Assembly: GCA_963663225.1 (NCBI GenBank)
Contig: OY760142.1
Coordinates: 1,696,001 to 1,760,000, forward strand
Direction of reading: 5' to 3'
Origin: Nitrospirota bacterium
GTDB lineage: Bacteria; Nitrospirota; UBA9217
Length of the DNA: 64,000 nt
Below the pieces are notes generated by a model. It searched no databases. It had not been told where the DNA came from and saw only the letters and a list, made by a program, of their open reading frames with translations. Position numbers and translations under genes: made by a program. The stretch's first letter is position 1. The number at the start of each line of letters is the position of its first letter. This document shows, one piece after another, positions 1-64,000 of this stretch.

Positions 1-443
1 TCGGCAAAGTCGTGGTCAAGATCAATCTGAAGCAGGAATACGAGAACCTGAGCGCCTTGATCGCGGAAAAAGACCTGTCCATGATGGAGGCGGAGATCGA
101 GCTTTTCGGGATGGACCATACCGAAGTGGGGGCATGGCTCGCCAAATCGTGGTTTCTGCCGGAAAAGCTGATCGAACCGATCACGTTTCACCATGCCGTT
201 GAAAAATCAGTCCTGCATTCCGTGAAAACCTCGGTCGTGCATGTCGCAGACGTGCTGGTAAAGGCCGGCGGCTTCGGATTCAGCGGCGACGATATCGTTC
301 CGCAAATACAGCCCGTTGCCTGGAAAAATCTGGGGCTTGAGGAATCCGCTTTGAAACCGATTGTGGAAGAGCTGGAAGACAGATTTATCGAACTGCAAAA
401 TTTCAGCATGGAGATACAGTCAGCCGATGCCGCCCGCAATTAG
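1..443 (+). CDS. HDOD-domain signal transduction protein, 5'-truncated by the window edge
   Basis: E-x-ELFGMDHTEVGAWLAKSWFLP...I-x-FHH...VVHVAD matches the HDOD C-terminal signature. The frame is open from the window start. Confidence 0.8.
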   Translation, partial: GKVVVKINLKQEYENLSALIAEKDLSMMEAEIELFGMDHTEVGAWLAKSWFLPEKLIEPITFHHAVEKSVLHSVKTSVVHVADVLVKAGGFGFSGDDIVPQIQPVAWKNLGLEESALKPIVEELEDRFIELQNFSMEIQSADAARN

Positions 444-1350
444 GATCGCGTTAATCTCGCAGGACAAAAGCCTTCTTTCCCGCCTGGAGCTCAGGCTCCA
501 GAGCCGCGGCTATCAAGTGGTTCAGATCGAGTCTCTTGCGGGAGTCCTGGGGTTTCTGTACGCGGACCCTCCCGACCTCGTCATTATCAACCTTGCCTCA
601 CTGGACGAAGCATCGCAGCAGGTCATCCATGATCTGCGGGAGGACAGCTACTTCAGCGTCATTCCCTTGATTGCCGTGCTGGACCGGCTGCCTGAAGATT
701 CTTTTGACTGGAGCGCCCTGCCTGTTGATGATTTTGTCGTGCAGCCGCTGAACTATGATGAGCTGTTCAGGCGCGTCAATCTCGCCATGCAGCGGATCCA
801 GCGCATTTTCGACAACAATCCCCTCACCAGACTTCCCGGCAACACCTCCATTCAACATGCGATCGACAAAGCCCTGGGAAAGGCCATGGCGGTCTGCTAT
901 GTGGATATCAACCATTTCAAGCCGTACAACGATACCTACGGTTTCTCCCGCGGCGATGATGTGATCCGGATGGTTGCGCGGATCACCGCAAATGTCGTGC
1001 GGGACCAGGGGGAAGGCGGTTTTGTGGGCCACGTGGGCGGGGACGATTTTGTGTTTGTCGTGCCGCTGGGAAAAGCGGAAGCTGCCTGCCAGACCATTAT
1101 CGACAATTTTTCAGGAGTCGCGTCGGACCTCTTCGGCGAAGCGGAGAAAAAGAAGGGGTATTACATCGCCAAGGACCGGAACAATGTCGAATCGAAGATA
1201 CCGCTGCTGAGCCTGTCCATCGCCATCGTGCCGACGAGCACGCCGTACATCCAGCATCCGGGCAAAGTCGCTGAAGTTGCCGCCGAGCTGAAAAAACTTG
1301 CCAAGAAATCCCCCGGCAGTGCCTATGTCATCGACCGTCGGAAAAGGTAA
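427..1350 (+). CDS. Receiver-like domain plus GGDEF-family diguanylate cyclase
   Basis: NPLTRLPGN, D-INHFKPYNDTYGFSRGD and GHVGGDDF motifs with an N-terminal REC-like fold. ATG 427 is preferred and overlaps the HDOD gene end. Confidence 0.85.
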   Translation: MPPAIRIALISQDKSLLSRLELRLQSRGYQVVQIESLAGVLGFLYADPPDLVIINLASLDEASQQVIHDLREDSYFSVIPLIAVLDRLPEDSFDWSALPVDDFVVQPLNYDELFRRVNLAMQRIQRIFDNNPLTRLPGNTSIQHAIDKALGKAMAVCYVDINHFKPYNDTYGFSRGDDVIRMVARITANVVRDQGEGGFVGHVGGDDFVFVVPLGKAEAACQTIIDNFSGVASDLFGEAEKKKGYYIAKDRNNVESKIPLLSLSIAIVPTSTPYIQHPGKVAEVAAELKKLAKKSPGSAYVIDRRKR

Positions 1351-1424
1351 GAGTCATCCGGCCGTGTCTTTCAGAAGGCCGGATTTCATTCCTGCGGACA
1401 TGCAATATACAACCTCCACCCCGC

Positions 1425-1452
1425 TTGACACTTCGGACAATCCAGATATAAT
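1425..1452 (+). promoter_or_regulatory. sigma70-type promoter
   Basis: TTGACA (1425-1430), 16-nt spacer, TATAAT (1447-1452), upstream of the macro-domain gene. Confidence 0.75.
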
Positions 1453-1481
1453 TTAACTATTAAAAACGAGGGCTGTACGGC

Positions 1482-2018
1482 ATGGCGAAACTGCTCGAAA
1501 AAAAGATTGGCGAAGCGCTGCTGCGTCTGATATCCTCCGACATCACCGAGAGAAAGGTTGATGCTGTCGTGAACGCGGCCAACAGCCGTCTGCAGCACGG
1601 AGGCGGTGTGGCAGGTGCGATTGTCAAAAGGGGCGGCAGGATCATCCAGGAGGAGAGCGACAGGATAGGCTTTGTTCCCGTGGGCGGTGCTGCAATCACG
1701 ACCGGCGGATCATTACATGCGCACTCCGTCATTCACGCTGTCGGGCCGAGGATGGGCGAAGGAGACGAAGAAAACAAATTAAGGAAAGCGGTCAACAGCG
1801 TGCTCACGCTTGCCGCGGAGAAAAAATTCACCAGCATATCGCTGCCGGCCATAAGCGCTGGAATCTTCGGGTTTCCCAAGGACCGCTGCGCAAAAATTCT
1901 CGTGGAAGAAACGGAGTCTTTTTTAAAAAACAGTCCGGCTGCTTCGCTCAGACTTGTCGAATTCTGCATTCCTGATCCGGAGGCCTTTGAATACTTTAAA
2001 AACGAATTGGAAAAATAA
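1482..2018 (+). CDS. Macro domain protein (YmdB-like ADP-ribose/O-acetyl-ADP-ribose hydrolase)
   Basis: DIT...DAVVNAANSRLQHGGGVAGAI, VIHAVGP and PAISAGIFGFP motifs. Confidence 0.92.
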   Translation: MAKLLEKKIGEALLRLISSDITERKVDAVVNAANSRLQHGGGVAGAIVKRGGRIIQEESDRIGFVPVGGAAITTGGSLHAHSVIHAVGPRMGEGDEENKLRKAVNSVLTLAAEKKFTSISLPAISAGIFGFPKDRCAKILVEETESFLKNSPAASLRLVEFCIPDPEAFEYFKNELEK

Positions 2019-2078
2019 AAACGCACCAGGAAATCATCCTGATCTTAATACTTCGCCACACGCGAAAGGAGCCATGCT

Positions 2079-2522
2079 ATGATAAAAGAGTTCAAGGCAT
2101 TCATCATGCGGGGCAATGTGCTTGATCTGGCGGTCGCAGTCATCATCGGCGGTGTTTTTGGAAAGATTGTGAGTTCGCTGGTCAATGACGTTCTTATGCC
2201 GCCCATCGGGGCCCTAATGGGCAAGGTGGATTTCAGCAGCCTCTATCTCAATCTCTCAACGGAGACGTACACGAGCCTTGCAGAGGCGCAAAAAGCCGGA
2301 GCTCCGGTCATCAAGTACGGGCTGTTTATCAATACCGTCATTGATTTCATCATTGTGTCGTTCGTTATTTTTCTCGTGGTGCGCATGGCCAACCGGCTGC
2401 AGCAGAAGCCGGCTGCAGCACCCGCGGAGCCGACCACGAAGGAATGCCCGCATTGCCTGTCGACCGTTCCGATAAAAGCCACACGCTGCGCGCACTGCAC
2501 ATCCGAACTGAAAGTTGCCTGA
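2079..2522 (+). CDS. mscL: Large-conductance mechanosensitive channel with a C-terminal zinc-ribbon extension
   Basis: [24 protein letters not shown] and [11 protein letters not shown], with tail CPHC-x10-CAHC. AAGGAG RBS upstream. Confidence 0.95.
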
Positions 2523-2543
2523 TTAGTAAACCCTAAAAACAAG

Positions 2544-2588
2544 GTCCCAGCTGCCGATTTGAGATAAAGTCGGTGCTGGGACTCCTTT
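2544..2588 (+). terminator. Stem-loop after mscL, probable terminator
   Basis: GTCCCAGC(T)GCCGATTT...AAAGTCGGTGCTGGGAC inverted repeat with only a weak U-tract. Confidence 0.55.
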
Positions 2589-2790
2589 GTGCATTGATTA
2601 CAAAGTTTATTTTTCCAGCCAAATTATCCTTCAACCAAACTGCACGTAGTTAAGTTACGCTAAACAGTTCTTTCCAAACTATCCGCATAAAAAAAAGTTT
2701 TTTAGCCAAAATATTGTCATTTGTCATTTATCCGGCATTTTTTATAAATCTATTTTGAAAAAAATTGAAACATTTTGATACTTTATGTTT

Positions 2791-2806
2791 AGGCATGCTA
2801 GTTGCT
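2791..2806 (+). promoter_or_regulatory. Putative sigma54 (-24/-12) promoter of the adhesin operon
   Basis: AGGCAT-GCTAG-TTGCT fits TGGCAC-N5-TTGCW with exact GG/GC spacing, inside an AT-rich ~430-bp intergenic region. Confidence 0.6.
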
Positions 2807-2950
2807 ATACGTTATCATACTCCTACTTAAGTTATTGAAGAAAAAATATAATTCATAGTAATGCGGAACGTAGCTGTTATTGGATACTAATTTTTTTGAG
2901 TAACAGGCATCGTGAGTGAGCGGCTGGTCATATAACAAAAAAGGACGGTC

Positions 2951-5900
2951 ATGCTATCAACTATCAATGTCGGTGAAAAAAATAATTTCGGGAAAAACCT
3001 GCTGTATTCAATAAGGAGTGCGGTGAGCGTTCCCTGTAAAGCAGTAACCAAAGCGCTTTGCAGAATGCGAACATCAAATGTCCTTAGGTTCGCATTGTTT
3101 TGGATGTTAGCCTTCGCTGCACCCGTGTATGCGGATATGAGTGCCTCCGTCACGCTCTTGAGCGGAGATCCCACTGACATCTACCCGAGCCAGACGACGC
3201 GCCTTCAAATAACTCTTTCCAACAGCAACCAGACCGCTCAAATAACGAATGTTGCTTTCAGTAACAGCCTGCCCGGAACGTGGCCCAATGCGCTGCGAAT
3301 TGCCGGTGTGTACACGTACACCTGTACTGATCCAAGCGGCCCGGTAACATCGCCCGGGTCCGGGACGTTGACTGCCGATGTAAATACGCAGGCAATATCG
3401 CTGTCCGGCGGCGTGATACCCGCCCGCGCCAACAATACCGACGGCACCTGCACAATCGTTATTCCGGTAACCGCAGGAACTTCCAGCGGGAGCACGGCAA
3501 CATATACCTATCAGATACTGAGCGGTGCCGTTACCGGCGATGACGGCTCAGCTGTTGCCAATTCCGGCACCGTCAGCCAGAGCGTCAATGTGCGCGCGCT
3601 TACTCCTCCTTCACTGTCCAAGAGCTTTGCTTCATCGAACATATACCTCGGAGGAAATGCGACGACGCTTACCATAACCCTTGCCAACGCAAACCCGGTA
3701 GCGATCACAAACTTCAGCATAACCGATGCGTTCCCGCAGCTGGGGGGTGCGGCCATTATACGGGTCGCCGCAACGCCGGGAGCTGCGGCAAGCTGCAATA
3801 ATGGCGGCAGCGCGCCGACATTCAGCCCTTCAGCAGGCGACACTTCGATCAGCGCGACGGGAACGATCCCGGCCAGATCGGGAAGTACGAATGGAAGCTG
3901 CACGATCAGCGTGAGCATTGAAGGCGCCCAAACCAACAGCCTGTATACGACAGGAGCGCAGGCAAATACCATCAACAGGCTGACCAACTTCAGCAATGAT
4001 GTCGGCATTGTACCTACAGCGAATGCCACCGCAAATATAACCGTACTATCACCGCTCCGGCTGAACAAAGCGTTTGCGCATGCGGCACTTTCCAGCGGCC
4101 AGTCGGACAGCCTGACGATCACGCTCTATAATGACGGGAATACCGATCTGACGGTGACCACTTTTACCGATGATCCCATTGACGGAACGACTGCCGGCAA
4201 TACCAATCCCTATGGTTTAAAAGTCACAGGCCAATCGACCACCTGCGCGGGAGGCACGGTAACCCCCACGCTGAACAATACCGGCGTTACCCTGACCGAC
4301 GGCGTTATTCCCCACAACGGTTCCTGCACGGTCACGGTAAGCTTCACAGGCACCGTGACGACTGCGGGAGTCCCCGTAACATATACAAACTCGATTCCGC
4401 AGGGTGCTGTCGGAACGACAACCGCCGGAATCATAAGCCAGACCCGCTCTGCATCGATTCTTGTCGCGGATGATCTCCGGGTCACGAAAAGCGCGGCTCC
4501 GACAACAGCTGCGCCCGGCAACCCGGTCCGCTACACGCTTACCGTTTACAATTATACCGCCTCGGCAATTTCCAATCTGGCCGTGACGGACCATCTCACC
4601 AACGGGACGACATTTCTTACCGGAACAATCAATGGGAACAATTATACGCCGTCGATATCAGGTGCTTGTTCGGGTTTGTCCGTTACGGGAGCCGTCGGAG
4701 ATACCGTTCCTGTATTCACGATCAGTTCATTCAATGCCCGCACGGACGCCAACACTCCAAGCTCATGCACGGTGACGTTTTATGCGATGACTTCAAAAAC
4801 CGCGGCCAACGGATCGTCCACAGCCAACACCATCAGCGCAGGAGACGTATGCTACAACGGCGGCGCAACCTGCAACGGCGCGGGAACAAGCTCCACCGGA
4901 ACCACCGTGACGACGACGCTGATTACCGCGGCAAAGAGTTTCTCCCCTGCCGGTCCGCTTCCGGAAGGGTCGATCTCGACCATGACCATCACGCTGACGA
5001 ACCAGTCTGCAAGTCCCATCACGAATGCCACCATCTCCGACACGCTGCCGGTAGCAACAGTCGGAGGCGGCCAGATGCGTATCGCGAGTCCTTCGAATGC
5101 CGCCAGCACCTGCGGCAGCCCCATGATCACGGCCGTTGCCGGGTCGACATCACTCGCCATGAATGGCGGAACGATACCCGCGCGGGCAAGCAACGGCACC
5201 GGAACAGCCGGCACCTGTTTTATCAGGGTTGATGTGATCGGCCCTGCCGGGACGTACAACAACACGGCAACCGCGGGCGGCACGGAAACGTATGCAGACG
5301 GCACCACGCATTCAGTGACTCCCGTGACCACGGCGGTGGCCACGCTGGTTTATACCTCTTCCTTGTCGGCAACAAAGAGTTTCAACCCTGCGAGTGTTTC
5401 CTCGGGCGGACGATCCACCGTGACCGTGCGGCTTTCGAACTCAGGTGCGGCGGCCCTCACCAACGTGGGCGCCACCGATCCGCTGCCTGCCGGCATGGTG
5501 GTCGCACCCACGCCGAATGCGTATACGACCTGTGCGGGCAGTCCGTTGATCACGGCTGCGGCGGGTGCCGGTTCGGTCAGTATGTCCGGGGCCGGTCTTG
5601 CCGGTTCCGGAACGTGCGATCTTCTTTTTGACGTGGTGGCAACCGGCAGCGCCAGCTGGAGCAATACGATCCCGATCGGCAACATTACGGCTGACGGCGG
5701 GGTGCGGAATCAGACGGCGGTTTCAGCAACGCTCACGTATAACGCGCCGACGGCCCTGACCGTCGCGAAAGCAACGAATCCCAGCACCCTGACTTTTCCG
5801 GGGCAGATGAGCCAGTTCATTATTACGATAACCAACGGCACACAAGCAGTAACAAATCTCCGGCTGACGGATTATTTTACGGCAAACGGCACTTCAGGAG

Positions 5901-8900
5901 CTTCCGTAAACGGTATGGTCGTTGCTGCAACTCCGGGAACATCGACAACGTGTCCTGGCGGCGTCATATCTGCAGTCGCAGGCAGCACATCGGTCGGAAT
6001 CTCCGGGGTTTCGCTTGCCGCAAGCGCTTCCTGCACGGTGGGCGTCAACGTCACTTCGACCAGCGTAGGAGGCATTACCAATTATATTCCGGTCGGCTCC
6101 ATTATTACGGACCAGGGCTTGACCAACAGCGGGCAGGCGAGCACCAGTCTCGCGACCCAGAGCAATATCGGTATAGTAAAGCAGTTTACCCCCGCGGTCG
6201 TAAAGCCGGGCCAGAGATCGAGACTCCGTATTACGTTCTACAATCCGACAAGCCTGCCCATGGCGAATCTCGCGGTGATCGATACCCTGCCTGCCGGGGT
6301 AACGGTGCCGAGCGGTCCGAATCCCACCTCGAGCTGCACAGGAGCGACGGTTTTGTCCCCTGCATCCGACCAGGTGCAGGTTTCGGGCGGTACCATTGCC
6401 GCCGCGTCCTCCGGCGTATCAGCTTCATGTTATGCGGAAATCGACGTGACGGCCTCGGCGCAGGGTGATTATGTTAATACCATTGCCGCCGGAGCAGTCA
6501 CCGCAACGAGCGGCGGCGCACCGACAACCAATTCCCAACCGGCCAGCGACACACTTCGCGCCAAATCACCGATTACGATTCACAAAGCAATCGGCGGATA
6601 TACGCTCGATGCGGGCAGTCCTGCCGGATTCACAACCGGCTCGGCGACGCGTACTCCCGGCAGCACAGCGACGCTGGTCATACGGATGGACAATCCCAAC
6701 ACGGTGCCGCTGACGTCAACGGCATTCACCGATGCGCTTCCAGCCGGCCTGGTGGTTGCCACGACACCGAACGCATCCACGACCTGCACCGGCGGGACCG
6801 TAATCGCGCCGGCTTCGGGCACCAGTATCAGACTTTCAGGCGCGACCATACCCGCGAGCGGAAACTGCACCGTGAGCGTGGACGTGCTGAGCAACATATC
6901 TGCGGCGTATACAAACAGCATCGCAGCCTCCAGCATCACAACGTTTGAAGGCGTGAGCAATGAGGAGCCGACCAGCGCGCAACTGGTCGTTTCGACCCCG
7001 CCCACAGTAAGCAAACAGTTTGCACCCGCAGTCATTCCGACCAACGGCACCTCGACGCTCACGATCTATCTCGAAAACAGCAATGCAACAGCCCTGACCC
7101 TGACGTCGGTCTTTACCGACACGCTTCCGACCGCGCCTGGCACTATTGTGGTAGCGGCCGTTCCCAATATCGTCAAAACATGCCCCGGCGCCGTTACCGC
7201 TGCTGCGGGGAGTGGCACCGTTACCTATGCGAACGGCGCACAAATCCCGGTCGGCGGCTGTTCAATCAGCGTGAATGTGACCGGGGCGACATCCGGCGTG
7301 CATACGAACAACATTCCGGCAGGGGCACTCCAGACGAATCTCGGCAACAACCAGCAGCCGGCGAATTCCACGCTGACGATCAGCACCATGGGGTTCATCT
7401 CAGGCCGGGTGTTTAAAGACAACAATGTCACACCGAACGGGACGTACGAGACCGGAACGGACACGCCCATTTCCGGCGTCAGCATCGATCTGCGCAGCGG
7501 CGCCAATTGCAGCGGTGCATTGGTGAGCGTTGTCGGCCTCACAAATCCGACCACAACGGACGCGCTCGGCAATTATATGTTCTCCGGCTTGCCAGCAGGC
7601 ACCTATTCGGCCTGCGAGCCTGTACAGCCGACCGGCACGGTCAACGGTACTACGACGGCGGGAGCCATTACGTCAGTGAACGGCAGCACGGGTGCGGCAG
7701 GCGCTGCATCCAATCCGACATCGGCGACAAGCCAGATCGTCAACATTGTTTTGAACGGCGACGGATCGGCAGGCGCAGTCAGCGGCACCATGGGCAATAA
7801 TTTTGCCGAGATCGTGCTGTCGAGTATTTCCGGATCGGTATTTTTGGACCAGAACAACAACGGCGTCCAGAACGGCGCGGATGCCGGAATCGCCAATGTC
7901 ACGATAGAGCTGCTGAACAATGCCACCACGGTCATCGCGACCGCCACAACCGATTCCAATGGAGCATACGCCTTCACGAATCTGCAGCCCGGCACCTATT
8001 CCGTGCGCGAACCGGGCCAGCCGGCTGCAACAGCAAACGGCATAACGGCAGCCGGAACGGTAGCCAATGGAGGGACCGCAGGCACCGCGACCAGCGTGAC
8101 CGTCACGCCGAGCGTCATTAGTGCCATTGTCCTGCCTCCGAATACGACCGCGGCCGGGAACAATTTTGCAGAAATTCCGCTGGGCCGCAGGATATCCGGC
8201 GTCGTGTTCCTTGATTACAACAACGACGGCACCTTTAACGGCTCTGACCACGGCATCGGCAGTCAGACGCTGAGCCTGACCGGGACCGACATTAACGGGA
8301 ACACGGTGAGCGGCTCCGCGACCACGAACTCAGACGGCTCCTACGACTTTCTGAATTTGCCGGAAGGCACCTACACCGTGAACCAGCCGGGTCAGCCGGC
8401 AGGGACGACGAACGGCACGACGACTGCGGGCAGCACCGGCGGAACAGCAACGAATCCTACCGGCACCAGCAGCCGCATTGTCAATATCAGCCTTATGGGC
8501 GGCAACACGGTGTCCGCGAACAACAATTTTGCAGAGCAGCCGGGTGCGGCGCCTGACCTTGCCATTGCAAAGACCCATACCCCGGCCAGCCTCGGTGCTT
8601 CGAGCACGACGGGATATTTCACGCTGACCCCGAGCAACGTCGGCACGGTTTCGACGAGCGGCGCCATCACCATCACGGATACGATGCCTGCCGATCTTGC
8701 TCCGACGGTCGCGTCCGGAACAGGCTGGGCGTGTTCTATTGCAGGCCAGACCATCTCCTGCACCTCTTCGTCCGCCATCGCCGCCGGTGCAAGCGGTAAT
8801 GCCGTGACGGTGCGGGTAACGGTCGGCGCCGGGCTTTCGGGACAGATACTGGTAAACACGGCGGTAATTTCCGGAGGCGGAGAGCCGGTTGGGTTTGACG

Positions 8901-10699
8901 GCAATAATACCGCAACGGACGCCGTTGCCATTACTGATGCGGCAACGCTTTCCGGTACGGCATGGCTCGATCTTAATCACAATCGAACGCTCGATACGGG
9001 GGAGCCCAAGCTTGCCGGCTGGATGGTCGATCTGCTTTTGAGCGGTGTTGTTGTTAGCAGCACGACAACGACAACCGATGGCACGTATTCATTTGCCGGC
9101 ATCTCGCCCGGTCCGGGATACCAGGTGCGTTTCCGTGAACCGTCTCATGGCTCCCTCTACGGATACGCCGTACCGAATGAAAACGGGCTGGCCTTCACGA
9201 ACGGCGTTGTGAGTGTTGCGAACCCAGCGGGAGCCGTTGCTACGGACGGCACCCTGAACAATATGACCCTGATTGCGGGCGCGAATTATGTTCAGCAGAG
9301 CCTGCCGGTTGACCCTGATGGTGTCGTGTATGACTCGATTACGCGTCTGCCGGTCACCAACGCAACGGTTGGGATTGCTGGTCCGGTCGGATTTGACCCC
9401 GCAGTGCATCTTGTCGGCGGTGCAGCGAACGCGAGCCAGGTAACGGGAGCGAACGGATACTATCAATTCCTCCTGCTGCCTGCCGCTCCACAGGGCGCGT
9501 ACACGATCAGCGTCACGCCTCCTCCGGGCTATATGCCGCTGATATCGTCCATAATTCCCCCGACAGCCGGTCCCTATGTTGTGCCCGGAGGAGCACCCGT
9601 AGCAATACAAGCCCAGGCAACGGCGCCGACCGGAGCGCAGCCGACAACCTACTATCTCACCTTCTCGATGAGCGGCGTTTCGGCGAGCGTGGTAAACAAC
9701 CATATCCCGGTAGACCCGATACTGGGCGGCGCCATCGCGATGACGAAAGTCACGCCGCTCGTCAATGTGGCCAAAGGCGATCTCGTGCCCTACACGCTTG
9801 TAGCAACGAACACACTGGCCGCGACCCTGTCGAATATCGATATCGTCGACCAGATGCCGCCGGGGTTCAAGTACCGCGCGGGGAGCGCAACGCTCAACGG
9901 AATTGCGGTCACTCCCGTGGCGAGCGGACGCACCCTGCGCTGGCCGGGGCTGACTTTTGCCGCCGGGGAAAAGAAGACGATCAAGCTTCTGCTCGTCGTG
10001 GGTGCCGGGGTGGGGGAAGGGAAATACACCAACCAGGCCTGGGCCTTAAACAATATCGTCAATACGGCGGTTTCGAACGTTGCCGAGGCAACGGTCCGCG
10101 TTGTCCCCGATCCCACATTCGACTGTACGGATATTATCGGCAAGGTTTTCGATGACAAGAACGCGAACGGCTATCAGGATGAGGGAGAACCCGGGTTAGC
10201 AAACGTGAGGATTGCAACAGCGCGCGGCCTGATCATCACCACGGATGCAGAGGGCAGGTTCCACATCCCCTGTCCCGAAGTCCCGAACGCTGACCGGGGA
10301 TCAAATTACGTGCTGAAGCTGGACGAGCGCACGCTGCCGACCGGGTATCGGGTAACCACGGAAAATCCGCTGGTTTCCCGCATGACGCGCGGCAAGATGA
10401 TCAAGATGAACTTCGGCGCGAGCGTGCACCGCGTGGTGCGTGTTGATGTCAACGATGCGGCGTTTGAACCGGGCTCGATAAAGCTCCGCGATGAATGGCG
10501 GCAGAGGACGCTGTCTCTTGACAAAACAATCAATGAGCGGCCCACGGTCGTGCGGATAGCGTACCGTTCGAACGCACACGACCGGAGCCTTGCGGAAAAC
10601 CGCATCAAGGCAGTGCGCGACCTGATCCAGTCGCGATGGAAGGCATCCAACGGCCGGGCGCCGTTGATTTTTGAAGAAGAGATCGTGGAGGCCCGATGA
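2951..10699 (+). CDS. Giant secreted repeat protein (adhesin-like): tandem DUF11-like Ig domains, SdrD-B-like domains and a degenerate OmpA-like C-terminus
   Basis: 2582-aa Thr/Ser/Gly/Ala-rich ORF with a signal peptide ending APVYA-D (alternative start 3065). It has ~140-aa repeats with Cys pairs and five I-S/I-G-x-V-F-x-D-x-N-x-N-G type motifs. Confidence 0.85.
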   Translation: MLSTINVGEKNNFGKNLLYSIRSAVSVPCKAVTKALCRMRTSNVLRFALFWMLAFAAPVYADMSASVTLLSGDPTDIYPSQTTRLQITLSNSNQTAQITNVAFSNSLPGTWPNALRIAGVYTYTCTDPSGPVTSPGSGTLTADVNTQAISLSGGVIPARANNTDGTCTIVIPVTAGTSSGSTATYTYQILSGAVTGDDGSAVANSGTVSQSVNVRALTPPSLSKSFASSNIYLGGNATTLTITLANANPVAITNFSITDAFPQLGGAAIIRVAATPGAAASCNNGGSAPTFSPSAGDTSISATGTIPARSGSTNGSCTISVSIEGAQTNSLYTTGAQANTINRLTNFSNDVGIVPTANATANITVLSPLRLNKAFAHAALSSGQSDSLTITLYNDGNTDLTVTTFTDDPIDGTTAGNTNPYGLKVTGQSTTCAGGTVTPTLNNTGVTLTDGVIPHNGSCTVTVSFTGTVTTAGVPVTYTNSIPQGAVGTTTAGIISQTRSASILVADDLRVTKSAAPTTAAPGNPVRYTLTVYNYTASAISNLAVTDHLTNGTTFLTGTINGNNYTPSISGACSGLSVTGAVGDTVPVFTISSFNARTDANTPSSCTVTFYAMTSKTAANGSSTANTISAGDVCYNGGATCNGAGTSSTGTTVTTTLITAAKSFSPAGPLPEGSISTMTITLTNQSASPITNATISDTLPVATVGGGQMRIASPSNAASTCGSPMITAVAGSTSLAMNGGTIPARASNGTGTAGTCFIRVDVIGPAGTYNNTATAGGTETYADGTTHSVTPVTTAVATLVYTSSLSATKSFNPASVSSGGRSTVTVRLSNSGAAALTNVGATDPLPAGMVVAPTPNAYTTCAGSPLITAAAGAGSVSMSGAGLAGSGTCDLLFDVVATGSASWSNTIPIGNITADGGVRNQTAVSATLTYNAPTALTVAKATNPSTLTFPGQMSQFIITITNGTQAVTNLRLTDYFTANGTSGASVNGMVVAATPGTSTTCPGGVISAVAGSTSVGISGVSLAASASCTVGVNVTSTSVGGITNYIPVGSIITDQGLTNSGQASTSLATQSNIGIVKQFTPAVVKPGQRSRLRITFYNPTSLPMANLAVIDTLPAGVTVPSGPNPTSSCTGATVLSPASDQVQVSGGTIAAASSGVSASCYAEIDVTASAQGDYVNTIAAGAVTATSGGAPTTNSQPASDTLRAKSPITIHKAIGGYTLDAGSPAGFTTGSATRTPGSTATLVIRMDNPNTVPLTSTAFTDALPAGLVVATTPNASTTCTGGTVIAPASGTSIRLSGATIPASGNCTVSVDVLSNISAAYTNSIAASSITTFEGVSNEEPTSAQLVVSTPPTVSKQFAPAVIPTNGTSTLTIYLENSNATALTLTSVFTDTLPTAPGTIVVAAVPNIVKTCPGAVTAAAGSGTVTYANGAQIPVGGCSISVNVTGATSGVHTNNIPAGALQTNLGNNQQPANSTLTISTMGFISGRVFKDNNVTPNGTYETGTDTPISGVSIDLRSGANCSGALVSVVGLTNPTTTDALGNYMFSGLPAGTYSACEPVQPTGTVNGTTTAGAITSVNGSTGAAGAASNPTSATSQIVNIVLNGDGSAGAVSGTMGNNFAEIVLSSISGSVFLDQNNNGVQNGADAGIANVTIELLNNATTVIATATTDSNGAYAFTNLQPGTYSVREPGQPAATANGITAAGTVANGGTAGTATSVTVTPSVISAIVLPPNTTAAGNNFAEIPLGRRISGVVFLDYNNDGTFNGSDHGIGSQTLSLTGTDINGNTVSGSATTNSDGSYDFLNLPEGTYTVNQPGQPAGTTNGTTTAGSTGGTATNPTGTSSRIVNISLMGGNTVSANNNFAEQPGAAPDLAIAKTHTPASLGASSTTGYFTLTPSNVGTVSTSGAITITDTMPADLAPTVASGTGWACSIAGQTISCTSSSAIAAGASGNAVTVRVTVGAGLSGQILVNTAVISGGGEPVGFDGNNTATDAVAITDAATLSGTAWLDLNHNRTLDTGEPKLAGWMVDLLLSGVVVSSTTTTTDGTYSFAGISPGPGYQVRFREPSHGSLYGYAVPNENGLAFTNGVVSVANPAGAVATDGTLNNMTLIAGANYVQQSLPVDPDGVVYDSITRLPVTNATVGIAGPVGFDPAVHLVGGAANASQVTGANGYYQFLLLPAAPQGAYTISVTPPPGYMPLISSIIPPTAGPYVVPGGAPVAIQAQATAPTGAQPTTYYLTFSMSGVSASVVNNHIPVDPILGGAIAMTKVTPLVNVAKGDLVPYTLVATNTLAATLSNIDIVDQMPPGFKYRAGSATLNGIAVTPVASGRTLRWPGLTFAAGEKKTIKLLLVVGAGVGEGKYTNQAWALNNIVNTAVSNVAEATVRVVPDPTFDCTDIIGKVFDDKNANGYQDEGEPGLANVRIATARGLIITTDAEGRFHIPCPEVPNADRGSNYVLKLDERTLPTGYRVTTENPLVSRMTRGKMIKMNFGASVHRVVRVDVNDAAFEPGSIKLRDEWRQRTLSLDKTINERPTVVRIAYRSNAHDRSLAENRIKAVRDLIQSRWKASNGRAPLIFEEEIVEAR

Positions 10700-13600
10700 G
10701 AAGGAACCATCTCACCTATGCATCGGTCGCCGCGATCCTGATCGGCATGGCCGGACCGACCTTCCTGAGTGACGCGCTTGCCGCCGACGTGCGCGGACGG
10801 ATTTTGGACCGCAGCAGTACGCTGGAACAGCCGGCCCCGCCGAGTTCCGAATCGGACATCGGAGCGCTTGCGACAGCATCCGGCATGCCGGGAAGCGATG
10901 TTCTTATCATGCGTGAATCGGCCAAAAAACTTCCGGGCACGTCTCCCCGCTTCACCACGGTGATGCGGGACGAAAAACGGAATCCTTTCTTTGCGTCCGG
11001 AAGCGCGGTCATGACCGCGTCTGTCCGCAAACACCTCGATGCTCTGGTGCGGGATATTGCGGGCAAGAGAAATATTATGATCGCGATTACGGGCCATACG
11101 GACAACGAGCGGATCAGCGCCAGGCTCAAGTCGCAGTTTGCCGACAACCAGGCCCTCTCGGAAGCCCGCGCTTTTGTCGTGGCAGCGCATCTCAGGACGG
11201 CCCTCAAACTTGATGCGACGCAGTTTGCCGTTGCCGGAAAAGGCGAGGAAAACCCTGTCGCTGATAATGCAACAGAGGAAGGGAGGGCAGCGAACCGGCG
11301 CGTCGAAATACAGGTCTGGTACGACGAGGTGCAGGATGCGCCGAAAGGCGTTGAAGCCGCCCCGCAGTGCGGGTCGTCAGACCAGTCTGCTCGGATCCCG
11401 TTCAATATCACGGTGGACGGTGTGCCGATGGAAAAAGAAAAAGGCGGGACTGAAGCCGATCGGCAGCGCTGCGCAGATATTGCTCTCGAAAAAGCGGACA
11501 TTCGCATACACTACGATCCCCTTGCGACGGCACCGGCCCTGAACATCTGGACCACGCCGAACGGCGCGCTGCGTTCAACGCCGCTGTCCTTCTACACGTA
11601 TTCCAACTATGCGTTCTGGATCAAGCGGGCGGAGATCCGGATTTTTGAAAAAGGCGCGAGCAGCCAGCAGCGTCCTTACGCCATAGTGCCGGTCAGGATC
11701 AATGAATCGGCATCCTGGCAGGCGCCTGCTGACGCGCCCGACCGGCTTTATTTTCTACTCCGGGTGTATGACGAAAAAGACAGATTCGACGAGACCGCCG
11801 CAAAGGAGCTGATTCTGCTCGCGTCCCGCAAACCACAGCCGGACGAAGAGAGTCAGGAGCGTGAACGGCGGATCGGATACGGCGAAAACAGCCGCGTACT
11901 CGCGAATATTCCCGCGCAGGGCGGGACGATCACCGTGGACGGCGCAAAAATACGGCAGGGACAGTCCGTTACCGCTCTCGGCATGCCGGTTCCCATAGAT
12001 CGGAACGGGAAGTTTGCACTACGCCAGATCATGCCGGCCGGACCGCATGCGGTCGAGGTGTCGGTCCTTGACGAAAAAGGACACGGAATGGTCTACCGCA
12101 GAAATATTTCGATTCCGGACCATGGCTGGTTCTATGTTGCGATCGGCGATCTTACCGTCGGCCGCAATTCCACCTCGGGACCCGCACAGCTCGTTACGAA
12201 TGAAGCGACCGACCACTATGACAACAAAACCTATATTGACGGACGAGGCGCTTTCTATCTCAAAGGAAAGATCAAAGGTGACTATCTCCTGACCATGAGC
12301 GCGGACACGCGCGAACGTCCGATCAGGGACCTGTTCAGCAATTTCGATTCCAAGGACCCGAGTTATCTGCTCCGGAGCATTAACCCGGACACATACTATC
12401 CGGTTTACGGCGATGACAGCACCATTGTCGACGATGCGCCCACGCAGGGCAAGTTCTATGTCAAGATCGAAAAGGGAGATTCATCGATCATGTGGGGGAA
12501 TTTCCAGACGCAGTGGACCGGCACCGAGCTGACGCAATACAGCCGCGGTCTCTACGGCGCAAATTTGGTCCTGTCGCCGCAGGCCACCACGAAATACGGG
12601 GAGCGCACAACAGCGGTGAATGCATTTGTTGCAGAGCCGGGAACGCTCGCTTCGCGGGAGGAGTTTCGGGGCACGGGCGGTTCACTGTATTATCTGCAGC
12701 ATATGGATATCACCCAGGGATCGGAACGGGTTTGGGTGGAAATCCGGGACAAAGACTCCCAGATGGTGCTTGAACGGCATCAGCTTGCCTCTGCGCAGGA
12801 TTACGACGTCAACTATTTGCAAGGGAGGATCATGCTTCGGGCCCCGCTTCCGTCCGTTGCGGACGGCAGTACGCTGGTACAGACATCCATATTGAACGGG
12901 AACCCGGTTTTTTTGGTAGTGTCGTATGAGTATGTACCGGGAATGACCGAAATAGGCGGCTTCGCAGGCGGAGTGCGCGCGACGCAGTGGCTGAACGACA
13001 ACATCCGCCTCGGGGTGACGGGGTACCGTCAGGGCGAAGACCAGTCACGGCAGGGACTGGCCGGAGGCGATTTCATTCTGCGCTACAAGCCGGGTACCTA
13101 TATGAAGGGCGAATTCGCGCATTCCGAGGGGGCGGGCACCGGGACCCAGTCATCGATTACCGGAGGGTTCGGTTTTAACACGCTTCAGGGGAATGATTCA
13201 GACCGCGCGAGCGCCTGGCGCTTGGAAGGCGCGCTGGATTTCAGCGAATTACGGGAAGGCTCGAAAGGGAAAATTTCCGCCTATTGGCAGAACCGGGAAC
13301 GGGGATTTTCAGGCCCGGGCCAGGTCACGCTGGACAGCGAGCGCATGGAACAGGCCGGTCTTGCAGCACAGCTGCCGCTCGGTGAAAAAATAACACTCGG
13401 TTTGAAGGCGGACAACCGGGACTCCGACAGCCAGACATTCCGTGCAGGGGAAGCGTCGCTTGCCTACCGCGCGAACGATTCGGTGACGGTCTCAGCCGGC
13501 GTGCGCGCTGATGACCGGAAAGTGGTTGTGCCGAATGCGAGCCAAACCCTGTCAGAGGACGGCGAGCGGGTGGACGCCATTGCCCGCATCGATTACCGGC

Positions 13601-14970
13601 CGCTTGCGAAAAAGCAGGCCGAGCGAGCATCCGCGCAAAAGCCGCTCAGTGAATCGGAACAGAAGCAGCCCCAACCGGCAGAGCAGTCCGCCATCGCAAC
13701 GCAGTCCACGGCGACCGTGATATCAAGCGCACCGACGTCGACAGCTGCGCCGCAAGCCGATGCAAAACCCGCGGTCCAGTACGAACCGTGGGGACTGTTT
13801 GCATACGGCCAGGGAACTCTGGCCCGTTCCGGATCGCGGTCGGAGAATGACCGGGTTGGCGTTGGCGCAAACTGGCAAATAACGCCGCGATTTAAACTTG
13901 AAGGAGAGGTCTCGACCGGGGACGGAGGCGTTGGCGGCAAGCTTTCGGGAGACTACCGCATCGATGATCGCAGCAATGTCTATTTGACGTATATAAACGA
14001 AACAGACCGTCCGGAGCTCGCCTATCGCGGCAGGATCGGCACGTTTGTTCTGGGCAGCGGATATAAGATTTCCGGCCAGACCCGGGTGTACACTGAATCG
14101 CGCTGGGTAAACGGAGCCGGCCCCGACAGCCTGGTGCAGGCATTCGGTCTCGATTATGCGCCGAATGACCGGTGGACGTACGGGGTCAAGGGAGAGATCG
14201 GCGAGGTCAATGACGAGGTTTCCGGCGACCTGAAGCGCTATGCTCTCGGGTTGTCAGCGGCCTATAAATATGAGGGGCTCAAATACGCGGGCGCCCTTGA
14301 GTACCGGAATGAGTCCGGGACGATCGAAAAGCGTGAAACCTGGCTGCTCAAAAATTCCACGGGGTATCAGGCGACCCCTTCCCTGCGGCTGCTCGGCAAA
14401 TTGAACTTTTCCTACAGCCATTCATCACAGGGAGATTTTTACGACGGCAACTACACGGAGCTGGTTGCGGGCGCCGCATACCGCCCTGTGCAGCACGACA
14501 AGCTGAACACGCTCTTTAAATATACCTATTTTGCGAATGTGCCGTCGCCCGGCCAGCTGACGCCGACCAATCTCGTGGCGGATTATTCCCAGCGGAGCCA
14601 TGTTCTGTCGATCGACACCATTTACGATCTCGTATCATGGCTTTCCATCGGAGCAAAATACGGTCTTCGCATCGGAGAGCTGAAAATGACAAAGACCGAC
14701 GGCGATTGGTATTCGAGCCGGGCCGACCTTATTGTTCTGAGAGCGGATTTTCATCTTGTGCGCGAGTGGGATGCGCTTATTGAAGCACGCAGGTTGAAGG
14801 TATACGAGGCGGGTGATGAACGGATGGGCTTCCTTGTCGGGATATACCGGCATGTTACCAACAACGTCAAAATAGGCGCAGGGTACAATTTTACCGATTT
14901 CTCCGACAACCTGACGGATTTGTCCTACCGCAGCAGGGGCTGGTTTGTGAACGTTGTCGCCGCATTCTAA
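10696..14970 (+). CDS. OmpA-like peptidoglycan-binding domain fused to a large predicted outer-membrane beta-barrel
   Basis: Signal peptide, then GHTD...NQALSEARA...NRRVEI (OmpA/MotB C-like), ~900 aa of amphipathic beta-strand pattern, and C-terminus GWFVNVVAAF (BAM beta-signal). ATGA overlap with the upstream gene. Confidence 0.85.
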   Translation: MRRNHLTYASVAAILIGMAGPTFLSDALAADVRGRILDRSSTLEQPAPPSSESDIGALATASGMPGSDVLIMRESAKKLPGTSPRFTTVMRDEKRNPFFASGSAVMTASVRKHLDALVRDIAGKRNIMIAITGHTDNERISARLKSQFADNQALSEARAFVVAAHLRTALKLDATQFAVAGKGEENPVADNATEEGRAANRRVEIQVWYDEVQDAPKGVEAAPQCGSSDQSARIPFNITVDGVPMEKEKGGTEADRQRCADIALEKADIRIHYDPLATAPALNIWTTPNGALRSTPLSFYTYSNYAFWIKRAEIRIFEKGASSQQRPYAIVPVRINESASWQAPADAPDRLYFLLRVYDEKDRFDETAAKELILLASRKPQPDEESQERERRIGYGENSRVLANIPAQGGTITVDGAKIRQGQSVTALGMPVPIDRNGKFALRQIMPAGPHAVEVSVLDEKGHGMVYRRNISIPDHGWFYVAIGDLTVGRNSTSGPAQLVTNEATDHYDNKTYIDGRGAFYLKGKIKGDYLLTMSADTRERPIRDLFSNFDSKDPSYLLRSINPDTYYPVYGDDSTIVDDAPTQGKFYVKIEKGDSSIMWGNFQTQWTGTELTQYSRGLYGANLVLSPQATTKYGERTTAVNAFVAEPGTLASREEFRGTGGSLYYLQHMDITQGSERVWVEIRDKDSQMVLERHQLASAQDYDVNYLQGRIMLRAPLPSVADGSTLVQTSILNGNPVFLVVSYEYVPGMTEIGGFAGGVRATQWLNDNIRLGVTGYRQGEDQSRQGLAGGDFILRYKPGTYMKGEFAHSEGAGTGTQSSITGGFGFNTLQGNDSDRASAWRLEGALDFSELREGSKGKISAYWQNRERGFSGPGQVTLDSERMEQAGLAAQLPLGEKITLGLKADNRDSDSQTFRAGEASLAYRANDSVTVSAGVRADDRKVVVPNASQTLSEDGERVDAIARIDYRPLAKKQAERASAQKPLSESEQKQPQPAEQSAIATQSTATVISSAPTSTAAPQADAKPAVQYEPWGLFAYGQGTLARSGSRSENDRVGVGANWQITPRFKLEGEVSTGDGGVGGKLSGDYRIDDRSNVYLTYINETDRPELAYRGRIGTFVLGSGYKISGQTRVYTESRWVNGAGPDSLVQAFGLDYAPNDRWTYGVKGEIGEVNDEVSGDLKRYALGLSAAYKYEGLKYAGALEYRNESGTIEKRETWLLKNSTGYQATPSLRLLGKLNFSYSHSSQGDFYDGNYTELVAGAAYRPVQHDKLNTLFKYTYFANVPSPGQLTPTNLVADYSQRSHVLSIDTIYDLVSWLSIGAKYGLRIGELKMTKTDGDWYSSRADLIVLRADFHLVREWDALIEARRLKVYEAGDERMGFLVGIYRHVTNNVKIGAGYNFTDFSDNLTDLSYRSRGWFVNVVAAF

Positions 14971-15079
14971 AACTTTTTCCTGCTCACTCTGGCTCACTAT
15001 TTATCATGGCCATTACTTCTTAAAGTTTTTTTGCAGCAATCTTTTAGCGATAGCTCTTTCCTCAGGACAGTCTTCTCTC

Positions 15080-15266
15080 GGGTGCAAAATTCCCAAATGT
15101 GTTTTTTTGATGAGGCGGATACACTCACGTTTTACCTCAGGTTTAGATCCATTCGTATACCGTGCATGCTGATGCTTGTTGCGGTTTCGTCCCCGCCGGT
15201 ATCCGCGAAGTTCATTGTGGCTGATTCTGTAACAATCGCGCGGATATTCTGCAGTACCCTTACAAT
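15080..15266 (-). pseudogene. Degenerate partial copy of the 15822-16490 gene
   Basis: Translates to EYPRDCYRISHNELRGY...HQHARYTNGSKPEVKRECIRLIKK, against EYPRFLPRDYHRISHNDLRGH...HQHAWYKNESKPEVKRERIRLIKK at 15981-16187. It has no matching N-terminus. Confidence 0.8.
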
Positions 15267-15274
15267 CATGTTCG

Positions 15275-15613
15275 CTATCTTTGCTCGCTGTATGCGTGAT
15301 CGCAAACGCTGCCCTTTTTGTCAAAATCTACAACCAGAGAAGAGCTCTCAGCTTTCAAGCCGCCGTGAGACGAGTAGGAGTGGACATATATCCAGCGCTC
15401 CACGCATCCCGCAGGATGTCCAAGGAGAGGGGATGTAATCTGATACGGTTCTCCGAACCACGCCTTTATTTGCTCCTTTGTTTGAAGGTCTTTGGTTATT
15501 TCATTGACATGGGTACGGTCAAATTGCCGACCTGCGGTTGCACAGGATGTAACGGTCAAAACAATCATCACAAGAAGGATGGAGCAAACAGTCATTGTCA
15601 TTTTGTTCATCAC
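15275..15613 (-). CDS. Small lipoprotein, SmpA/OmlA (BamE/OsmE)-like
   Basis: Lipobox VTS-C, TKEQIKAWFGEP, W-x-Y and L-x-V-x-FD motifs, with an AGGAG RBS. Confidence 0.7.
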   Translation of the reverse strand: MMNKMTMTVCSILLVMIVLTVTSCATAGRQFDRTHVNEITKDLQTKEQIKAWFGEPYQITSPLLGHPAGCVERWIYVHSYSSHGGLKAESSSLVVDFDKKGSVCDHAYSEQR

Positions 15614-15821
15614 TCAGTACTCCTTGTATAGAATCGGATTTATTTCGTTTTAGGATAGCCAGACTTTCTAAAACATTAAAGTCAGCAATAGCTTTTTCGA
15701 GATTCAAAACGCCGATAATTTGTAATTTCCATGATGATACGGACAAGTACTAACTAATAGCCTCACGTTGTTTCTGCGTAGCATATAGGATATAAAATGT
15801 TGCGACCACGAGGTATCAATA

Positions 15822-16490
15822 CTACCGCAGTTCTTTCATTTTTTCATGCTGATCAACATGTTTCGGTGAATTGTCAGACTTGTCATGACTACTCATCTTG
15901 TTGTGATCATTCATTTGTGGCATTTTTTTATGAGTATCCTTTTGCGGTTGATTCTTATCTATATTATTGTGTTGCACTTCCGGGCGTTGAATTCCAGGAC
16001 GTTCTTTTTTGATGAGGCGGATACGCTCACGCTTTACTTCTGGTTTTGATTCATTCTTATACCATGCATGCTGATGCCAATGCCGGTTGCGGTCCCATTC
16101 CTGCCAGTGTCCACGAAGGTCATTGTGGCTGATCCTGTGATAGTCGCGCGGAAGAAACCTGGGGTATTCTGGCGGCACTCTTACAATGGCTGGTGGAATC
16201 ATTTTAGGTCCAATCGGGGCCCATCTCCCGTCGAAGGAAGGGGAACGATACCAGTTGCCTTGATCATACCGATACCAGTTGCCACGGAAAAAATAAACGC
16301 CGACCATATTAGGGACCATATAAACGTAAAGGTTCCCGCTTGGAACAACCACGAGATCCGGCGGAGAGGGAAGTTGCAGAGGAGAAGGTGCTGAAACATT
16401 TATATTCACGTTTACTTCAGCGGTTGCATTGGTGATCGACACTCCGATAAATACAACCAAGGCAAGTGATAGAAAGATATTTTTTCGCAT
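15822..16490 (-). CDS. Secreted Pro/Trp/Tyr-rich hypothetical protein with a charged His/Lys-rich tail
   Basis: Signal peptide ATA-E, VNVNINV, PP-x-LVVVP and W-Y-R repeats. AGGAGG RBS and a TTGACT-17-GATACT promoter upstream. Confidence 0.75.
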   Translation of the reverse strand: MRKNIFLSLALVVFIGVSITNATAEVNVNINVSAPSPLQLPSPPDLVVVPSGNLYVYMVPNMVGVYFFRGNWYRYDQGNWYRSPSFDGRWAPIGPKMIPPAIVRVPPEYPRFLPRDYHRISHNDLRGHWQEWDRNRHWHQHAWYKNESKPEVKRERIRLIKKERPGIQRPEVQHNNIDKNQPQKDTHKKMPQMNDHNKMSSHDKSDNSPKHVDQHEKMKELR

Positions 16491-16710
16491 TGCGCAGCCT
16501 CCTTTGTTGATTAATTCTAAAGTATTAAATAAGTATCTGACAAAAAACAGTGAGAGTCAAGAAAAAATAAGGGGGAAAATAGATTTTATCTAATAATATT
16601 AAATGGTTATAAGTTACATGATATCAAAGGATGTATTGTGGATAAAAGGATATATGGAAGGTCGCGGTCATTAAAGCAAAAGGCGAGAAATTATTAGCTG
16701 CAGGGTAGTC

Positions 16711-17664
16711 CTAACGCAAGGTTTGCTCGTGTGCGTGCTCTTTCGGCAGTCCGATCCAGAGAAAATACCGGTAGAGATTGCCCGTGGCCAGAATGCGGAC
16801 GATCACCACGGCGAGGAGCATGCGGGTGATCAGTATCCACCAGAGATCGCCGCCGAAGAGGACGAACAGCATGGTGTCTTCAATGATGGCATGCGCAAGA
16901 CACAGGAACACGGTGATAAGGCAGGCGTCCTTGTGGCTCAGCTGCTGTTTTTCATTGAATTGGTACAGCAAAGCCGCGCCATAAGTGATGCCGATGATGA
17001 AACCCGCAATCCATGGAGCTGCGGCGCGATTGCTCATGCCCACGGCCGAGGAGAGCATTCCTACCTTCTCTCCGAATCTGGCCGCACCCTTCCAGAGCCG
17101 CACCAGCTCGTACGCAAGCATGATCGTAAAGATAATGAGAACTATCTGGACCGAAAGAATCCCTACCTGCACTAAGGCCTTCTCCCAGGAAAATGCCTCC
17201 ACCGCCGTGCCGGAGCGCGCAACCACTCCGCCTATTTCAGGCATGATCAGGTTCAGCAGAATTCCCGCCCCGATTCCGACCGCGATGCGGAACAGGGCGA
17301 TTTTTATCGTGGCCATCCTGAGGCTCGTCAGGATGCCTGTTTCTACAAAAAGGCTGTGAGACACGCCGAGCACGACGCCGAGAATGGTGATCTGGCGTGC
17401 AGTCAGATCGATCGCCGCTGTCGTTGCAAGGGCGGCGTAAATGGAATTGGTAAAGCCGACCAGCAGCGTGATCGCGGCCTCGCCGGGAAGGCCCATAAGG
17501 GACATGAGCGGAGCAAAAAAAGGAGCGAGCGCGTCCAGCACGCCCAACTGGCGCAGCAGCAGCGTGATGAGCGAAAGGGGAATGAACACCTTCAGCATCA
17601 GAATGGACACTTTGAGCGTCGGTTTGAGAGAGTCTAAAAATGCTTGTTTGATTGCGTCCAGCAT
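16711..17664 (-). CDS. Nucleoside-recognition (Gate) domain membrane protein
   Basis: LAPFFAPLMSLMGLPGEAA, HSLFVET, GITYGA and HAIIEDT motifs in a polytopic hydrophobic ORF. Confidence 0.8.
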   Translation of the reverse strand: MLDAIKQAFLDSLKPTLKVSILMLKVFIPLSLITLLLRQLGVLDALAPFFAPLMSLMGLPGEAAITLLVGFTNSIYAALATTAAIDLTARQITILGVVLGVSHSLFVETGILTSLRMATIKIALFRIAVGIGAGILLNLIMPEIGGVVARSGTAVEAFSWEKALVQVGILSVQIVLIIFTIMLAYELVRLWKGAARFGEKVGMLSSAVGMSNRAAAPWIAGFIIGITYGAALLYQFNEKQQLSHKDACLITVFLCLAHAIIEDTMLFVLFGGDLWWILITRMLLAVVIVRILATGNLYRYFLWIGLPKEHAHEQTLR

Positions 17665-17866
17665 GCGCGTTCCTTTGTGTTTTTCAGCATCCTGCAAGTC
17701 TTGAATCCTTGTTGCGGTTTCTGCCTTCCAGCCTCTCAAAGAGTATTTTGCTGCAATTGCTTTTCAGCCCGGCATCAACTGGAGCGTACATTATAGTGAC
17801 GGAAAGACGGAAATATCCTTCTGGAGCAGGGGAGGCGCAACAGGATAAGATTTTTTCGATGAACTG

Positions 17867-18259
17867 CTACTTGCCGTGCTTTTCTTTTTTCCGGTACACC
17901 GTGCCCTGGAAAAGAGCGACGATTTCCTTCTCTTGGTATATCTTGACGATATAGGTGGCCAGTTTGCTTCCGAGCGACACTTCTTCCGCTTCAGCGATGA
18001 TTTCTCCGGCAGTCACCGCCTTGAGGTACGACATTGTGGCATTGATGCCGACGGCGACAGTGCCGTGGCTGTTGGACGCCGCTGCGAACGCATAATCAGC
18101 CAGGGTGAAAAATGCCCCGCCATGGAGCGTTCCCACCCCGTTCAGATGGTGGGGCTTTACGACGAGCCGTACTGTCGCTTTTCCGTTTCCCGCAGTCAGC
18201 AGCTCCATGCCGGTGTACTCGGCAAATTTGTCATTCTTTAAAAACGATGTTGGATTCAC
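17867..18259 (-). CDS. PaaI-family hotdog thioesterase
   Basis: HLNGVGTLHGGAFFTLADYAFAAASNS motif, in the paaK operon. Confidence 0.9.
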   Translation of the reverse strand: MNPTSFLKNDKFAEYTGMELLTAGNGKATVRLVVKPHHLNGVGTLHGGAFFTLADYAFAAASNSHGTVAVGINATMSYLKAVTAGEIIAEAEEVSLGSKLATYIVKIYQEKEIVALFQGTVYRKKEKHGK

Positions 18260-18268
18260 GATAAACTC

Positions 18269-18697
18269 TCATTTCCTCAGGCTGTCGCTGTCGATCAGTC
18301 CGATGCCGTGCTGTTCCAGCACCCGGATGGCTTTCTGATGGTCTTCCACCCTGAAAATAACGGCCGCGGCGTTCTTTCTTTTTTCCACCATGGCGTACAC
18401 GTATTCAAGGTTAATGTCGTTGTCGTCGAAAATTTTCAGGATTCTGTTCAATCCGCCGGGGGTGTCCTCCACTTCGACGGCGATGACGTCCGTTTCCTGG
18501 ACGACGAAGTCATTCCGCTTGAGCACGGAAGCGCACTTTTCCGGATCGTCGACAATCATCCGCAGCATGCCGAAATCCGCAGTATCGGCGAGCGAAAGGG
18601 CGCGGATGTCTATCCCCTCTTTCTCAAGGACTTCCGTGACCATTGCCAGACGGCCTTTTTTGTTTCCGATAAAAACCGATATTTGTTTGATCTTCAT
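18269..18697 (-). CDS. Tandem ACT-domain protein
   Basis: MKIKQISVF..N..GRL...IRALSLADTADFGMLRMIV, typically found next to paaK. Confidence 0.9.
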   Translation of the reverse strand: MKIKQISVFIGNKKGRLAMVTEVLEKEGIDIRALSLADTADFGMLRMIVDDPEKCASVLKRNDFVVQETDVIAVEVEDTPGGLNRILKIFDDNDINLEYVYAMVEKRKNAAAVIFRVEDHQKAIRVLEQHGIGLIDSDSLRK

Positions 18698-18721
18698 GTC
18701 GAGTCCCCCGGAATGAATAGT

Positions 18722-20020
18722 TTATATCTGGCGTTTGTCGATGACCCGTTTTGCCTTGCCCTCGCTTCTGGGAAGGCTTTTCTGCTCGACCAGCTTCACG
18801 TTCGCGTGGATCGAGAGCGTTGAATGCAGGCGGTGCTCGATTTTTTGCTCGATCTTTTCAAGGTTCTTGATTTCGTCGGAGAACAGGCTCTCGTTCATCT
18901 CGACCTGGACTTCGAGATCGTCCAGTTGTCCGTTTCTTTCGATGACCAGCTGGTAATGCGGCTCCACGCCCTCGATTTCGAACAGCACCTGCTCGATCTG
19001 CGACGGGAAGACGTTCACGCCGCGGATGATAAGCATGTCATCGGTCCTGCCGAGCAGCCGGTGCATTCTGCGCGACGTTCTCCCGCATGAGCAGCCCCCC
19101 TCTTCGAGATACGTGATGTCGCGCGTCCGGTAGCGGAGAATGGGCGTCCCTTCCTTCGTGATTGTGGTGATGACAAGTTCGCCTTTCTCACCAACGGGGA
19201 GCGGTTCGCCCGTCTTGGGATCGATGACTTCCGGATAGAAATAGTCCTCGAAGACATGCAGCCCGTTCTGATTTTCGCACTCCGCGGCAACGCCCGGTCC
19301 GATAATCTCTGTAAGGCCGAAGATGTCGTACGCTTTTACGCGAAGTTTTTCTTCTATTTCGATGCGCATGTTTTCGCTCCAGGGCTCCGCGCCGAAGAAC
19401 CCCGCCTTCAGAGAAAGCGTGGCAATATCAATGCCTTCTTCCCGGACGGCTTCCGCAAGATAGAGCGCGTACGAAGGGGTGCAGGTCAGCACGGTAGACC
19501 GAAAATCCGCCATGACCGTGACCTGCCGCTTGGTGTTTCCACCGGAAATGGGGATGATATTCGCGCCTATTTTTCTGCCGCCGTAATGAACGCCGAGGCC
19601 GCCGGTAAACAGTCCGTATCCATACGCGTTCTGAATGACATCATGGTTTGTAACACCGCCCATGCTGAGCGTTCTGGCCATGACTTCGGACCACAGCTCA
19701 ATGTCATTTCGCGTGTACGCGCTCACCACGGGTTTGCCGGTCGTGCCGGAGGAAGTGTGGATTTCCACAATGTCCTTCGGGTCGGCGGCGCGCAACCCGT
19801 AGGGATAGGTGTCCCGCATGTCGTCCTTCGTCGTGAACGGCAGCCTGACGATGTCTTTCACATCGCGGATGTCCTCAGGCTTTACCCGGAGTTCGTCCAT
19901 TTTTTTCTTGTAGAACGGGACCTTGGCATAAACAGTGCGCACAAGGTTCTGCAACCGTTTTGTCTGGAGGTTCCGAAGGTCTTCCGGAGCCATGGTCTCA
20001 TACTGTGCATTCCAAATCAT
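18722..20020 (-). CDS. paaK: Phenylacetate-CoA ligase family protein
   Basis: [55 protein letters not shown] and GKAKRV motifs. Start trimmed to ATG 20020. Confidence 0.93.
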
Positions 20021-20051
20021 TTTTTCCCCTTTACCGCCCTGGAGCGTACGT

Positions 20052-20621
20052 TTATTGTGCCAGGGATTTTCCCACCAGAAACGCCGTCCAGTTGGCATCG
20101 AACGTACCGTCCGGAACATTGTCCTTCATGGACCGCTGCCATGCGTCATCGCTGAAATCAAGATGCGTGGACACGAGGCCCAGCAGCGCCGTATTCAGGA
20201 ATTTTACATTGCCGGTTTTTTCGTTTATCTGTGCGGGGTTGATCGCGATGCTGTTCTTGAAATGGGTCTTGATCGTCTGCTCGATCGTGTCGGGATATCC
20301 GGCGGCGTTGGGAGGCAATATCCTGGTTTTTGTGAAAATAACGTTGGTGTCGTTCCGCAGGTAGGAGAACCACCGCATGGTTTCCATTTCTTCAAGAGAT
20401 ATCAGAATGTCAACGTCGCCCTCGGGGATGACCGGTGAATAGACCTTCTCCCCGAACCGGATATGGCTGAACACCGAGCCGCCGCGCTGGCTCATGCCGT
20501 GGATTTCGCTTTTTTTTACGTCATGCCCCGCGTACAGGGCGGCAAGCGAGATGATGTCGCTTGCCAGGACGATTCCCTGCCCGCCGACACCTACCATCAG
20601 TACATTTGTAATATTAGACAT
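20052..20621 (-). CDS. iorB: Indolepyruvate:ferredoxin oxidoreductase beta subunit
   Basis: VGVGGQG and [13 protein letters not shown] motifs. Confidence 0.93.
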
Positions 20622-20627
20622 GGTCGG

Positions 20628-22211
20628 TTATTTCTTCCTTTTCTGCAGAATCACGCAAAGCCCCTTCACAATAAGAAAGGACAAGCCTTTTTTGCCGAGC
20701 AACTGTGAAATGGATTCCTCGATTTCCCGGTCGCTGTAGGCGTCCACGGTCCTGAAATTCTCCTCAGGAATGCCGACTGCCTGCGCGAGTTTCTCGTAGT
20801 TCAGCGAGACGGCGGGCTGTCTGCGGATCGTTTCTCCGGACAGGGGATTCGGCTGCATTCCGGTCATGGCGGTGGTGCCGTTGTCCAGCACGATGACGAG
20901 TGTGTCTCTGCCGTTGTACGCCGCGTTCAGGAGGCCGGTTATGCCGGAATGGGCGAACGTAGAATCGCCGATGACCGCCACCACATTCTGTTTGTGGTTT
21001 TTTCCCTCGGCGATCTCGATCCCCTGGGCAATGGTTATGCTCGCGCCCATGTCCATGCAGGTGTCAAGGGCCGAGAAGGGCGGCAGGACGCCCAGCGTGT
21101 AACAGCCGATGTCGCCCGTAACATACACACCCAGCTTGTTCAGGGTGGAAAACACCTTCCGGTGAGGGCAGCCCGGGCAGAGAGACGGGGGCCGGCTCGG
21201 AATGTCAACCGGGACTGAAATGGTTGCGGGACGAGGCGTTTTGGTCACCGCTCTTTTTATAACGCCGGGATCAAATTCTCCGACAATCGGGAGCACGTTC
21301 TTGCCCTGCACGCTGAAGCCCAGCGATTTGATATGCGATTCGATGTGCGGGTCCAGTTCTTCTACAATATATACGTTTTTGATTTTCGCGAAAAAATCCC
21401 TGATCAGGCCGTCCGGGAAAGGGTATACCATGCCCAGCTTAAGAATGGAAGCGTTGGGGAACGCGTCCCGCACATAGGAGTAACAGATGCCGGAAGTGAC
21501 AAAGCCAATCGAGGTATCCTTTATTTCCATTTTATTGAGCGCGTAGCTGTTGGCCGCCTGTTCCATCTGTGACAGGCGTTTTTCCACTTCCACGTGCCGC
21601 TTCCGGGCAAAGGCCGGAATCATCACATATTTCTGGATGTTTTTTGTGAAGCCCTTGGTGATCGGCGAGGCAGTGCGGGGGCCGACGGCAACCGCGCCTT
21701 TGGAATGGGAAATCCTTGTCGTGGTTCTTAAAAGAACGGGTGTGTCGTATTGTTCGCTCAGCAGGAGGGCCTGGCCTACAAAGTCTTTTGCCTCCTGCGA
21801 ATTTGCCGGCTCCAGCATGGGGATTTTTGCTGCCACAGCGTAATGACGGCTGTCCTGCTCGTTCTGCGAGGAGTGCATGTCAGGATCATCCGCGGCCACG
21901 ATGATCAAACCGCCCTTCACCCCGATATAAGAAGCGGTAAACAGCGGGTCAGCCGCCACATTTAGTCCGACATGCTTCATGGTTACAAGGGTGCGCGCGC
22001 CGGCAAGAGATGCCCCCACGCCGACTTCCAGGGCGACTTTTTCATTGACCGACCATTCGGTGTAGATGTCTGGATACTCCGCAGTGACGGCTTCGAGTAT
22101 TTCCGTTGACGGCGTCCCCGGATACCCGGTGCAGACGCTGATGTCCGATTCCCACGCGCCGCGCGCGATTGCTTCATTGCCTGATAATAAAAGAATTTCG
22201 CTGGTTTTCAT
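20628..22211 (-). CDS. iorA: Indolepyruvate:ferredoxin oxidoreductase alpha subunit, without a C-terminal ferredoxin domain
   Basis: GNEAIARG, YPGTPSTE, MKHVGLNVAAD, CPGCPH, GDIGCY and the TPP motif GDSTF...LDN. Confidence 0.93.
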   Translation of the reverse strand: MKTSEILLLSGNEAIARGAWESDISVCTGYPGTPSTEILEAVTAEYPDIYTEWSVNEKVALEVGVGASLAGARTLVTMKHVGLNVAADPLFTASYIGVKGGLIIVAADDPDMHSSQNEQDSRHYAVAAKIPMLEPANSQEAKDFVGQALLLSEQYDTPVLLRTTTRISHSKGAVAVGPRTASPITKGFTKNIQKYVMIPAFARKRHVEVEKRLSQMEQAANSYALNKMEIKDTSIGFVTSGICYSYVRDAFPNASILKLGMVYPFPDGLIRDFFAKIKNVYIVEELDPHIESHIKSLGFSVQGKNVLPIVGEFDPGVIKRAVTKTPRPATISVPVDIPSRPPSLCPGCPHRKVFSTLNKLGVYVTGDIGCYTLGVLPPFSALDTCMDMGASITIAQGIEIAEGKNHKQNVVAVIGDSTFAHSGITGLLNAAYNGRDTLVIVLDNGTTAMTGMQPNPLSGETIRRQPAVSLNYEKLAQAVGIPEENFRTVDAYSDREIEESISQLLGKKGLSFLIVKGLCVILQKRKK

Positions 22212-22493
22212 GCGAGCTCGGTTCTCCCGGTTTGTGTAAGAATGCCGCTATAATAGCACAATAAAAAAAAGTGTAAATAGGATTTTCGCCTGATGATGGC
22301 TTGGGAAGAGTTTAATAGGTTAAATACAGTTTAGAGTATGGCGTTCCGGAAAGCCAGATGCTTTACTTTTTCAACAAGGGAGAGTAAACTTTTCATCCAG
22401 CCCGAATGATAATACCGCTTGAGAAGAGCACCCGAACCGATGTTTTTCCAGGAGAGATTCGTCTCTCTTCAATTCCTGATTAAGGAGAAATGT

Positions 22494-24002
22494 ATGGACC
22501 GTAGAAATTTTCTGAGAATTGCCATGATGTCGCCGGTTGCCGGAGGGCTTTTGCTTTCCCCGTGCACGTCAGCAGCCCGCGGGATACCGGCGGCAGCTAT
22601 TACCGAACTGCCGAAGGGGTTCTGTTATGCCGGACCGCCAGCCGGAGAAATCACCACGACACTCAGGGATTTGTTCAAGGTGGGGCCCGGCCCTTCCAGT
22701 TCGCACACGGTTGCCCCCATACGGATTGCGAGCAACTTCCGCGACGCCCTGCAAGCACTGCCTGATGACCGGTTCCGGCTGTCCGAGAAAATTGAGGTCA
22801 GGTTTTTCGGGAGTCTCAGCGCCACGGGTAAAGGCCACCGAACCGACAGGGCGGTGCTTGCCGGGCTGTTGGGCGAGCGCCCGGAGACGTGCAGCACGGC
22901 GCTTATGGACGATTTGCAAAACACCGCAAAGGTGCGCACCACGGAGATCAGAGGAAAACGCTTCGAACTTTCGGGCGCCACTATCGTATGGGACAAGATA
23001 GAGCATGACTTTCCTTACGCAAACACGATGATTCTGCGGCTCCTGGGGCGGGATGAAAACGTGTTGTTCGAGCGCGAGTATTATTCAACCGGGGGAGGAT
23101 TCTTCTCCTATAAAGGGGAACGGCCGCTGGAACGCGGCAAACCGGTTTACTCTTTTGGGAGCATGACTGCGTTTAAGAAGATTGCGGCTGAAAAGAATAA
23201 AAAACTTCATGAGATTCTGATGGAAAACGAGATGGCGATACTGCAGGTATCCGAGAAGGAGATAAACGGCCATCTCGATCTGGTGATTGATACCATGTTG
23301 CGTGGAGTTCGTCTCGGGCTGAACGAGGAGGGGATACTTCCCGGGCCTTTTGAACTGCACCGCAAAGCAAAGTTGATTTATGAGAAATCCCGCGTTCTGA
23401 AAAACGATGAGCGTTTCATGGGAGAGCTGTCAAGCTACGCCCTGGCGGTTTCTGAAGGCAACGCGGCAGGCCGGCTTGCCGTAACAGCCCCGACTCTCGG
23501 GTCCGCCGGGACGATGCCCGGAATCCTTTACCTCATGAAAAACAAAATGAAGCTTTCGCGGGCCGACTTGCGAAAGGGACTGATGGCGGCAGGGCTGGTT
23601 GGCTTCCTGTGCAAGAACAACGCGAGCATAGCCGGAGCTGAAGTGGGGTGCCAGGGGGAGATCGGGGTCGCTTCATCCATGGCTGCCGCCATGCTGGCTT
23701 ATGCTGCCGGTGCATCGCTGGACGTAACTGAGAACGCCGCGACAATCGCCCTTGAGCATCATCTTGGTATGACCTGCGATCCGGTGGGTGGGTTTGTGCT
23801 GATTCCCTGCATAGAAAGAAACGCCTTTGGATCCATCAAGGCGTACAACGCGTGGATCATCGCAAAAAACGAAATAGCCTCGCAGCACTGGGAGGACCTG
23901 GACCGCGTTATCGCCGCCATGCTTGAGGCAGGCAAGGCAATGCCGCCAAAACTGCGGGAGATGGGGACAGGAGGACTCGGCGTGTCGATGGTGAATTGCT
24001 GA
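22494..24002 (+). CDS. sdaA: Fe-S-dependent L-serine ammonia-lyase (single-chain SdaA type) with a twin-arginine leader
   Basis: GPGPSSSHT, GSLSATGKGH.TD, GAEVGCQGE and EHHLGMTCDPVGG.V.IPCIERN motifs. N-terminus MDRRNFL lies behind a TAAGGAG RBS. Confidence 0.9.
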   Translation: MDRRNFLRIAMMSPVAGGLLLSPCTSAARGIPAAAITELPKGFCYAGPPAGEITTTLRDLFKVGPGPSSSHTVAPIRIASNFRDALQALPDDRFRLSEKIEVRFFGSLSATGKGHRTDRAVLAGLLGERPETCSTALMDDLQNTAKVRTTEIRGKRFELSGATIVWDKIEHDFPYANTMILRLLGRDENVLFEREYYSTGGGFFSYKGERPLERGKPVYSFGSMTAFKKIAAEKNKKLHEILMENEMAILQVSEKEINGHLDLVIDTMLRGVRLGLNEEGILPGPFELHRKAKLIYEKSRVLKNDERFMGELSSYALAVSEGNAAGRLAVTAPTLGSAGTMPGILYLMKNKMKLSRADLRKGLMAAGLVGFLCKNNASIAGAEVGCQGEIGVASSMAAAMLAYAAGASLDVTENAATIALEHHLGMTCDPVGGFVLIPCIERNAFGSIKAYNAWIIAKNEIASQHWEDLDRVIAAMLEAGKAMPPKLREMGTGGLGVSMVNC

Positions 24003-24062
24003 GACAGGCTCTCGTAAAACAAAAAAGACCGGCGATAGAGCCGATCTTTATGAAGATATTGT

Positions 24063-24149
24063 TGGTGCCGGCGGTCGGAATCGAACCGACATGGAGTTGC
24101 CCCCGGAGGATTTTGAGTCCTCTGCGTCTACCAGTTCCACCACGCCGGC
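24063..24149 (-). tRNA. tRNA-Leu(CAA)
   Basis: Reverse complement reads GCCGGCGTGGTGGAACTGGTAGAC...GAGGA-CT-CAA-AA-TCCTC, long variable arm, GGTTCGATTCC...GCCGGCACCA. Confidence 0.97.
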
Positions 24150-24234
24150 ACGGAATGAAACTTACACTAACCCAAATTCTCTGTCAAGTAAAAAGGCTTG
24201 CATCTTCCCCATCCGGTTTGTATAATAACTCGCT

Positions 24235-24690
24235 ATGCTTACGGGGTACAATACCGACTTCAAGTTTCAGGGCAAAGTCTACCACGTCCAGACAGAGGAC
24301 GGCGGGCGGAACAGCCCGCAGATAACCTCGTTGTTGTACAGCAAAGGAGAAATACTTGCATCCCGCAGGACCAGTTACGCCGATATTGTAAAAGCGGATT
24401 GTCTGGACGAAGTCGTCCGTGAACTCATGATGGAGCAGCACAAGCAGATGATCCGCGATCTGATGCACGGAAAGCTGGAATTGAATACTGCTCCCGCCGC
24501 ACCCGCACCTCCGCCGGAACCGGTCCTGACGGAGCCCCAGGCGCCTCCGGTCCAGGATGCACCGCCAGCCACGCCATCTCCCCCGCCGCCGGTTTCCCAG
24601 GAACCCCAGGAAGAGGTCAAGGAAAAAAGCCTTGATGATATCATTCTTGATTTTCTTGCGCAGGAACAGAAAGAGCGGAATCAAAATTGA
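24235..24690 (+). CDS. Conserved hypothetical protein with a Pro-rich linker
   Basis: GYNTD...YHVQTEDGG N-terminal domain, Pro-rich linker and SLDDIILDFL tail. TTGCAT-17-TATAAT promoter directly upstream. Confidence 0.75.
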   Translation: MLTGYNTDFKFQGKVYHVQTEDGGRNSPQITSLLYSKGEILASRRTSYADIVKADCLDEVVRELMMEQHKQMIRDLMHGKLELNTAPAAPAPPPEPVLTEPQAPPVQDAPPATPSPPPPVSQEPQEEVKEKSLDDIILDFLAQEQKERNQN

Positions 24691-24814
24691 TATGTTCACC
24701 CGGCTGTTTCAAAGAGGAACTCCGGCCGGTTTTTGCACATCGGACGCACAGAGCACCCGAAGCGGGGATGCCCGCACGGATAGTGGAACCATATTGAACT
24801 GAGGAGGTTTTTGC

Positions 24815-25657
24815 ATGGCAGTTACTGCGGACCAATTGAAGACGCTTACGGACAAGGCCCGGAGAATACGGATTGACATCCTGAAGATGCTGACCGAATC
24901 CGGCTCCGGCCATACCGGAGGCAGCCTGTCCGCTGCAGATATTGCAACGGCGCTCTACTTTTATAAAATGAAATACGATCCGAAAAAACCCGACTGGAAG
25001 GGCCGGGATTATTTCGTGCTTTCCAAAGGGCACGCGGCGCCGCTCCTGTACGCGGTCCTTGCGCACGCCGGTTTTTTCGAACACGCTGAATTGTGCACGC
25101 TCCGCAAGCTGGGCTCCCGGCTGCAGGGGCATCCGGACAGCAAGCGTCTGCCCGGCGTGGATATATCGACCGGTTCGCTCGGCCAGGGGCTGTCGGTGGC
25201 GAACGGGATCGCGCTTGCGCACAAGGTGGACAAAGCGCCGAACCGCGTCTACACGCTGCTCGGTGACGGCGAGCTCCAGGAAGGACAGGTCTGGGAGGCC
25301 GCCATGACGTCGGCGCATTACAAGCTCGACAATCTGTGCGCGCTTATCGACAACAACGGGCTGCAGATCGACGGACCGGTGAAGGAGATCATGAACATAG
25401 AGCCGATTACGGACAAGTGGCGCGCGTTCGGCTGGGAAGTGCTGGACATTGACGGCCATGATATGAAGAAGATCGTTGATGCTCTTGATAAAGCTGAAAC
25501 CGTGAAAGGCAGGCCGACTGCCATCGTCTGCCGGACCGTTAAGGGAAAAGGCTCGGCAGTGTTCGAAGGCAAGGTGGAGTTTCACGGGACCACCCCTTCA
25601 CCAGAAGAGCTTGAGATCGCATTAAAAGAATTATCCGAAGAAACGGCATGTAAATAG
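24815..25657 (+). CDS. Transketolase, N-terminal (TPP-binding) subunit
   Basis: GH.GGSLS, LSKGH, LQGHP, STGSLGQG and GDGELQEG.VWE motifs. Confidence 0.95.
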   Translation: MAVTADQLKTLTDKARRIRIDILKMLTESGSGHTGGSLSAADIATALYFYKMKYDPKKPDWKGRDYFVLSKGHAAPLLYAVLAHAGFFEHAELCTLRKLGSRLQGHPDSKRLPGVDISTGSLGQGLSVANGIALAHKVDKAPNRVYTLLGDGELQEGQVWEAAMTSAHYKLDNLCALIDNNGLQIDGPVKEIMNIEPITDKWRAFGWEVLDIDGHDMKKIVDALDKAETVKGRPTAIVCRTVKGKGSAVFEGKVEFHGTTPSPEELEIALKELSEETACK

Positions 25658-25738
25658 ACCGTGACGGATTGCTTGCCGGGGGCGGACGGTTTTGTCCCCG
25701 CGATGATCTGCAGTCCATCATAAAGCACAGGGGGAATT

Positions 25739-26680
25739 GTGACACAACAGATTGCGACAAGAGATGCGTACGGAGATGCCCTGGTGGCGCTCGGGAAAAA
25801 GCGGAGCGATGTGATCGTGCTGGATGCGGACCTGTCCGGCTCCACGAAAACAGCCAAGTTTGCCAAAGCATTTCCGGATCGTTTTTTTAACATGGGCATA
25901 GCCGAACAGGATATGATGGGCACCGCTGCGGGTCTCGCGACCGCGGGCAAACTGCCGTTCGTGAGCACGTTCGCGGTGTTTGCAACCGGCAGAGGTTGGG
26001 AACAGATACGCCAGTCCATCTGCTATTCAAAGTTGAATGTAAAAATTGTGGCAAGCCACGCGGGCATTACGGTCGGCGAGGACGGCGGTTCCCACCAATC
26101 GGTCGAGGACATAGCCGTGATGCGGGTAATACCGAATATGACGGTGATTGTGCCGGCGGACGGTGTGGAAGCGCGCAAGGCCATCGAGGCGGTTGCGGAC
26201 TATAAAGGACCGTGCTATGTTCGCGCAGGACGAAGCAAGGTGCCGACGTTGTTTGGAGACGACTACTCCTTTGCCATCGGCAAGGCGCACGTGTTCAGCA
26301 CGGGGAAGGACGCCGCCATCATCGCGACAGGGATTATGGTTGCCGAGGCGCTCAAGGCGCGGGACCTCCTGAAGGCGGACGGTATCGACGCAGGCGTGAT
26401 CAATATGTCCACGATCAAACCGCTTGATACCGCTGCGGTTATAGAAGCAGCTCGGTACAGCGGCGCGATCGTGACGGCGGAGGAACATTCCATCGTCGGA
26501 GGACTCGCCGGGGCGGTGGCGGAAGCGCTTGCTGAAGCCGCGCCAGCGCCCATGGTGCGCGTCGGCGTGCAGGATGTGTTCGGGTCCTCCGGGAACCACG
26601 CGGGGCTCCTGAAACACTATGGACTGACGGCGGACGACATCGCGGCGGCGGTAAAAAAGGTCGTAAAACTGAAGCGCTGA
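25739..26680 (+). CDS. Transketolase, C-terminal subunit
   Basis: LDADLSGST, GIAEQ, GEDGGSHQ and EEHS..GG motifs. Confidence 0.95.
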   Translation: MTQQIATRDAYGDALVALGKKRSDVIVLDADLSGSTKTAKFAKAFPDRFFNMGIAEQDMMGTAAGLATAGKLPFVSTFAVFATGRGWEQIRQSICYSKLNVKIVASHAGITVGEDGGSHQSVEDIAVMRVIPNMTVIVPADGVEARKAIEAVADYKGPCYVRAGRSKVPTLFGDDYSFAIGKAHVFSTGKDAAIIATGIMVAEALKARDLLKADGIDAGVINMSTIKPLDTAAVIEAARYSGAIVTAEEHSIVGGLAGAVAEALAEAAPAPMVRVGVQDVFGSSGNHAGLLKHYGLTADDIAAAVKKVVKLKR

Positions 26681-26823
26681 AATTTTTTGCGGTAGATTGC
26701 CTGCAGCAGCGAAGAGCGCCTCCGGCACGCAGAACGCGGCAAACGGTGTGACAGCCATGCCCTGCGGCTAGGAAGTCCTGCAGGCGCTGTGTGTTCTTCT
26801 GAACCTTTTGTCATGGTGCGGCA

Positions 26824-27564
26824 ATGATCCAACTTCACGGCGTATCGAAATATTATGAAGGCGTTCCCGCCCTGCGTAATGTCAGTTTTTCCGTAAGCAA
26901 AGGCGAGTTCGTCTTTGTGACCGGCCCGAGCGGCGCCGGCAAAACCACCCTTCTGAAGATTCTCTTCTGCGCGGAACATGCGGACGAAGGGCAGATCATC
27001 ATCCACGGTGTAAACGCTTTCCGGCTCACCTCTTCGAACATTCCCTATCTTCGGCGCAACATGGGTTTTGTTTTTCAGGATTATAAGCTGCTGTCTCATA
27101 AAACTATTTTTGAGAACATTGCGCTCGCGCTGAAAGTGGTAGGCACGCCGTACGGCGAAATCGAACGGCGCGTGCATCAGGTGCTGAAGAAGGTCGGCAT
27201 GGAGGAAAAGCAGCACCTGACGCCCCCGAAGCTTTCCGGCGGAGAGCAGCAGAAGATCGCGGTGGCGCGGGCGCTGGTAAATGAACCGCAGGTGCTGCTT
27301 GCGGACGAACCCACGGGCAACCTGGACCCGCAGAGCGGCCAGGATGTTTTCCGTCTGTTCAGGGACATCAACATGAAGGGGACGACGGTGCTCGTCGCGA
27401 CCCATGACCAGGAAACGGTAAAAAAGATGCAGCGCAGGATCATCACCATGGTCAACGGCTCGATTTCGGACGACGGTAGCCAGCCTTTGCGGCGCACACG
27501 GACGCCTAAACAGCTTACCATTGACACAGACGGCAGAACGAATCCGGGCGGGAGCGCTTCATGA
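26824..27564 (+). CDS. ftsE: Cell division ATP-binding protein FtsE
   Basis: GPSGAGKTT, LSGGEQQ and LADEPTGNLD motifs, upstream of ftsX. Confidence 0.95.
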   Translation: MIQLHGVSKYYEGVPALRNVSFSVSKGEFVFVTGPSGAGKTTLLKILFCAEHADEGQIIIHGVNAFRLTSSNIPYLRRNMGFVFQDYKLLSHKTIFENIALALKVVGTPYGEIERRVHQVLKKVGMEEKQHLTPPKLSGGEQQKIAVARALVNEPQVLLADEPTGNLDPQSGQDVFRLFRDINMKGTTVLVATHDQETVKKMQRRIITMVNGSISDDGSQPLRRTRTPKQLTIDTDGRTNPGGSAS

Positions 27565-28448
27565 GAGGATACGGTTTGTTCTATTTTATTGCGGAAGCAT
27601 TCCGCGGTCTTCGCGCCAACAGCATCGTAAACCTGCTCGCCGTGGGCACGATCAGCATGGCCATGCTGATCGTCAGCTTTTTTCTGCTGGTATTCTTTAA
27701 CGTGCAGACCGCGGTGAATTCCCTGGGCGACCGGATCGAGCTGTCCGTGTACCTGAAGGAAGGCCTGAGCGGACAGGAGAAGGAATTTTTGTTTTCAAAA
27801 CTCAACGCCGAGCCGGGGGTAAGGAAAGTGACGTATCTTTCGAAGGCAGAGGCGTTTTCCCAGTTCAAAAAGGAGCTCAAGGGGCAGGAAGCGCTGCTGC
27901 AGGGGCTGGGCGAGAACCCGCTGCCCGACTCCTATGAACTCAACGTGGACCGCCTGCACTCCGACACGCAGCGGCTTGAGGCCATGGCAAAGAAATTTTC
28001 CGGCTATCCCGGCGTGGAGGACGTCTCGTATGGAAAACAGGGGGCCGAAGTGCTGACAGGCCTGTACAAATTGACGACGTACGGCGGGACTGCACTGGCG
28101 GTACTGCTCGGGGTTGCCGTTGTCTTCATCATTTCAAATTCCGTCCGGCTTGCGCTCTATTCCCGCGGACAGGAAATAGAGCTGATGCAGTGGATCGGCG
28201 CGACGCGCTGGTTCATTCAGGGACCGTTTCTCATCGAAGGTATGCTGCTTGCCATGCTCGGGTCAACCCTTGCCGTCGGCATCCTTGCAGCGGTTTTTTA
28301 CACGCTGCCTCAGGATGTCGTTCTTTTTCTTTCCCGGCCGAACGGCCTTGATTTTCTGCCGCTGCCGGTGATGGCCGCCGTCATTTTCGGCGGCGGTTCC
28401 CTCGGGCTGGCCGGAGGGTTTATCTCGGTGAACAAATTTTTGAAGTAG
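27561..28448 (+). CDS. ftsX: Cell division permease FtsX
   Basis: ENPLPDS, ISNSVRL, EIELMQWIGAT.WFI.GPF.IEG motifs. Confidence 0.93.
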   Translation: MRGYGLFYFIAEAFRGLRANSIVNLLAVGTISMAMLIVSFFLLVFFNVQTAVNSLGDRIELSVYLKEGLSGQEKEFLFSKLNAEPGVRKVTYLSKAEAFSQFKKELKGQEALLQGLGENPLPDSYELNVDRLHSDTQRLEAMAKKFSGYPGVEDVSYGKQGAEVLTGLYKLTTYGGTALAVLLGVAVVFIISNSVRLALYSRGQEIELMQWIGATRWFIQGPFLIEGMLLAMLGSTLAVGILAAVFYTLPQDVVLFLSRPNGLDFLPLPVMAAVIFGGGSLGLAGGFISVNKFLK

Positions 28449-28518
28449 CATCTTGCTCGTTGCTGTCTGAGGTCGTTTTCCCCTGCAAGTCCACGGTGAA
28501 TTCGAATAATACGGAACG

Positions 28519-29703
28519 ATGATGAAAATTCTCCGATCGGCCACGCTTGCCGCAATACTGGTTCTGTGCATGAGCATGGACAACGCGTTCGTGCACGGCA
28601 AGGACGAAGGAGCCGACAAACAGGAACTGCAGCGCATTAACCGTGAACTGCTCCAGAAAAAGAAGGAGATCAGCAGAACCAAACGCAAAGAGCGCTCAAT
28701 CATTTCCGAGCTGGACAAAATAGACCGGGACATCCAGTCCGGGAGCGCGGAACTGGCGGAGCAGCAAAAGCGGCTTCGTGAAACCGAGGCCGCCTTCCGG
28801 GAGAACGACCAAAGCAATGCCGAGACCATCCACAAGCTGGCAGGATTGAAGCACGCCTATGCACAGCGGCTTCGCGCGCTGTATAAGATGCACAAAAGCG
28901 GAAATACCGGCCTGCTTTCGGCGGACAGCCTGGGCGGAGCGCTGAAGCGGTTCCGGTATCTCAGCATGATCGCCGAGCGGGACCGGACGGTCATCAAGGA
29001 GTATGGCGACAACCTTGAGCGTCTTGCAATACGCCAGACAGAAATAACCGGATTGAAGCAGGACCTTCTTGTGCGCAAGCGGTCCATCGAAGTCAAAAAA
29101 GCATCGCTGGAAGCGCAGAAACGAAGAAAAGCCGAAATCCTTACGAATGTACGGAAGGAAAAAGGCCTGTACGAACAAACGGTGCGCGAATTGGAAGAGT
29201 CGTCAGCGAACCTGTGGGCCATGATCAAAAGGTCCGAGCAGGAAAAAAAGGACAAAAAGACGACTGCTTCCGCGCCGACCCCCGGGGAAACCTCCTTGTC
29301 TTCCGACCGGGCGAAGCTGCCCTGGCCCGTGTCCGGGCAGGTGTTGACGCGCTTCGGCATGCAGCGGCATCCACAGTTCGGCACCATGGTGTTTCGCAGA
29401 GGAATCGAAATCTCTGCCCAGGTCGGAGATACCGTCCGTGCGGTCAGTGACGGCACGGCGGCCTATGCCGACTGGTACAAAGGATACGGCAAGCTGGTCA
29501 TTCTGGAGCACGGCAACGGCTTTTATACCCTGTACGGCAATCTGTCAAACCTGGAGACCCGAAAGGGTGACCGGGTTGCCAAGGGGCAGGCGATCGGGCA
29601 GGCAGGCGACACCGGCAGTATGCGCGGGGCAAAACTCTATTTTGAAATACGGCGCAATGGAGAGGCGCAGGACCCCCTGCTCTGGCTGTCTAAGAACAGA
29701 TAA
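28519..29703 (+). CDS. envC: EnvC-like murein hydrolase activator (coiled coil plus degenerate M23 domain)
   Basis: Long coiled coil, LPWPV.G, YG.LVILEHG and LYFEIR; the M23 zinc ligands are absent. Sits next to ftsEX. Confidence 0.88.
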   Translation: MMKILRSATLAAILVLCMSMDNAFVHGKDEGADKQELQRINRELLQKKKEISRTKRKERSIISELDKIDRDIQSGSAELAEQQKRLRETEAAFRENDQSNAETIHKLAGLKHAYAQRLRALYKMHKSGNTGLLSADSLGGALKRFRYLSMIAERDRTVIKEYGDNLERLAIRQTEITGLKQDLLVRKRSIEVKKASLEAQKRRKAEILTNVRKEKGLYEQTVRELEESSANLWAMIKRSEQEKKDKKTTASAPTPGETSLSSDRAKLPWPVSGQVLTRFGMQRHPQFGTMVFRRGIEISAQVGDTVRAVSDGTAAYADWYKGYGKLVILEHGNGFYTLYGNLSNLETRKGDRVAKGQAIGQAGDTGSMRGAKLYFEIRRNGEAQDPLLWLSKNR

Positions 29704-29819
29704 TAATTATTGTAATGCAGGGTGAAAAGTGTAATTATAAGAAACACGGTGCACCCTTTCATTCTGTCTATTCTGATTGCAGGAGAGAGCGTATGCGGAA
29801 CCCTCTGGAGGACGAAGGC

Positions 29820-31178
29820 ATGATACGAATTAACAAAAAAAAGCTGTTTGCTACCGCGCTGGTTATACTGATGGTGGGCGTTCTGATCGGGCAGGGACTG
29901 GTCCAGGCCAAGTCAGACACCTATGAAGATTTAAAGGCGTTTACCCAGGCGCTGGAGTTGGTCAAACGCAACTACGTGGAAAACCCCGAATCAAAAGAGC
30001 TGATTCAGGGGGCCATCCGGGGCATGGTCTCAAACCTCGATCCGCATTCGTCGTACATGACGGCGCGGCAATTCAAAGAAATGAGCATGGATATCAAAGG
30101 AGAGTTCCAGGGAGTGGGCATCCAGATCGGTGTGAAGAATCAGCAGCTTACCATCATTGCCCCGATCGAAGACACTCCGGGTTTCCGCGCAGGGCTGGCA
30201 GCCGGAGATAAAATACTGAAGATTAATGATGAGTGGACGCGGGACCTTTCCATCGAACAGGCAGTGGACAAAATGCGCGGTCCCCGCGGCACACCGGTGC
30301 GGCTTTTGATTCTTCGGGATGGCTGGGATAAACCGAAGGAGTTCAAGATCGTCCGGGATGTAATCAAAGTGTTGAGCGTCAAATCCAAGATGCTCGACGA
30401 CGGGATCGGCTATGTAAAGATCGTACAATTTCAGGGACAGACTCCGGAAGAACTCGAAAAAGCCCTGTCAAGCCTTGAAGCAAAAGGCATAAAAAAGCTG
30501 GTTCTCGACCTGCGCAATGATCCGGGCGGGCTTCTTGACGCCTCCGTGGATGTGAGCGGAAAATTTTTGCCGAAGAACAAACTGGTGGTCTACATCCAGG
30601 GCAGGCAGGTTTCCGAACGGAAAGACTTTCTTACCAGCGGGCCCGGTGTTCCGCGCGAATTTCCGATGGTCGTGCTGGTCAACACCGGCAGCGCGAGCGC
30701 GTCGGAAATTGTGGCGGGAGCGCTGCAGGATTCAAAACGCGCATTGATCCTCGGCACCCAAACCTTCGGCAAAGGCTCTGTTCAGACGGTATTTCCGCTG
30801 GAAGACGGCAGCGGCCTGCGGTTGACGACGGCAAAATATTACACGCCGAACGGCCGGTCCATTCAGAATGTAGGTATTACGCCGGACGTCGAGGTGAAAC
30901 TGCCGACAGTAAAAGATGCTAAGAATAATAACGGCTCCCCAACACATGTAATCATTCGCGAGAAGGACCTTGACCGGCACTTGAAGAATGAATCTTTCAA
31001 GGAAGAAAAGAAAAAGAAGGAACAGCCGGCAACAGAAGAGGAATTCGACATGGAGGTCATGCCGAAGGACGATAAAGACGATATTCAGTTGCAGAAAGCG
31101 ATTGAAATTCTTAAGCCTGCAGTTCAAGCCGGGGATGTATTCAAGAATATTCCGGTTTCTGCTAAAAAGGAAAAATAA
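29820..31178 (+). CDS. ctpA: Carboxy-terminal processing protease (S41, PDZ)
   Basis: LDPHS, DLRNDPGG, SASASEIVAGALQD and TFGKGSVQ motifs. Start trimmed to ATG 29820. Confidence 0.93.
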   Translation: MIRINKKKLFATALVILMVGVLIGQGLVQAKSDTYEDLKAFTQALELVKRNYVENPESKELIQGAIRGMVSNLDPHSSYMTARQFKEMSMDIKGEFQGVGIQIGVKNQQLTIIAPIEDTPGFRAGLAAGDKILKINDEWTRDLSIEQAVDKMRGPRGTPVRLLILRDGWDKPKEFKIVRDVIKVLSVKSKMLDDGIGYVKIVQFQGQTPEELEKALSSLEAKGIKKLVLDLRNDPGGLLDASVDVSGKFLPKNKLVVYIQGRQVSERKDFLTSGPGVPREFPMVVLVNTGSASASEIVAGALQDSKRALILGTQTFGKGSVQTVFPLEDGSGLRLTTAKYYTPNGRSIQNVGITPDVEVKLPTVKDAKNNNGSPTHVIIREKDLDRHLKNESFKEEKKKKEQPATEEEFDMEVMPKDDKDDIQLQKAIEILKPAVQAGDVFKNIPVSAKKEK

Positions 31179-31242
31179 CGGGCAGAAAAACTTTTCGTTC
31201 TTTTGCTTCTGTTTTTGTAGGTTAGTAAAATATAACATATTG

Positions 31243-31278
31243 GAAAAGCAGGGATTTAATCCCTGCTTTTCTTTTTTT
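31243..31278 (+). terminator. Intrinsic terminator after ctpA
   Basis: GAAAAGCAGGGAT-TTA-ATCCCTGCTTTTC followed by a T run. Confidence 0.8.
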
Positions 31279-31388
31279 GATAAAAAATCAGATAATTGAA
31301 GATAATAGCAAAAATCTGCCATGAACTGCTATAAATAGCTAAAAATAGTCCAAAAACGGATTTGCAATTTTTTCGGTCGGGAAATATA

Positions 31389-31415
31389 TTAGCACTCGCC
31401 TCAAATGAGTGCTAA
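31389..31415 (+). promoter_or_regulatory. CIRCE operator (HrcA binding site)
   Basis: Perfect TTAGCACTC-N9-GAGTGCTAA upstream of groES. Confidence 0.97.
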
Positions 31416-31473
31416 TATTGTGCTACAATAACAATACAAAATGAAATAACAATACAAGAAAGGAGTAGGAAAC

Positions 31474-31740
31474 ATGAGCATTAAATTCAAACCATTGAAG
31501 GACAGGGTATTTGTGAGTTATACCGCGGAACTGGAGAAAACCGCCGGCGGGCTTTATATTCCGGACACCGCAAAAGAGAAACCGCAGAGCGGCAAAGTAG
31601 AGGCAGTTGGTGAGGAAGTAAAAACACTCAAGGTTGGTGACAGCATACTTTTTGACCGTTATTCCGGCTCCAAGATAAACCTTGACAATGTTGAATATCT
31701 GATCGTAAAAGAAGAAGATGTGCTTGGTGTTCTGAGCTGA
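31474..31740 (+). CDS. groES: Co-chaperonin GroES
   Basis: KPL.DRV, TAGGLYIPDTAKEKPQ.G.V.AVG motifs. Confidence 0.97.
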   Translation: MSIKFKPLKDRVFVSYTAELEKTAGGLYIPDTAKEKPQSGKVEAVGEEVKTLKVGDSILFDRYSGSKINLDNVEYLIVKEEDVLGVLS

Positions 31741-31793
31741 TGCTCTGACGGCAAATCTGAGAATGCAACAACAACGGTATAATCCGGAAATGA

Positions 31794-33449
<1,656 letters not shown>

Positions 33450-33500
33450 GAGATTCTGAAGCATGAAGATGCATCCGCATATCACGAGGAACTGACTAGA

Positions 33501-33535
33501 AGCCGGCAGGGGAACCCCTTTGCCGGCTTTTTTTT
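33501..33535 (+). terminator. Intrinsic terminator after groEL
   Basis: AGCCGGCA...TGCCGGCT stem followed by a T run. Confidence 0.85.
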
Positions 33536-33587
33536 CAGAAAAATATTGAACTCCGAGCAACTCAAAAAAACGGTGAAGAGGCATGCT

Positions 33588-34319
33588 ATGAAATTGACGG
33601 CAACGGTACTGATGTTCGCGCTTTTTGCGTTTCCTGCCGCCGCGCAGAATGCGTTCGAGAAAGATCTGATCAAAACAGCCGCCGGCGGCCTGGAAATCAC
33701 TTTTATCGGCCATGGTTCATTGCTTCTGAAATTTCAGGACAAGATCATCCATGTAGATCCCTTCGGCACGCTCGCGGACTATTCCAAACTGCCGAAGGCG
33801 GACATGATTCTTATCACGCACGAGCATTATGATCACCTTGATGCAGCGGCGATCGACAAAATCCGGACGAAAGAAACCATGGTGGTTCTGACTGCGGCCG
33901 GTGCAGGAAAGCTTCCCGGCGGCAGTGTCATGAAAAACGGCGACGTACAGACGATACTGGGGATTACCATCGAAGCCGTCCCTGCCTATAATCTGGTGCA
34001 CAAGCGCGATACGGGCCAGCCCTTTCATCCGAAGGGACAGGGCAACGGATACGTGCTGACTTTTGGCGACAAACGCGTTTATATCGCCGGCGATACGGAA
34101 AACACACCCGAAATGAAGGCGCTGAAAAACATCGACATCGCGTTTCTGCCGATGAATCTCCCCTATACCATGACGCCCGAGATGGTCGCGGATGCCGCAC
34201 TGGCATTCAAGCCGAAAATTCTGTATCCGTACCATTACGGCGATACGGATACATCGAAAATCACGGCCTTGTTGAAGAACAACAAGGATATCGAAGTGCG
34301 GATACGCAGGATGAAGTAG
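33588..34319 (+). CDS. Secreted metallo-beta-lactamase-fold hydrolase
   Basis: Signal peptide AAA-Q, then THEHYDH, YIAGDT and PYHY motifs. Confidence 0.9.
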   Translation: MKLTATVLMFALFAFPAAAQNAFEKDLIKTAAGGLEITFIGHGSLLLKFQDKIIHVDPFGTLADYSKLPKADMILITHEHYDHLDAAAIDKIRTKETMVVLTAAGAGKLPGGSVMKNGDVQTILGITIEAVPAYNLVHKRDTGQPFHPKGQGNGYVLTFGDKRVYIAGDTENTPEMKALKNIDIAFLPMNLPYTMTPEMVADAALAFKPKILYPYHYGDTDTSKITALLKNNKDIEVRIRRMK

Positions 34320-34414
34320 AGAAAAACGGTCTGTTGCGCGGAAGCGAAAACCCCTTGCATTTTGAGCAGGGTTGTCATATTCTTACGAAAACCTGCATAC
34401 CTCAGGGGGTTGCC

Positions 34415-35107
34415 TTGAAAAAGATAATCATTGCACATGACCTCCACGCGTTATTGGCGCAGGACAAAACGTTTCTCAACCGCCAGGATATGCGGGTGCT
34501 GAGCGCGGCAGCGACCGATGAAATGCTGGCTACCCACCGGGCGGAGCGGGCAAACCTCCTTATCATGGATCTGGATATGCCCGGCATTCCCGCAGAACAA
34601 GTCTGCGCCCTGATCCGGGATGACGCGGACCTCCAGATAGTTTCGATGATTATGGTCTGCGCAGACACCCCGGAGGCGATCGGGCGGAGCGGACGGTGCA
34701 GAGCGAACGCGGTGCTGCTGCGGCCCGTGCACTCCCTGGTGCTGATGACAAAAGCCCAGCAGCTTCTTGATATTGCCGTGCGGGAGACCCTCCGCGTTCT
34801 TTTGCGCGTTAACATAGAAACCCGCCCCGGCAACGAGCCGTTTTATTGCTGCTCACGAGATGTCAGCGCAACGGGCATGCGGATAGAAACCGAGGAACCT
34901 CTCGCACAAGACGCGCGGTTGTCCTGCATATTCTATCTCCCGAATACAAAAAAAATACAGGTAACGGGCAAAATCGTCAGAGAAATTGACCGGACACCCG
35001 GCGATGACGTGTACCAATATGGGCTCATGTTTATGGACATTGCGCCTGTTGATCAAAAAGAGCTTATCGATTATATAAACAGCACCCTCCAGGGCTCACA
35101 TGGATAA
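34415..35107 (+). CDS. Receiver-like domain plus PilZ domain protein
   Basis: LLIMDLDMP receiver region and the PilZ motifs RETLR (RxxxR) and DVSATG (DxSxxG). The TTG start is uncertain. Confidence 0.8.
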   Translation: MKKIIIAHDLHALLAQDKTFLNRQDMRVLSAAATDEMLATHRAERANLLIMDLDMPGIPAEQVCALIRDDADLQIVSMIMVCADTPEAIGRSGRCRANAVLLRPVHSLVLMTKAQQLLDIAVRETLRVLLRVNIETRPGNEPFYCCSRDVSATGMRIETEEPLAQDARLSCIFYLPNTKKIQVTGKIVREIDRTPGDDVYQYGLMFMDIAPVDQKELIDYINSTLQGSHG

Positions 35108-35170
35108 TTGATCGACGCCGTCGCATACGAAAAGAAAAAAACAGCGGAATAATGATGTGTGTGGAAAAGC

Positions 35171-35203
35171 AAAAGCCTGAGGGAGACTTCCTCAGGCTTT
35201 TTT
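35171..35203. terminator. Bidirectional intrinsic terminator
   Basis: AAAAGCCTGAGG-N7-CCTCAGGCTTTTTT between convergent genes. Confidence 0.85.
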
Positions 35204-35221
35204 GCAGATGCACAATGTGAT

Positions 35222-36409
35222 CTAGAGGCGGGCTGGATTTTTCCGTGATGGTCTTGATGTCGATAGGACAAAAATGAAAACCATCAGACAGAGGACCGCT
35301 CCTGCGCCGATGAAGGAAGCGCCGAAGCCCAGCCAGGCGGCAAGTATTCCGGATACGAGCGGTCCGGTGGTATGTCCTATATCCATGATGGAGCCGAGAA
35401 GTCCCATGGCCGAACCCCGGTTCTCTCCTTTGCTCAGGTCGGCGATATAGGCAGCGGTCGCCGAGGTAACAACGGACTGGCTGAATCCGAACAGGATGCT
35501 GATTCCGATCAGAGGGAAAAACCCCCGGACGAGGGAAAATGCAGCGATGCTCAGTGCTCCGATGATGGTTCCGACGATAATTTGAGACTTCCTGCCGTGC
35601 CGGTCGGAGAATTTGCCCATGATCGGCTTGGTGAGCGCAAGAACGATCACCTGCGATGACAGGAATATTCCCACTTCATAGGCAGTGAGGCCGGTTTTGA
35701 TCGCATAGAGAGGCAGAAAGGTTTCAAAGGTGCCGTAGGCAAAAAGAATTGCCGCCTCAACGGCCGCAGTAACAAGAATGGTGCGGTTCGAGATGACTGA
35801 TTGAAAGGCCGAGAACGTGTCGCGCCAGGAGCGGACGCTTTTTTGCTCCTCCCTGTCCGCCGGGATTCTGAGTGCAAGAAAAAAAACGACGGCCCCTGTC
35901 GCTCCGCACACAAGATATACGGTGTAATAACTTGTTCCCGGGTTCATGATCAACGCGCCGATGATGCTTCCTCCCGCAACCGGGGCAATAAATCTGCCGA
36001 GAAGCGTGGATGTCGAAAACCAGCCGATCTTTTCACCCCGGTTTTTCTGAAAGAGATCCGACACCAATGCCATCGAGACGGGAACAAATACGGCGGTTGC
36101 CAGGCCGTGGTATAAACGGACGGCGGCGAGCTGCCAGATCGTGGAGACCAGCAGGTACAGCAGGGGCGCAGTTGCGAAGATGACTGACGACAGCAGCAGC
36201 ATCCGCTTTCTTCCCCATCGGTCAGAAAGCATTCCGGCGGGGACGCTTGCCACGATGCCGGCAAAGGAAGACACGGCTGCAACCATGCCCACTCCCGATG
36301 GGTCGGCTCCCAGATACGAGGTGAAAAGCGGCAGCACCGGGCTTTTTGAAAGCGTGGTGCTGAAAATGGCAAAAAACCCCGTCGTGCAGAGAATCAGAAA
36401 AGGGTTCAC
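35222..36409 (-). CDS. MFS transporter
   Basis: Motif A occurs twice (GMLSDRWGRKR, GKFSDRHGRK), with about 12 hydrophobic segments. Confidence 0.92.
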   Translation of the reverse strand: MNPFLILCTTGFFAIFSTTLSKSPVLPLFTSYLGADPSGVGMVAAVSSFAGIVASVPAGMLSDRWGRKRMLLLSSVIFATAPLLYLLVSTIWQLAAVRLYHGLATAVFVPVSMALVSDLFQKNRGEKIGWFSTSTLLGRFIAPVAGGSIIGALIMNPGTSYYTVYLVCGATGAVVFFLALRIPADREEQKSVRSWRDTFSAFQSVISNRTILVTAAVEAAILFAYGTFETFLPLYAIKTGLTAYEVGIFLSSQVIVLALTKPIMGKFSDRHGRKSQIIVGTIIGALSIAAFSLVRGFFPLIGISILFGFSQSVVTSATAAYIADLSKGENRGSAMGLLGSIMDIGHTTGPLVSGILAAWLGFGASFIGAGAVLCLMVFIFVLSTSRPSRKNPARL

Positions 36410-36734
36410 GTTCAGATGCGTTCCTTTCGATTGTTAAGGCGGTGGCGGCGTGCGTTTGCGCTCCCGCAGGTTCGTCATGAAAATGTGCTGGGAAAGAAAC
36501 GCTTCGAAGCGGCGCAGCAGGGAAACCCGCACCTTGTTGTAAAGTTCTGCAATATTATAGCAGAATATCCGGCGAGTACGGGCAATAATTCGTGGGAGCT
36601 CTTCAACAGGAGCGAGGTATCTTGTGCCGCAGCGATTGAAAGGATTGCACTATTCTTGCCGGCGCCGAAAAAATTGATCGGCAGATACAATCTTTTTCAA
36701 CGATGTCCGGCAACCGTGGTAAAATAATCACCTT

Positions 36735-39140
36735 ATGAGTGCAGGTTTAAAGCGCATTACCGTGGCGATCCGCGATTTTGCAATGCCGGTCCCCCGGACC
36801 GGGAGCATCGAGGTCAATTCGGGGTTTGGACGGGCGGCAGCCGAAGGTCAGGAAATCCATGCCCGGGAGCAGCGGAAGCGCGCCCGGTCCGGGCAATCCT
36901 ATGAAGCGGAAGTTTCGATCAGCCGATCCTTCCAGCGGGAAGGCTATCAATTCCGCATCGACGGACGCATGGATGGAATATTCAGGTGCAACCCGCCGAA
37001 GATAGAGGAGATCAAGACCAGCTTCAATATCCGGGAACTCGCGCGCCGGATCACCGGCAACTTCTCGGACCATCCGTATTGCCTTCAACTTGCCACCTAC
37101 GGCTACTTCTTCTGGCTTGAGCACAACATCGTTCCTCTGCTGACGTTTCATCTTGTTTCGACCCGCAGCAAAGAATCGTTGGATGTAGAGCAGGCGCTCG
37201 ACATCCCGGCGTACGAACAATGGCTGGATTTGCGCCTCGCTGAGCTTGTTGACGAAGCGCGAAAAGCTGAAAAGAAAGCGCTCCGCCGCAGGAAGCTTTC
37301 CGCGGACCTTTTCTTCCCGTACGAAAAGCCCCGCTCAGGACAGATCGGCCTTATGCAGACCGTCGAAGAAGGCCTGCGGGAGCAAAGACCGATGCTTATC
37401 CAGGCCCCCACGGGGATCGGGAAAACTGCTGGAGTCCTGTATCCCGTCCTGCGGGAAGCGCTCAGCCGCGGTCAGCGGGTGGTGTACATTACGCCGAAAA
37501 ACAGCCAGCACCTGGTTGCCGAGGATGCCGTAGAGCGCTTTCAAGAAGCCGGCTCGAAGATCAAGTCACTCACCATCACCGCAAAAAGCAAGATATGCTT
37601 CCAAAACGAACCGCTCTGCGACCCCGCATTTTGCGAATACGCTCATGACTACTACACCAAGGTGGCGGCGCATGGGCTGCTGGACATGCTTGCAAAAAAA
37701 AGAAAATTGAAAGCAAAGACCTTCCGCGATTTGGGCAAGGAATATGAAGTGTGTCCCTTTGAACTTCAGATTGACGGCTCCGAGGAGGCCGACGTTGTGA
37801 TCTGCGATTACAACTACGTTTTCGGGCCGCGCTCCGCGCTCAGACGTCTGTCCGGAATCGGCATTGACCAGACCGGAAAACCGAATCTGGTGATTGACGA
37901 GGCACACAATCTGCCTGCACGCGCCATGGACTACTATTCGCCGTCACTTTCCAGTCTCGCTCTTGAACAAATGCGGAGTGAAATGAAAAACGTCCCGTCC
38001 CGGTTCAAGGCCGACGCCGAGGAACTTCTTGATGCCTGCATACAGGTGGTCGCTTCGTGCTGCCAGGGGGCCGGTATGCAGCCGCGGAAAATCACTCCAC
38101 CCATTGACGCATTCCTTGAACAGGACGTGAAGCTCAGAGCATTTCTGTCTCGCTATCTTGACTCCGGGACCGAAATTCAGCCCCGCGATGTGATCATGAG
38201 GCTCTGTTTTTACTGGTCCGCGTTTTCAGAGGCCCTGGAATATGTTCAGGACCCCGATGCGGAGGAATTTTTTGTGACTGTTCATCCCCATGCGGCAAGC
38301 GGCGGCATGGTGAAAATAACCTGTTGTGATCCTTCTGACTTGATTCAGGATTGCTATGACGAGTATGAGCAGGTGGTGGGGTTTTCTGCAACGCTAAAAC
38401 CCTTTGACTATTATGCCCGGTTGTCCGGATTGGATCCGGAAAACGTGAAAACAAGGGAATTTAACAGCCCTTTCCCCCGCGAACATCGCAAGCTTCTGAT
38501 CATCCCGCAGATATCGACCAAATACGCGGACCGGGAGCAGAACTACTCCAAAATAGCGGATACCGTTAAACGGATAGCCTCGCTGCGGCGGGGAAATTAT
38601 TTTGTCTTCTTCCCGAGCTTCGAGTTTCTTGAACGGGTGTATTCCGTGTTTCAGGCACCGGAAGGATGCTCTGTTCTGAAACAGGAACGGGAAATGAAAA
38701 TGCCGCGGGTCGAAGAGATTCTGCAGCACCTCCGGGAGGGAGAAGCGCCTTCAATTCTTTTTGGAGTCCAGGGAGGGATTTTTTCGGAAGGGGTGGACTA
38801 TCCGGGGGAAATGGCCATTGGAGTGTTTGTGGTCGGGCCTCCGCTGCCGACCTTCGACCTCGAGCGGGAAGAAATGAGAAAATATTACGAGAAGCGTTTC
38901 TCCGCGGGTTTTGACTACGCCTATGCCATCCCCGCGATGGCCAGGGCGATCCAGGCCGCAGGAAGGGTGATCCGTTCCGAAACAGAGCACGGGCTCATTG
39001 TTCTCATGGACAGCCGCTTTGTTCAGCCTGTTTACTCCCGCTCCATGCCGGCTGACTGGTTCGAATCTGATGTCAACGAACTTGTTTCCGGCAGCATCCT
39101 GAAGGAAATTTCCTGCTTTTGGGCCGGAGCAGCTTCCTGA
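36735..39140 (+). CDS. XPD/DinG-family Fe-S DNA helicase with an N-terminal PD-(D/E)XK nuclease-like domain
   Basis: QAPTGIGKT, four-Cys cluster region, CDYNYVF, DEAHNL, SATL and QAAGRVIRSE. The N-terminus has H...E...GRMDG...EEIKT...QL..YG. Confidence 0.9.
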   Translation: MSAGLKRITVAIRDFAMPVPRTGSIEVNSGFGRAAAEGQEIHAREQRKRARSGQSYEAEVSISRSFQREGYQFRIDGRMDGIFRCNPPKIEEIKTSFNIRELARRITGNFSDHPYCLQLATYGYFFWLEHNIVPLLTFHLVSTRSKESLDVEQALDIPAYEQWLDLRLAELVDEARKAEKKALRRRKLSADLFFPYEKPRSGQIGLMQTVEEGLREQRPMLIQAPTGIGKTAGVLYPVLREALSRGQRVVYITPKNSQHLVAEDAVERFQEAGSKIKSLTITAKSKICFQNEPLCDPAFCEYAHDYYTKVAAHGLLDMLAKKRKLKAKTFRDLGKEYEVCPFELQIDGSEEADVVICDYNYVFGPRSALRRLSGIGIDQTGKPNLVIDEAHNLPARAMDYYSPSLSSLALEQMRSEMKNVPSRFKADAEELLDACIQVVASCCQGAGMQPRKITPPIDAFLEQDVKLRAFLSRYLDSGTEIQPRDVIMRLCFYWSAFSEALEYVQDPDAEEFFVTVHPHAASGGMVKITCCDPSDLIQDCYDEYEQVVGFSATLKPFDYYARLSGLDPENVKTREFNSPFPREHRKLLIIPQISTKYADREQNYSKIADTVKRIASLRRGNYFVFFPSFEFLERVYSVFQAPEGCSVLKQEREMKMPRVEEILQHLREGEAPSILFGVQGGIFSEGVDYPGEMAIGVFVVGPPLPTFDLEREEMRKYYEKRFSAGFDYAYAIPAMARAIQAAGRVIRSETEHGLIVLMDSRFVQPVYSRSMPADWFESDVNELVSGSILKEISCFWAGAAS

Positions 39141-39168
39141 GTTTTTTATCTTTCAGGACCGCATTCTC

Positions 39169-39196
39169 TTGACAAACAACAAGCTGTGTATATAAT
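39169..39196 (+). promoter_or_regulatory. sigma70-type promoter
   Basis: TTGACA (39169-39174), 16-nt spacer, TATAAT (39191-39196). Confidence 0.75.
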
Positions 39197-39220
39197 CAGG
39201 ACTTTTTAAACCTTCTGACG

Positions 39221-40432
39221 GTGAAGAATCTAATGATCTACCACGCAAACCAAAAGCCCATGCTCCGATTTCTTGTAGTGATGACCGCCGCTTCCATGAT
39301 CGGGCTGCAAGGGTATTCCATTCTGTTCAACAACTATGCCGTCGAAGTGATCAACCTCGACGGCAACGGCGTCGGTCTGATCCAGTCGGTGCGGGAAATA
39401 CCGGGATTACTGTCGCTTCTGGCGGTTTTTCTGCTGCTGGTAGTCAAGGAGCACCGTCTTGCCGCTCTTTCCATCGCGCTGCTCGGGCTCGGCACCGCGC
39501 TCACCGGGATTCTGCCCACCTTCTGGGGCCTGGTCTTCACGACGCTGATCATGAGTTTCGGTTTCCATTATTACGAAACAACCAATCAGTCGCTTACTCT
39601 GCAGTATTTTTCGACCGGTGTATCGCCGATAGTGTTCGGCAGACTGCGGAGCCTTGCCGCCGCTTCAAGCATCGCATCGGGGGTCCTCATCTGGATACTG
39701 GGGTATTTTCTGGAGTATCAGGGAATATTTCTGATCGTGGGCGGACTTGTTGTCGTCGCGGGGATTTGGGGGATGCTGCAGGACCCCACGCACAAGAATA
39801 TCGCGCCGCAGCGGCAGCGGATGGTTTTCAAAAAGAAATACATGCTGTACTACATTTTGACTTTTTTGTCCGGCGCCCGCAGACAGATATTCACGGTCTT
39901 CTCCATATTCCTGCTGGTGAAAAACTTTCATTTTTCCGTGCGGGAGATGACCGTGCTGTTTATCGTGAACAATACCATTGCCTGGGTACTAAACCCGCTG
40001 ATAGGCAGGGCAATCGTCAAATTTGGTGAACGCAGGATATCATCCGTTGAATATGCCGGTGTGATTCTGATTTTTCTGGTCTATGCCTTTACCGGTTCGA
40101 AGATGCTGGCAGCGTCCATGTATATTCTTGATAACATTCTGTTCAATTTTTCGGTGGCGATTCGCACGTATTTTCAAAAGATCGGAGAACCGGAAGACAT
40201 TGCTTCTTCCATGGCCGTGGGCTTCACGATCAATCATATTGCGGCGGTATTTCTTCCTGCGCTGGGCGGACTGCTCTGGATGATCGATTACCGCATTCCG
40301 TTCATTGTCGGGGCCGTTCTCGGGGGAGCGTCTCTGATTGCCGCGCAGTTTATGCGTCCGCCGCATGATCCGGACGAACCGGGAGGCGAAGCGCTTCCAG
40401 TGTACACTGCCGCTGAAACGGAAAAGATATGA
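39221..40432 (+). CDS. MFS-type membrane transporter
   Basis: Polytopic ORF with QSVREIPG, SFGFHYYET, SGARRQIF and FTINHIAAV conserved blocks. Confidence 0.85.
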   Translation: MKNLMIYHANQKPMLRFLVVMTAASMIGLQGYSILFNNYAVEVINLDGNGVGLIQSVREIPGLLSLLAVFLLLVVKEHRLAALSIALLGLGTALTGILPTFWGLVFTTLIMSFGFHYYETTNQSLTLQYFSTGVSPIVFGRLRSLAAASSIASGVLIWILGYFLEYQGIFLIVGGLVVVAGIWGMLQDPTHKNIAPQRQRMVFKKKYMLYYILTFLSGARRQIFTVFSIFLLVKNFHFSVREMTVLFIVNNTIAWVLNPLIGRAIVKFGERRISSVEYAGVILIFLVYAFTGSKMLAASMYILDNILFNFSVAIRTYFQKIGEPEDIASSMAVGFTINHIAAVFLPALGGLLWMIDYRIPFIVGAVLGGASLIAAQFMRPPHDPDEPGGEALPVYTAAETEKI

Positions 40433-40545
40433 TGCTGAATTATATATGCAGAAGCGCATAAAATTTCTTGCCAAATCGCGACGGATACATATACTGACGG
40501 AGAAGACATAGTGATTCCTGAGTGGAATAAAAAGGAGATTCCGGC

Positions 40546-41838
40546 ATGAAAGAAACCTCTGTCGCAGCACGTGCAAAACGCAAGGCATATCTGAACATTG
40601 TCTTGCCGCTGTTTATCACCTCCGTCATTGCGTATCTCGACCGGGTGAACATCGGCTATGCAGCACTGACCATGAACAAGGACCTGGGGCTTACCGCTCA
40701 AATGTTCGGCATGGGAGCGGGGATATTTTTTGCCGGTTATATCCTGTTTGAAATACCCGGGGCGCTAATCGCGGAGAAATACTCGCCGAGAATCTGGCTG
40801 GCGCGCATCATGCTCACGTGGGGGCTGGTGTCCGGACTGATGGCTTTCATGGTCAATGAATGGCACTTTTATATTTTGCGGTTTCTGCTGGGCGCTGCCG
40901 AAGCAAGCTTGTATCCCGTTATCTATGCCTCGTGCATCCCGCGCTGGTTTGGCCCGAAGGATCGGGCGCGGGCAATCGCCATTCTTCTGACCTCGTTGCA
41001 GATTTCCGGTATTGTCGGAGCGCCCATGGCAGGCTGGCTGCTCGGGGTGCCCCTGTTCGGTTTCAAAGGCTGGCAGGGCTTGTTTATCATTGAGTCCGTG
41101 CCCGCGATCCTTTTTGCTTTCATAATCATCTATTGGATGGCGGACCGTCCAAGCGAAGCAAAGTGGCTGACGGCAGAAGAAAAGAAATTTCTCACGGAAC
41201 AGTATGAAAAGGAAGTTGCTGCAAAAGTCGCAGTCAGGCATTATACGGTACTGCAGGCGTTCAGAGAGCCGGAAGTGCTTAAACTTTGCCTGGCGTATTT
41301 TTTATGGATAACCGGTTTCTGGGGTTTTAATTACTGGATGCCGACCGTGCTTAAATCACTGTCCGGGTGGTCCAATCTTGCCATCGGCTGGCTCATGGCA
41401 ATTCCCATGGGAATTTCACTCCTTACCATGCTGTATATCGGCCACTCTTCGTCAAAAAAGCGTGAAAAGAGATGGCATGGCGCCATTGGAATGTTTATCG
41501 GAGCAATCGGTCTCGGAGTCGGCGTGTTTATCAAGGACCCCTGGATTGCCTTCTTTTTTGTGATTCTTGCGGGAATCGGCGTTTTCGCGCCGTTTGGCGT
41601 CTGGTGGTCCTATCCGACAACCTTTCTGTCAGGTACTGCCGCCGCCGGAGCCATTGGTCTGATAAATTCCTGCGGCAATGTCGGCGGATTCGTCGGGCCG
41701 TATGTGACCGGCTGGATCAAGCAGGCGACCGGAACGTTTACCGGCGCCTGGGTATATTTGGCCATTTCTCTTACGCTGGCGGGGCTGCTGATCCTCACGT
41801 TTAAAAAAGACCTGCCTGCCGACGGAGTGGAACCATAA
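40546..41838 (+). CDS. MFS transporter, anion:cation symporter (TtuB-like) family
   Basis: YLDRVNIG.A, GIFFAGY.LFEIP, RFLLG.AEA and AAGAIGLINS.GN.GGF.GP motifs. Confidence 0.92.
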   Translation: MKETSVAARAKRKAYLNIVLPLFITSVIAYLDRVNIGYAALTMNKDLGLTAQMFGMGAGIFFAGYILFEIPGALIAEKYSPRIWLARIMLTWGLVSGLMAFMVNEWHFYILRFLLGAAEASLYPVIYASCIPRWFGPKDRARAIAILLTSLQISGIVGAPMAGWLLGVPLFGFKGWQGLFIIESVPAILFAFIIIYWMADRPSEAKWLTAEEKKFLTEQYEKEVAAKVAVRHYTVLQAFREPEVLKLCLAYFLWITGFWGFNYWMPTVLKSLSGWSNLAIGWLMAIPMGISLLTMLYIGHSSSKKREKRWHGAIGMFIGAIGLGVGVFIKDPWIAFFFVILAGIGVFAPFGVWWSYPTTFLSGTAAAGAIGLINSCGNVGGFVGPYVTGWIKQATGTFTGAWVYLAISLTLAGLLILTFKKDLPADGVEP

Positions 41839-41959
41839 CCCTCGACGAAACTCGAGGGATGTTATGTCGCCGGTGTTGATATGCCGGCACTTCCACCGCA
41901 AGTTTTCGATGTGATGATCAAAGGTTTCAAAACGAGCGATGGTGCTGTATAATAATCAT

Positions 41960-42922
41960 ATGTATCTGCCGCTATTTTTGGGTCTTGCCGTCGGCGTGGC
42001 GTTTGGATATGTGTCGCAGCGCGGACGATTCTGAATGCTCTCGACCTGCTACGAGGTCGTGACCGGCCGTGAGCCGAACATGCTGAGAGCGTATCTGCTG
42101 GCAGTGCTCGTGCAGATGCTTGCGGTAAATGTGCTGGCGGAGTTCGGATATCTGCGGGTAGCTGTTCCGCCGTATTTCGGGTTTGCGACCATCATCGCCG
42201 GATTCATTTTCGGCATCGGGATGGTGCTTTCGGTCGGATGCGCAGGCGCCGTGTTCTACCGGGTCGGCGAAGGGAAGCTTGACTATCTTTACGTGGTGGC
42301 TGCGTTTGCCCTGTCTGCCTGGTTCAGCAACGACTGGCTGGTCGGGCCAATCCATCGGTTTTTCCACGGCACGAACACCTCCGCGACCCTCCACCATGCC
42401 TTGACAATTGATCGTCTGCTTCTTGCCGTGACTATTGCTGTGGCGCTCACTCTCTGGGTCATCAGGGGGCGCAACCACGCGGCCCAGGGAATCTGGAAGT
42501 GGCCGGCCACCGGCCTGTGCATCGGCCTGATCGGCATTGCAGCGTGGACTGTACGCGCTGCCGGCGGCAAACCGTATGGGCTTGGGACCATGCAGGGCAG
42601 CGATGGACTTGCGACGTTATTGCTTCAGTGGGACGTATCAGCGATTGACGGGAGCCTGCTGATGGTCCTGGGCATTCCTCTGGGTTCCTTCATCGCTTCC
42701 CGCACCCGCGGCAAATCACCGGGGTTGCCTCTTCATTCCAAGCGGATCATTCGTGCCATTGCAGGAGGACTTCTCATGGGAACGTCGGCCGCTGTTGCCG
42801 CCGGCGACAACATGCTTCACGGCCTGAGCGGTGTCCCGATTCTTGCGGTCAGCAGTTTTCTTTTCATGCTGTTCATGTTTCTTGGAGTATGGGCAGGGAT
42901 AAAGCTCAACTGGCTTCGTTGA
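41960..42922 (+). CDS. YeeE/YedE (TsuA-like) sulfur/selenium-compound transporter, predicted selenoprotein (TGA 42032-42034 = Sec25)
   Basis: ATG 41960 gives MYLPLFLGLAVGVAFGYVSQRGRF, then TGA, then the 295-aa track ORF in frame. The TGA sits at the Cys of the family motif G-x3-QRGRFC; GMVLSVGC...YRVGEG follows. Confidence 0.85.
42042..42059 (+). promoter_or_regulatory. Candidate bacterial SECIS hairpin for the YeeE-like gene
   Basis: CGACCT-GCTACG-AGGTCG is a perfect 6-bp stem starting 8 nt after the TGA, with G first in the loop. Confidence 0.55.
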
Positions 42923-42984
42923 ATATCGTGCAATTTTTGAAAATCACTGTGCTAGCCGGGCCGTATGACGGCAATGACCGATGT

Positions 42985-44178
42985 TCAGGGCGCTTTCCTG
43001 AGGACCATGTCTTTCAGCACCTCTCCCAGGAGCCGAATACCGGTGTTGATGGTTTCCTCATCGACACAGGAAAAATTCAGCCGCAGGGTGTTCATGCCTT
43101 TTTTCCCCACGTAAAAGGGATCGCCCGGCACGAAGACAACCTTTTTCTCAACCGCGCGCTCGAACACGGTGAGCGCCGAAACCGTTTCGGGTAGCGTTAT
43201 CCAGAGAAACATTCCGCCTTCAGGTTGGGTATACGTGATTTCGGACGGGAAATGCTTCCGTATCGCTGCAACCATTGCTTCGCGCTGTCTTCCGTAGGCC
43301 TGCCTGATCGTGGCGATGTGCCGGTCCAGATCGTTATCTTTCAGATACTGCAGGATGATTTTTTGACCGAGATAATTCGTGTGCAGGTCTGACGCCTGCT
43401 TTGCGATAATCAATTTTTCCATCAGCTGGTCATTTGCCGTGATCCAGCCTATCCGCAGTGAAGGCGCCACGATCTTGGAAAATGATCCCAGCATTACCGT
43501 CGTATCCGGCATCAGCCGGTAAAAAGAAGGCTTGTCCTGCCCCAGAAAACGCAGCTCTCCATAAGGATCATCCTCGACAAGAATGGTTTTCCTGCCTTTC
43601 ATAACGGCTGCCGCTGCCTGCCGGTTTTCCTCCGTGTAGCTTATTCCCGCCGGGTTCTGGAAGTTCGGAACGCAGTAAAAAAGCTTGGGCGAAGCGTTTG
43701 CGAACACTCTGCGAAGGGCGGCAACATCAATCCCGTCGTTGTTCAGAGGAACCGTCAGGAACGCGGGTTTATAGAGTGAAAAAGCCTGGATCGCCCCCAG
43801 ATAAGCAGGCTCCTCGATGACGACTCCGTCGCCCTCATCCAGAAGTGTCTTTCCGAGCAGGTCAAGGCCCTGCTGTGAACCGGTCGTAATCAGAATATTG
43901 CCGGGGTTTATGGTGATGCCTTTTTTCTGTGTATACCGCTGTGCGATCCAGGTGCGCAGTTCCAGGTCGCCTTCGGATGAACTGTATTGGAGAACCTCTT
44001 TTCCCCGTTCATCGAGGACCTTGTCCGCTGCTGCCCGGATTTCCTTGACCGGAAAAAGATTCCGGTTCGGAAGTCCCCCGGCAAAGGAGATGATGGATTC
44101 ATCGACCGTTACCTTCAGAATCTCTCTGATAAAGGACCGCGGTACGTCGGTAATTCTATCGGAAAAAATATCGTTCAC
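42985..44178 (-). CDS. PLP-dependent class I aminotransferase (LysN/2-aminoadipate-like)
   Basis: ISFAGGLP, FQNP.G, EDDPYGEL and GSFSK...LRIGW motifs. Confidence 0.92.
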   Translation of the reverse strand: MNDIFSDRITDVPRSFIREILKVTVDESIISFAGGLPNRNLFPVKEIRAAADKVLDERGKEVLQYSSSEGDLELRTWIAQRYTQKKGITINPGNILITTGSQQGLDLLGKTLLDEGDGVVIEEPAYLGAIQAFSLYKPAFLTVPLNNDGIDVAALRRVFANASPKLFYCVPNFQNPAGISYTEENRQAAAAVMKGRKTILVEDDPYGELRFLGQDKPSFYRLMPDTTVMLGSFSKIVAPSLRIGWITANDQLMEKLIIAKQASDLHTNYLGQKIILQYLKDNDLDRHIATIRQAYGRQREAMVAAIRKHFPSEITYTQPEGGMFLWITLPETVSALTVFERAVEKKVVFVPGDPFYVGKKGMNTLRLNFSCVDEETINTGIRLLGEVLKDMVLRKAP

Positions 44179-45605
44179 AATGCCCTCCTGGTCCGCTCTT
44201 TTTGTGCAAGAGTGCCGAGCGTCTTTACAGCTTCTTTAATTGTTTCGTTCCAGCCCGATGCGTTGAGCCTCAGAAAATTGCGGAATTTCCGGCGCGATGA
44301 AAAAATGGGACCCGGAGCAAAGCTGATTCCCGATCCCAGAGCCTTTTCGTAAAGACTGAGGCTGTTAATATGCGGCGGCAGCTCGACCCAGAGCACCTGC
44401 CCGCCCTGCGGTCTCGAAACTTTTGTCCCTGACGGAAAATCTTTTAAAACAGCTTCCGCCAGAAGGCCGGCATTCCGCGCGTATACTGTCCGTATGGACC
44501 GCAGGTGGCGATCGTAGCCTGAGCGGGAAAGGAATAGAGCCAGTGCCAGCTGAGGAGGCGTCGATACCGCCAGGTTGGTAATGGATTTAATCCGCTCGAT
44601 TTTTTCGCAGAATTTTCCGGGAACAATCCATCCGACCCGATAACCCGGCGCGATGGTCTTGGAAAAAGACGAGCAGAGCAGGACCATTCCCGCTTTGTCA
44701 TATGCTTTGGCGACTGTTGGCCTTCGGTACGAATACGAAAGGTCGCCGTAGGTATCATCTTCGATGAGCGGAATATCATAACGGAGAAGCAGCTCGACCA
44801 GCTCTTTTTTACGATCGTCCGGCATGCAGCTTCCGAGCGGATTGCTGAAGTTCGTCATGAACAGACAGGCTTTTATCCGGTTGCGTTTGATTGCACTTCG
44901 CAGTGCGTCGAGGTTGACGCCTTCCCGCGCGTGCGAGGGGATTTCAAGTGCTTTCAGACCGAGCATCTCGATTGCCTGCAGAAAATTGTAATACGTGGGT
45001 GATTCGATTGCCACGGCATCGCCGGGTTTGCAGAGGACCTTTAACGCAAGGATGATCGCTTCCTGGCAGCCCGAAGTGATGACGATGTCGTCAGGAGAAA
45101 AGGTGCATCCTGCCGTGAGCGCTCTCCGGGCGATCTGGGTCCTCAATTCTTTGCACCCGGGTGAGAACTCATATTCCAGATTTCTCGCGGGATATATTCG
45201 TGCGGCAGCGGCAAGGGCCCGGTTGATCCTGTGGACGGGAAGCAGTTCCGGGGCCGGAATGGCGGCACCCAGCCTGATTAAATCGGGCTTCCGGTCGTTA
45301 TTGAAGACCGTTGTCACGAGATCATCTATGTTCACCTTGGTCGGGGTTGCCGAGGGCCGCGAAAGGGAAATTTCCGGATGCCCCCCTGCCGCAGGAGGCA
45401 GCACGTAATAGCCCGATTGAGGACGGCATTCCACGAGCTGCTGGTCCTCAAGCAGCCGATACGCTTCCATGACCGTGGCAATGCTTACTTTCATCTGCGC
45501 CTTCAGGCTGCGTATGGAAGGAATTTTGTCGCCGGGATGATACGTTCCCGTTGCTATCAGATGTTCGATGCGCCCGGCTATTGATTCGTAGAGAGTCGTT
45601 TTCAT
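44175..45605 (-). CDS. MocR-family regulator (GntR HTH plus aminotransferase domain)
   Basis: LY..IA..I...I..G...PGDKIPSIR HTH, followed by FSNPLG, EDD.Y and SSFSKT.APGYRVGW. Confidence 0.93.
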   Translation of the reverse strand: MKTTLYESIAGRIEHLIATGTYHPGDKIPSIRSLKAQMKVSIATVMEAYRLLEDQQLVECRPQSGYYVLPPAAGGHPEISLSRPSATPTKVNIDDLVTTVFNNDRKPDLIRLGAAIPAPELLPVHRINRALAAAARIYPARNLEYEFSPGCKELRTQIARRALTAGCTFSPDDIVITSGCQEAIILALKVLCKPGDAVAIESPTYYNFLQAIEMLGLKALEIPSHAREGVNLDALRSAIKRNRIKACLFMTNFSNPLGSCMPDDRKKELVELLLRYDIPLIEDDTYGDLSYSYRRPTVAKAYDKAGMVLLCSSFSKTIAPGYRVGWIVPGKFCEKIERIKSITNLAVSTPPQLALALFLSRSGYDRHLRSIRTVYARNAGLLAEAVLKDFPSGTKVSRPQGGQVLWVELPPHINSLSLYEKALGSGISFAPGPIFSSRRKFRNFLRLNASGWNETIKEAVKTLGTLAQKERTRRAL

Positions 45606-45682
45606 CTCAGTACTCCTGACGTCGCGGCACTGCTACTGTACGCCCGGAAAGCAGGTCCGCGCAAGGTGCAGTTGATGCGTTC

Positions 45683-45726
45683 TGCAACCAGTACAGTATT
45701 AGTATCACAAAACTGTTATGGTTGCA
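45683..45726. promoter_or_regulatory. Inverted repeat, putative MocR operator
   Basis: TGCAACCAGTACAGT-N14-ACTGTTATGGTTGCA (13 of 15 complementary), between the divergent MocR and DUF2917 genes. Confidence 0.55.
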
Positions 45727-45793
45727 ATCTTGGTTGCTCGTATCTGTATTTAACAACAATCCTGCTGTACGATGCTCCGACAAGAGGATTGCC

Positions 45794-46090
45794 ATGAAGA
45801 ACAGAAATAAGTCGGGAAAAAGAACATCCCGGAATCTTACTGCTCCGGCGGGAGATGCAAAGCTGATCAGGCTTGGTTGCGGTGACCTGTTCCCTGTAGA
45901 GGTACGGAGTTGGCCTGTGGAAATATGCTATATCAGCGGCACACTATGGGTTACCCAAGCGGGTGATCTGCAGGATCATATTGTTTCCTGTGGTAATGCC
46001 TTCACAACTGATCGAAAGGGCCGAGTGGTAGTTTGGGCGATGACCGCTGATGTTGTGGTCAAGATGCGGAATAACGGTCCGATTACATAG
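45794..46090 (+). CDS. DUF2917-like small protein
   Basis: SGTLWVTQAGD..DHIV..G motif and a GAGGA RBS, divergent from the MocR gene. Confidence 0.75.
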   Translation: MKNRNKSGKRTSRNLTAPAGDAKLIRLGCGDLFPVEVRSWPVEICYISGTLWVTQAGDLQDHIVSCGNAFTTDRKGRVVVWAMTADVVVKMRNNGPIT

Positions 46091-46232
46091 CTGCTGTAAC
46101 GAGTTGAAGGCTTTTACTTCGGCTGTCAAAAACCGAAATTATGCTCATGACTTTCTCGGCAAGATGGAATCGATTGACCAAAAAACAAAGAATTATGTGG
46201 AACAAAATTATTTTTTGTGTTACTATGGTTGT

Positions 46233-47228
46233 ATGCGTGACACTATACATGTGCGGGAATTGGAAGTCGGCATGTTCGTCCTTCTTCCCTATTCGTGGCT
46301 GAAACCGCCCTTCATCAGCCGTGAATTCAAAATTACCTCGCAGGACCAGATTGATAAGATCGTTGACTATGGCTTGGCCACCATCATTATCGATACGGAA
46401 CGAGGGGCACGCCCGCAAGCCGCATCCTCCGAAGTTTCTGAATCCCCGGCCGTATATCCTGTAAAAACATGGGAGCCCGAGAAGCTGGTCCCGCCCGAGC
46501 TGCGTGAGGCCATTCACGACGAGAAACTTCCTCCGGAAAAAAAATCCAAAGTAGTGTATCAATGTTCTTTGGAGCTTATGGGCCGGTTGTTCGACGACCC
46601 CAAGACGGAAAATATCAGAGAAGCAAAGTCCGGGATCACCGAGATCGTTGATCTTATCATCTCGGATGACGCAACGTCGGCCGCGCTGCTTGAAATCACG
46701 TCGTACGATTACTATACCTATGCCCATTCGGTGAACGTGGGCGTCTTTTCCGTCCTGCTTGCCAAGTCTCTCTACAAAGGTTCAGACGCACATAACATGC
46801 ATGAACTGGGAGCGGGATTTTTCCTGCATGATATCGGGAAGGTCCGCATCGCTCCGGAAATCGTCAACAAACCGGACAGACTTACCGATGACGAAATGGC
46901 AATCATGAGAACCCATCCCGACCAGGGGTACACGATTCTTTCGGAAACGGAGCACTTGACGGAGGAATGCAAAATCATCGTCTCGCAGCATCATGAGCGA
47001 CACGACAGCACCGGATATCCAAAAAAGCTCAAGGGAGAAGAGATACACTCCTACGGTCGCATCTGCAGCATTGCGGACGTGTATGATGCGCTCACTGCGG
47101 AACGGTCTTATAAAAAGAAACTGGACACCTACAGCGCGCTCAAAATCATGAAAGAACAGCTTTTGAACCATTTTCACCAGGAACTATTCGAGCATTTTGT
47201 ATTGCTCTTTGCCCAATCCAGACGATAA
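46233..47228 (+). CDS. HD-GYP cyclic-di-GMP phosphodiesterase with a DUF3391-like N-terminus
   Basis: I.V.EL.VGMFV, YT..HSVNV, LHDIGK, HHERHDSTGYP and IADVYDALT..RSYK. Start trimmed to ATG 46233. Confidence 0.9.
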   Translation: MRDTIHVRELEVGMFVLLPYSWLKPPFISREFKITSQDQIDKIVDYGLATIIIDTERGARPQAASSEVSESPAVYPVKTWEPEKLVPPELREAIHDEKLPPEKKSKVVYQCSLELMGRLFDDPKTENIREAKSGITEIVDLIISDDATSAALLEITSYDYYTYAHSVNVGVFSVLLAKSLYKGSDAHNMHELGAGFFLHDIGKVRIAPEIVNKPDRLTDDEMAIMRTHPDQGYTILSETEHLTEECKIIVSQHHERHDSTGYPKKLKGEEIHSYGRICSIADVYDALTAERSYKKKLDTYSALKIMKEQLLNHFHQELFEHFVLLFAQSRR

Positions 47229-47457
47229 TCCACAGAAACCTCCACTGATTTCATTTGTTTTCGGAAGCGTTCTGCCTCCCTGAAAAAGTACGATGTTTTT
47301 CCGGCATGGTCGTAATAAAGTTGCTAAACTAGTAAATGAATTATATGATATTGTGCATGGGATTGCGCAGACCGGGCCAAAACAAAGAGGAAAATATCAG
47401 CTACAGCGTCTGACAACGTTTGCCAAAAAGGCAGTCCGGACTAAAGGGGGATTTATC

Positions 47458-47790
47458 ATGACCGAGTATTATAAAGCAGAAGATCTTGAAAAGTTTGGCG
47501 ATGTGGGAAAATACAATCCTGCACTGTTCAAAAAATTCATGGACTGGTACACGGCGTCGCTTGAGCCCGGCATGCTTACCAAACGTGAAAAGGTGCTGAT
47601 CGGCGTGGCGATTGCGCACGCTATTCAGTGCCCGTACTGCATAGACGCCTACACCAAGTCCAGCATCGAAGAAGGACTGAGTCTGGAGCATATCACGGAA
47701 GCGGTTCACGTGGCTTCAGCCATTCGGGGCGGGGCATCGCTCATTCACGCGCTTCAAGCACGGAACGCAGTTGATAGAAACTCTCTGTAG
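47458..47790 (+). CDS. AhpD/CMD-like peroxidase-related protein, partner of ArsS-type radical SAM enzymes
   Basis: YY...DL.KF, LT.REK.LI, CPYCIDAY and EAVHVA.AIRGGASL.H motifs. Confidence 0.88.
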   Translation: MTEYYKAEDLEKFGDVGKYNPALFKKFMDWYTASLEPGMLTKREKVLIGVAIAHAIQCPYCIDAYTKSSIEEGLSLEHITEAVHVASAIRGGASLIHALQARNAVDRNSL

Positions 47791-47816
47791 GTACCATAAT
47801 AAAATAAAAAGCGCAT

Positions 47817-48770
47817 ATGAAATTCCAAGACAAAGTCATTGAAACCGGGGAAAAACCGCTGCAGGCCCTGCAAAGCAGAATATTGCAGGCAAACCTGGGC
47901 TATCGCTGCAATATGGGTTGCAAGCATTGCCATGTGTCCGGTGGACCGGCACGGCCCGAGGTGATGGACCAAAAAACCGCGGAGCAGGTCCTTCGGGTCT
48001 TTCTGGAGAATCCCTTTGAGTTGCTGGATCTCACGGGCGGCGCCCCGGAATTGAACCCGTCCTTTCGGCTGATGGTGGCTGAAGCGCGCGGGGCGGAACG
48101 GAAGGTCTTGTCCCGGACAAACCTTACGATCTTTTTTGAAAAGGGAATGGAATATCTTCCGGAGTTTTACCGGGAGCATCAGGTTGAGTTGATCGCATCG
48201 CTTCCGTATTATCTTGAGGAGAACGTTGACCGCGTGCGCGGCGCTGGCGTGTATAGGAAAAGTATTGAGTCCCTTCAGGTGCTGAACCGGCTGGGCTTCG
48301 GCATGGAATCATCGAATCTCACCATCAGTCTTGTCTATAATCCGCAGGGGATGTTTTTCGCGCCCGACCAGCAGACCCTTGAGTCGGAATTCAAGCGTGA
48401 ACTCAGGGAACGGTACGGCGTTTTCTTCACTCGGTTGTACACATTCACGAATATGCCGATCGGCAGGTTCAGGGACTATCTGATCAGAACGAATAATCTG
48501 AACGCTTACATGGAAAAACTTTCGCGCGCGTTTAATCCGGCTACCCTTGACAATGTCATGTGCAGGCATCTGGTGAATGTAGGATGGGATGGAACGTTGT
48601 ATGACTGCGACTTCAACCAGGTGCTTGGACTCGGCATGCATGCGGATTTGCCGCGGCATATTACGGGTTTTAATTACGCGAAGTTCACGGGCCGCACTAT
48701 TACCGTTGATGACCATTGCTACGGCTGCACGGCCGGGCAAGGATCGTCCTGAGTGGGCGCGGTTGCCTAG
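47817..48770 (+). CDS. arsS: ArsS-type radical SAM protein, predicted selenoprotein (TGA 48750-48752 = Sec312; true stop TAG 48768-48770)
   Basis: CNMGCKHC, DLTGGAPELN, LVYNP.G, NMPIGRF and YDCDFNQ motifs. The C-terminus HCYGCTAGQGSS-TGA-VGAVA-TAG matches the family ending CTAG.GSSCGGA. Confidence 0.85.
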
Positions 48771-48783
48771 CAGGCGGTCGCCT
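48755..48783 (+). promoter_or_regulatory. Candidate bacterial SECIS hairpin for arsS
   Basis: GGGCG/CGCCT lower stem and GTTGCCT-AGC-AGGCGGT upper stem, with the loop G 18 nt after the TGA. Confidence 0.55.
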
Positions 48784-48999
48784 GCTGAAAAACCAATCTG
48801 ATGGGTTGCTTTCACGTCGTTCCCGCATAAATTTTCAGCACAATCTTTCCTGCTTTCGGCTCCATAGCGATTAAGTATTATATTACTTGTTCGTCGCGTC
48901 GAGCTGCTCAAATTTTTCTTGGAAAAACATAAAAAATGATGTAAAATTTGAAAAACTGCATTACTGGCCAATCTGCAGTTCAGAAAAAGGGCGGTCTAC

Positions 49000-51624
49000 T
49001 TGAAAAAGTTTTTTTCACTATCCATCCGGGCCCGACTGTTCCTGATTACCCTGATAGTGGCCCTTCCTGCGGCGGGGATCATTATTTACTCCGGATTGAA
49101 GCTGCGGGATGAGGCAATTCAGGATGCGCGCGAAGAAACCCGGAAAATCGCGGAGAGCATTGCCGCGGAACAGCAAAGCCTTGTTACAGCCGCGCAGCAG
49201 CTTATCATAGCCTTAACTCAATTGCCTGATGTCAAAAATCAGAATCCCTCCCGTGTCCAGCCTGTTTTAAAAAATATCCTCGCGTTAAACGAACAATATT
49301 CGAATATCTTCATAGCCGACCGCAGCGGCCGTGTCTGGGCAACGGCGGTGCCGGTAAAGCCGCCGTTCATTATTTCCGACCGCCGGTATTTCGTGAATGC
49401 GATCGCAAGCGGCCGCCTGTCATCCGGGGAGTTTATCATCAGCAGGGCCACGGAAAAACCCTCGTTTAATTTTGCCTATCCCCTGCGAAACGAACGCGGT
49501 GAAATTACCGGAACAATCAATGTCGGGTTTGTAACGGATTCCTTTACGCCGTTACTGGAGCGCACCAACCTGCCGCAGGGAACAGTTTACATGCTTCTTG
49601 ACCATGCGGGACGCGTGATGAGCAAATCCATCGATCCCGCGAAGTACCTTGGAAAGCAGATTGCCCCAGCGCTTTTTGCGCGCATGAAAAAAGGCGCTGT
49701 CATGGAGACGTTCATCGGCGTCGATTTTGACGGCACTGAACGCATTATAACCTACCGTAAACTGCATCTTGCGGGAGAAGAATCTCCCTACATGTATGTC
49801 CGTGCCGGCATCCCGGTCACCGTCGTTTTGTTCGATGCGAACAAGGTGCTGTTCGGTAATTTGGCGTTGTACTCGTCTTTTCTTTTGCTCGCGTTTTTCG
49901 TCGCCTCCTACATCGGCAAACGTTTGATTGCTGATCGCATCAGCCTTTTGGAAAAGGCCTCCCGCGACCTTGCCCACGGAGATCTGCAGACCAGAATTTC
50001 CGACCTCGTCGCCGGCGGCGAACTGGGGAACCTGGGCCGGACATTCGACGACATGGCGAGTCAGCTTGCAGCGCGGGAACAAGCGCTGGTTGAAAGTGAA
50101 AAAAATTATCGCGAAATATTCAACACCTCGCAAGACGCCATATGTGTACTGAATGCAGTGTCCGGGGAAATTACGGAAATGAACAAGACCGTTGAAACAA
50201 TGTTTGGGTATTCCCGGAAAGAGCTGCTTCATCAGACAGTGGAGGCAATCAGCGCAGGGGAACCTCCCTACTCACGGCAGGAAGCTTTGGAATGGATCCA
50301 AAAGTCATTTCAGGAAGGGCATCAGCTGTTCGAATGGTTGTGCAAAAAGAAGAACGGAGAACTGTTCTGGACGGAAGTGGTTCTGTCAGCCACTCATGTT
50401 GGAGAAAAAGGACGCGTGCTTGCGGTCATCAGAGATATTTCCGAGCGCAAGCGGGCGGAAGAAGAGAAGCAGAATCTGCAGCTGCAACTGGTCCAGTCGC
50501 AAAAAATGGAGTCCATCGGCCGTCTGGCGGGTGGTGTTGCGCATGATTTCAACAACATGCTGAGCGTCATCCTGGGCTATACGGAATTAATAAAAAACCG
50601 CTTGCCAGGAAATGATCCCTTTCTTCCCGACCTTCAGGCAATAGAAAAGGCGGCCTGCCATGCCCGTGACGTGACTACCCAGCTTCTTGCGTTTTCCCGA
50701 AAACAGGTCATCGTGCCTGTGCCGATAAACCTGAACGACATTATCGCCGACACCCAAAAAACGCTTGCTCCACTTATCGGGGAAGACATCGAGCTTCTGT
50801 TTGAACCGAGCATCTCTCTTTGGAACATCATGTTCGACCCTTCACAAATCAAGCAGATTCTCGTAAATTTGGCGGTGAACGCCCGGGATGCCATGCCTGC
50901 CGGCGGCAAACTTATCATCAAAACGACCAACAAATCCATACGGGATTTCCACTATCACGACCACGGCCCACATATCCTGGGAGACTATGTGCTTCTGGAA
51001 GTGAGCGACAATGGACATGGTATGGATGCGGAGACCATTTCCCACATATTCGAACCGTTTTTTACCACAAAGGGTGTTGGCGAGGGGACCGGGCTTGGGC
51101 TTGCCACGGTCTACGGGATTGTCGAACAAAACGGAGGGTTTGTCAGCGTTTCCAGCATGCAGGATGTGGGGACCACGTTCAGCGTGTATATTCCAAAAAG
51201 CATGGAGCAGCCGGCAAAACCTGCACAAACTGAAGCAATACAAGCTTCTACCGGAACCGGCAGAATCCTGCTGGTCGAAGATGATTCTATGGTGTCCAAA
51301 TTGCTGGTCGATATGCTTTCTTCAATCGGGTACACGGTTTTTCTGGCGAACAAACCTGCCGATGCGGTATCCTTGTGCACAAAAAGCGAAATAGAAATCG
51401 ATCTTCTCATCACGGATGTTATCATGCCGGATATGAACGGCAGGGAATTAAGAGACCAGATCAAGCTGCTTCGTCCGGAAATCAAAGTCCTGTTCATGTC
51501 CGGCTACGCATCAGATGTAATTGTGCACCAGGGCATTCCGGAAGAAGAGATGCACTTCATACAAAAGCCGTTCAGTATTGCTGATGTCGCACACAAGATC
51601 CAGGACGTGCTCAGAGCTTCATAA
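49000..51624 (+). CDS. Hybrid sensor histidine kinase (Cache-HAMP-PAS-HisKA-HATPase-REC)
   Basis: Two TM segments, GGVAHDFNN H-box, NLAVNARDAM, FEPFFTTK, GTGLGL and C-terminal LLITDVIMP...MSGY...KPF. Confidence 0.95.
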   Translation: MKKFFSLSIRARLFLITLIVALPAAGIIIYSGLKLRDEAIQDAREETRKIAESIAAEQQSLVTAAQQLIIALTQLPDVKNQNPSRVQPVLKNILALNEQYSNIFIADRSGRVWATAVPVKPPFIISDRRYFVNAIASGRLSSGEFIISRATEKPSFNFAYPLRNERGEITGTINVGFVTDSFTPLLERTNLPQGTVYMLLDHAGRVMSKSIDPAKYLGKQIAPALFARMKKGAVMETFIGVDFDGTERIITYRKLHLAGEESPYMYVRAGIPVTVVLFDANKVLFGNLALYSSFLLLAFFVASYIGKRLIADRISLLEKASRDLAHGDLQTRISDLVAGGELGNLGRTFDDMASQLAAREQALVESEKNYREIFNTSQDAICVLNAVSGEITEMNKTVETMFGYSRKELLHQTVEAISAGEPPYSRQEALEWIQKSFQEGHQLFEWLCKKKNGELFWTEVVLSATHVGEKGRVLAVIRDISERKRAEEEKQNLQLQLVQSQKMESIGRLAGGVAHDFNNMLSVILGYTELIKNRLPGNDPFLPDLQAIEKAACHARDVTTQLLAFSRKQVIVPVPINLNDIIADTQKTLAPLIGEDIELLFEPSISLWNIMFDPSQIKQILVNLAVNARDAMPAGGKLIIKTTNKSIRDFHYHDHGPHILGDYVLLEVSDNGHGMDAETISHIFEPFFTTKGVGEGTGLGLATVYGIVEQNGGFVSVSSMQDVGTTFSVYIPKSMEQPAKPAQTEAIQASTGTGRILLVEDDSMVSKLLVDMLSSIGYTVFLANKPADAVSLCTKSEIEIDLLITDVIMPDMNGRELRDQIKLLRPEIKVLFMSGYASDVIVHQGIPEEEMHFIQKPFSIADVAHKIQDVLRAS

Positions 51625-51654
51625 CGGCCGGTTCCGTGGTCTGGAGACGCAGGG

Positions 51655-52704
51655 ATGCTTCAAAAAAAGCTCCATTCACTGTTTCTTCCCCGTTTTGACT
51701 GGATTCAGGTCGAGGTAACCTCGTTTTGCAATGCTTCGTGTTTTTACTGTCCGCATACGGTTTACCGCGAGCGCTGGACCAGCAGGCATATGCCTCTTGA
51801 AATGTTCAAGCGGCTCATTCCGGTTTTAAAAAAAACAAAACTTGTCTACCTCCAGGGCTGGGGCGAGCCTTTCCTGCATCCTGATTTTTTCTCCCTGGCC
51901 GCGCTGGCCAGGGAAGCCGGCTGCAGCGTGGGAACGACGACAAACGGCATGAACCTAGACAGCGCCTGGGTTGAACGGATAATCCAATCTCGGCTGGATA
52001 TTCTTGGTTTTTCTCTTGCCCATACGGATTCCCAGAATGATTTTTTAAGGCAGGGCACGCACTTGGAGCAGGTGCTCGGCCTGATCCGCAGCGTAACGGA
52101 GGCAAAACGGAAGGCCGGAACGGAAAAGCCGGTTATTCATGTCGCATATTTGCTGCTGGAATCAAACAAACGCGACGCGCGGCGCCTCCCCGGGCTGCTG
52201 AACGGCCTTGGCGTTCATGAAGTGGTGATCAGCACGCTTGACTGCGTCGCTGCTCCGGAACTCAAAAAAGAATTGGTGGAGCTTGGCACGGAAGATGAGC
52301 GCGAGCGGCTCCGTGATTATTTAAAAAGCATCTGCGCTGAGGGAGAACGCGCTGGTCTGCCGATCCACTACCAAATTGGAAATTGCGGTCGGAAGAAGCT
52401 GTACTGCAGCGAGAACATCCAAAAAGCGGCGGTCATTTCAGCCTCAGGGGATGTGTTTCCCTGCGTTTTTATGAATTTGGCGCCGGAGGAACCGAACAAC
52501 GCACATGATCAACGTTCTGCGGAGCGCGTTTGTTTTGGAAACATCGCTCAAGAGCCGCTTGAAAAAATTTGGAGAAGTGACGCATACAAAAAATTCCGCC
52601 GTTCCTTTTCCCGGGAGCGCCTTGCGCCCAGGTGCGCGCATTGTCTGAAACTGTATCTCGACAGCGGAGGTCCGTCCTCACCACAACAATCGCAGTCATT
52701 TTGA
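51655..52704 (+). CDS. Radical SAM protein with a SPASM/twitch domain
   Basis: CNASCFYC and LQGWGEP, with C-terminal C...GDVFPC...FGNI...C..C. Confidence 0.9.
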   Translation: MLQKKLHSLFLPRFDWIQVEVTSFCNASCFYCPHTVYRERWTSRHMPLEMFKRLIPVLKKTKLVYLQGWGEPFLHPDFFSLAALAREAGCSVGTTTNGMNLDSAWVERIIQSRLDILGFSLAHTDSQNDFLRQGTHLEQVLGLIRSVTEAKRKAGTEKPVIHVAYLLLESNKRDARRLPGLLNGLGVHEVVISTLDCVAAPELKKELVELGTEDERERLRDYLKSICAEGERAGLPIHYQIGNCGRKKLYCSENIQKAAVISASGDVFPCVFMNLAPEEPNNAHDQRSAERVCFGNIAQEPLEKIWRSDAYKKFRRSFSRERLAPRCAHCLKLYLDSGGPSSPQQSQSF

Positions 52705-52812
52705 TACCGAACTGCTTTCCGCATACAGAAACAGGATGGTTGGTCTCTCTCCCGACGGAGCCGGTACGCGCGCGGGAATTTTAAAAAATACTACGACACA
52801 GGATAAACAAGC

Positions 52813-54111
52813 ATGAGACCGCGTGTTCTGCTTATCAATCCATGGATATATGACTTCGCGGCGTACAATCTCTGGTCAAGCCCGCTGGGTTTGCTGAAAG
52901 TTGCGGAATATCTGAGCCGCTGTGAGGTTGAACTTTTCCTGATCGACTGCACCGATTCATTTGGCGCGAAGCAGTACGGCACCGGAAAATACCGCACCCA
53001 GCACGTGCCGAAGCCGGATTTGCTGAAAAGCGTTCCGAGATACTACAAACGATACGGCATGGACGTTGATGAGTTCATAGCCAGGATCAAGTCCTGCCTG
53101 CCTGTGGATATGGTGCTGGTGACTTCGATCATGAGTTACTGGTACCCCGGCGTGCAGGAAACGATCAGAACCGTAAAAAAAGCCGTCCATGACGTTCCTG
53201 TCGTGCTTGGAGGCATTTATCCAACGCTCTATCCGGAGCATGCGGCGGCACATTCCGGCGCAGATCATATCTATTCCGGGCCGGCGGATGAACGCCTTTT
53301 TCCTTTTTTGCAGGAGTGCGGACTGCCACTCAGTTCTCCGCGCGATCCCCTGCCGTATTATGAGCTTGGCCTGGACGTGCAAAACCGCTTTGCTCCTCTC
53401 CAGACTTCATCCGGCTGCCCTTTTACTTGCTCCTACTGCGCCTCGCAATTCTTGTCTTCCGGTTATGAGCGAAGATCTCACGAGGATGTTTCGAAGGAGA
53501 TTTCGGCGCTCTCCGGCAGAGGAATCCGCGATTTTGCTTTTTATGATGATGCGCTGCTATATGATGCAGACAATCATATTAAACCGCTCTTAGAGATGAT
53601 TATTCAGCAGGGTTTTTCCGTCAGGCTTCATGCCCCCAATGGATTGCACGCGCGTTTTCTGGATGCAATAACGGCAGGTCTCATGATGAACAGTGGATTC
53701 AGGACCGTGCGCCTCAGTTTCGAAACATCCGATCCCGTGCGGCAGGAGCGCACCGGCAGCAAGGTTTCGACAGGGGATATTGCTCAGGCAATCGGGGTAT
53801 TACAAAAGCATGGGTTTTTCAAGGAGCAGATCGGGGTATATCTTTTATTCGGTCTACCCGGGCAGGGATTGGATGAAGTGGAGGACGGAATAGCAATTCT
53901 GCAGAAATTCAATGTGCGGATTTTTCTGTCCGAGTTTTCCCCCATCAAAGGCACGGCATGCTGGAATGAACTGGTGCAAGAGGGGACCATTCCCGATGAT
54001 CTCGATCCGCTTTATACCAACAACACAGTCTTTTCATTTCTGTATTCCGGTTATGACCATGCACGGGTAAGCCGGATAAAGCTCAGGGTGAAGGAATACA
54101 ACAAACAATAG
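52813..54111 (+). CDS. B12-binding-domain radical SAM protein
   Basis: INPWIYDFAAY, MSYWYPG, LGGIY, SGCPFTCSYC and FYDDALL motifs. Confidence 0.9.
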   Translation: MRPRVLLINPWIYDFAAYNLWSSPLGLLKVAEYLSRCEVELFLIDCTDSFGAKQYGTGKYRTQHVPKPDLLKSVPRYYKRYGMDVDEFIARIKSCLPVDMVLVTSIMSYWYPGVQETIRTVKKAVHDVPVVLGGIYPTLYPEHAAAHSGADHIYSGPADERLFPFLQECGLPLSSPRDPLPYYELGLDVQNRFAPLQTSSGCPFTCSYCASQFLSSGYERRSHEDVSKEISALSGRGIRDFAFYDDALLYDADNHIKPLLEMIIQQGFSVRLHAPNGLHARFLDAITAGLMMNSGFRTVRLSFETSDPVRQERTGSKVSTGDIAQAIGVLQKHGFFKEQIGVYLLFGLPGQGLDEVEDGIAILQKFNVRIFLSEFSPIKGTACWNELVQEGTIPDDLDPLYTNNTVFSFLYSGYDHARVSRIKLRVKEYNKQ

Positions 54112-54185
54112 GCAGCCAGCAGCAGAAAGAGTGCTGTTGCCGGGAATCGATGCCGCCGATTGTGAAATATGCGGTGCCGATGGGA

Positions 54186-55052
54186 CTATTTCCCATCCCA
54201 CCCCGCGAGGCGCGCCATCATGACCCAGAATGCCTTTGCTTTCAGTTTGCAGACATACGCCATGGAAGCGTCGCCGCCTTGAACGCTCCCGTCCGAATGT
54301 CCGCAGGAGGCCGGAATATCGGCGCAATCCGCGGGATGGGCAGCGCACCATTTCGGGCACCAGCTGCATTCGCCGTTTATTCCTCCGGACCCGGAATAGT
54401 ATTTCCCATTCGGATCGTAGGATTCGATGTCGGCAAAATCAAAAAGTACTTTTCCGTTTTTTCTGGCATACTCCCGGATACGGTCGTTGTTTCTGCTGAG
54501 CGTGGCGCTCCCTCCGTCCACGTGTCCGGTCATATAGATGAAGCGCATATGCTTGAACTCCGATTCCAGCTGGTTCATCTTTTTCAGATAGGTATTGACG
54601 AAATCCGCGTTTGAAGACGACATCTCTCCGCACCATGAGTACATCGAAAAATTGAATTCGCCCATCCGGGAGGCGCGTCTGGTTCTTTCCATCCCGGATT
54701 CAGTGCTCCAATAGGATTCCGGTCCCAGGCTTTCTCGATAGATGCGGAGAACGGGCGGGTTTTCTTTCGGCGGCAGTCCGGGGGCCGAGGAGAACATGAC
54801 TGCAACGCGGTAATTCGGATTTGCTTTTCCGAGCGTTTCAAGGCCGGTGATGATTTGCTTGCCGTGTGACAGGTGTATATAGTAAAGAGTCGATTCTCTG
54901 GCCTTGTCGAGATACTTTTTCGGGATTCGGTCGAACGCCGCCACCGACGTGTGGTCGATGATAAGCGCCTCAGGCAGTACGCGGTCTTCGCATGTTCCGT
55001 TGGAAACCGCCAGAATAAGAAAAAGTATTGCTGCGGCTGCTGTCCTTGTCAT
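54186..55052 (-). CDS. Secreted hypothetical protein (possible SGNH-like fold) with a Cys-rich C-terminus
   Basis: Signal peptide, IIDHT, H.SHG.Q, SWCG, YMTGH.DG and FDFADIESYDP blocks. Start trimmed to ATG 55052. Confidence 0.7.
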   Translation of the reverse strand: MTRTAAAAILFLILAVSNGTCEDRVLPEALIIDHTSVAAFDRIPKKYLDKARESTLYYIHLSHGKQIITGLETLGKANPNYRVAVMFSSAPGLPPKENPPVLRIYRESLGPESYWSTESGMERTRRASRMGEFNFSMYSWCGEMSSSNADFVNTYLKKMNQLESEFKHMRFIYMTGHVDGGSATLSRNNDRIREYARKNGKVLFDFADIESYDPNGKYYSGSGGINGECSWCPKWCAAHPADCADIPASCGHSDGSVQGGDASMAYVCKLKAKAFWVMMARLAGWDGK

Positions 55053-55285
55053 GTCGCATGCCCGCCTTTCTTCTCCGGAGTGTGCTGATAAGGAATGCAA
55101 TTTTATAATAGCACAACCCGTGGTTCTTGAATAGAGCATTGCAGATTTCGTGAATGATTTTTGCCCTGTTTCGGTTGTGTGTGCATCCAGCAAGATCGCC
55201 TGCGGACTGCGACTTGAACCCGCGGTTTTTTGTCTTTGACATTTGAAGGATATGCAGTATACTTCGCCGACGCGAGGGCTCTCCT

Positions 55286-56161
55286 ATGCCGGAATACATC
55301 GGTACCGTCATCAGGCCTCCGAGCGAGGCCGACAGTCTGGTTCTTCAGTACACCATCGGGTGTTCCCACAACCGCTGCGTTTTCTGCCCTGCCTATAAAC
55401 AGAAACAGTTCCGTGTACGGAGCATTCGTGAAATGGAAACAGACATTGAGTCCTGCTTGCCTTCCTGCCGCGATGCGCGCAGGATTTTCCTGGCTGACGG
55501 TGATGCGCTCGCGGCTCCCCAGGAGGAGTTGCTTGCGCTGTTTGCTCTTTTGCACGCTCGTTTCCCCCGGCTATCACGCATCAGCATGTACGCAAACGCA
55601 GGGAGTGTCCTCGGCAAAAGCGTAGCAGAACTCGCACAACTCCGTGAACAAGGCCTGGGCATTCTCTATCTGGGCGTTGAATCCGGAGACGACAATGTGC
55701 TCGACTGGATGCAAAAAGGGGTAACGTCCGACGAAATGCTGGAGGCAGGCAGACGCGTGAAGGAATCGGGAATAAAGTTGTCGGTCACGGTTTTGCTCGG
55801 CATCGGTGGAAGCACCTGGAGCAAACAGCACGCACAGGCAACCGGAAGACTGCTTTCAAAACTAAAGCCGGACCACGTTGGAGCTCTTACCACCATGGTG
55901 GTTCCCGACACGCCGCTCCACCTGTTGAAGGAGGCAGGTGATTTCAGCCTTCCCGATCCATTCTCTCTCTTGCTTGAACTTGCCGAAATGATCGAGCACA
56001 CGGAAATGCGGGGGCTTTTCTTTGCGAATCATGCATCGAACTACCTGCCGCTGAGGGTCCGCATGCCGGTGCAGCGCACCGCGGCGGTCGCGATGATCAG
56101 GCAGTGCGTGCACCATGCGGATGAATCCCTCTTAAAACCGGAATGGCTGAGAGGGTTGTGA
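55286..56161 (+). CDS. Radical SAM protein
   Basis: IRPPSEA.S, GCSHNRCVFC, FLADGDAL, G.ESG and NHASNY motifs. Confidence 0.9.
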   Translation: MPEYIGTVIRPPSEADSLVLQYTIGCSHNRCVFCPAYKQKQFRVRSIREMETDIESCLPSCRDARRIFLADGDALAAPQEELLALFALLHARFPRLSRISMYANAGSVLGKSVAELAQLREQGLGILYLGVESGDDNVLDWMQKGVTSDEMLEAGRRVKESGIKLSVTVLLGIGGSTWSKQHAQATGRLLSKLKPDHVGALTTMVVPDTPLHLLKEAGDFSLPDPFSLLLELAEMIEHTEMRGLFFANHASNYLPLRVRMPVQRTAAVAMIRQCVHHADESLLKPEWLRGL

Positions 56162-56312
56162 AAAATAGCTGTTTTGCACGGAAATCAAGAGATAAAGGGA
56201 GGAACCCCTCCCCGTGAAGGGGGGTATCAAATTCACGGGGAGGGGGGAAACGACTGATATTCACTGCCGGGAAGGTTGCCGGCGTTTGAGAAAGAATTCA
56301 GGATTGCTTTGT

Positions 56313-56648
56313 CTACTTCTGCTGTTCCATCGGAGGTTGCTGGACCGGTCCTCGCCGATTTTTATCTGCAGATCTCATAGGATGGTGGGGCCTGCATTTC
56401 TTCAGCTCGCCGGGAGTTTTCGCGGCTTCTACACAGGTTTTTTCCTCGTCAAGTTTTGCCTTCCTTGCATCAATCATTTTCAAAATGCGCGATTTCAGAG
56501 CGGTGAACTGCTCCGGAGTCATCTGTTTTTCAGCTCCCTGCTGGACAGCAGGACCTGGATCGCCGCCGGGAGCCTGCTGTGCAACGGCGGTCAACGCGAA
56601 TACACCCATCATAAGTACTGCGGCCATGAAACTGGATACTGTTCTCAT
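56313..56648 (-). CDS. Small secreted helical protein
   Basis: GGAGGA RBS, signal peptide AVA-Q and a C-x11-C pair (CVEAAKTPGELKKC). Confidence 0.7.
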   Translation of the reverse strand: MRTVSSFMAAVLMMGVFALTAVAQQAPGGDPGPAVQQGAEKQMTPEQFTALKSRILKMIDARKAKLDEEKTCVEAAKTPGELKKCRPHHPMRSADKNRRGPVQQPPMEQQK

Positions 56649-56929
56649 CATGATCCTCCTCCGGGGAAACAAACGTTCTCAACAAGCGATTATAATCATG
56701 AGACAATGAATGCCGGAAAAAGTTTAATGGATTTTTTTTCGTTCGGAGCGCGAGCAATCAGGCAGCGACGGTTTGCATCGCGCCACTGGTGGGAGCTTAG
56801 TTTGTGCTGTTCTTTGCTTTTTGTCTGTGGTATAGTAATTTATTCTCTGTTTTGACGAAGTAGTCCGTCCTGGCAAGGGAATTTCCATCCGGTGCCGGAC
56901 GCACCGCGCGGCATTTCCCGGAGGAAAGT

Positions 56930-57694
56930 ATGCTCGTAGCCATTGACATCGGCAATACCAACATTGTTCTTGGAGTGTTCGACCATGACAAGCTTATGGA
57001 AAACTGGCGCGTCGGCACCAACGCCCAGATAACGCCGGATGAATACGCCATGACCATCAAGGACCTGTTTAACTTTGCGGGCATCGAATTCAAACAGATT
57101 ACCGGAGTCATTATCTCGACGGTGGTGCCGCCCCTGCTGCCGGTTATGGTCGAGATGTCGAGAAAATATTTTCATATCGAGCCCATGGTGGTGACGCACC
57201 AGCTCAAGACCGGAATTACCATTCGCTATGACAACCCGAAGGAACTGGGGGCGGACAGGATTGTGAATGCGGCGGCCGCGTATAAAATTTACGGCGGGCC
57301 GATTATCATTGTCGATTTCGGCACGGCAACGACATTCTGCGCGGTAACAAAAGACGGGGAGTATCTGGGAGGGGCCATTACGCCCGGCGTCAAGATATCC
57401 GCCGAGGCCCTGTTCCAGAGGGCATCCAAACTTCCGCGGGTAGAACTCACAAAACCGCCCACGGTCATCGGAACCGACACCACGAGCGCCATGCAGGCAG
57501 GAATTATCTACGGTTATGCCGGTCTGGTGGATGGCATTGTCGAACGGATGAAAAAAGAGTTGTCATCCCTCTCCAAAGTAGTAGCCACCGGCGGTCTGGC
57601 CGAACTGGTATCGTCTGAGACCAAGACACCTCTGGAAGTAAAACCTCATTTGACCCTCGAAGGCTTGCGGCTTCTTTACGAAATAAACCACTGA
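56930..57694 (+). CDS. coaX: Type III pantothenate kinase
   Basis: IDIGNT, LGADR and VDFGTATT motifs. Confidence 0.96.
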   Translation: MLVAIDIGNTNIVLGVFDHDKLMENWRVGTNAQITPDEYAMTIKDLFNFAGIEFKQITGVIISTVVPPLLPVMVEMSRKYFHIEPMVVTHQLKTGITIRYDNPKELGADRIVNAAAAYKIYGGPIIIVDFGTATTFCAVTKDGEYLGGAITPGVKISAEALFQRASKLPRVELTKPPTVIGTDTTSAMQAGIIYGYAGLVDGIVERMKKELSSLSKVVATGGLAELVSSETKTPLEVKPHLTLEGLRLLYEINH

Positions 57695-57833
57695 TATTTC
57701 AGCAGGTAAGACCTTTCCTCCAGGCATTTTTCGTTTGGTTTTACCGTTGTGCAGCCGTCTTTTTCCCGGCCTGCCTTGACGGTTGTTTTTTTTTATGATA
57801 TTTTTAATTCATTGATATTTTGAGGATAAGTTG

Positions 57834-58211
57834 ATGAAAATCCTTGTTGTCGATGATGAAGAAGGCGCGCAGGAACTTTTTAATATTATTTTGACCGACG
57901 AAGGCTACGACGTTTCCCTTGCGAGTTGCGCCGATGAAGCGCTTGCCCTCCTCAAAAACAATACATTCAATCTGGTTATTAGCGACATTAAAATGCCGAA
58001 GATGGACGGTCTCCAGCTTCTTCAGGAAATACGGAAGACAGGATATAAAACCGACGTCATTATGGTCACGGCGTACGGCGAGGTGGAGAGCTACCTCAAG
58101 GCAATGAGTCTTGGTGCTGCAGAATACATCAACAAACCCATCCGCATTAAAGAACTGAAACGGATTGTGCATAAAGTTCTGACAGAGCAGAAGGCGAGGT
58201 CAGGAAACTAA
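57834..58211 (+). CDS. Single-domain response regulator
   Basis: ILVVDDE, SDIKMP.MDG, TAYG and KP motifs. Confidence 0.93.
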   Translation: MKILVVDDEEGAQELFNIILTDEGYDVSLASCADEALALLKNNTFNLVISDIKMPKMDGLQLLQEIRKTGYKTDVIMVTAYGEVESYLKAMSLGAAEYINKPIRIKELKRIVHKVLTEQKARSGN

Positions 58212-59236
58212 TGTCACGTCTGCGCAAGGACCCGATCGTCGGCCGCTGGATCATCATCTCAACGGATCACCCCAAAAAACCGCAGGATTACAGTTTTGAA
58301 GAACCGGTAGACACGGTAAAACCGTCGGAGTGCCCCTTTTGCGGCGGCAATGAAGCGAAAACCACTCCCGAAATCGCATCCTTCCGGCCTGACAAAACCC
58401 TTCCAAACAGCTCGGGCTGGTGGGTGCGCGTGATACCGAATAAATTTCCGGTGCTTCAAATAGAGGGAAATCTGGAGCGCGAGGGCAGCGGAATTTACGA
58501 CTGGATGAACGGCATTGGCGCACATGAAATCATCATTGAAAGTCCGGAGCATTCACTCCGCCTGGAAGACCTGCCGGAAAGCCAGGTTGAGAAGGTTCTC
58601 TGGGCATACCGCGACCGCATCCTCGATTTGGAGAGGGACAGCCGACTTCGCTATGTGCTGGTTTTCAAAAACCAGGGATGGGCAGCCGGATCGACGCTGA
58701 ACCACACGCATTCGCAGATTATTGCGACGCCGGTCATTCCAAAATTTGTGAAGGAAAAACTTGACGGGGCCAAGTCCTATTTCGATTATAAGGAGCGGTG
58801 CATTTTCTGCGACGTCATTCATCAGGAACTGGCATCATCGGAACGCATTGTGGAGGAAACCCGCCATTTCGTGGTTATGGTCCCCTTTGCCCCTCGGTTT
58901 CCCTTTGAAATCTGGATTTACCCCAAAAAACATCTGTGTTCCTACGTGGATGTCAGCAAGGAAGAGATTATGGATTTTTCCCGGACGCTGAAGAACACGC
59001 TGTGCCGCCTCGGCAAGGTGCTGAACAATCCGCCGTACAATTTCATGCTCTACACGTCACCCAACAGAGTCCCGCGCAGGGGACACTGGCACACGCTGAA
59101 TGATGATTTTCACTGGCACCTTGAAATTACGCCGCGCATTACCCGGATTGCAGGGTTCGAATGGGGGGCAGGATTTTACATCAATCCAACTCCGCCCGAA
59201 GACGCGGCGAAGTATTTGAGAGATGTAAAACTCTAG
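58211..59236 (+). CDS. galT: Galactose-1-phosphate uridylyltransferase family (GalT/HIT) protein
   Basis: LR.DP, CPFC, NKFP, G.HE.IIE, HTHSQ, CIFC, HWH.EI.PR and AGFEWG motifs. Confidence 0.92.
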   Translation: MSRLRKDPIVGRWIIISTDHPKKPQDYSFEEPVDTVKPSECPFCGGNEAKTTPEIASFRPDKTLPNSSGWWVRVIPNKFPVLQIEGNLEREGSGIYDWMNGIGAHEIIIESPEHSLRLEDLPESQVEKVLWAYRDRILDLERDSRLRYVLVFKNQGWAAGSTLNHTHSQIIATPVIPKFVKEKLDGAKSYFDYKERCIFCDVIHQELASSERIVEETRHFVVMVPFAPRFPFEIWIYPKKHLCSYVDVSKEEIMDFSRTLKNTLCRLGKVLNNPPYNFMLYTSPNRVPRRGHWHTLNDDFHWHLEITPRITRIAGFEWGAGFYINPTPPEDAAKYLRDVKL

Positions 59237-59559
59237 TTAACTTCTGCAGACCCCATATATATATTAGAGGCATCCATCCTTCAGAGAACCATCAGAAATT
59301 TTCCCCCCAGTAGAAGATTACGACGATCCAACCTCCGTACCGATCCGAATCCGCCGCCCGTTCTGTTCAGACCGACCACCTGCTCGAATCCAAAGCAACC
59401 GCTTGTTCCGATTTATGCTTTTCAGCTTATGTTTCTTACCAGGTGGAAATGTGTGAGGTCAAACTTCAAACTATACATGGCAGGTCTTTAATGAATCACC
59501 TACAATCCAAGCGTTAGCAAATCGTCAACAGCATAGCAGAATACCAGTTGTCTCTCACA

Positions 59560-59617
59560 CATGAACACGCAGGTGAGGAGCGTGTCTTTCGCGACTCACT
59601 CGACCCGGTCGTTGGTT
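59560..59617 (-). mobile_element. attC-like integron cassette recombination site
   Basis: Minus strand AACCAAC-GAC-CGGGT(C)GAG(T)GAG...CTC-CTCACCTG-CGT-GTTCATG: 58 bp, AAC/GTT ends, unpaired spacer and a paired L box with extrahelical bases. Confidence 0.7.
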
Positions 59618-59656
59618 TGTTGTCCGTTTATCTACTATGGTTTATTTGTCACGCTC

Positions 59657-60028
59657 TCAGGTGCTTGGCTTGATATCTTTCCGCTTTATCCTTCTCATTA
59701 TGAATCCAGCAACAATACTGACTATGATCAGCAGAACGAGCAAATAACTGACAACAACATAAATTTTCCCGGCCTCTATTACGATGTCGCGACCGACATA
59801 AGGATCGAGAATTTCTTCTATTAATCCGTAAAAATAGAATGCAGCAATCGCTCCGGGTAACCATAATAGACGCGGTTTATAACGCGCAGACAAGAAACAT
59901 AAAACAGCACCTGCGAAGCCCCATATCAAGTTGGTTAATAATGTTGGTTCCTTATCCATAACTTCGGCTTGTGCAGGGCTGGACAATGCAAGGAGACAAA
60001 CAAATATTTGGAGGTAAACAGTTCTCAT
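59657..60028 (-). CDS. Hypothetical membrane protein (gene-cassette ORF)
   Basis: Signal peptide AQA-EVMDKEP plus three hydrophobic segments and lower GC than its neighbours. Flanked by a core site and an attC-like site. Confidence 0.75.
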   Translation of the reverse strand: MRTVYLQIFVCLLALSSPAQAEVMDKEPTLLTNLIWGFAGAVLCFLSARYKPRLLWLPGAIAAFYFYGLIEEILDPYVGRDIVIEAGKIYVVVSYLLVLLIIVSIVAGFIMRRIKRKDIKPST

Positions 60029-60484
60029 TTTTTTCAAAACCAACCAGTCATTGAGCAGACCCCGTATGTTAACGCGCATATCTACGGGGTCTATTTAACA
60101 CTGCAAAATGTGTGCATAGTTAGGTGGTATAGACTTCTGATTAATTTATTGCAAGATTATGTTACGAATATAGGCTTTCTACTGTTCTCTGCCAACGATG
60201 TTGAGACAGCTTTTCAGGAAGTGTTTTCAGTTTCGGGATGAAACATACAATCCGGTGTAGCTGATTAAAACAAGAAGTACAGGAAGCAAATTATTTATTA
60301 AAGAATATATCACGATATGCATATTCCAACAAGTATATATTGGACAGAAGTGGCGAGGATGTCTTCATGCGCCTGGGAGCAAGATGGAGTATTATTGATT
60401 TATTGAATAATATGGTCACTTCACGCGAGAAACCGCGATGTGGGTGTGTGAAAAGTCAAAAGCCGGGTTGTAACAGCGATACGG

Positions 60485-60946
60485 CTATGGCATCTTGAAT
60501 TCTTTGCCTGCCATGCGTACGGTCAGCACCGGGCAAGGCGCTTTTCGGACGACCTTCTCGGCGGTGCTCCCAAAAAGCACATGGTCCATTCCCGTTCTCC
60601 CGTGGGTCCCGATGACGATCAGATCGGCATTCGTCTCTCTTGCCGTCCTGATGATTTCGACAAAAGGCATGCCGCGGACGACTATCTTCTCAACCGTCTT
60701 CACTTTCGCGGCAATTTCGTCACCCAGGGCGTCTATTTCCTTCCCGGCATTTTTTTCCAGGTCCTCCAGCAGTTCCGCAACGGAAAGCGAAGAGGGGATA
60801 AACCATTCCGCCACGCTGATATCCTGAATGACGTGGAGCAGAATCAGCTTTGCATTGTAATCCTGCGCGAGCGAGATGACGTGGTCCATTGCTACACGCG
60901 CGCCACGAGAGAAATCCGTCGGATAAAGAATGGTTTTGATTTCCAT
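60485..60946 (-). CDS. Universal stress protein (UspA family)
   Basis: ILYPTDFS and DLIVIGTHGRTG....FGSTAEKVVR.APCPVL motifs. Confidence 0.95.
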   Translation of the reverse strand: MEIKTILYPTDFSRGARVAMDHVISLAQDYNAKLILLHVIQDISVAEWFIPSSLSVAELLEDLEKNAGKEIDALGDEIAAKVKTVEKIVVRGMPFVEIIRTARETNADLIVIGTHGRTGMDHVLFGSTAEKVVRKAPCPVLTVRMAGKEFKMP

Positions 60947-61330
60947 GCCGGCCTCCTTGGGGCAAATGTCACTATGCCGTTAAAAAGCAGCCATACTGCC
61001 TCTGAGTCGATTTTTTTTAAGTATAGCGAGTGCGGGAATTATTGTCAAACCAACCTTAATCAACGAAGGACGATAAATCAACCGGCATTTCCCCGCACCT
61101 GAAGCATTCGGCAATGTGTCGAAAAAATCAATATGCAATTAAGAATAATTAAAATTCTTTTATGAATTTCTGCTTGACCGGATGGTGGTATTGACATACA
61201 ATGACTCACATCTGTTGCCGCAGGATAAAAATTACCTATAACACGGCGCTTCACATTGTCGTCGGTTCCGCGGTATGATTTGCTTTTGTGCCGTTGTTGC
61301 ATTATCTTTTTTCGGGGCTGCCGCTATTCT

Positions 61331-61954
61331 ATGAAAATTGTAATCGTTGAAGACGACCCTCTTCTCATTGAGAGCCTTCCCTTGCTTTTAACAGGGGTTG
61401 AAGGAATAACCGTGACCGGTGCTTTCCGGTCGGCTGAGGAAGCCGTCAAGGGACTGCGAAATGCGGACCCGGAGATCATGATCACGGACATCGGACTTCC
61501 CGGCATGTCGGGAATAGACCTTATAAAAAAGGCAAAAGAAAGCATGCCGAAGCTTGAAATAATCGCCCACACGGTTTTTGAAGACAGAGAAAGAGTTTTC
61601 TCTGCAATAAAAGCAGGCGCTTCGGGGTATGTGCTCAAAGGAAGCAGTCCGCGGGAGCTTATCGATTCCATTTATGAGCTTCATAATGGCGGCGCGCCGA
61701 TGAGCCCGAAAATTGCGCGAAAAATCATCCGGGAATTTCAGGATGAAGCTGCCGGCGAACAGTTCCTGCTGACACAGCGCGAAACGGAAATTGTCAAACT
61801 GATCGAAGAGGGGCTTACGTATAAAGAAATTGCTGAAAGATTGGGGATCAGCAGCCACACGGTGCATACGCATATCAAGCATACCTACGAAAAACTGCAG
61901 GCAAAAAATCGGAGCGATGCCATTTACAAGGCAAGGAAAAAAGGAATTCTTTAG
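61331..61954 (+). CDS. NarL/LuxR-family response regulator
   Basis: IVIVEDD, TDIGLPGMSG, GASGYVLK and LTQRE...TVHTHIK..YEKL. Confidence 0.93.
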   Translation: MKIVIVEDDPLLIESLPLLLTGVEGITVTGAFRSAEEAVKGLRNADPEIMITDIGLPGMSGIDLIKKAKESMPKLEIIAHTVFEDRERVFSAIKAGASGYVLKGSSPRELIDSIYELHNGGAPMSPKIARKIIREFQDEAAGEQFLLTQRETEIVKLIEEGLTYKEIAERLGISSHTVHTHIKHTYEKLQAKNRSDAIYKARKKGIL

Positions 61955-62143
61955 CAAAAAGTTGCAATCAGTTGCTTTTTCGTTTGATTTACCTAGCTTC
62001 CATTTCATCTAGCCAATCCGCATCTTTCCTGCGCTCTAATCTCAGTTGCTACCCGAAAAATACCCAGTATTGGGTATTTACAACTCCACGGATGAAAGGT
62101 ATTGTGTAGGCGTTTATGCTTTTCACGCAAAGCGGGAGGGGCC

Positions 62144-62341
62144 ATGGAATTTTACAGCACGTATCTGGTTCGTATTTGCCGCCGGGATGAAAATGCCGAT
62201 TCTCTTATTCTGGGGACAATTGAAGAAATAGGGACAGAGGGCAGGGGCAGTGCCACGTTTACTAACTTTAAAGAACTCCAGAGTCTGCTCAGCATGGAAA
62301 AAGCAAAAGCCGCGCGAATGAAGCTGAGATATCCTGATTAA
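62144..62341 (+). CDS. Small hypothetical protein
   Basis: GGGAGG RBS and a Y.VRI.RR....G.IEE.G.....F....EL pattern, 65 aa. Confidence 0.6.
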   Translation: MEFYSTYLVRICRRDENADSLILGTIEEIGTEGRGSATFTNFKELQSLLSMEKAKAARMKLRYPD

Positions 62342-62526
62342 ACCGGAGTACTGTCGCATCATGGATGTCCGGCTCATATCGTATCCCTCCTAATGACAAT
62401 TTTCTGATGATATCGGCGCAAGAGCCTCACACGACTCAAGCGCCATTTTTTTTCGCTGTTCCTCATCATAAAGACTTGCAAAAAAACGATTGACAATTTC
62501 AAAACAGGCTGTTATAAAGTACACCT

Positions 62527-63468
62527 ATGCTTCAAGCCACCGAAAAAATATGGATGAACGGCACGTTCGTCAACTGGAATGATGCCAACGTGCATGTGTT
62601 GACCCATTCGCTGCACTATGCCACTGCGGTATTCGAAGGAATCCGGTGCTATAAGACCGGCAACGGCCCAGCTGTTTTTCGCCTGCAGGAGCATGTTGAC
62701 CGTCTTTTCGATTCCGCGCATATCATGCAGATGGAGATGCCGTTCACCCGCGAAGCGATTGCAGAGGCAATACTCGAAACCATTCGCGTCAACAAGATCG
62801 ACGCATGCTACATCCGTCCTCTTGTTTATATTGGTTACGGAGCCATGGGGGTTTATCCCAAGCAGAACCCTGTTCAGGTTTCCATTGCAGTCTGGCCGTG
62901 GGGCAGCTATCTGGGCGACGAGGGGATGAAAAACGGAATTCGGGTGAAAATTTCATCCTACATCAGGCCGCATGTCAATTCCGCGATGGTCCGCTCAAAA
63001 ACCACGGCAAACTATGCGAACTCCCTGCTGGCAAAACGCGAAGCGCTGAAAGACGGCTATGATGAGGCCATGCTGCTTGACACCGAAGGCTATGTTGCCG
63101 AAGGCAGCGGTGAAAATGTGTTTATTGTGCGGAAAGGTTTGATAAAAACTCCGCCGCTCACCTCGATCCTGGAAGGTATTACCAGGGATTCAATTATACA
63201 GCTTGCCGCTGAACGCGGCATGCGTCTGGTAGAGGAGCGTTTCACCCGCGATGAACTCTTTATAGCGGATGAGGCGTTTTTTACCGGAACAGCGGCTGAA
63301 ATCACGCCGATCCGCGAAGTGGACAACCGGATTATCGGCAAAGGTTCGCGCGGTCCGGTCACGCAGGAACTGCAGTCCGCTTTTTTTGACATTGTGTACG
63401 GCAAAGACAGCCGTCATGAAAACTGGCTTACGCATGTTTCAGCGAAGCAGTCGGTTGCAAAAAAATAA
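62527..63468 (+). CDS. ilvE: Branched-chain amino acid aminotransferase
   Basis: LHY...VFEGIR, YIRPL, EGSGEN.F, LEGITR and GTAAEITP motifs. Confidence 0.97.
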   Translation: MLQATEKIWMNGTFVNWNDANVHVLTHSLHYATAVFEGIRCYKTGNGPAVFRLQEHVDRLFDSAHIMQMEMPFTREAIAEAILETIRVNKIDACYIRPLVYIGYGAMGVYPKQNPVQVSIAVWPWGSYLGDEGMKNGIRVKISSYIRPHVNSAMVRSKTTANYANSLLAKREALKDGYDEAMLLDTEGYVAEGSGENVFIVRKGLIKTPPLTSILEGITRDSIIQLAAERGMRLVEERFTRDELFIADEAFFTGTAAEITPIREVDNRIIGKGSRGPVTQELQSAFFDIVYGKDSRHENWLTHVSAKQSVAKK

Positions 63469-63539
63469 TCAACCAGATCCGGGAATAGTCGGCTGTGCAT
63501 GACCATTCTTGGTTCTTTACGATCATTCAGTAAGCACGT

Positions 63540-63624
63540 GCCGAAGTGGTGGAACTGGTAGACACGCACGTTTGAGGGGCGTGTGGGGCAACCCATGGGG
63601 GTTCGAGTCCCCCCTTCGGCACCA
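63540..63624 (+). tRNA. tRNA-Leu(GAG)
   Basis: GCCGAAGTGGTGGAACTGGTAGAC...CACGT-TT-GAG-GG-GCGTG, variable arm, GGTTCGAGTCC...TTCGGCACCA. Confidence 0.97.
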
Positions 63625-63789
63625 TTTTAACATTACAACTCCCAAGCAGTGAACAAAGATATATTACCTGCCTACCCTAGAAGATAATAAAAATAATCTA
63701 ACGCTTTTCTCTATACTTCAAAAGCATCTATGAGAGGGATCCTTCGTTTTTGACATCGTTCTCTTTTTAAATTGTTTAACCATTGTTCC

Positions 63790-63902
63790 AGTCACTGTAC
63801 TTCTTTTCAATTCAGAAAAACCTATATGGAGATGCTCATTTTTCTGCTAACTTCCCGTACCGGTGTTTTTGTCCCCACCTGCCTAAGAGTAAATGCAATC
63901 TG
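63790..63902 (-). pseudogene. Degraded IS3-family transposase OrfA remnant
   Basis: Minus-strand translation QIAFTLRQVGTKTPVREVSRKMSISI*VFLN*K resembles the IS3 OrfA HTH pattern QIAFALKQAE.GTPV.EVCRKMGISE.TFY.WK and has internal stops. Confidence 0.65.
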
Positions 63903-64000
63903 ATACGTATTCTCAGTTTCTTAATGCCTGAACTTCTTCGCTAAAACTTATTTTGGAAAAATCTGTTACTTTTACTGAGGCAGGTTCAAGGAAGATGTTA

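Follow-up and report, generated by a model that had tools for sequence, protein, structure and literature searches.

The closest described systems to the locus reported here are the YeeE/TsuA transporters, represented by YeeE from S. thermophila (StYeeE; PDB 6LEO/6LEP/8K1R) and E. coli, which belong to Pfam family PF04143. [quoted passage not shown] The C22A mutant is reported to complement (PMC7449682), and this position may therefore be dispensable for transport, while the periplasmic C293 is described as indispensable. A YeeE/TsuA transporter is expected to have an adjacent or fused partner, YeeD/TsuB, a TusA-like protein (PF01206). More distant members of the same superfamily are the YedE/FdhT proteins (TIGR04112, NF033796), for which a role as transporter of selenium compounds has been proposed (PMC5322559). 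PF04143 has also been linked to selenocysteine (Sec); the YeeE/YedE thiosulfate transporter family appears in lists of selenoproteins with the motif GUxSG (PMC13188914, PMC9312934), and a supplementary table counts five such sequences in five organisms (Peng 2016). The published mentions of a YeeE-type selenoprotein that were found consist of these review tables and the supplementary count. In Zhang and Gladyshev 2008, the source given for the family in the review, neither 'YeeE' nor 'YedE' occurs in the main text or two supplementary files, and the main text of deep-Sep (PMC12013277) mentions neither of these names, nor a transporter or membrane.

The window analysed here, a 64-kb stretch of Nitrospirota DNA, contains what is very probably a genuine Sec-encoding YeeE-type gene (Table 1). 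Translation from the ATG at 41960 through the in-frame TGA at 42032-42034 to the terminal TGA at 42920-42922 gives a single frame of 320 codons, in which 24 upstream sense codons, translating as MYLPLFLGLAVGVAFGYVSQRGRF, precede the recoded codon at position 25 of a 320-residue read-through product. The ATG at 42035, directly after the internal TGA, opens a 295-aa ORF, and it is this shorter frame (42035..42922) that a mechanical ORF list reports. The upstream ATG, the hydrophobic helix ending in QRGRF, the TGA and the ORF start described in the initial annotation are all present in the sequence. The promoter-like site was the only one returned by a consensus scan, compared with 0.7 expected, and inspection by eye showed that in 9 of 14 upstream sequences a start codon lies 6 nt beyond a TATAAT or TAGAAT hexamer. 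As the -10 hexamer ends 6 nt before ATG 41960, these observations suggest that the mRNA is leaderless or near-leaderless.

Table 1. Features of the YeeE-type gene, in coordinates of the 64-kb window.
Feature	Position	Strand	Description
Predicted selenoprotein gene	41960..42922	+	320 codons plus TGA stop; product a YeeE/TsuA-like Sulf_transp membrane protein
24 codons 5' of the UGA	41960..42031	+	Encode the first transmembrane helix (protein helix H1; residues 3-22), then QRGRF, where loop LA begins
Predicted Sec-UGA, codon 25	42032..42034	+	In the same alignment column as C22 in S. thermophila YeeE and C25 in E. coli YeeE
Cys94 codon (TGC)	42239..42241	+	Equivalent in the alignment to C91, the central cysteine that is essential in StYeeE
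Asp283 codon (GAC), clade signature GDN	42806..42808	+	At the position of the YeeE periplasmic cysteine C293 (GGC-N)
Promoter-like site TTCAAA-16 nt-TATAAT	41926..41953	+	Consensus scan, 10/12 matches
Hairpin H1 (CGACCT-GCTACG-AGGTCG)	42042..42059	+	6-7 bp stem; begins 7 nt after the UGA
Hairpin H2	42063..42077	+	Best bSECIS-like candidate; found independently by RNAalifold

The read-through protein matches PF04143 (Sulf_transp) with 181 bits against a cut-off of 27, residues 21-312 aligning to positions 1-310 of the 310 in the profile. In an alignment to PDB 6leo, residues 6-312 pair with chain residues 3-322 across the UGA, and the NCBIfam TsuA models, like 6leo, align from residue 5-6, upstream of this codon, with scores below their cut-offs (NF052577, 158.8 versus 400 bits; NF041049, 117.7 versus 645 bits). 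Modelled with AF2, the read-through protein reaches a pLDDT of 89.9 and a pTM of 0.89, with the helix spanning residues 3-22 predicted at pLDDT 90-96, and Foldseek superimposes the model on 6leo with TM-scores of 0.90/0.88, consistent with the nine-helix hourglass fold. [quoted passage not shown] No selD, YedF or SirA-like neighbour lies beside the YeeE-type gene.

In the alignment with StYeeE the QRGRF-[C/U] and G-C-A-G motifs correspond to those containing C22 and C91, respectively, and R101 and E104 match R98 and E101, which are described as conserved (PMC11073785). The equivalents of C22, C91 and C293 are Sec25, Cys94 and Asp283; thus the three-cysteine set of YeeE is not complete in this protein. 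Cys94 occupies an invariant column in three alignments (A1, A2 and A4), and Asp283 is invariant in the clade alignment (A2); outgroup proteins display GGC at this site. Within the clade R28 of StYeeE, which faces YeeD, is replaced by Tyr or Phe, and no linked YeeD was found. PF01206 had no match in the 20 window ORFs or in 62 of the 119 flanking ORFs from 13 loci, and a tblastn search in which the YeeD portion of a fusion protein (P0103), a single-sequence query of limited sensitivity, was run against the window and 14 loci gave a best E-value of 0.43. The label 'thiosulfate transporter' therefore holds as a resemblance to YeeE/TsuA and not as a demonstrated function, because C293 is replaced by Asp and a linked YeeD is lacking. 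No gene neighbourhood is conserved across the 13 loci, and hence it provides no substrate clue; the flanking MFS transporters and MocR-type aminotransferase genes were consequently not taken as partners. The window has its context of DinG-like helicase, MFS and aminotransferase genes in common only with the two closest Nitrospiraceae MAGs, and UPF0182 follows the YeeE-type gene in three Chloroflexota loci.

The location of the predicted Sec distinguishes this protein from the YeeE/YedE selenoproteins already tabulated. The example of the latter, WP_012471001.1, is likewise a predicted membrane selenoprotein of PF04143 with one Sec. The tabulated motif G-U-x-S-G, however, fits the context of the central cysteine of StYeeE, G-C-A-S-G (C91), rather than R-F-U-M, and the Sec site of these proteins, as assigned from the motif alone, fits the central (C91-type) position. 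In the protein reported here Sec is in the context R-F-U-M-L, 69 residues upstream of the central Cys, and the first half of the protein has a single G-C-x-x-G context, VGCAGA, which contains Cys. The passages that mention YeeE-type selenoproteins do not describe Sec in the RFC motif. With Sec in this motif, a single transporter family has two independent Sec sites. The protein is not the first selenoprotein among membrane transporters, as PF04143 proteins are already tabulated, and what differs is the position of Sec.

The in-frame TGA recurs in related loci far more consistently than chance would allow. All 13 full-length loci that were compared share TGA with the window in this column; they belong to Nitrospirota, Thermodesulfobacteriota/'delta proteobacterium', Methylomirabilota and Chloroflexota. 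In all 14 sequences the 24 codons 5' of the TGA are conserved as protein. Among the 19 well-aligned upstream codons, 12, 8 and 19 columns vary at codon positions 1, 2 and 3, respectively, and pairwise codon differences comprise 719 synonymous versus 437 non-synonymous changes. From these codon patterns, purifying selection is evident on the upstream codons, and on both sides of the UGA. Three clade members, P0028 (63% identical), P0055 and P0060, have Cys at the UGA column in the motif QRGRFCM, and a pattern match identified RFC in 37 of 39 outgroup proteins among the matches listed. The homologues thus show the pairing of Cys with TGA at column 25, flanked on either side by conserved sequence, that would be expected of a Sec codon. 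Among the 120 matches listed are 81 clade proteins, 66 of which start exactly at Met26, in agreement with the suggestion that automated annotation would truncate the protein; the remainder comprise the three full-length proteins with Cys and 12 fragments or later starts. TGA was verified at the DNA level in the 14 sequences, and Sec in other clade members is deduced from truncated ORFs.

Two conserved, covarying hairpins, H1 and H2, follow the UGA and are under synonymous-site constraint. The 69 nt from 42032 to 42100 fold with -25.4 kcal/mol (z = -2.9), a value equalled by 2 of 200 shuffles. The perfect hairpin noted in the initial annotation corresponds to H1, in which 92.3% of cells are paired. 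Its columns 24/39, synonymous third positions of Ser and Val codons, are occupied by GC (8), CG (3), AU (1) and GU (1). In H2 the stem is CCGGC/GCCGR, of which 4 bp form in the window (42064-42067 with 42073-42076), and columns 45/57, again synonymous third positions (Thr and Pro codons), contain CG in 11 sequences and UA in two. Across H1 and H2 together 91.7% of the 156 cells in the alignment are paired, compared with 24-43% in slid controls, and 5 of 12 pairs display changes on both sides. In a shuffle control, which can be inflated by relatedness among the sequences, the observed value was reached by 0 of 500 shuffles on four measures and by 2 of 500 on a fifth. RNAalifold recovers both hairpins. 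The fraction of identical codons among pairs encoding the same residue is 0.67 for codons 29-41 versus 0.40 for the rest of the first 135 codons.

Similar to the bacterial SECIS of the E. coli fdhF type, the RNA element is a stem-loop structure inside the coding sequence just 3' of the UGA. It differs from the bacterial model in having two hairpins, the first of which, although conserved, is closer to the UGA than the model allows, and neither H1 nor H2 matches the textbook form of a SECIS. The distance between the UGA and H1 is only 13-14 nt, and the H1 loop contains G in 4 of the 14 sequences and lacks it in 10. By contrast, H2 lies within the published loop, stem and spacing limits for bSECIS elements in 14 of 14 sequences (PMC13188914, section 5, summarising the Zhang and Gladyshev consensus model). 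Its 5-nt loop, CGUGA in the window (42068-42072), is located 33 nt after the UGA; in all 14 sequences the second loop nucleotide is G, and the third is U or G. With 4-5 bp, H2 folds alone at -4.6 to -8.9 kcal/mol, which in 7 of the 14 is weaker than the -7.5 kcal/mol of the model, if that limit is meant for a single hairpin. The earlier proposal that the H1 hairpin is the Sec-insertion signal is borne out with respect to its conservation and covariation; its spacing and loop G are poor, and H2 fits the model better. An alternative long hairpin with an AGGU apical loop forms in the folds of three loci (L001, L003 and L004), and was not adopted because, by eye, it does not hold in L010-L013 and is without covariation. 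This structure cannot form together with H1, and may nevertheless be relevant in certain lineages.

Sec use elsewhere in the window and in related organisms was also considered. The window contains an ArsS gene (47817-48770) with an in-frame TGA at 48750, the read-through product of which matches TIGR04167, 'radical SAM (seleno)protein ArsS', with 419 bits against a cut-off of 300 and up to the last profile position. Beyond the ArsS UGA is a hairpin of 8 bp, with a GGUC loop 23 nt from the UGA; the loop-to-UGA distance differs from that of the YeeE-type gene. The ArsS gene repeats the combination of UGA and hairpin, and indirectly supports Sec use by this organism. Among related taxa, the Peng 2016 supplement lists Thermodesulfovibrio and Ca. 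Methylomirabilis oxyfera as using Sec. No selA, selB, selC, selD or tRNA-Sec was found in the 64-kb window or the locus flanks. The lack of a tRNA-Sec in the window and 14 loci carries little weight, given that the flanks are short, and an Rfam scan of the window at the gathering threshold returned two tRNAs only. A second read-through candidate, a minus-strand frame at 31659-34382 in which a TGA separates ORFs of 172 and 684 aa, was rejected because it is antisense to GroEL (31815-33449, plus strand), has a low-complexity translation and matches no family.

It could be argued that the UGA is a true stop that closes a 24-codon mini-ORF, and that a 295-residue protein is made from ATG 42035, possibly by termination-reinitiation with the hairpins serving in coupling. 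In 13 of 14 sequences the codon right after the TGA is ATG, gene callers select Met26 in the majority of the listed clade proteins, and the window encodes no Sec machinery, all of which fit this view. The methionine, however, is a residue of the family and not a start signal, as the Cys-containing relatives read RFCM at this point. In locus L008 the codon after the TGA is ATA, and therefore restart at 'Met26' is impossible there, yet the TGA, the upstream helix and the hairpins are all kept. The 295-residue product would, in addition, lack protein helix H1 and half of loop LA from a fold that matches 6leo over its whole length, and the presence of Cys in homologues exactly at the stop column is what classically marks a Sec site rather than the border of a gene. 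Termination at this codon is thus very unlikely.

If the codon is read through, the residue inserted might be an ordinary amino acid (Trp, Cys or Gly), through a reassigned code or near-cognate suppression and without any selenium. The frame is clearly meant for read-through, and the lack of Sec machinery in the window is compatible with such decoding. UGA otherwise acts as a stop: of the 34 ORFs in the window with family support, 12 are terminated by TGA, this gene included, and the code is therefore not reassigned. The four phyla concerned are not known to reassign UGA. The conserved covarying RNA immediately after the codon and the Cys of homologues instead point to Sec, as does the presence in the window of ArsS, a member of a family that NCBI names '(seleno)protein'; insertion of an ordinary amino acid is accordingly judged extremely unlikely. 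A nonsense mutation or sequencing error in a decaying pseudogene, which one window by itself cannot exclude, is refuted by the same TGA in 14 of 14 independent assemblies sharing 52-97% protein identity, by the selection on both sides of the codon and by a frame that is intact through the conserved C-terminus, and has almost no probability left. The recurrence of TGA in all 14 assemblies likewise disposes of a read-level error, and of the possibility that no homologue has TGA at this column. The reading of the gene as encoding a 320-residue inner-membrane selenoprotein, with Sec at the first conserved Cys, is therefore the one supported by the Cys/TGA pairing, the covarying RNA and the truncated database entries.

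For this Sec-encoding gene, a mechanism can be proposed in which the RNA element 3' of the UGA recruits SelB with Sec-tRNA(Sec), the CGUGA loop of hairpin H2 being the most likely SelB-recruiting part and H1 an accessory or spacer helix. In the protein Sec25 would be a loop LA residue, placed where the hourglass pore opens to the cytoplasm and ~7 Å from Cys94, by analogy to C22 and C91 in the solved structure; Cys94 is likely the selenenylsulfide or relay partner of Sec25. Hypothetically, the transporter conducts a reduced chalcogen oxyanion, either thiosulfate or a related S/Se species, and the strongly nucleophilic Sec25, cycling with Cys94, captures the substrate or hands it over at the cytoplasmic exit, a step that in classical TsuA would need the YeeD cysteine. 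The proposal is prompted by the replacement of the periplasmic Cys with Asp and of R28 with Tyr/Phe, and by the lack of a linked YeeD. Such an exit-site mechanism is tentative and, on balance, improbable; complementation by StYeeE C22A, the lack of a conserved neighbourhood and the TsuA scores below cut-off speak against it. An extension of it, in which Sec25 lets the clade work on its own as both a transporter and a transferase of sulfur (or selenium), is distinctly less probable; here the selenol would attack the incoming chalcogen to form an Se-S or Se-Se adduct that Cys94 resolves, and one polypeptide would do the work of TsuA and TsuB. It may also be that the Sec/Cys/Asp triad has retuned the pore for selenium species or a soft metalloid instead of thiosulfate.

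The gene does not represent a new kind of system, as membrane-transporter selenoproteins, including members of PF04143, are already catalogued. The clade, which spans at least four phyla, is nevertheless represented in public protein sets by entries that lack the first transmembrane helix and Sec, and family models, structure predictions and selenoproteome counts are therefore wrong for these organisms. The locus also presents a two-hairpin recoding element in which the SelB-binding part is not obvious. With respect to transport, the cysteine relay of YeeE is debated, in terms of hydrogen-bond versus covalent chemistry, as is the contribution of YeeD. Because Sec far surpasses Cys both as a nucleophile and as a leaving group, a natural variant with Sec at the exit cysteine and Asp at the entrance cysteine is a ready-made probe of the YeeE relay. 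If either the transferase or the retuned-pore reading is right, Sec would be a transport-path residue in a solved fold, which would give leverage on the question of whether the relay operates through hydrogen bonds or covalent chemistry.

The YeeE-type gene opens with 24 sense codons, MYLPLFLGLAVGVAFGYVSQRGRF, which are followed by an in-frame TGA; the frame then remains open up to the terminal stop. Translation across this codon yields a product of 320 residues, the length predicted in the initial annotation, and the upstream start codon, the TGA and the listed ORF start immediately after it are all present in the window sequence. TGA is a normal stop in this organism, ending 12 of the 34 family-supported ORFs in the window.

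Coordinates of the YeeE-type gene, its RNA hairpins and other features of the window
Feature	Position	Strand	Remark
Start codon ATG	41960	+	opens 24 sense codons
In-frame TGA	42032-42034	+	codon 25
ATG right after TGA	42035	+	ORF-list start, 295 aa
Terminal stop TGA	42920-42922	+	frame open up to here
Hairpin H1	42042-42059	+	UGA+10 to +27; the hairpin of the initial annotation
Hairpin H2	42063-42077	+	UGA+31 to +45; loop CGUGA
Codon 30 (Cys)	42047-42049	+	five residues past Sec
AGGU-loop hairpin	42050-42061	+	apical loop 19 nt past UGA
MFS gene	40546-41838		upstream of YeeE-type gene
Inverted repeat	41839-41858		7 bp, GC-rich
ArsS-type radical SAM gene	47817-48770	+	TGA at 48750-48752, then five codons and stop
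ArsS hairpin	48768-48787	+	8 bp, GGUC loop, 23 nt past UGA
Arsenosugar-associated ORF	47293-47790		matches TIGR04169
Hybrid histidine kinase	49000-51624		upstream of radical SAM run
Radical SAM gene run	51655-56161	+
Two very large ORFs	2951-14970	+	2582 aa and 1424 aa, adjoining
groEL	31815-33449	+	884 bits
Antisense ORFs	31659-34235	-	684 + 172 aa, one frame across TGA

Residues 21-312 of the read-through protein cover the whole profile of PF04143 (Sulf_transp) and score 181 bits, well over the cut-off of 27. Alignments to the NCBIfam TsuA models begin at residue 5-6, upstream of the TGA, with scores under the cut-offs, and the YedE/FdhT models match weakly. Comparison with solved structures aligned residues 6-312 with YeeE from S. 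thermophila (StYeeE, PDB 6leo; E = 1.7e-28), pairing residue 25 with C22, C94 with C91 and D283 with C293, the three conserved cysteines of that protein. In an AlphaFold2 model (39 aligned sequences as input; pLDDT 89.9, pTM 0.89), residues 3-22 form a confident helix, 23-25 a loop and 26-35 a second helix; the model superimposes on 6leo with TM-scores of 0.90/0.88. The 24 codons that precede the TGA thus encode the first transmembrane helix of the YeeE fold and not a leader.

The TGA is conserved in homologues. A protein search returned 564 matches at E ≤ 0.001 among 8000 candidates scored, and among the best 120 of these a single clade, marked by GDN where YeeE has GGC-N, accounts for 81. 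Within these 81 proteins, 66 have the Met immediately following the TGA column as their first residue, consistent with the earlier proposal that annotation truncates the protein; 12 are fragmentary or have a later start, and three (P0028, P0055 and P0060) are full-length and carry Cys in the motif QRGRFCM. The RFC pattern is found in 37 of the 39 non-clade proteins in the same set. A search of genome contigs identified 13 full-length loci and one fragment, all in MAGs, from Nitrospiraceae (four loci), delta proteobacterium/Syntrophales (three), NC10/Methylomirabilota (two, plus the fragment) and Chloroflexota (four). All 13 full-length loci have TGA at the codon-25 column; TGA and Cys counterparts, both anticipated at this position, exist, and the upstream helix is kept as protein: across 19 well-aligned upstream codons, 19 third, 12 first and 8 second positions vary, with 719 synonymous versus 437 non-synonymous pairwise codon differences. 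In locus L008 the codon following the TGA is ATA, and a start at Met26 is therefore impossible there. Five residues past Sec (U-M-L-S-T-C) a Cys occupies codon 30 in the window, L001, L002, L006 and L013, and Ser or Phe in the remaining loci; this Cys might be a lineage-specific resolving cysteine.

The perfect hairpin reported after the TGA is present (H1), and the segment 42032-42100, singled out in the same annotation for folding, reaches -25.4 kcal/mol (z = -2.9). In an ungapped 72-nt alignment around the UGA of the window and the 13 loci, unguided RNAalifold recovered both H1 and a second hairpin, H2. Counted over the 12 pairs of the two-hairpin structure in 13 distinct rows (156 cells), pairing was intact in 91.7% of cells, compared with 24-43% in a slid-partner control, and both sides had changed in 5 of the 12 pairs; column shuffles reached the observed value in 0/500 cases on four measures and 2/500 on a fifth. 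The compensatory changes sit at synonymous third positions: columns 24/39 of H1 (Ser and Val codons; GC 8, CG 3, AU 1, GU 1) and 45/57 of H2 (Thr and Pro codons; CG 11, UA 2). It is precisely in the hairpin region that synonymous sites vary less: in 11 sequences, the near-copies L001, L002 and L009 having been dropped, the identical-codon fraction among same-residue pairs is 0.67 at codons 29-41 versus 0.40 at the other codons among the first 135.

The initial annotation took H1 as the Sec signal. Although H1 is indeed conserved and covarying, H2 is a better fit to the bSECIS constraints set out in section 5 of PMC13188914. H2 lies within the loop, stem and spacing limits in all 14 sequences, with G as the second loop nucleotide and U or G as the third, a stem of 4-5 bp and a spacing of 33 nt. 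For H1 the distance to the UGA is 13-14 nt, and its loop contains a G in 4 of 14; in isolation H2 reaches -7.5 kcal/mol in just 7 of 14. Since H2, unlike H1, lies within these limits, we infer that H2 is the likelier SelB site and H1 a conserved accessory helix. Another long hairpin, which would compete with H1 in some sequences, maps to the stretch listed above and to its counterpart in L001, L003 and L004. Its AGGU apical loop resembles the SECIS loop of the classical GGU type, and it is not kept in the Chloroflexota loci.

The window also contains a probable second selenoprotein gene. When its TGA is read through, the ArsS-type gene scores 419 bits (cut-off 300) against TIGR04167, 'arsenosugar biosynthesis radical SAM (seleno)protein ArsS', in an alignment that runs to the end of the profile, and its product ends in GSSU-VGAVA; a hairpin follows the UGA, and a neighbouring ORF matches the arsenosugar-associated peroxidase-like protein family. 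No selA, selB, selD or tRNA-Sec was found in the 64-kb window or the locus flanks. In the supplementary tables of Peng et al. 2016, Thermodesulfovibrio species are positive for Sec trait genes and Ca. Methylomirabilis oxyfera has 6 selenoproteins, which fits two of the phyla found here.

In 9 of the 14 sequences a -10-like hexamer, TATAAT or TAGAAT, ends exactly 6 nt ahead of the start codon (window, 41926-41959; L001, L002, L004, L006, L008, L010, L011 and L012), and the Chloroflexota loci have an additional TTGACA -35 element. This arrangement suggests that a leaderless mRNA is a conserved trait of this gene, whose Sec codon comes just 24 codons in. The inverted repeat between the MFS and YeeE-type genes, directly past the MFS stop, was flagged as terminator-like on both strands, and the YeeE-type gene looks monocistronic. 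Elsewhere in the window, a minus-strand frame that runs across a TGA was rejected as antisense shadows of groEL, as its ORFs have no family match. The larger of two adjoining giant ORFs encodes DUF11/B_ant repeats, SdrD-like repeats and an isopeptide-forming fimbrial domain, and the smaller an OmpA/MotB-like peptidoglycan-binding domain near its N-terminus. The radical SAM run comprises a SPASM maturase, whose best match, a tungsten-cofactor oxidoreductase maturase model, is sub-threshold, a B12-binding radical SAM protein and a third radical SAM protein.

A 94-row tree made quickly in IQ-TREE (LG+G4; branch support by SH-aLRT only) omitted clade members shorter than 275 aa (P0016, P0071, P0080, P0081 and P0086), P0002, which is identical to the window ORF, and the outgroup proteins P0101-P0121. 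The GDN clade forms a single branch against 18 GGC-type proteins, with 100% SH-aLRT support. The Cys protein P0028 is nested deep among rows assigned as Sec, sister to P0031 and P0038 (support 100), while P0055 and P0060 cluster with P0062 close to the base. Of the 73 rows assigned as 'Sec', 59 owe this state to truncation of the protein and not to DNA sequence. The simplest reading would be a single switch from Cys to Sec, roughly when Asp replaced the periplasmic Cys, and then one or two reversions to Cys; long branches meet at the root of the tree, which calls for caution.

YeeE has the shape of an hourglass, and its narrow centre is lined by C293, C91 and C22, ∼7 Å apart; thiosulfate is bound by C293 on the periplasmic side, and C22, on the cytoplasmic side, is disulfide-bonded to C91 in the crystal. 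Each of these cysteines is essential in the E. coli protein, while StYeeE C22A still complements (Tanaka et al. 2020, PMC7449682). C22 is at the interface with the TusA-like partner YeeD, beside its catalytic C17, to which R28 and R98 of YeeE are proposed to guide ions (Ikei et al. 2024, PMC11073785). Compared with StYeeE, the clade retains the equivalents of C91, R98 and E101 but has Sec for C22, Asp for C293 and Tyr/Phe for R28. A search of the window and of the surroundings of the 13 loci found no TusA-like gene. Our best guess is that Sec25 with Cys94 captures or passes on the substrate at the cytoplasmic exit, and would thereby assume part of the role of YeeD. The substrate may be other than thiosulfate; the gene neighbourhoods of the loci gave no clue to substrate or mechanism.

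Reviews from 2022 (PMC9312934) and 2026 (PMC13188914) already include YeeE/YedE (PF04143) in their tables of selenoprotein families, with motif GUxSG, one Sec and WP_012471001.1 as the example, and the supplement of Peng et al. 2016 gives a count of 5 sequences from 5 organisms. Assigned from the motif alone, the GUxSG site fits the central Cys context, G-C-A-S-G at C91 of StYeeE, and not R-F-U-M; the window clade thus has its Sec at a different conserved Cys. No description of Sec at the R-F-U-M position of YeeE was found in the literature searched, coverage of which was incomplete. The Sec-containing YeeE-type variant is real and widespread; databases mis-annotate it, and it offers a useful mechanistic probe.
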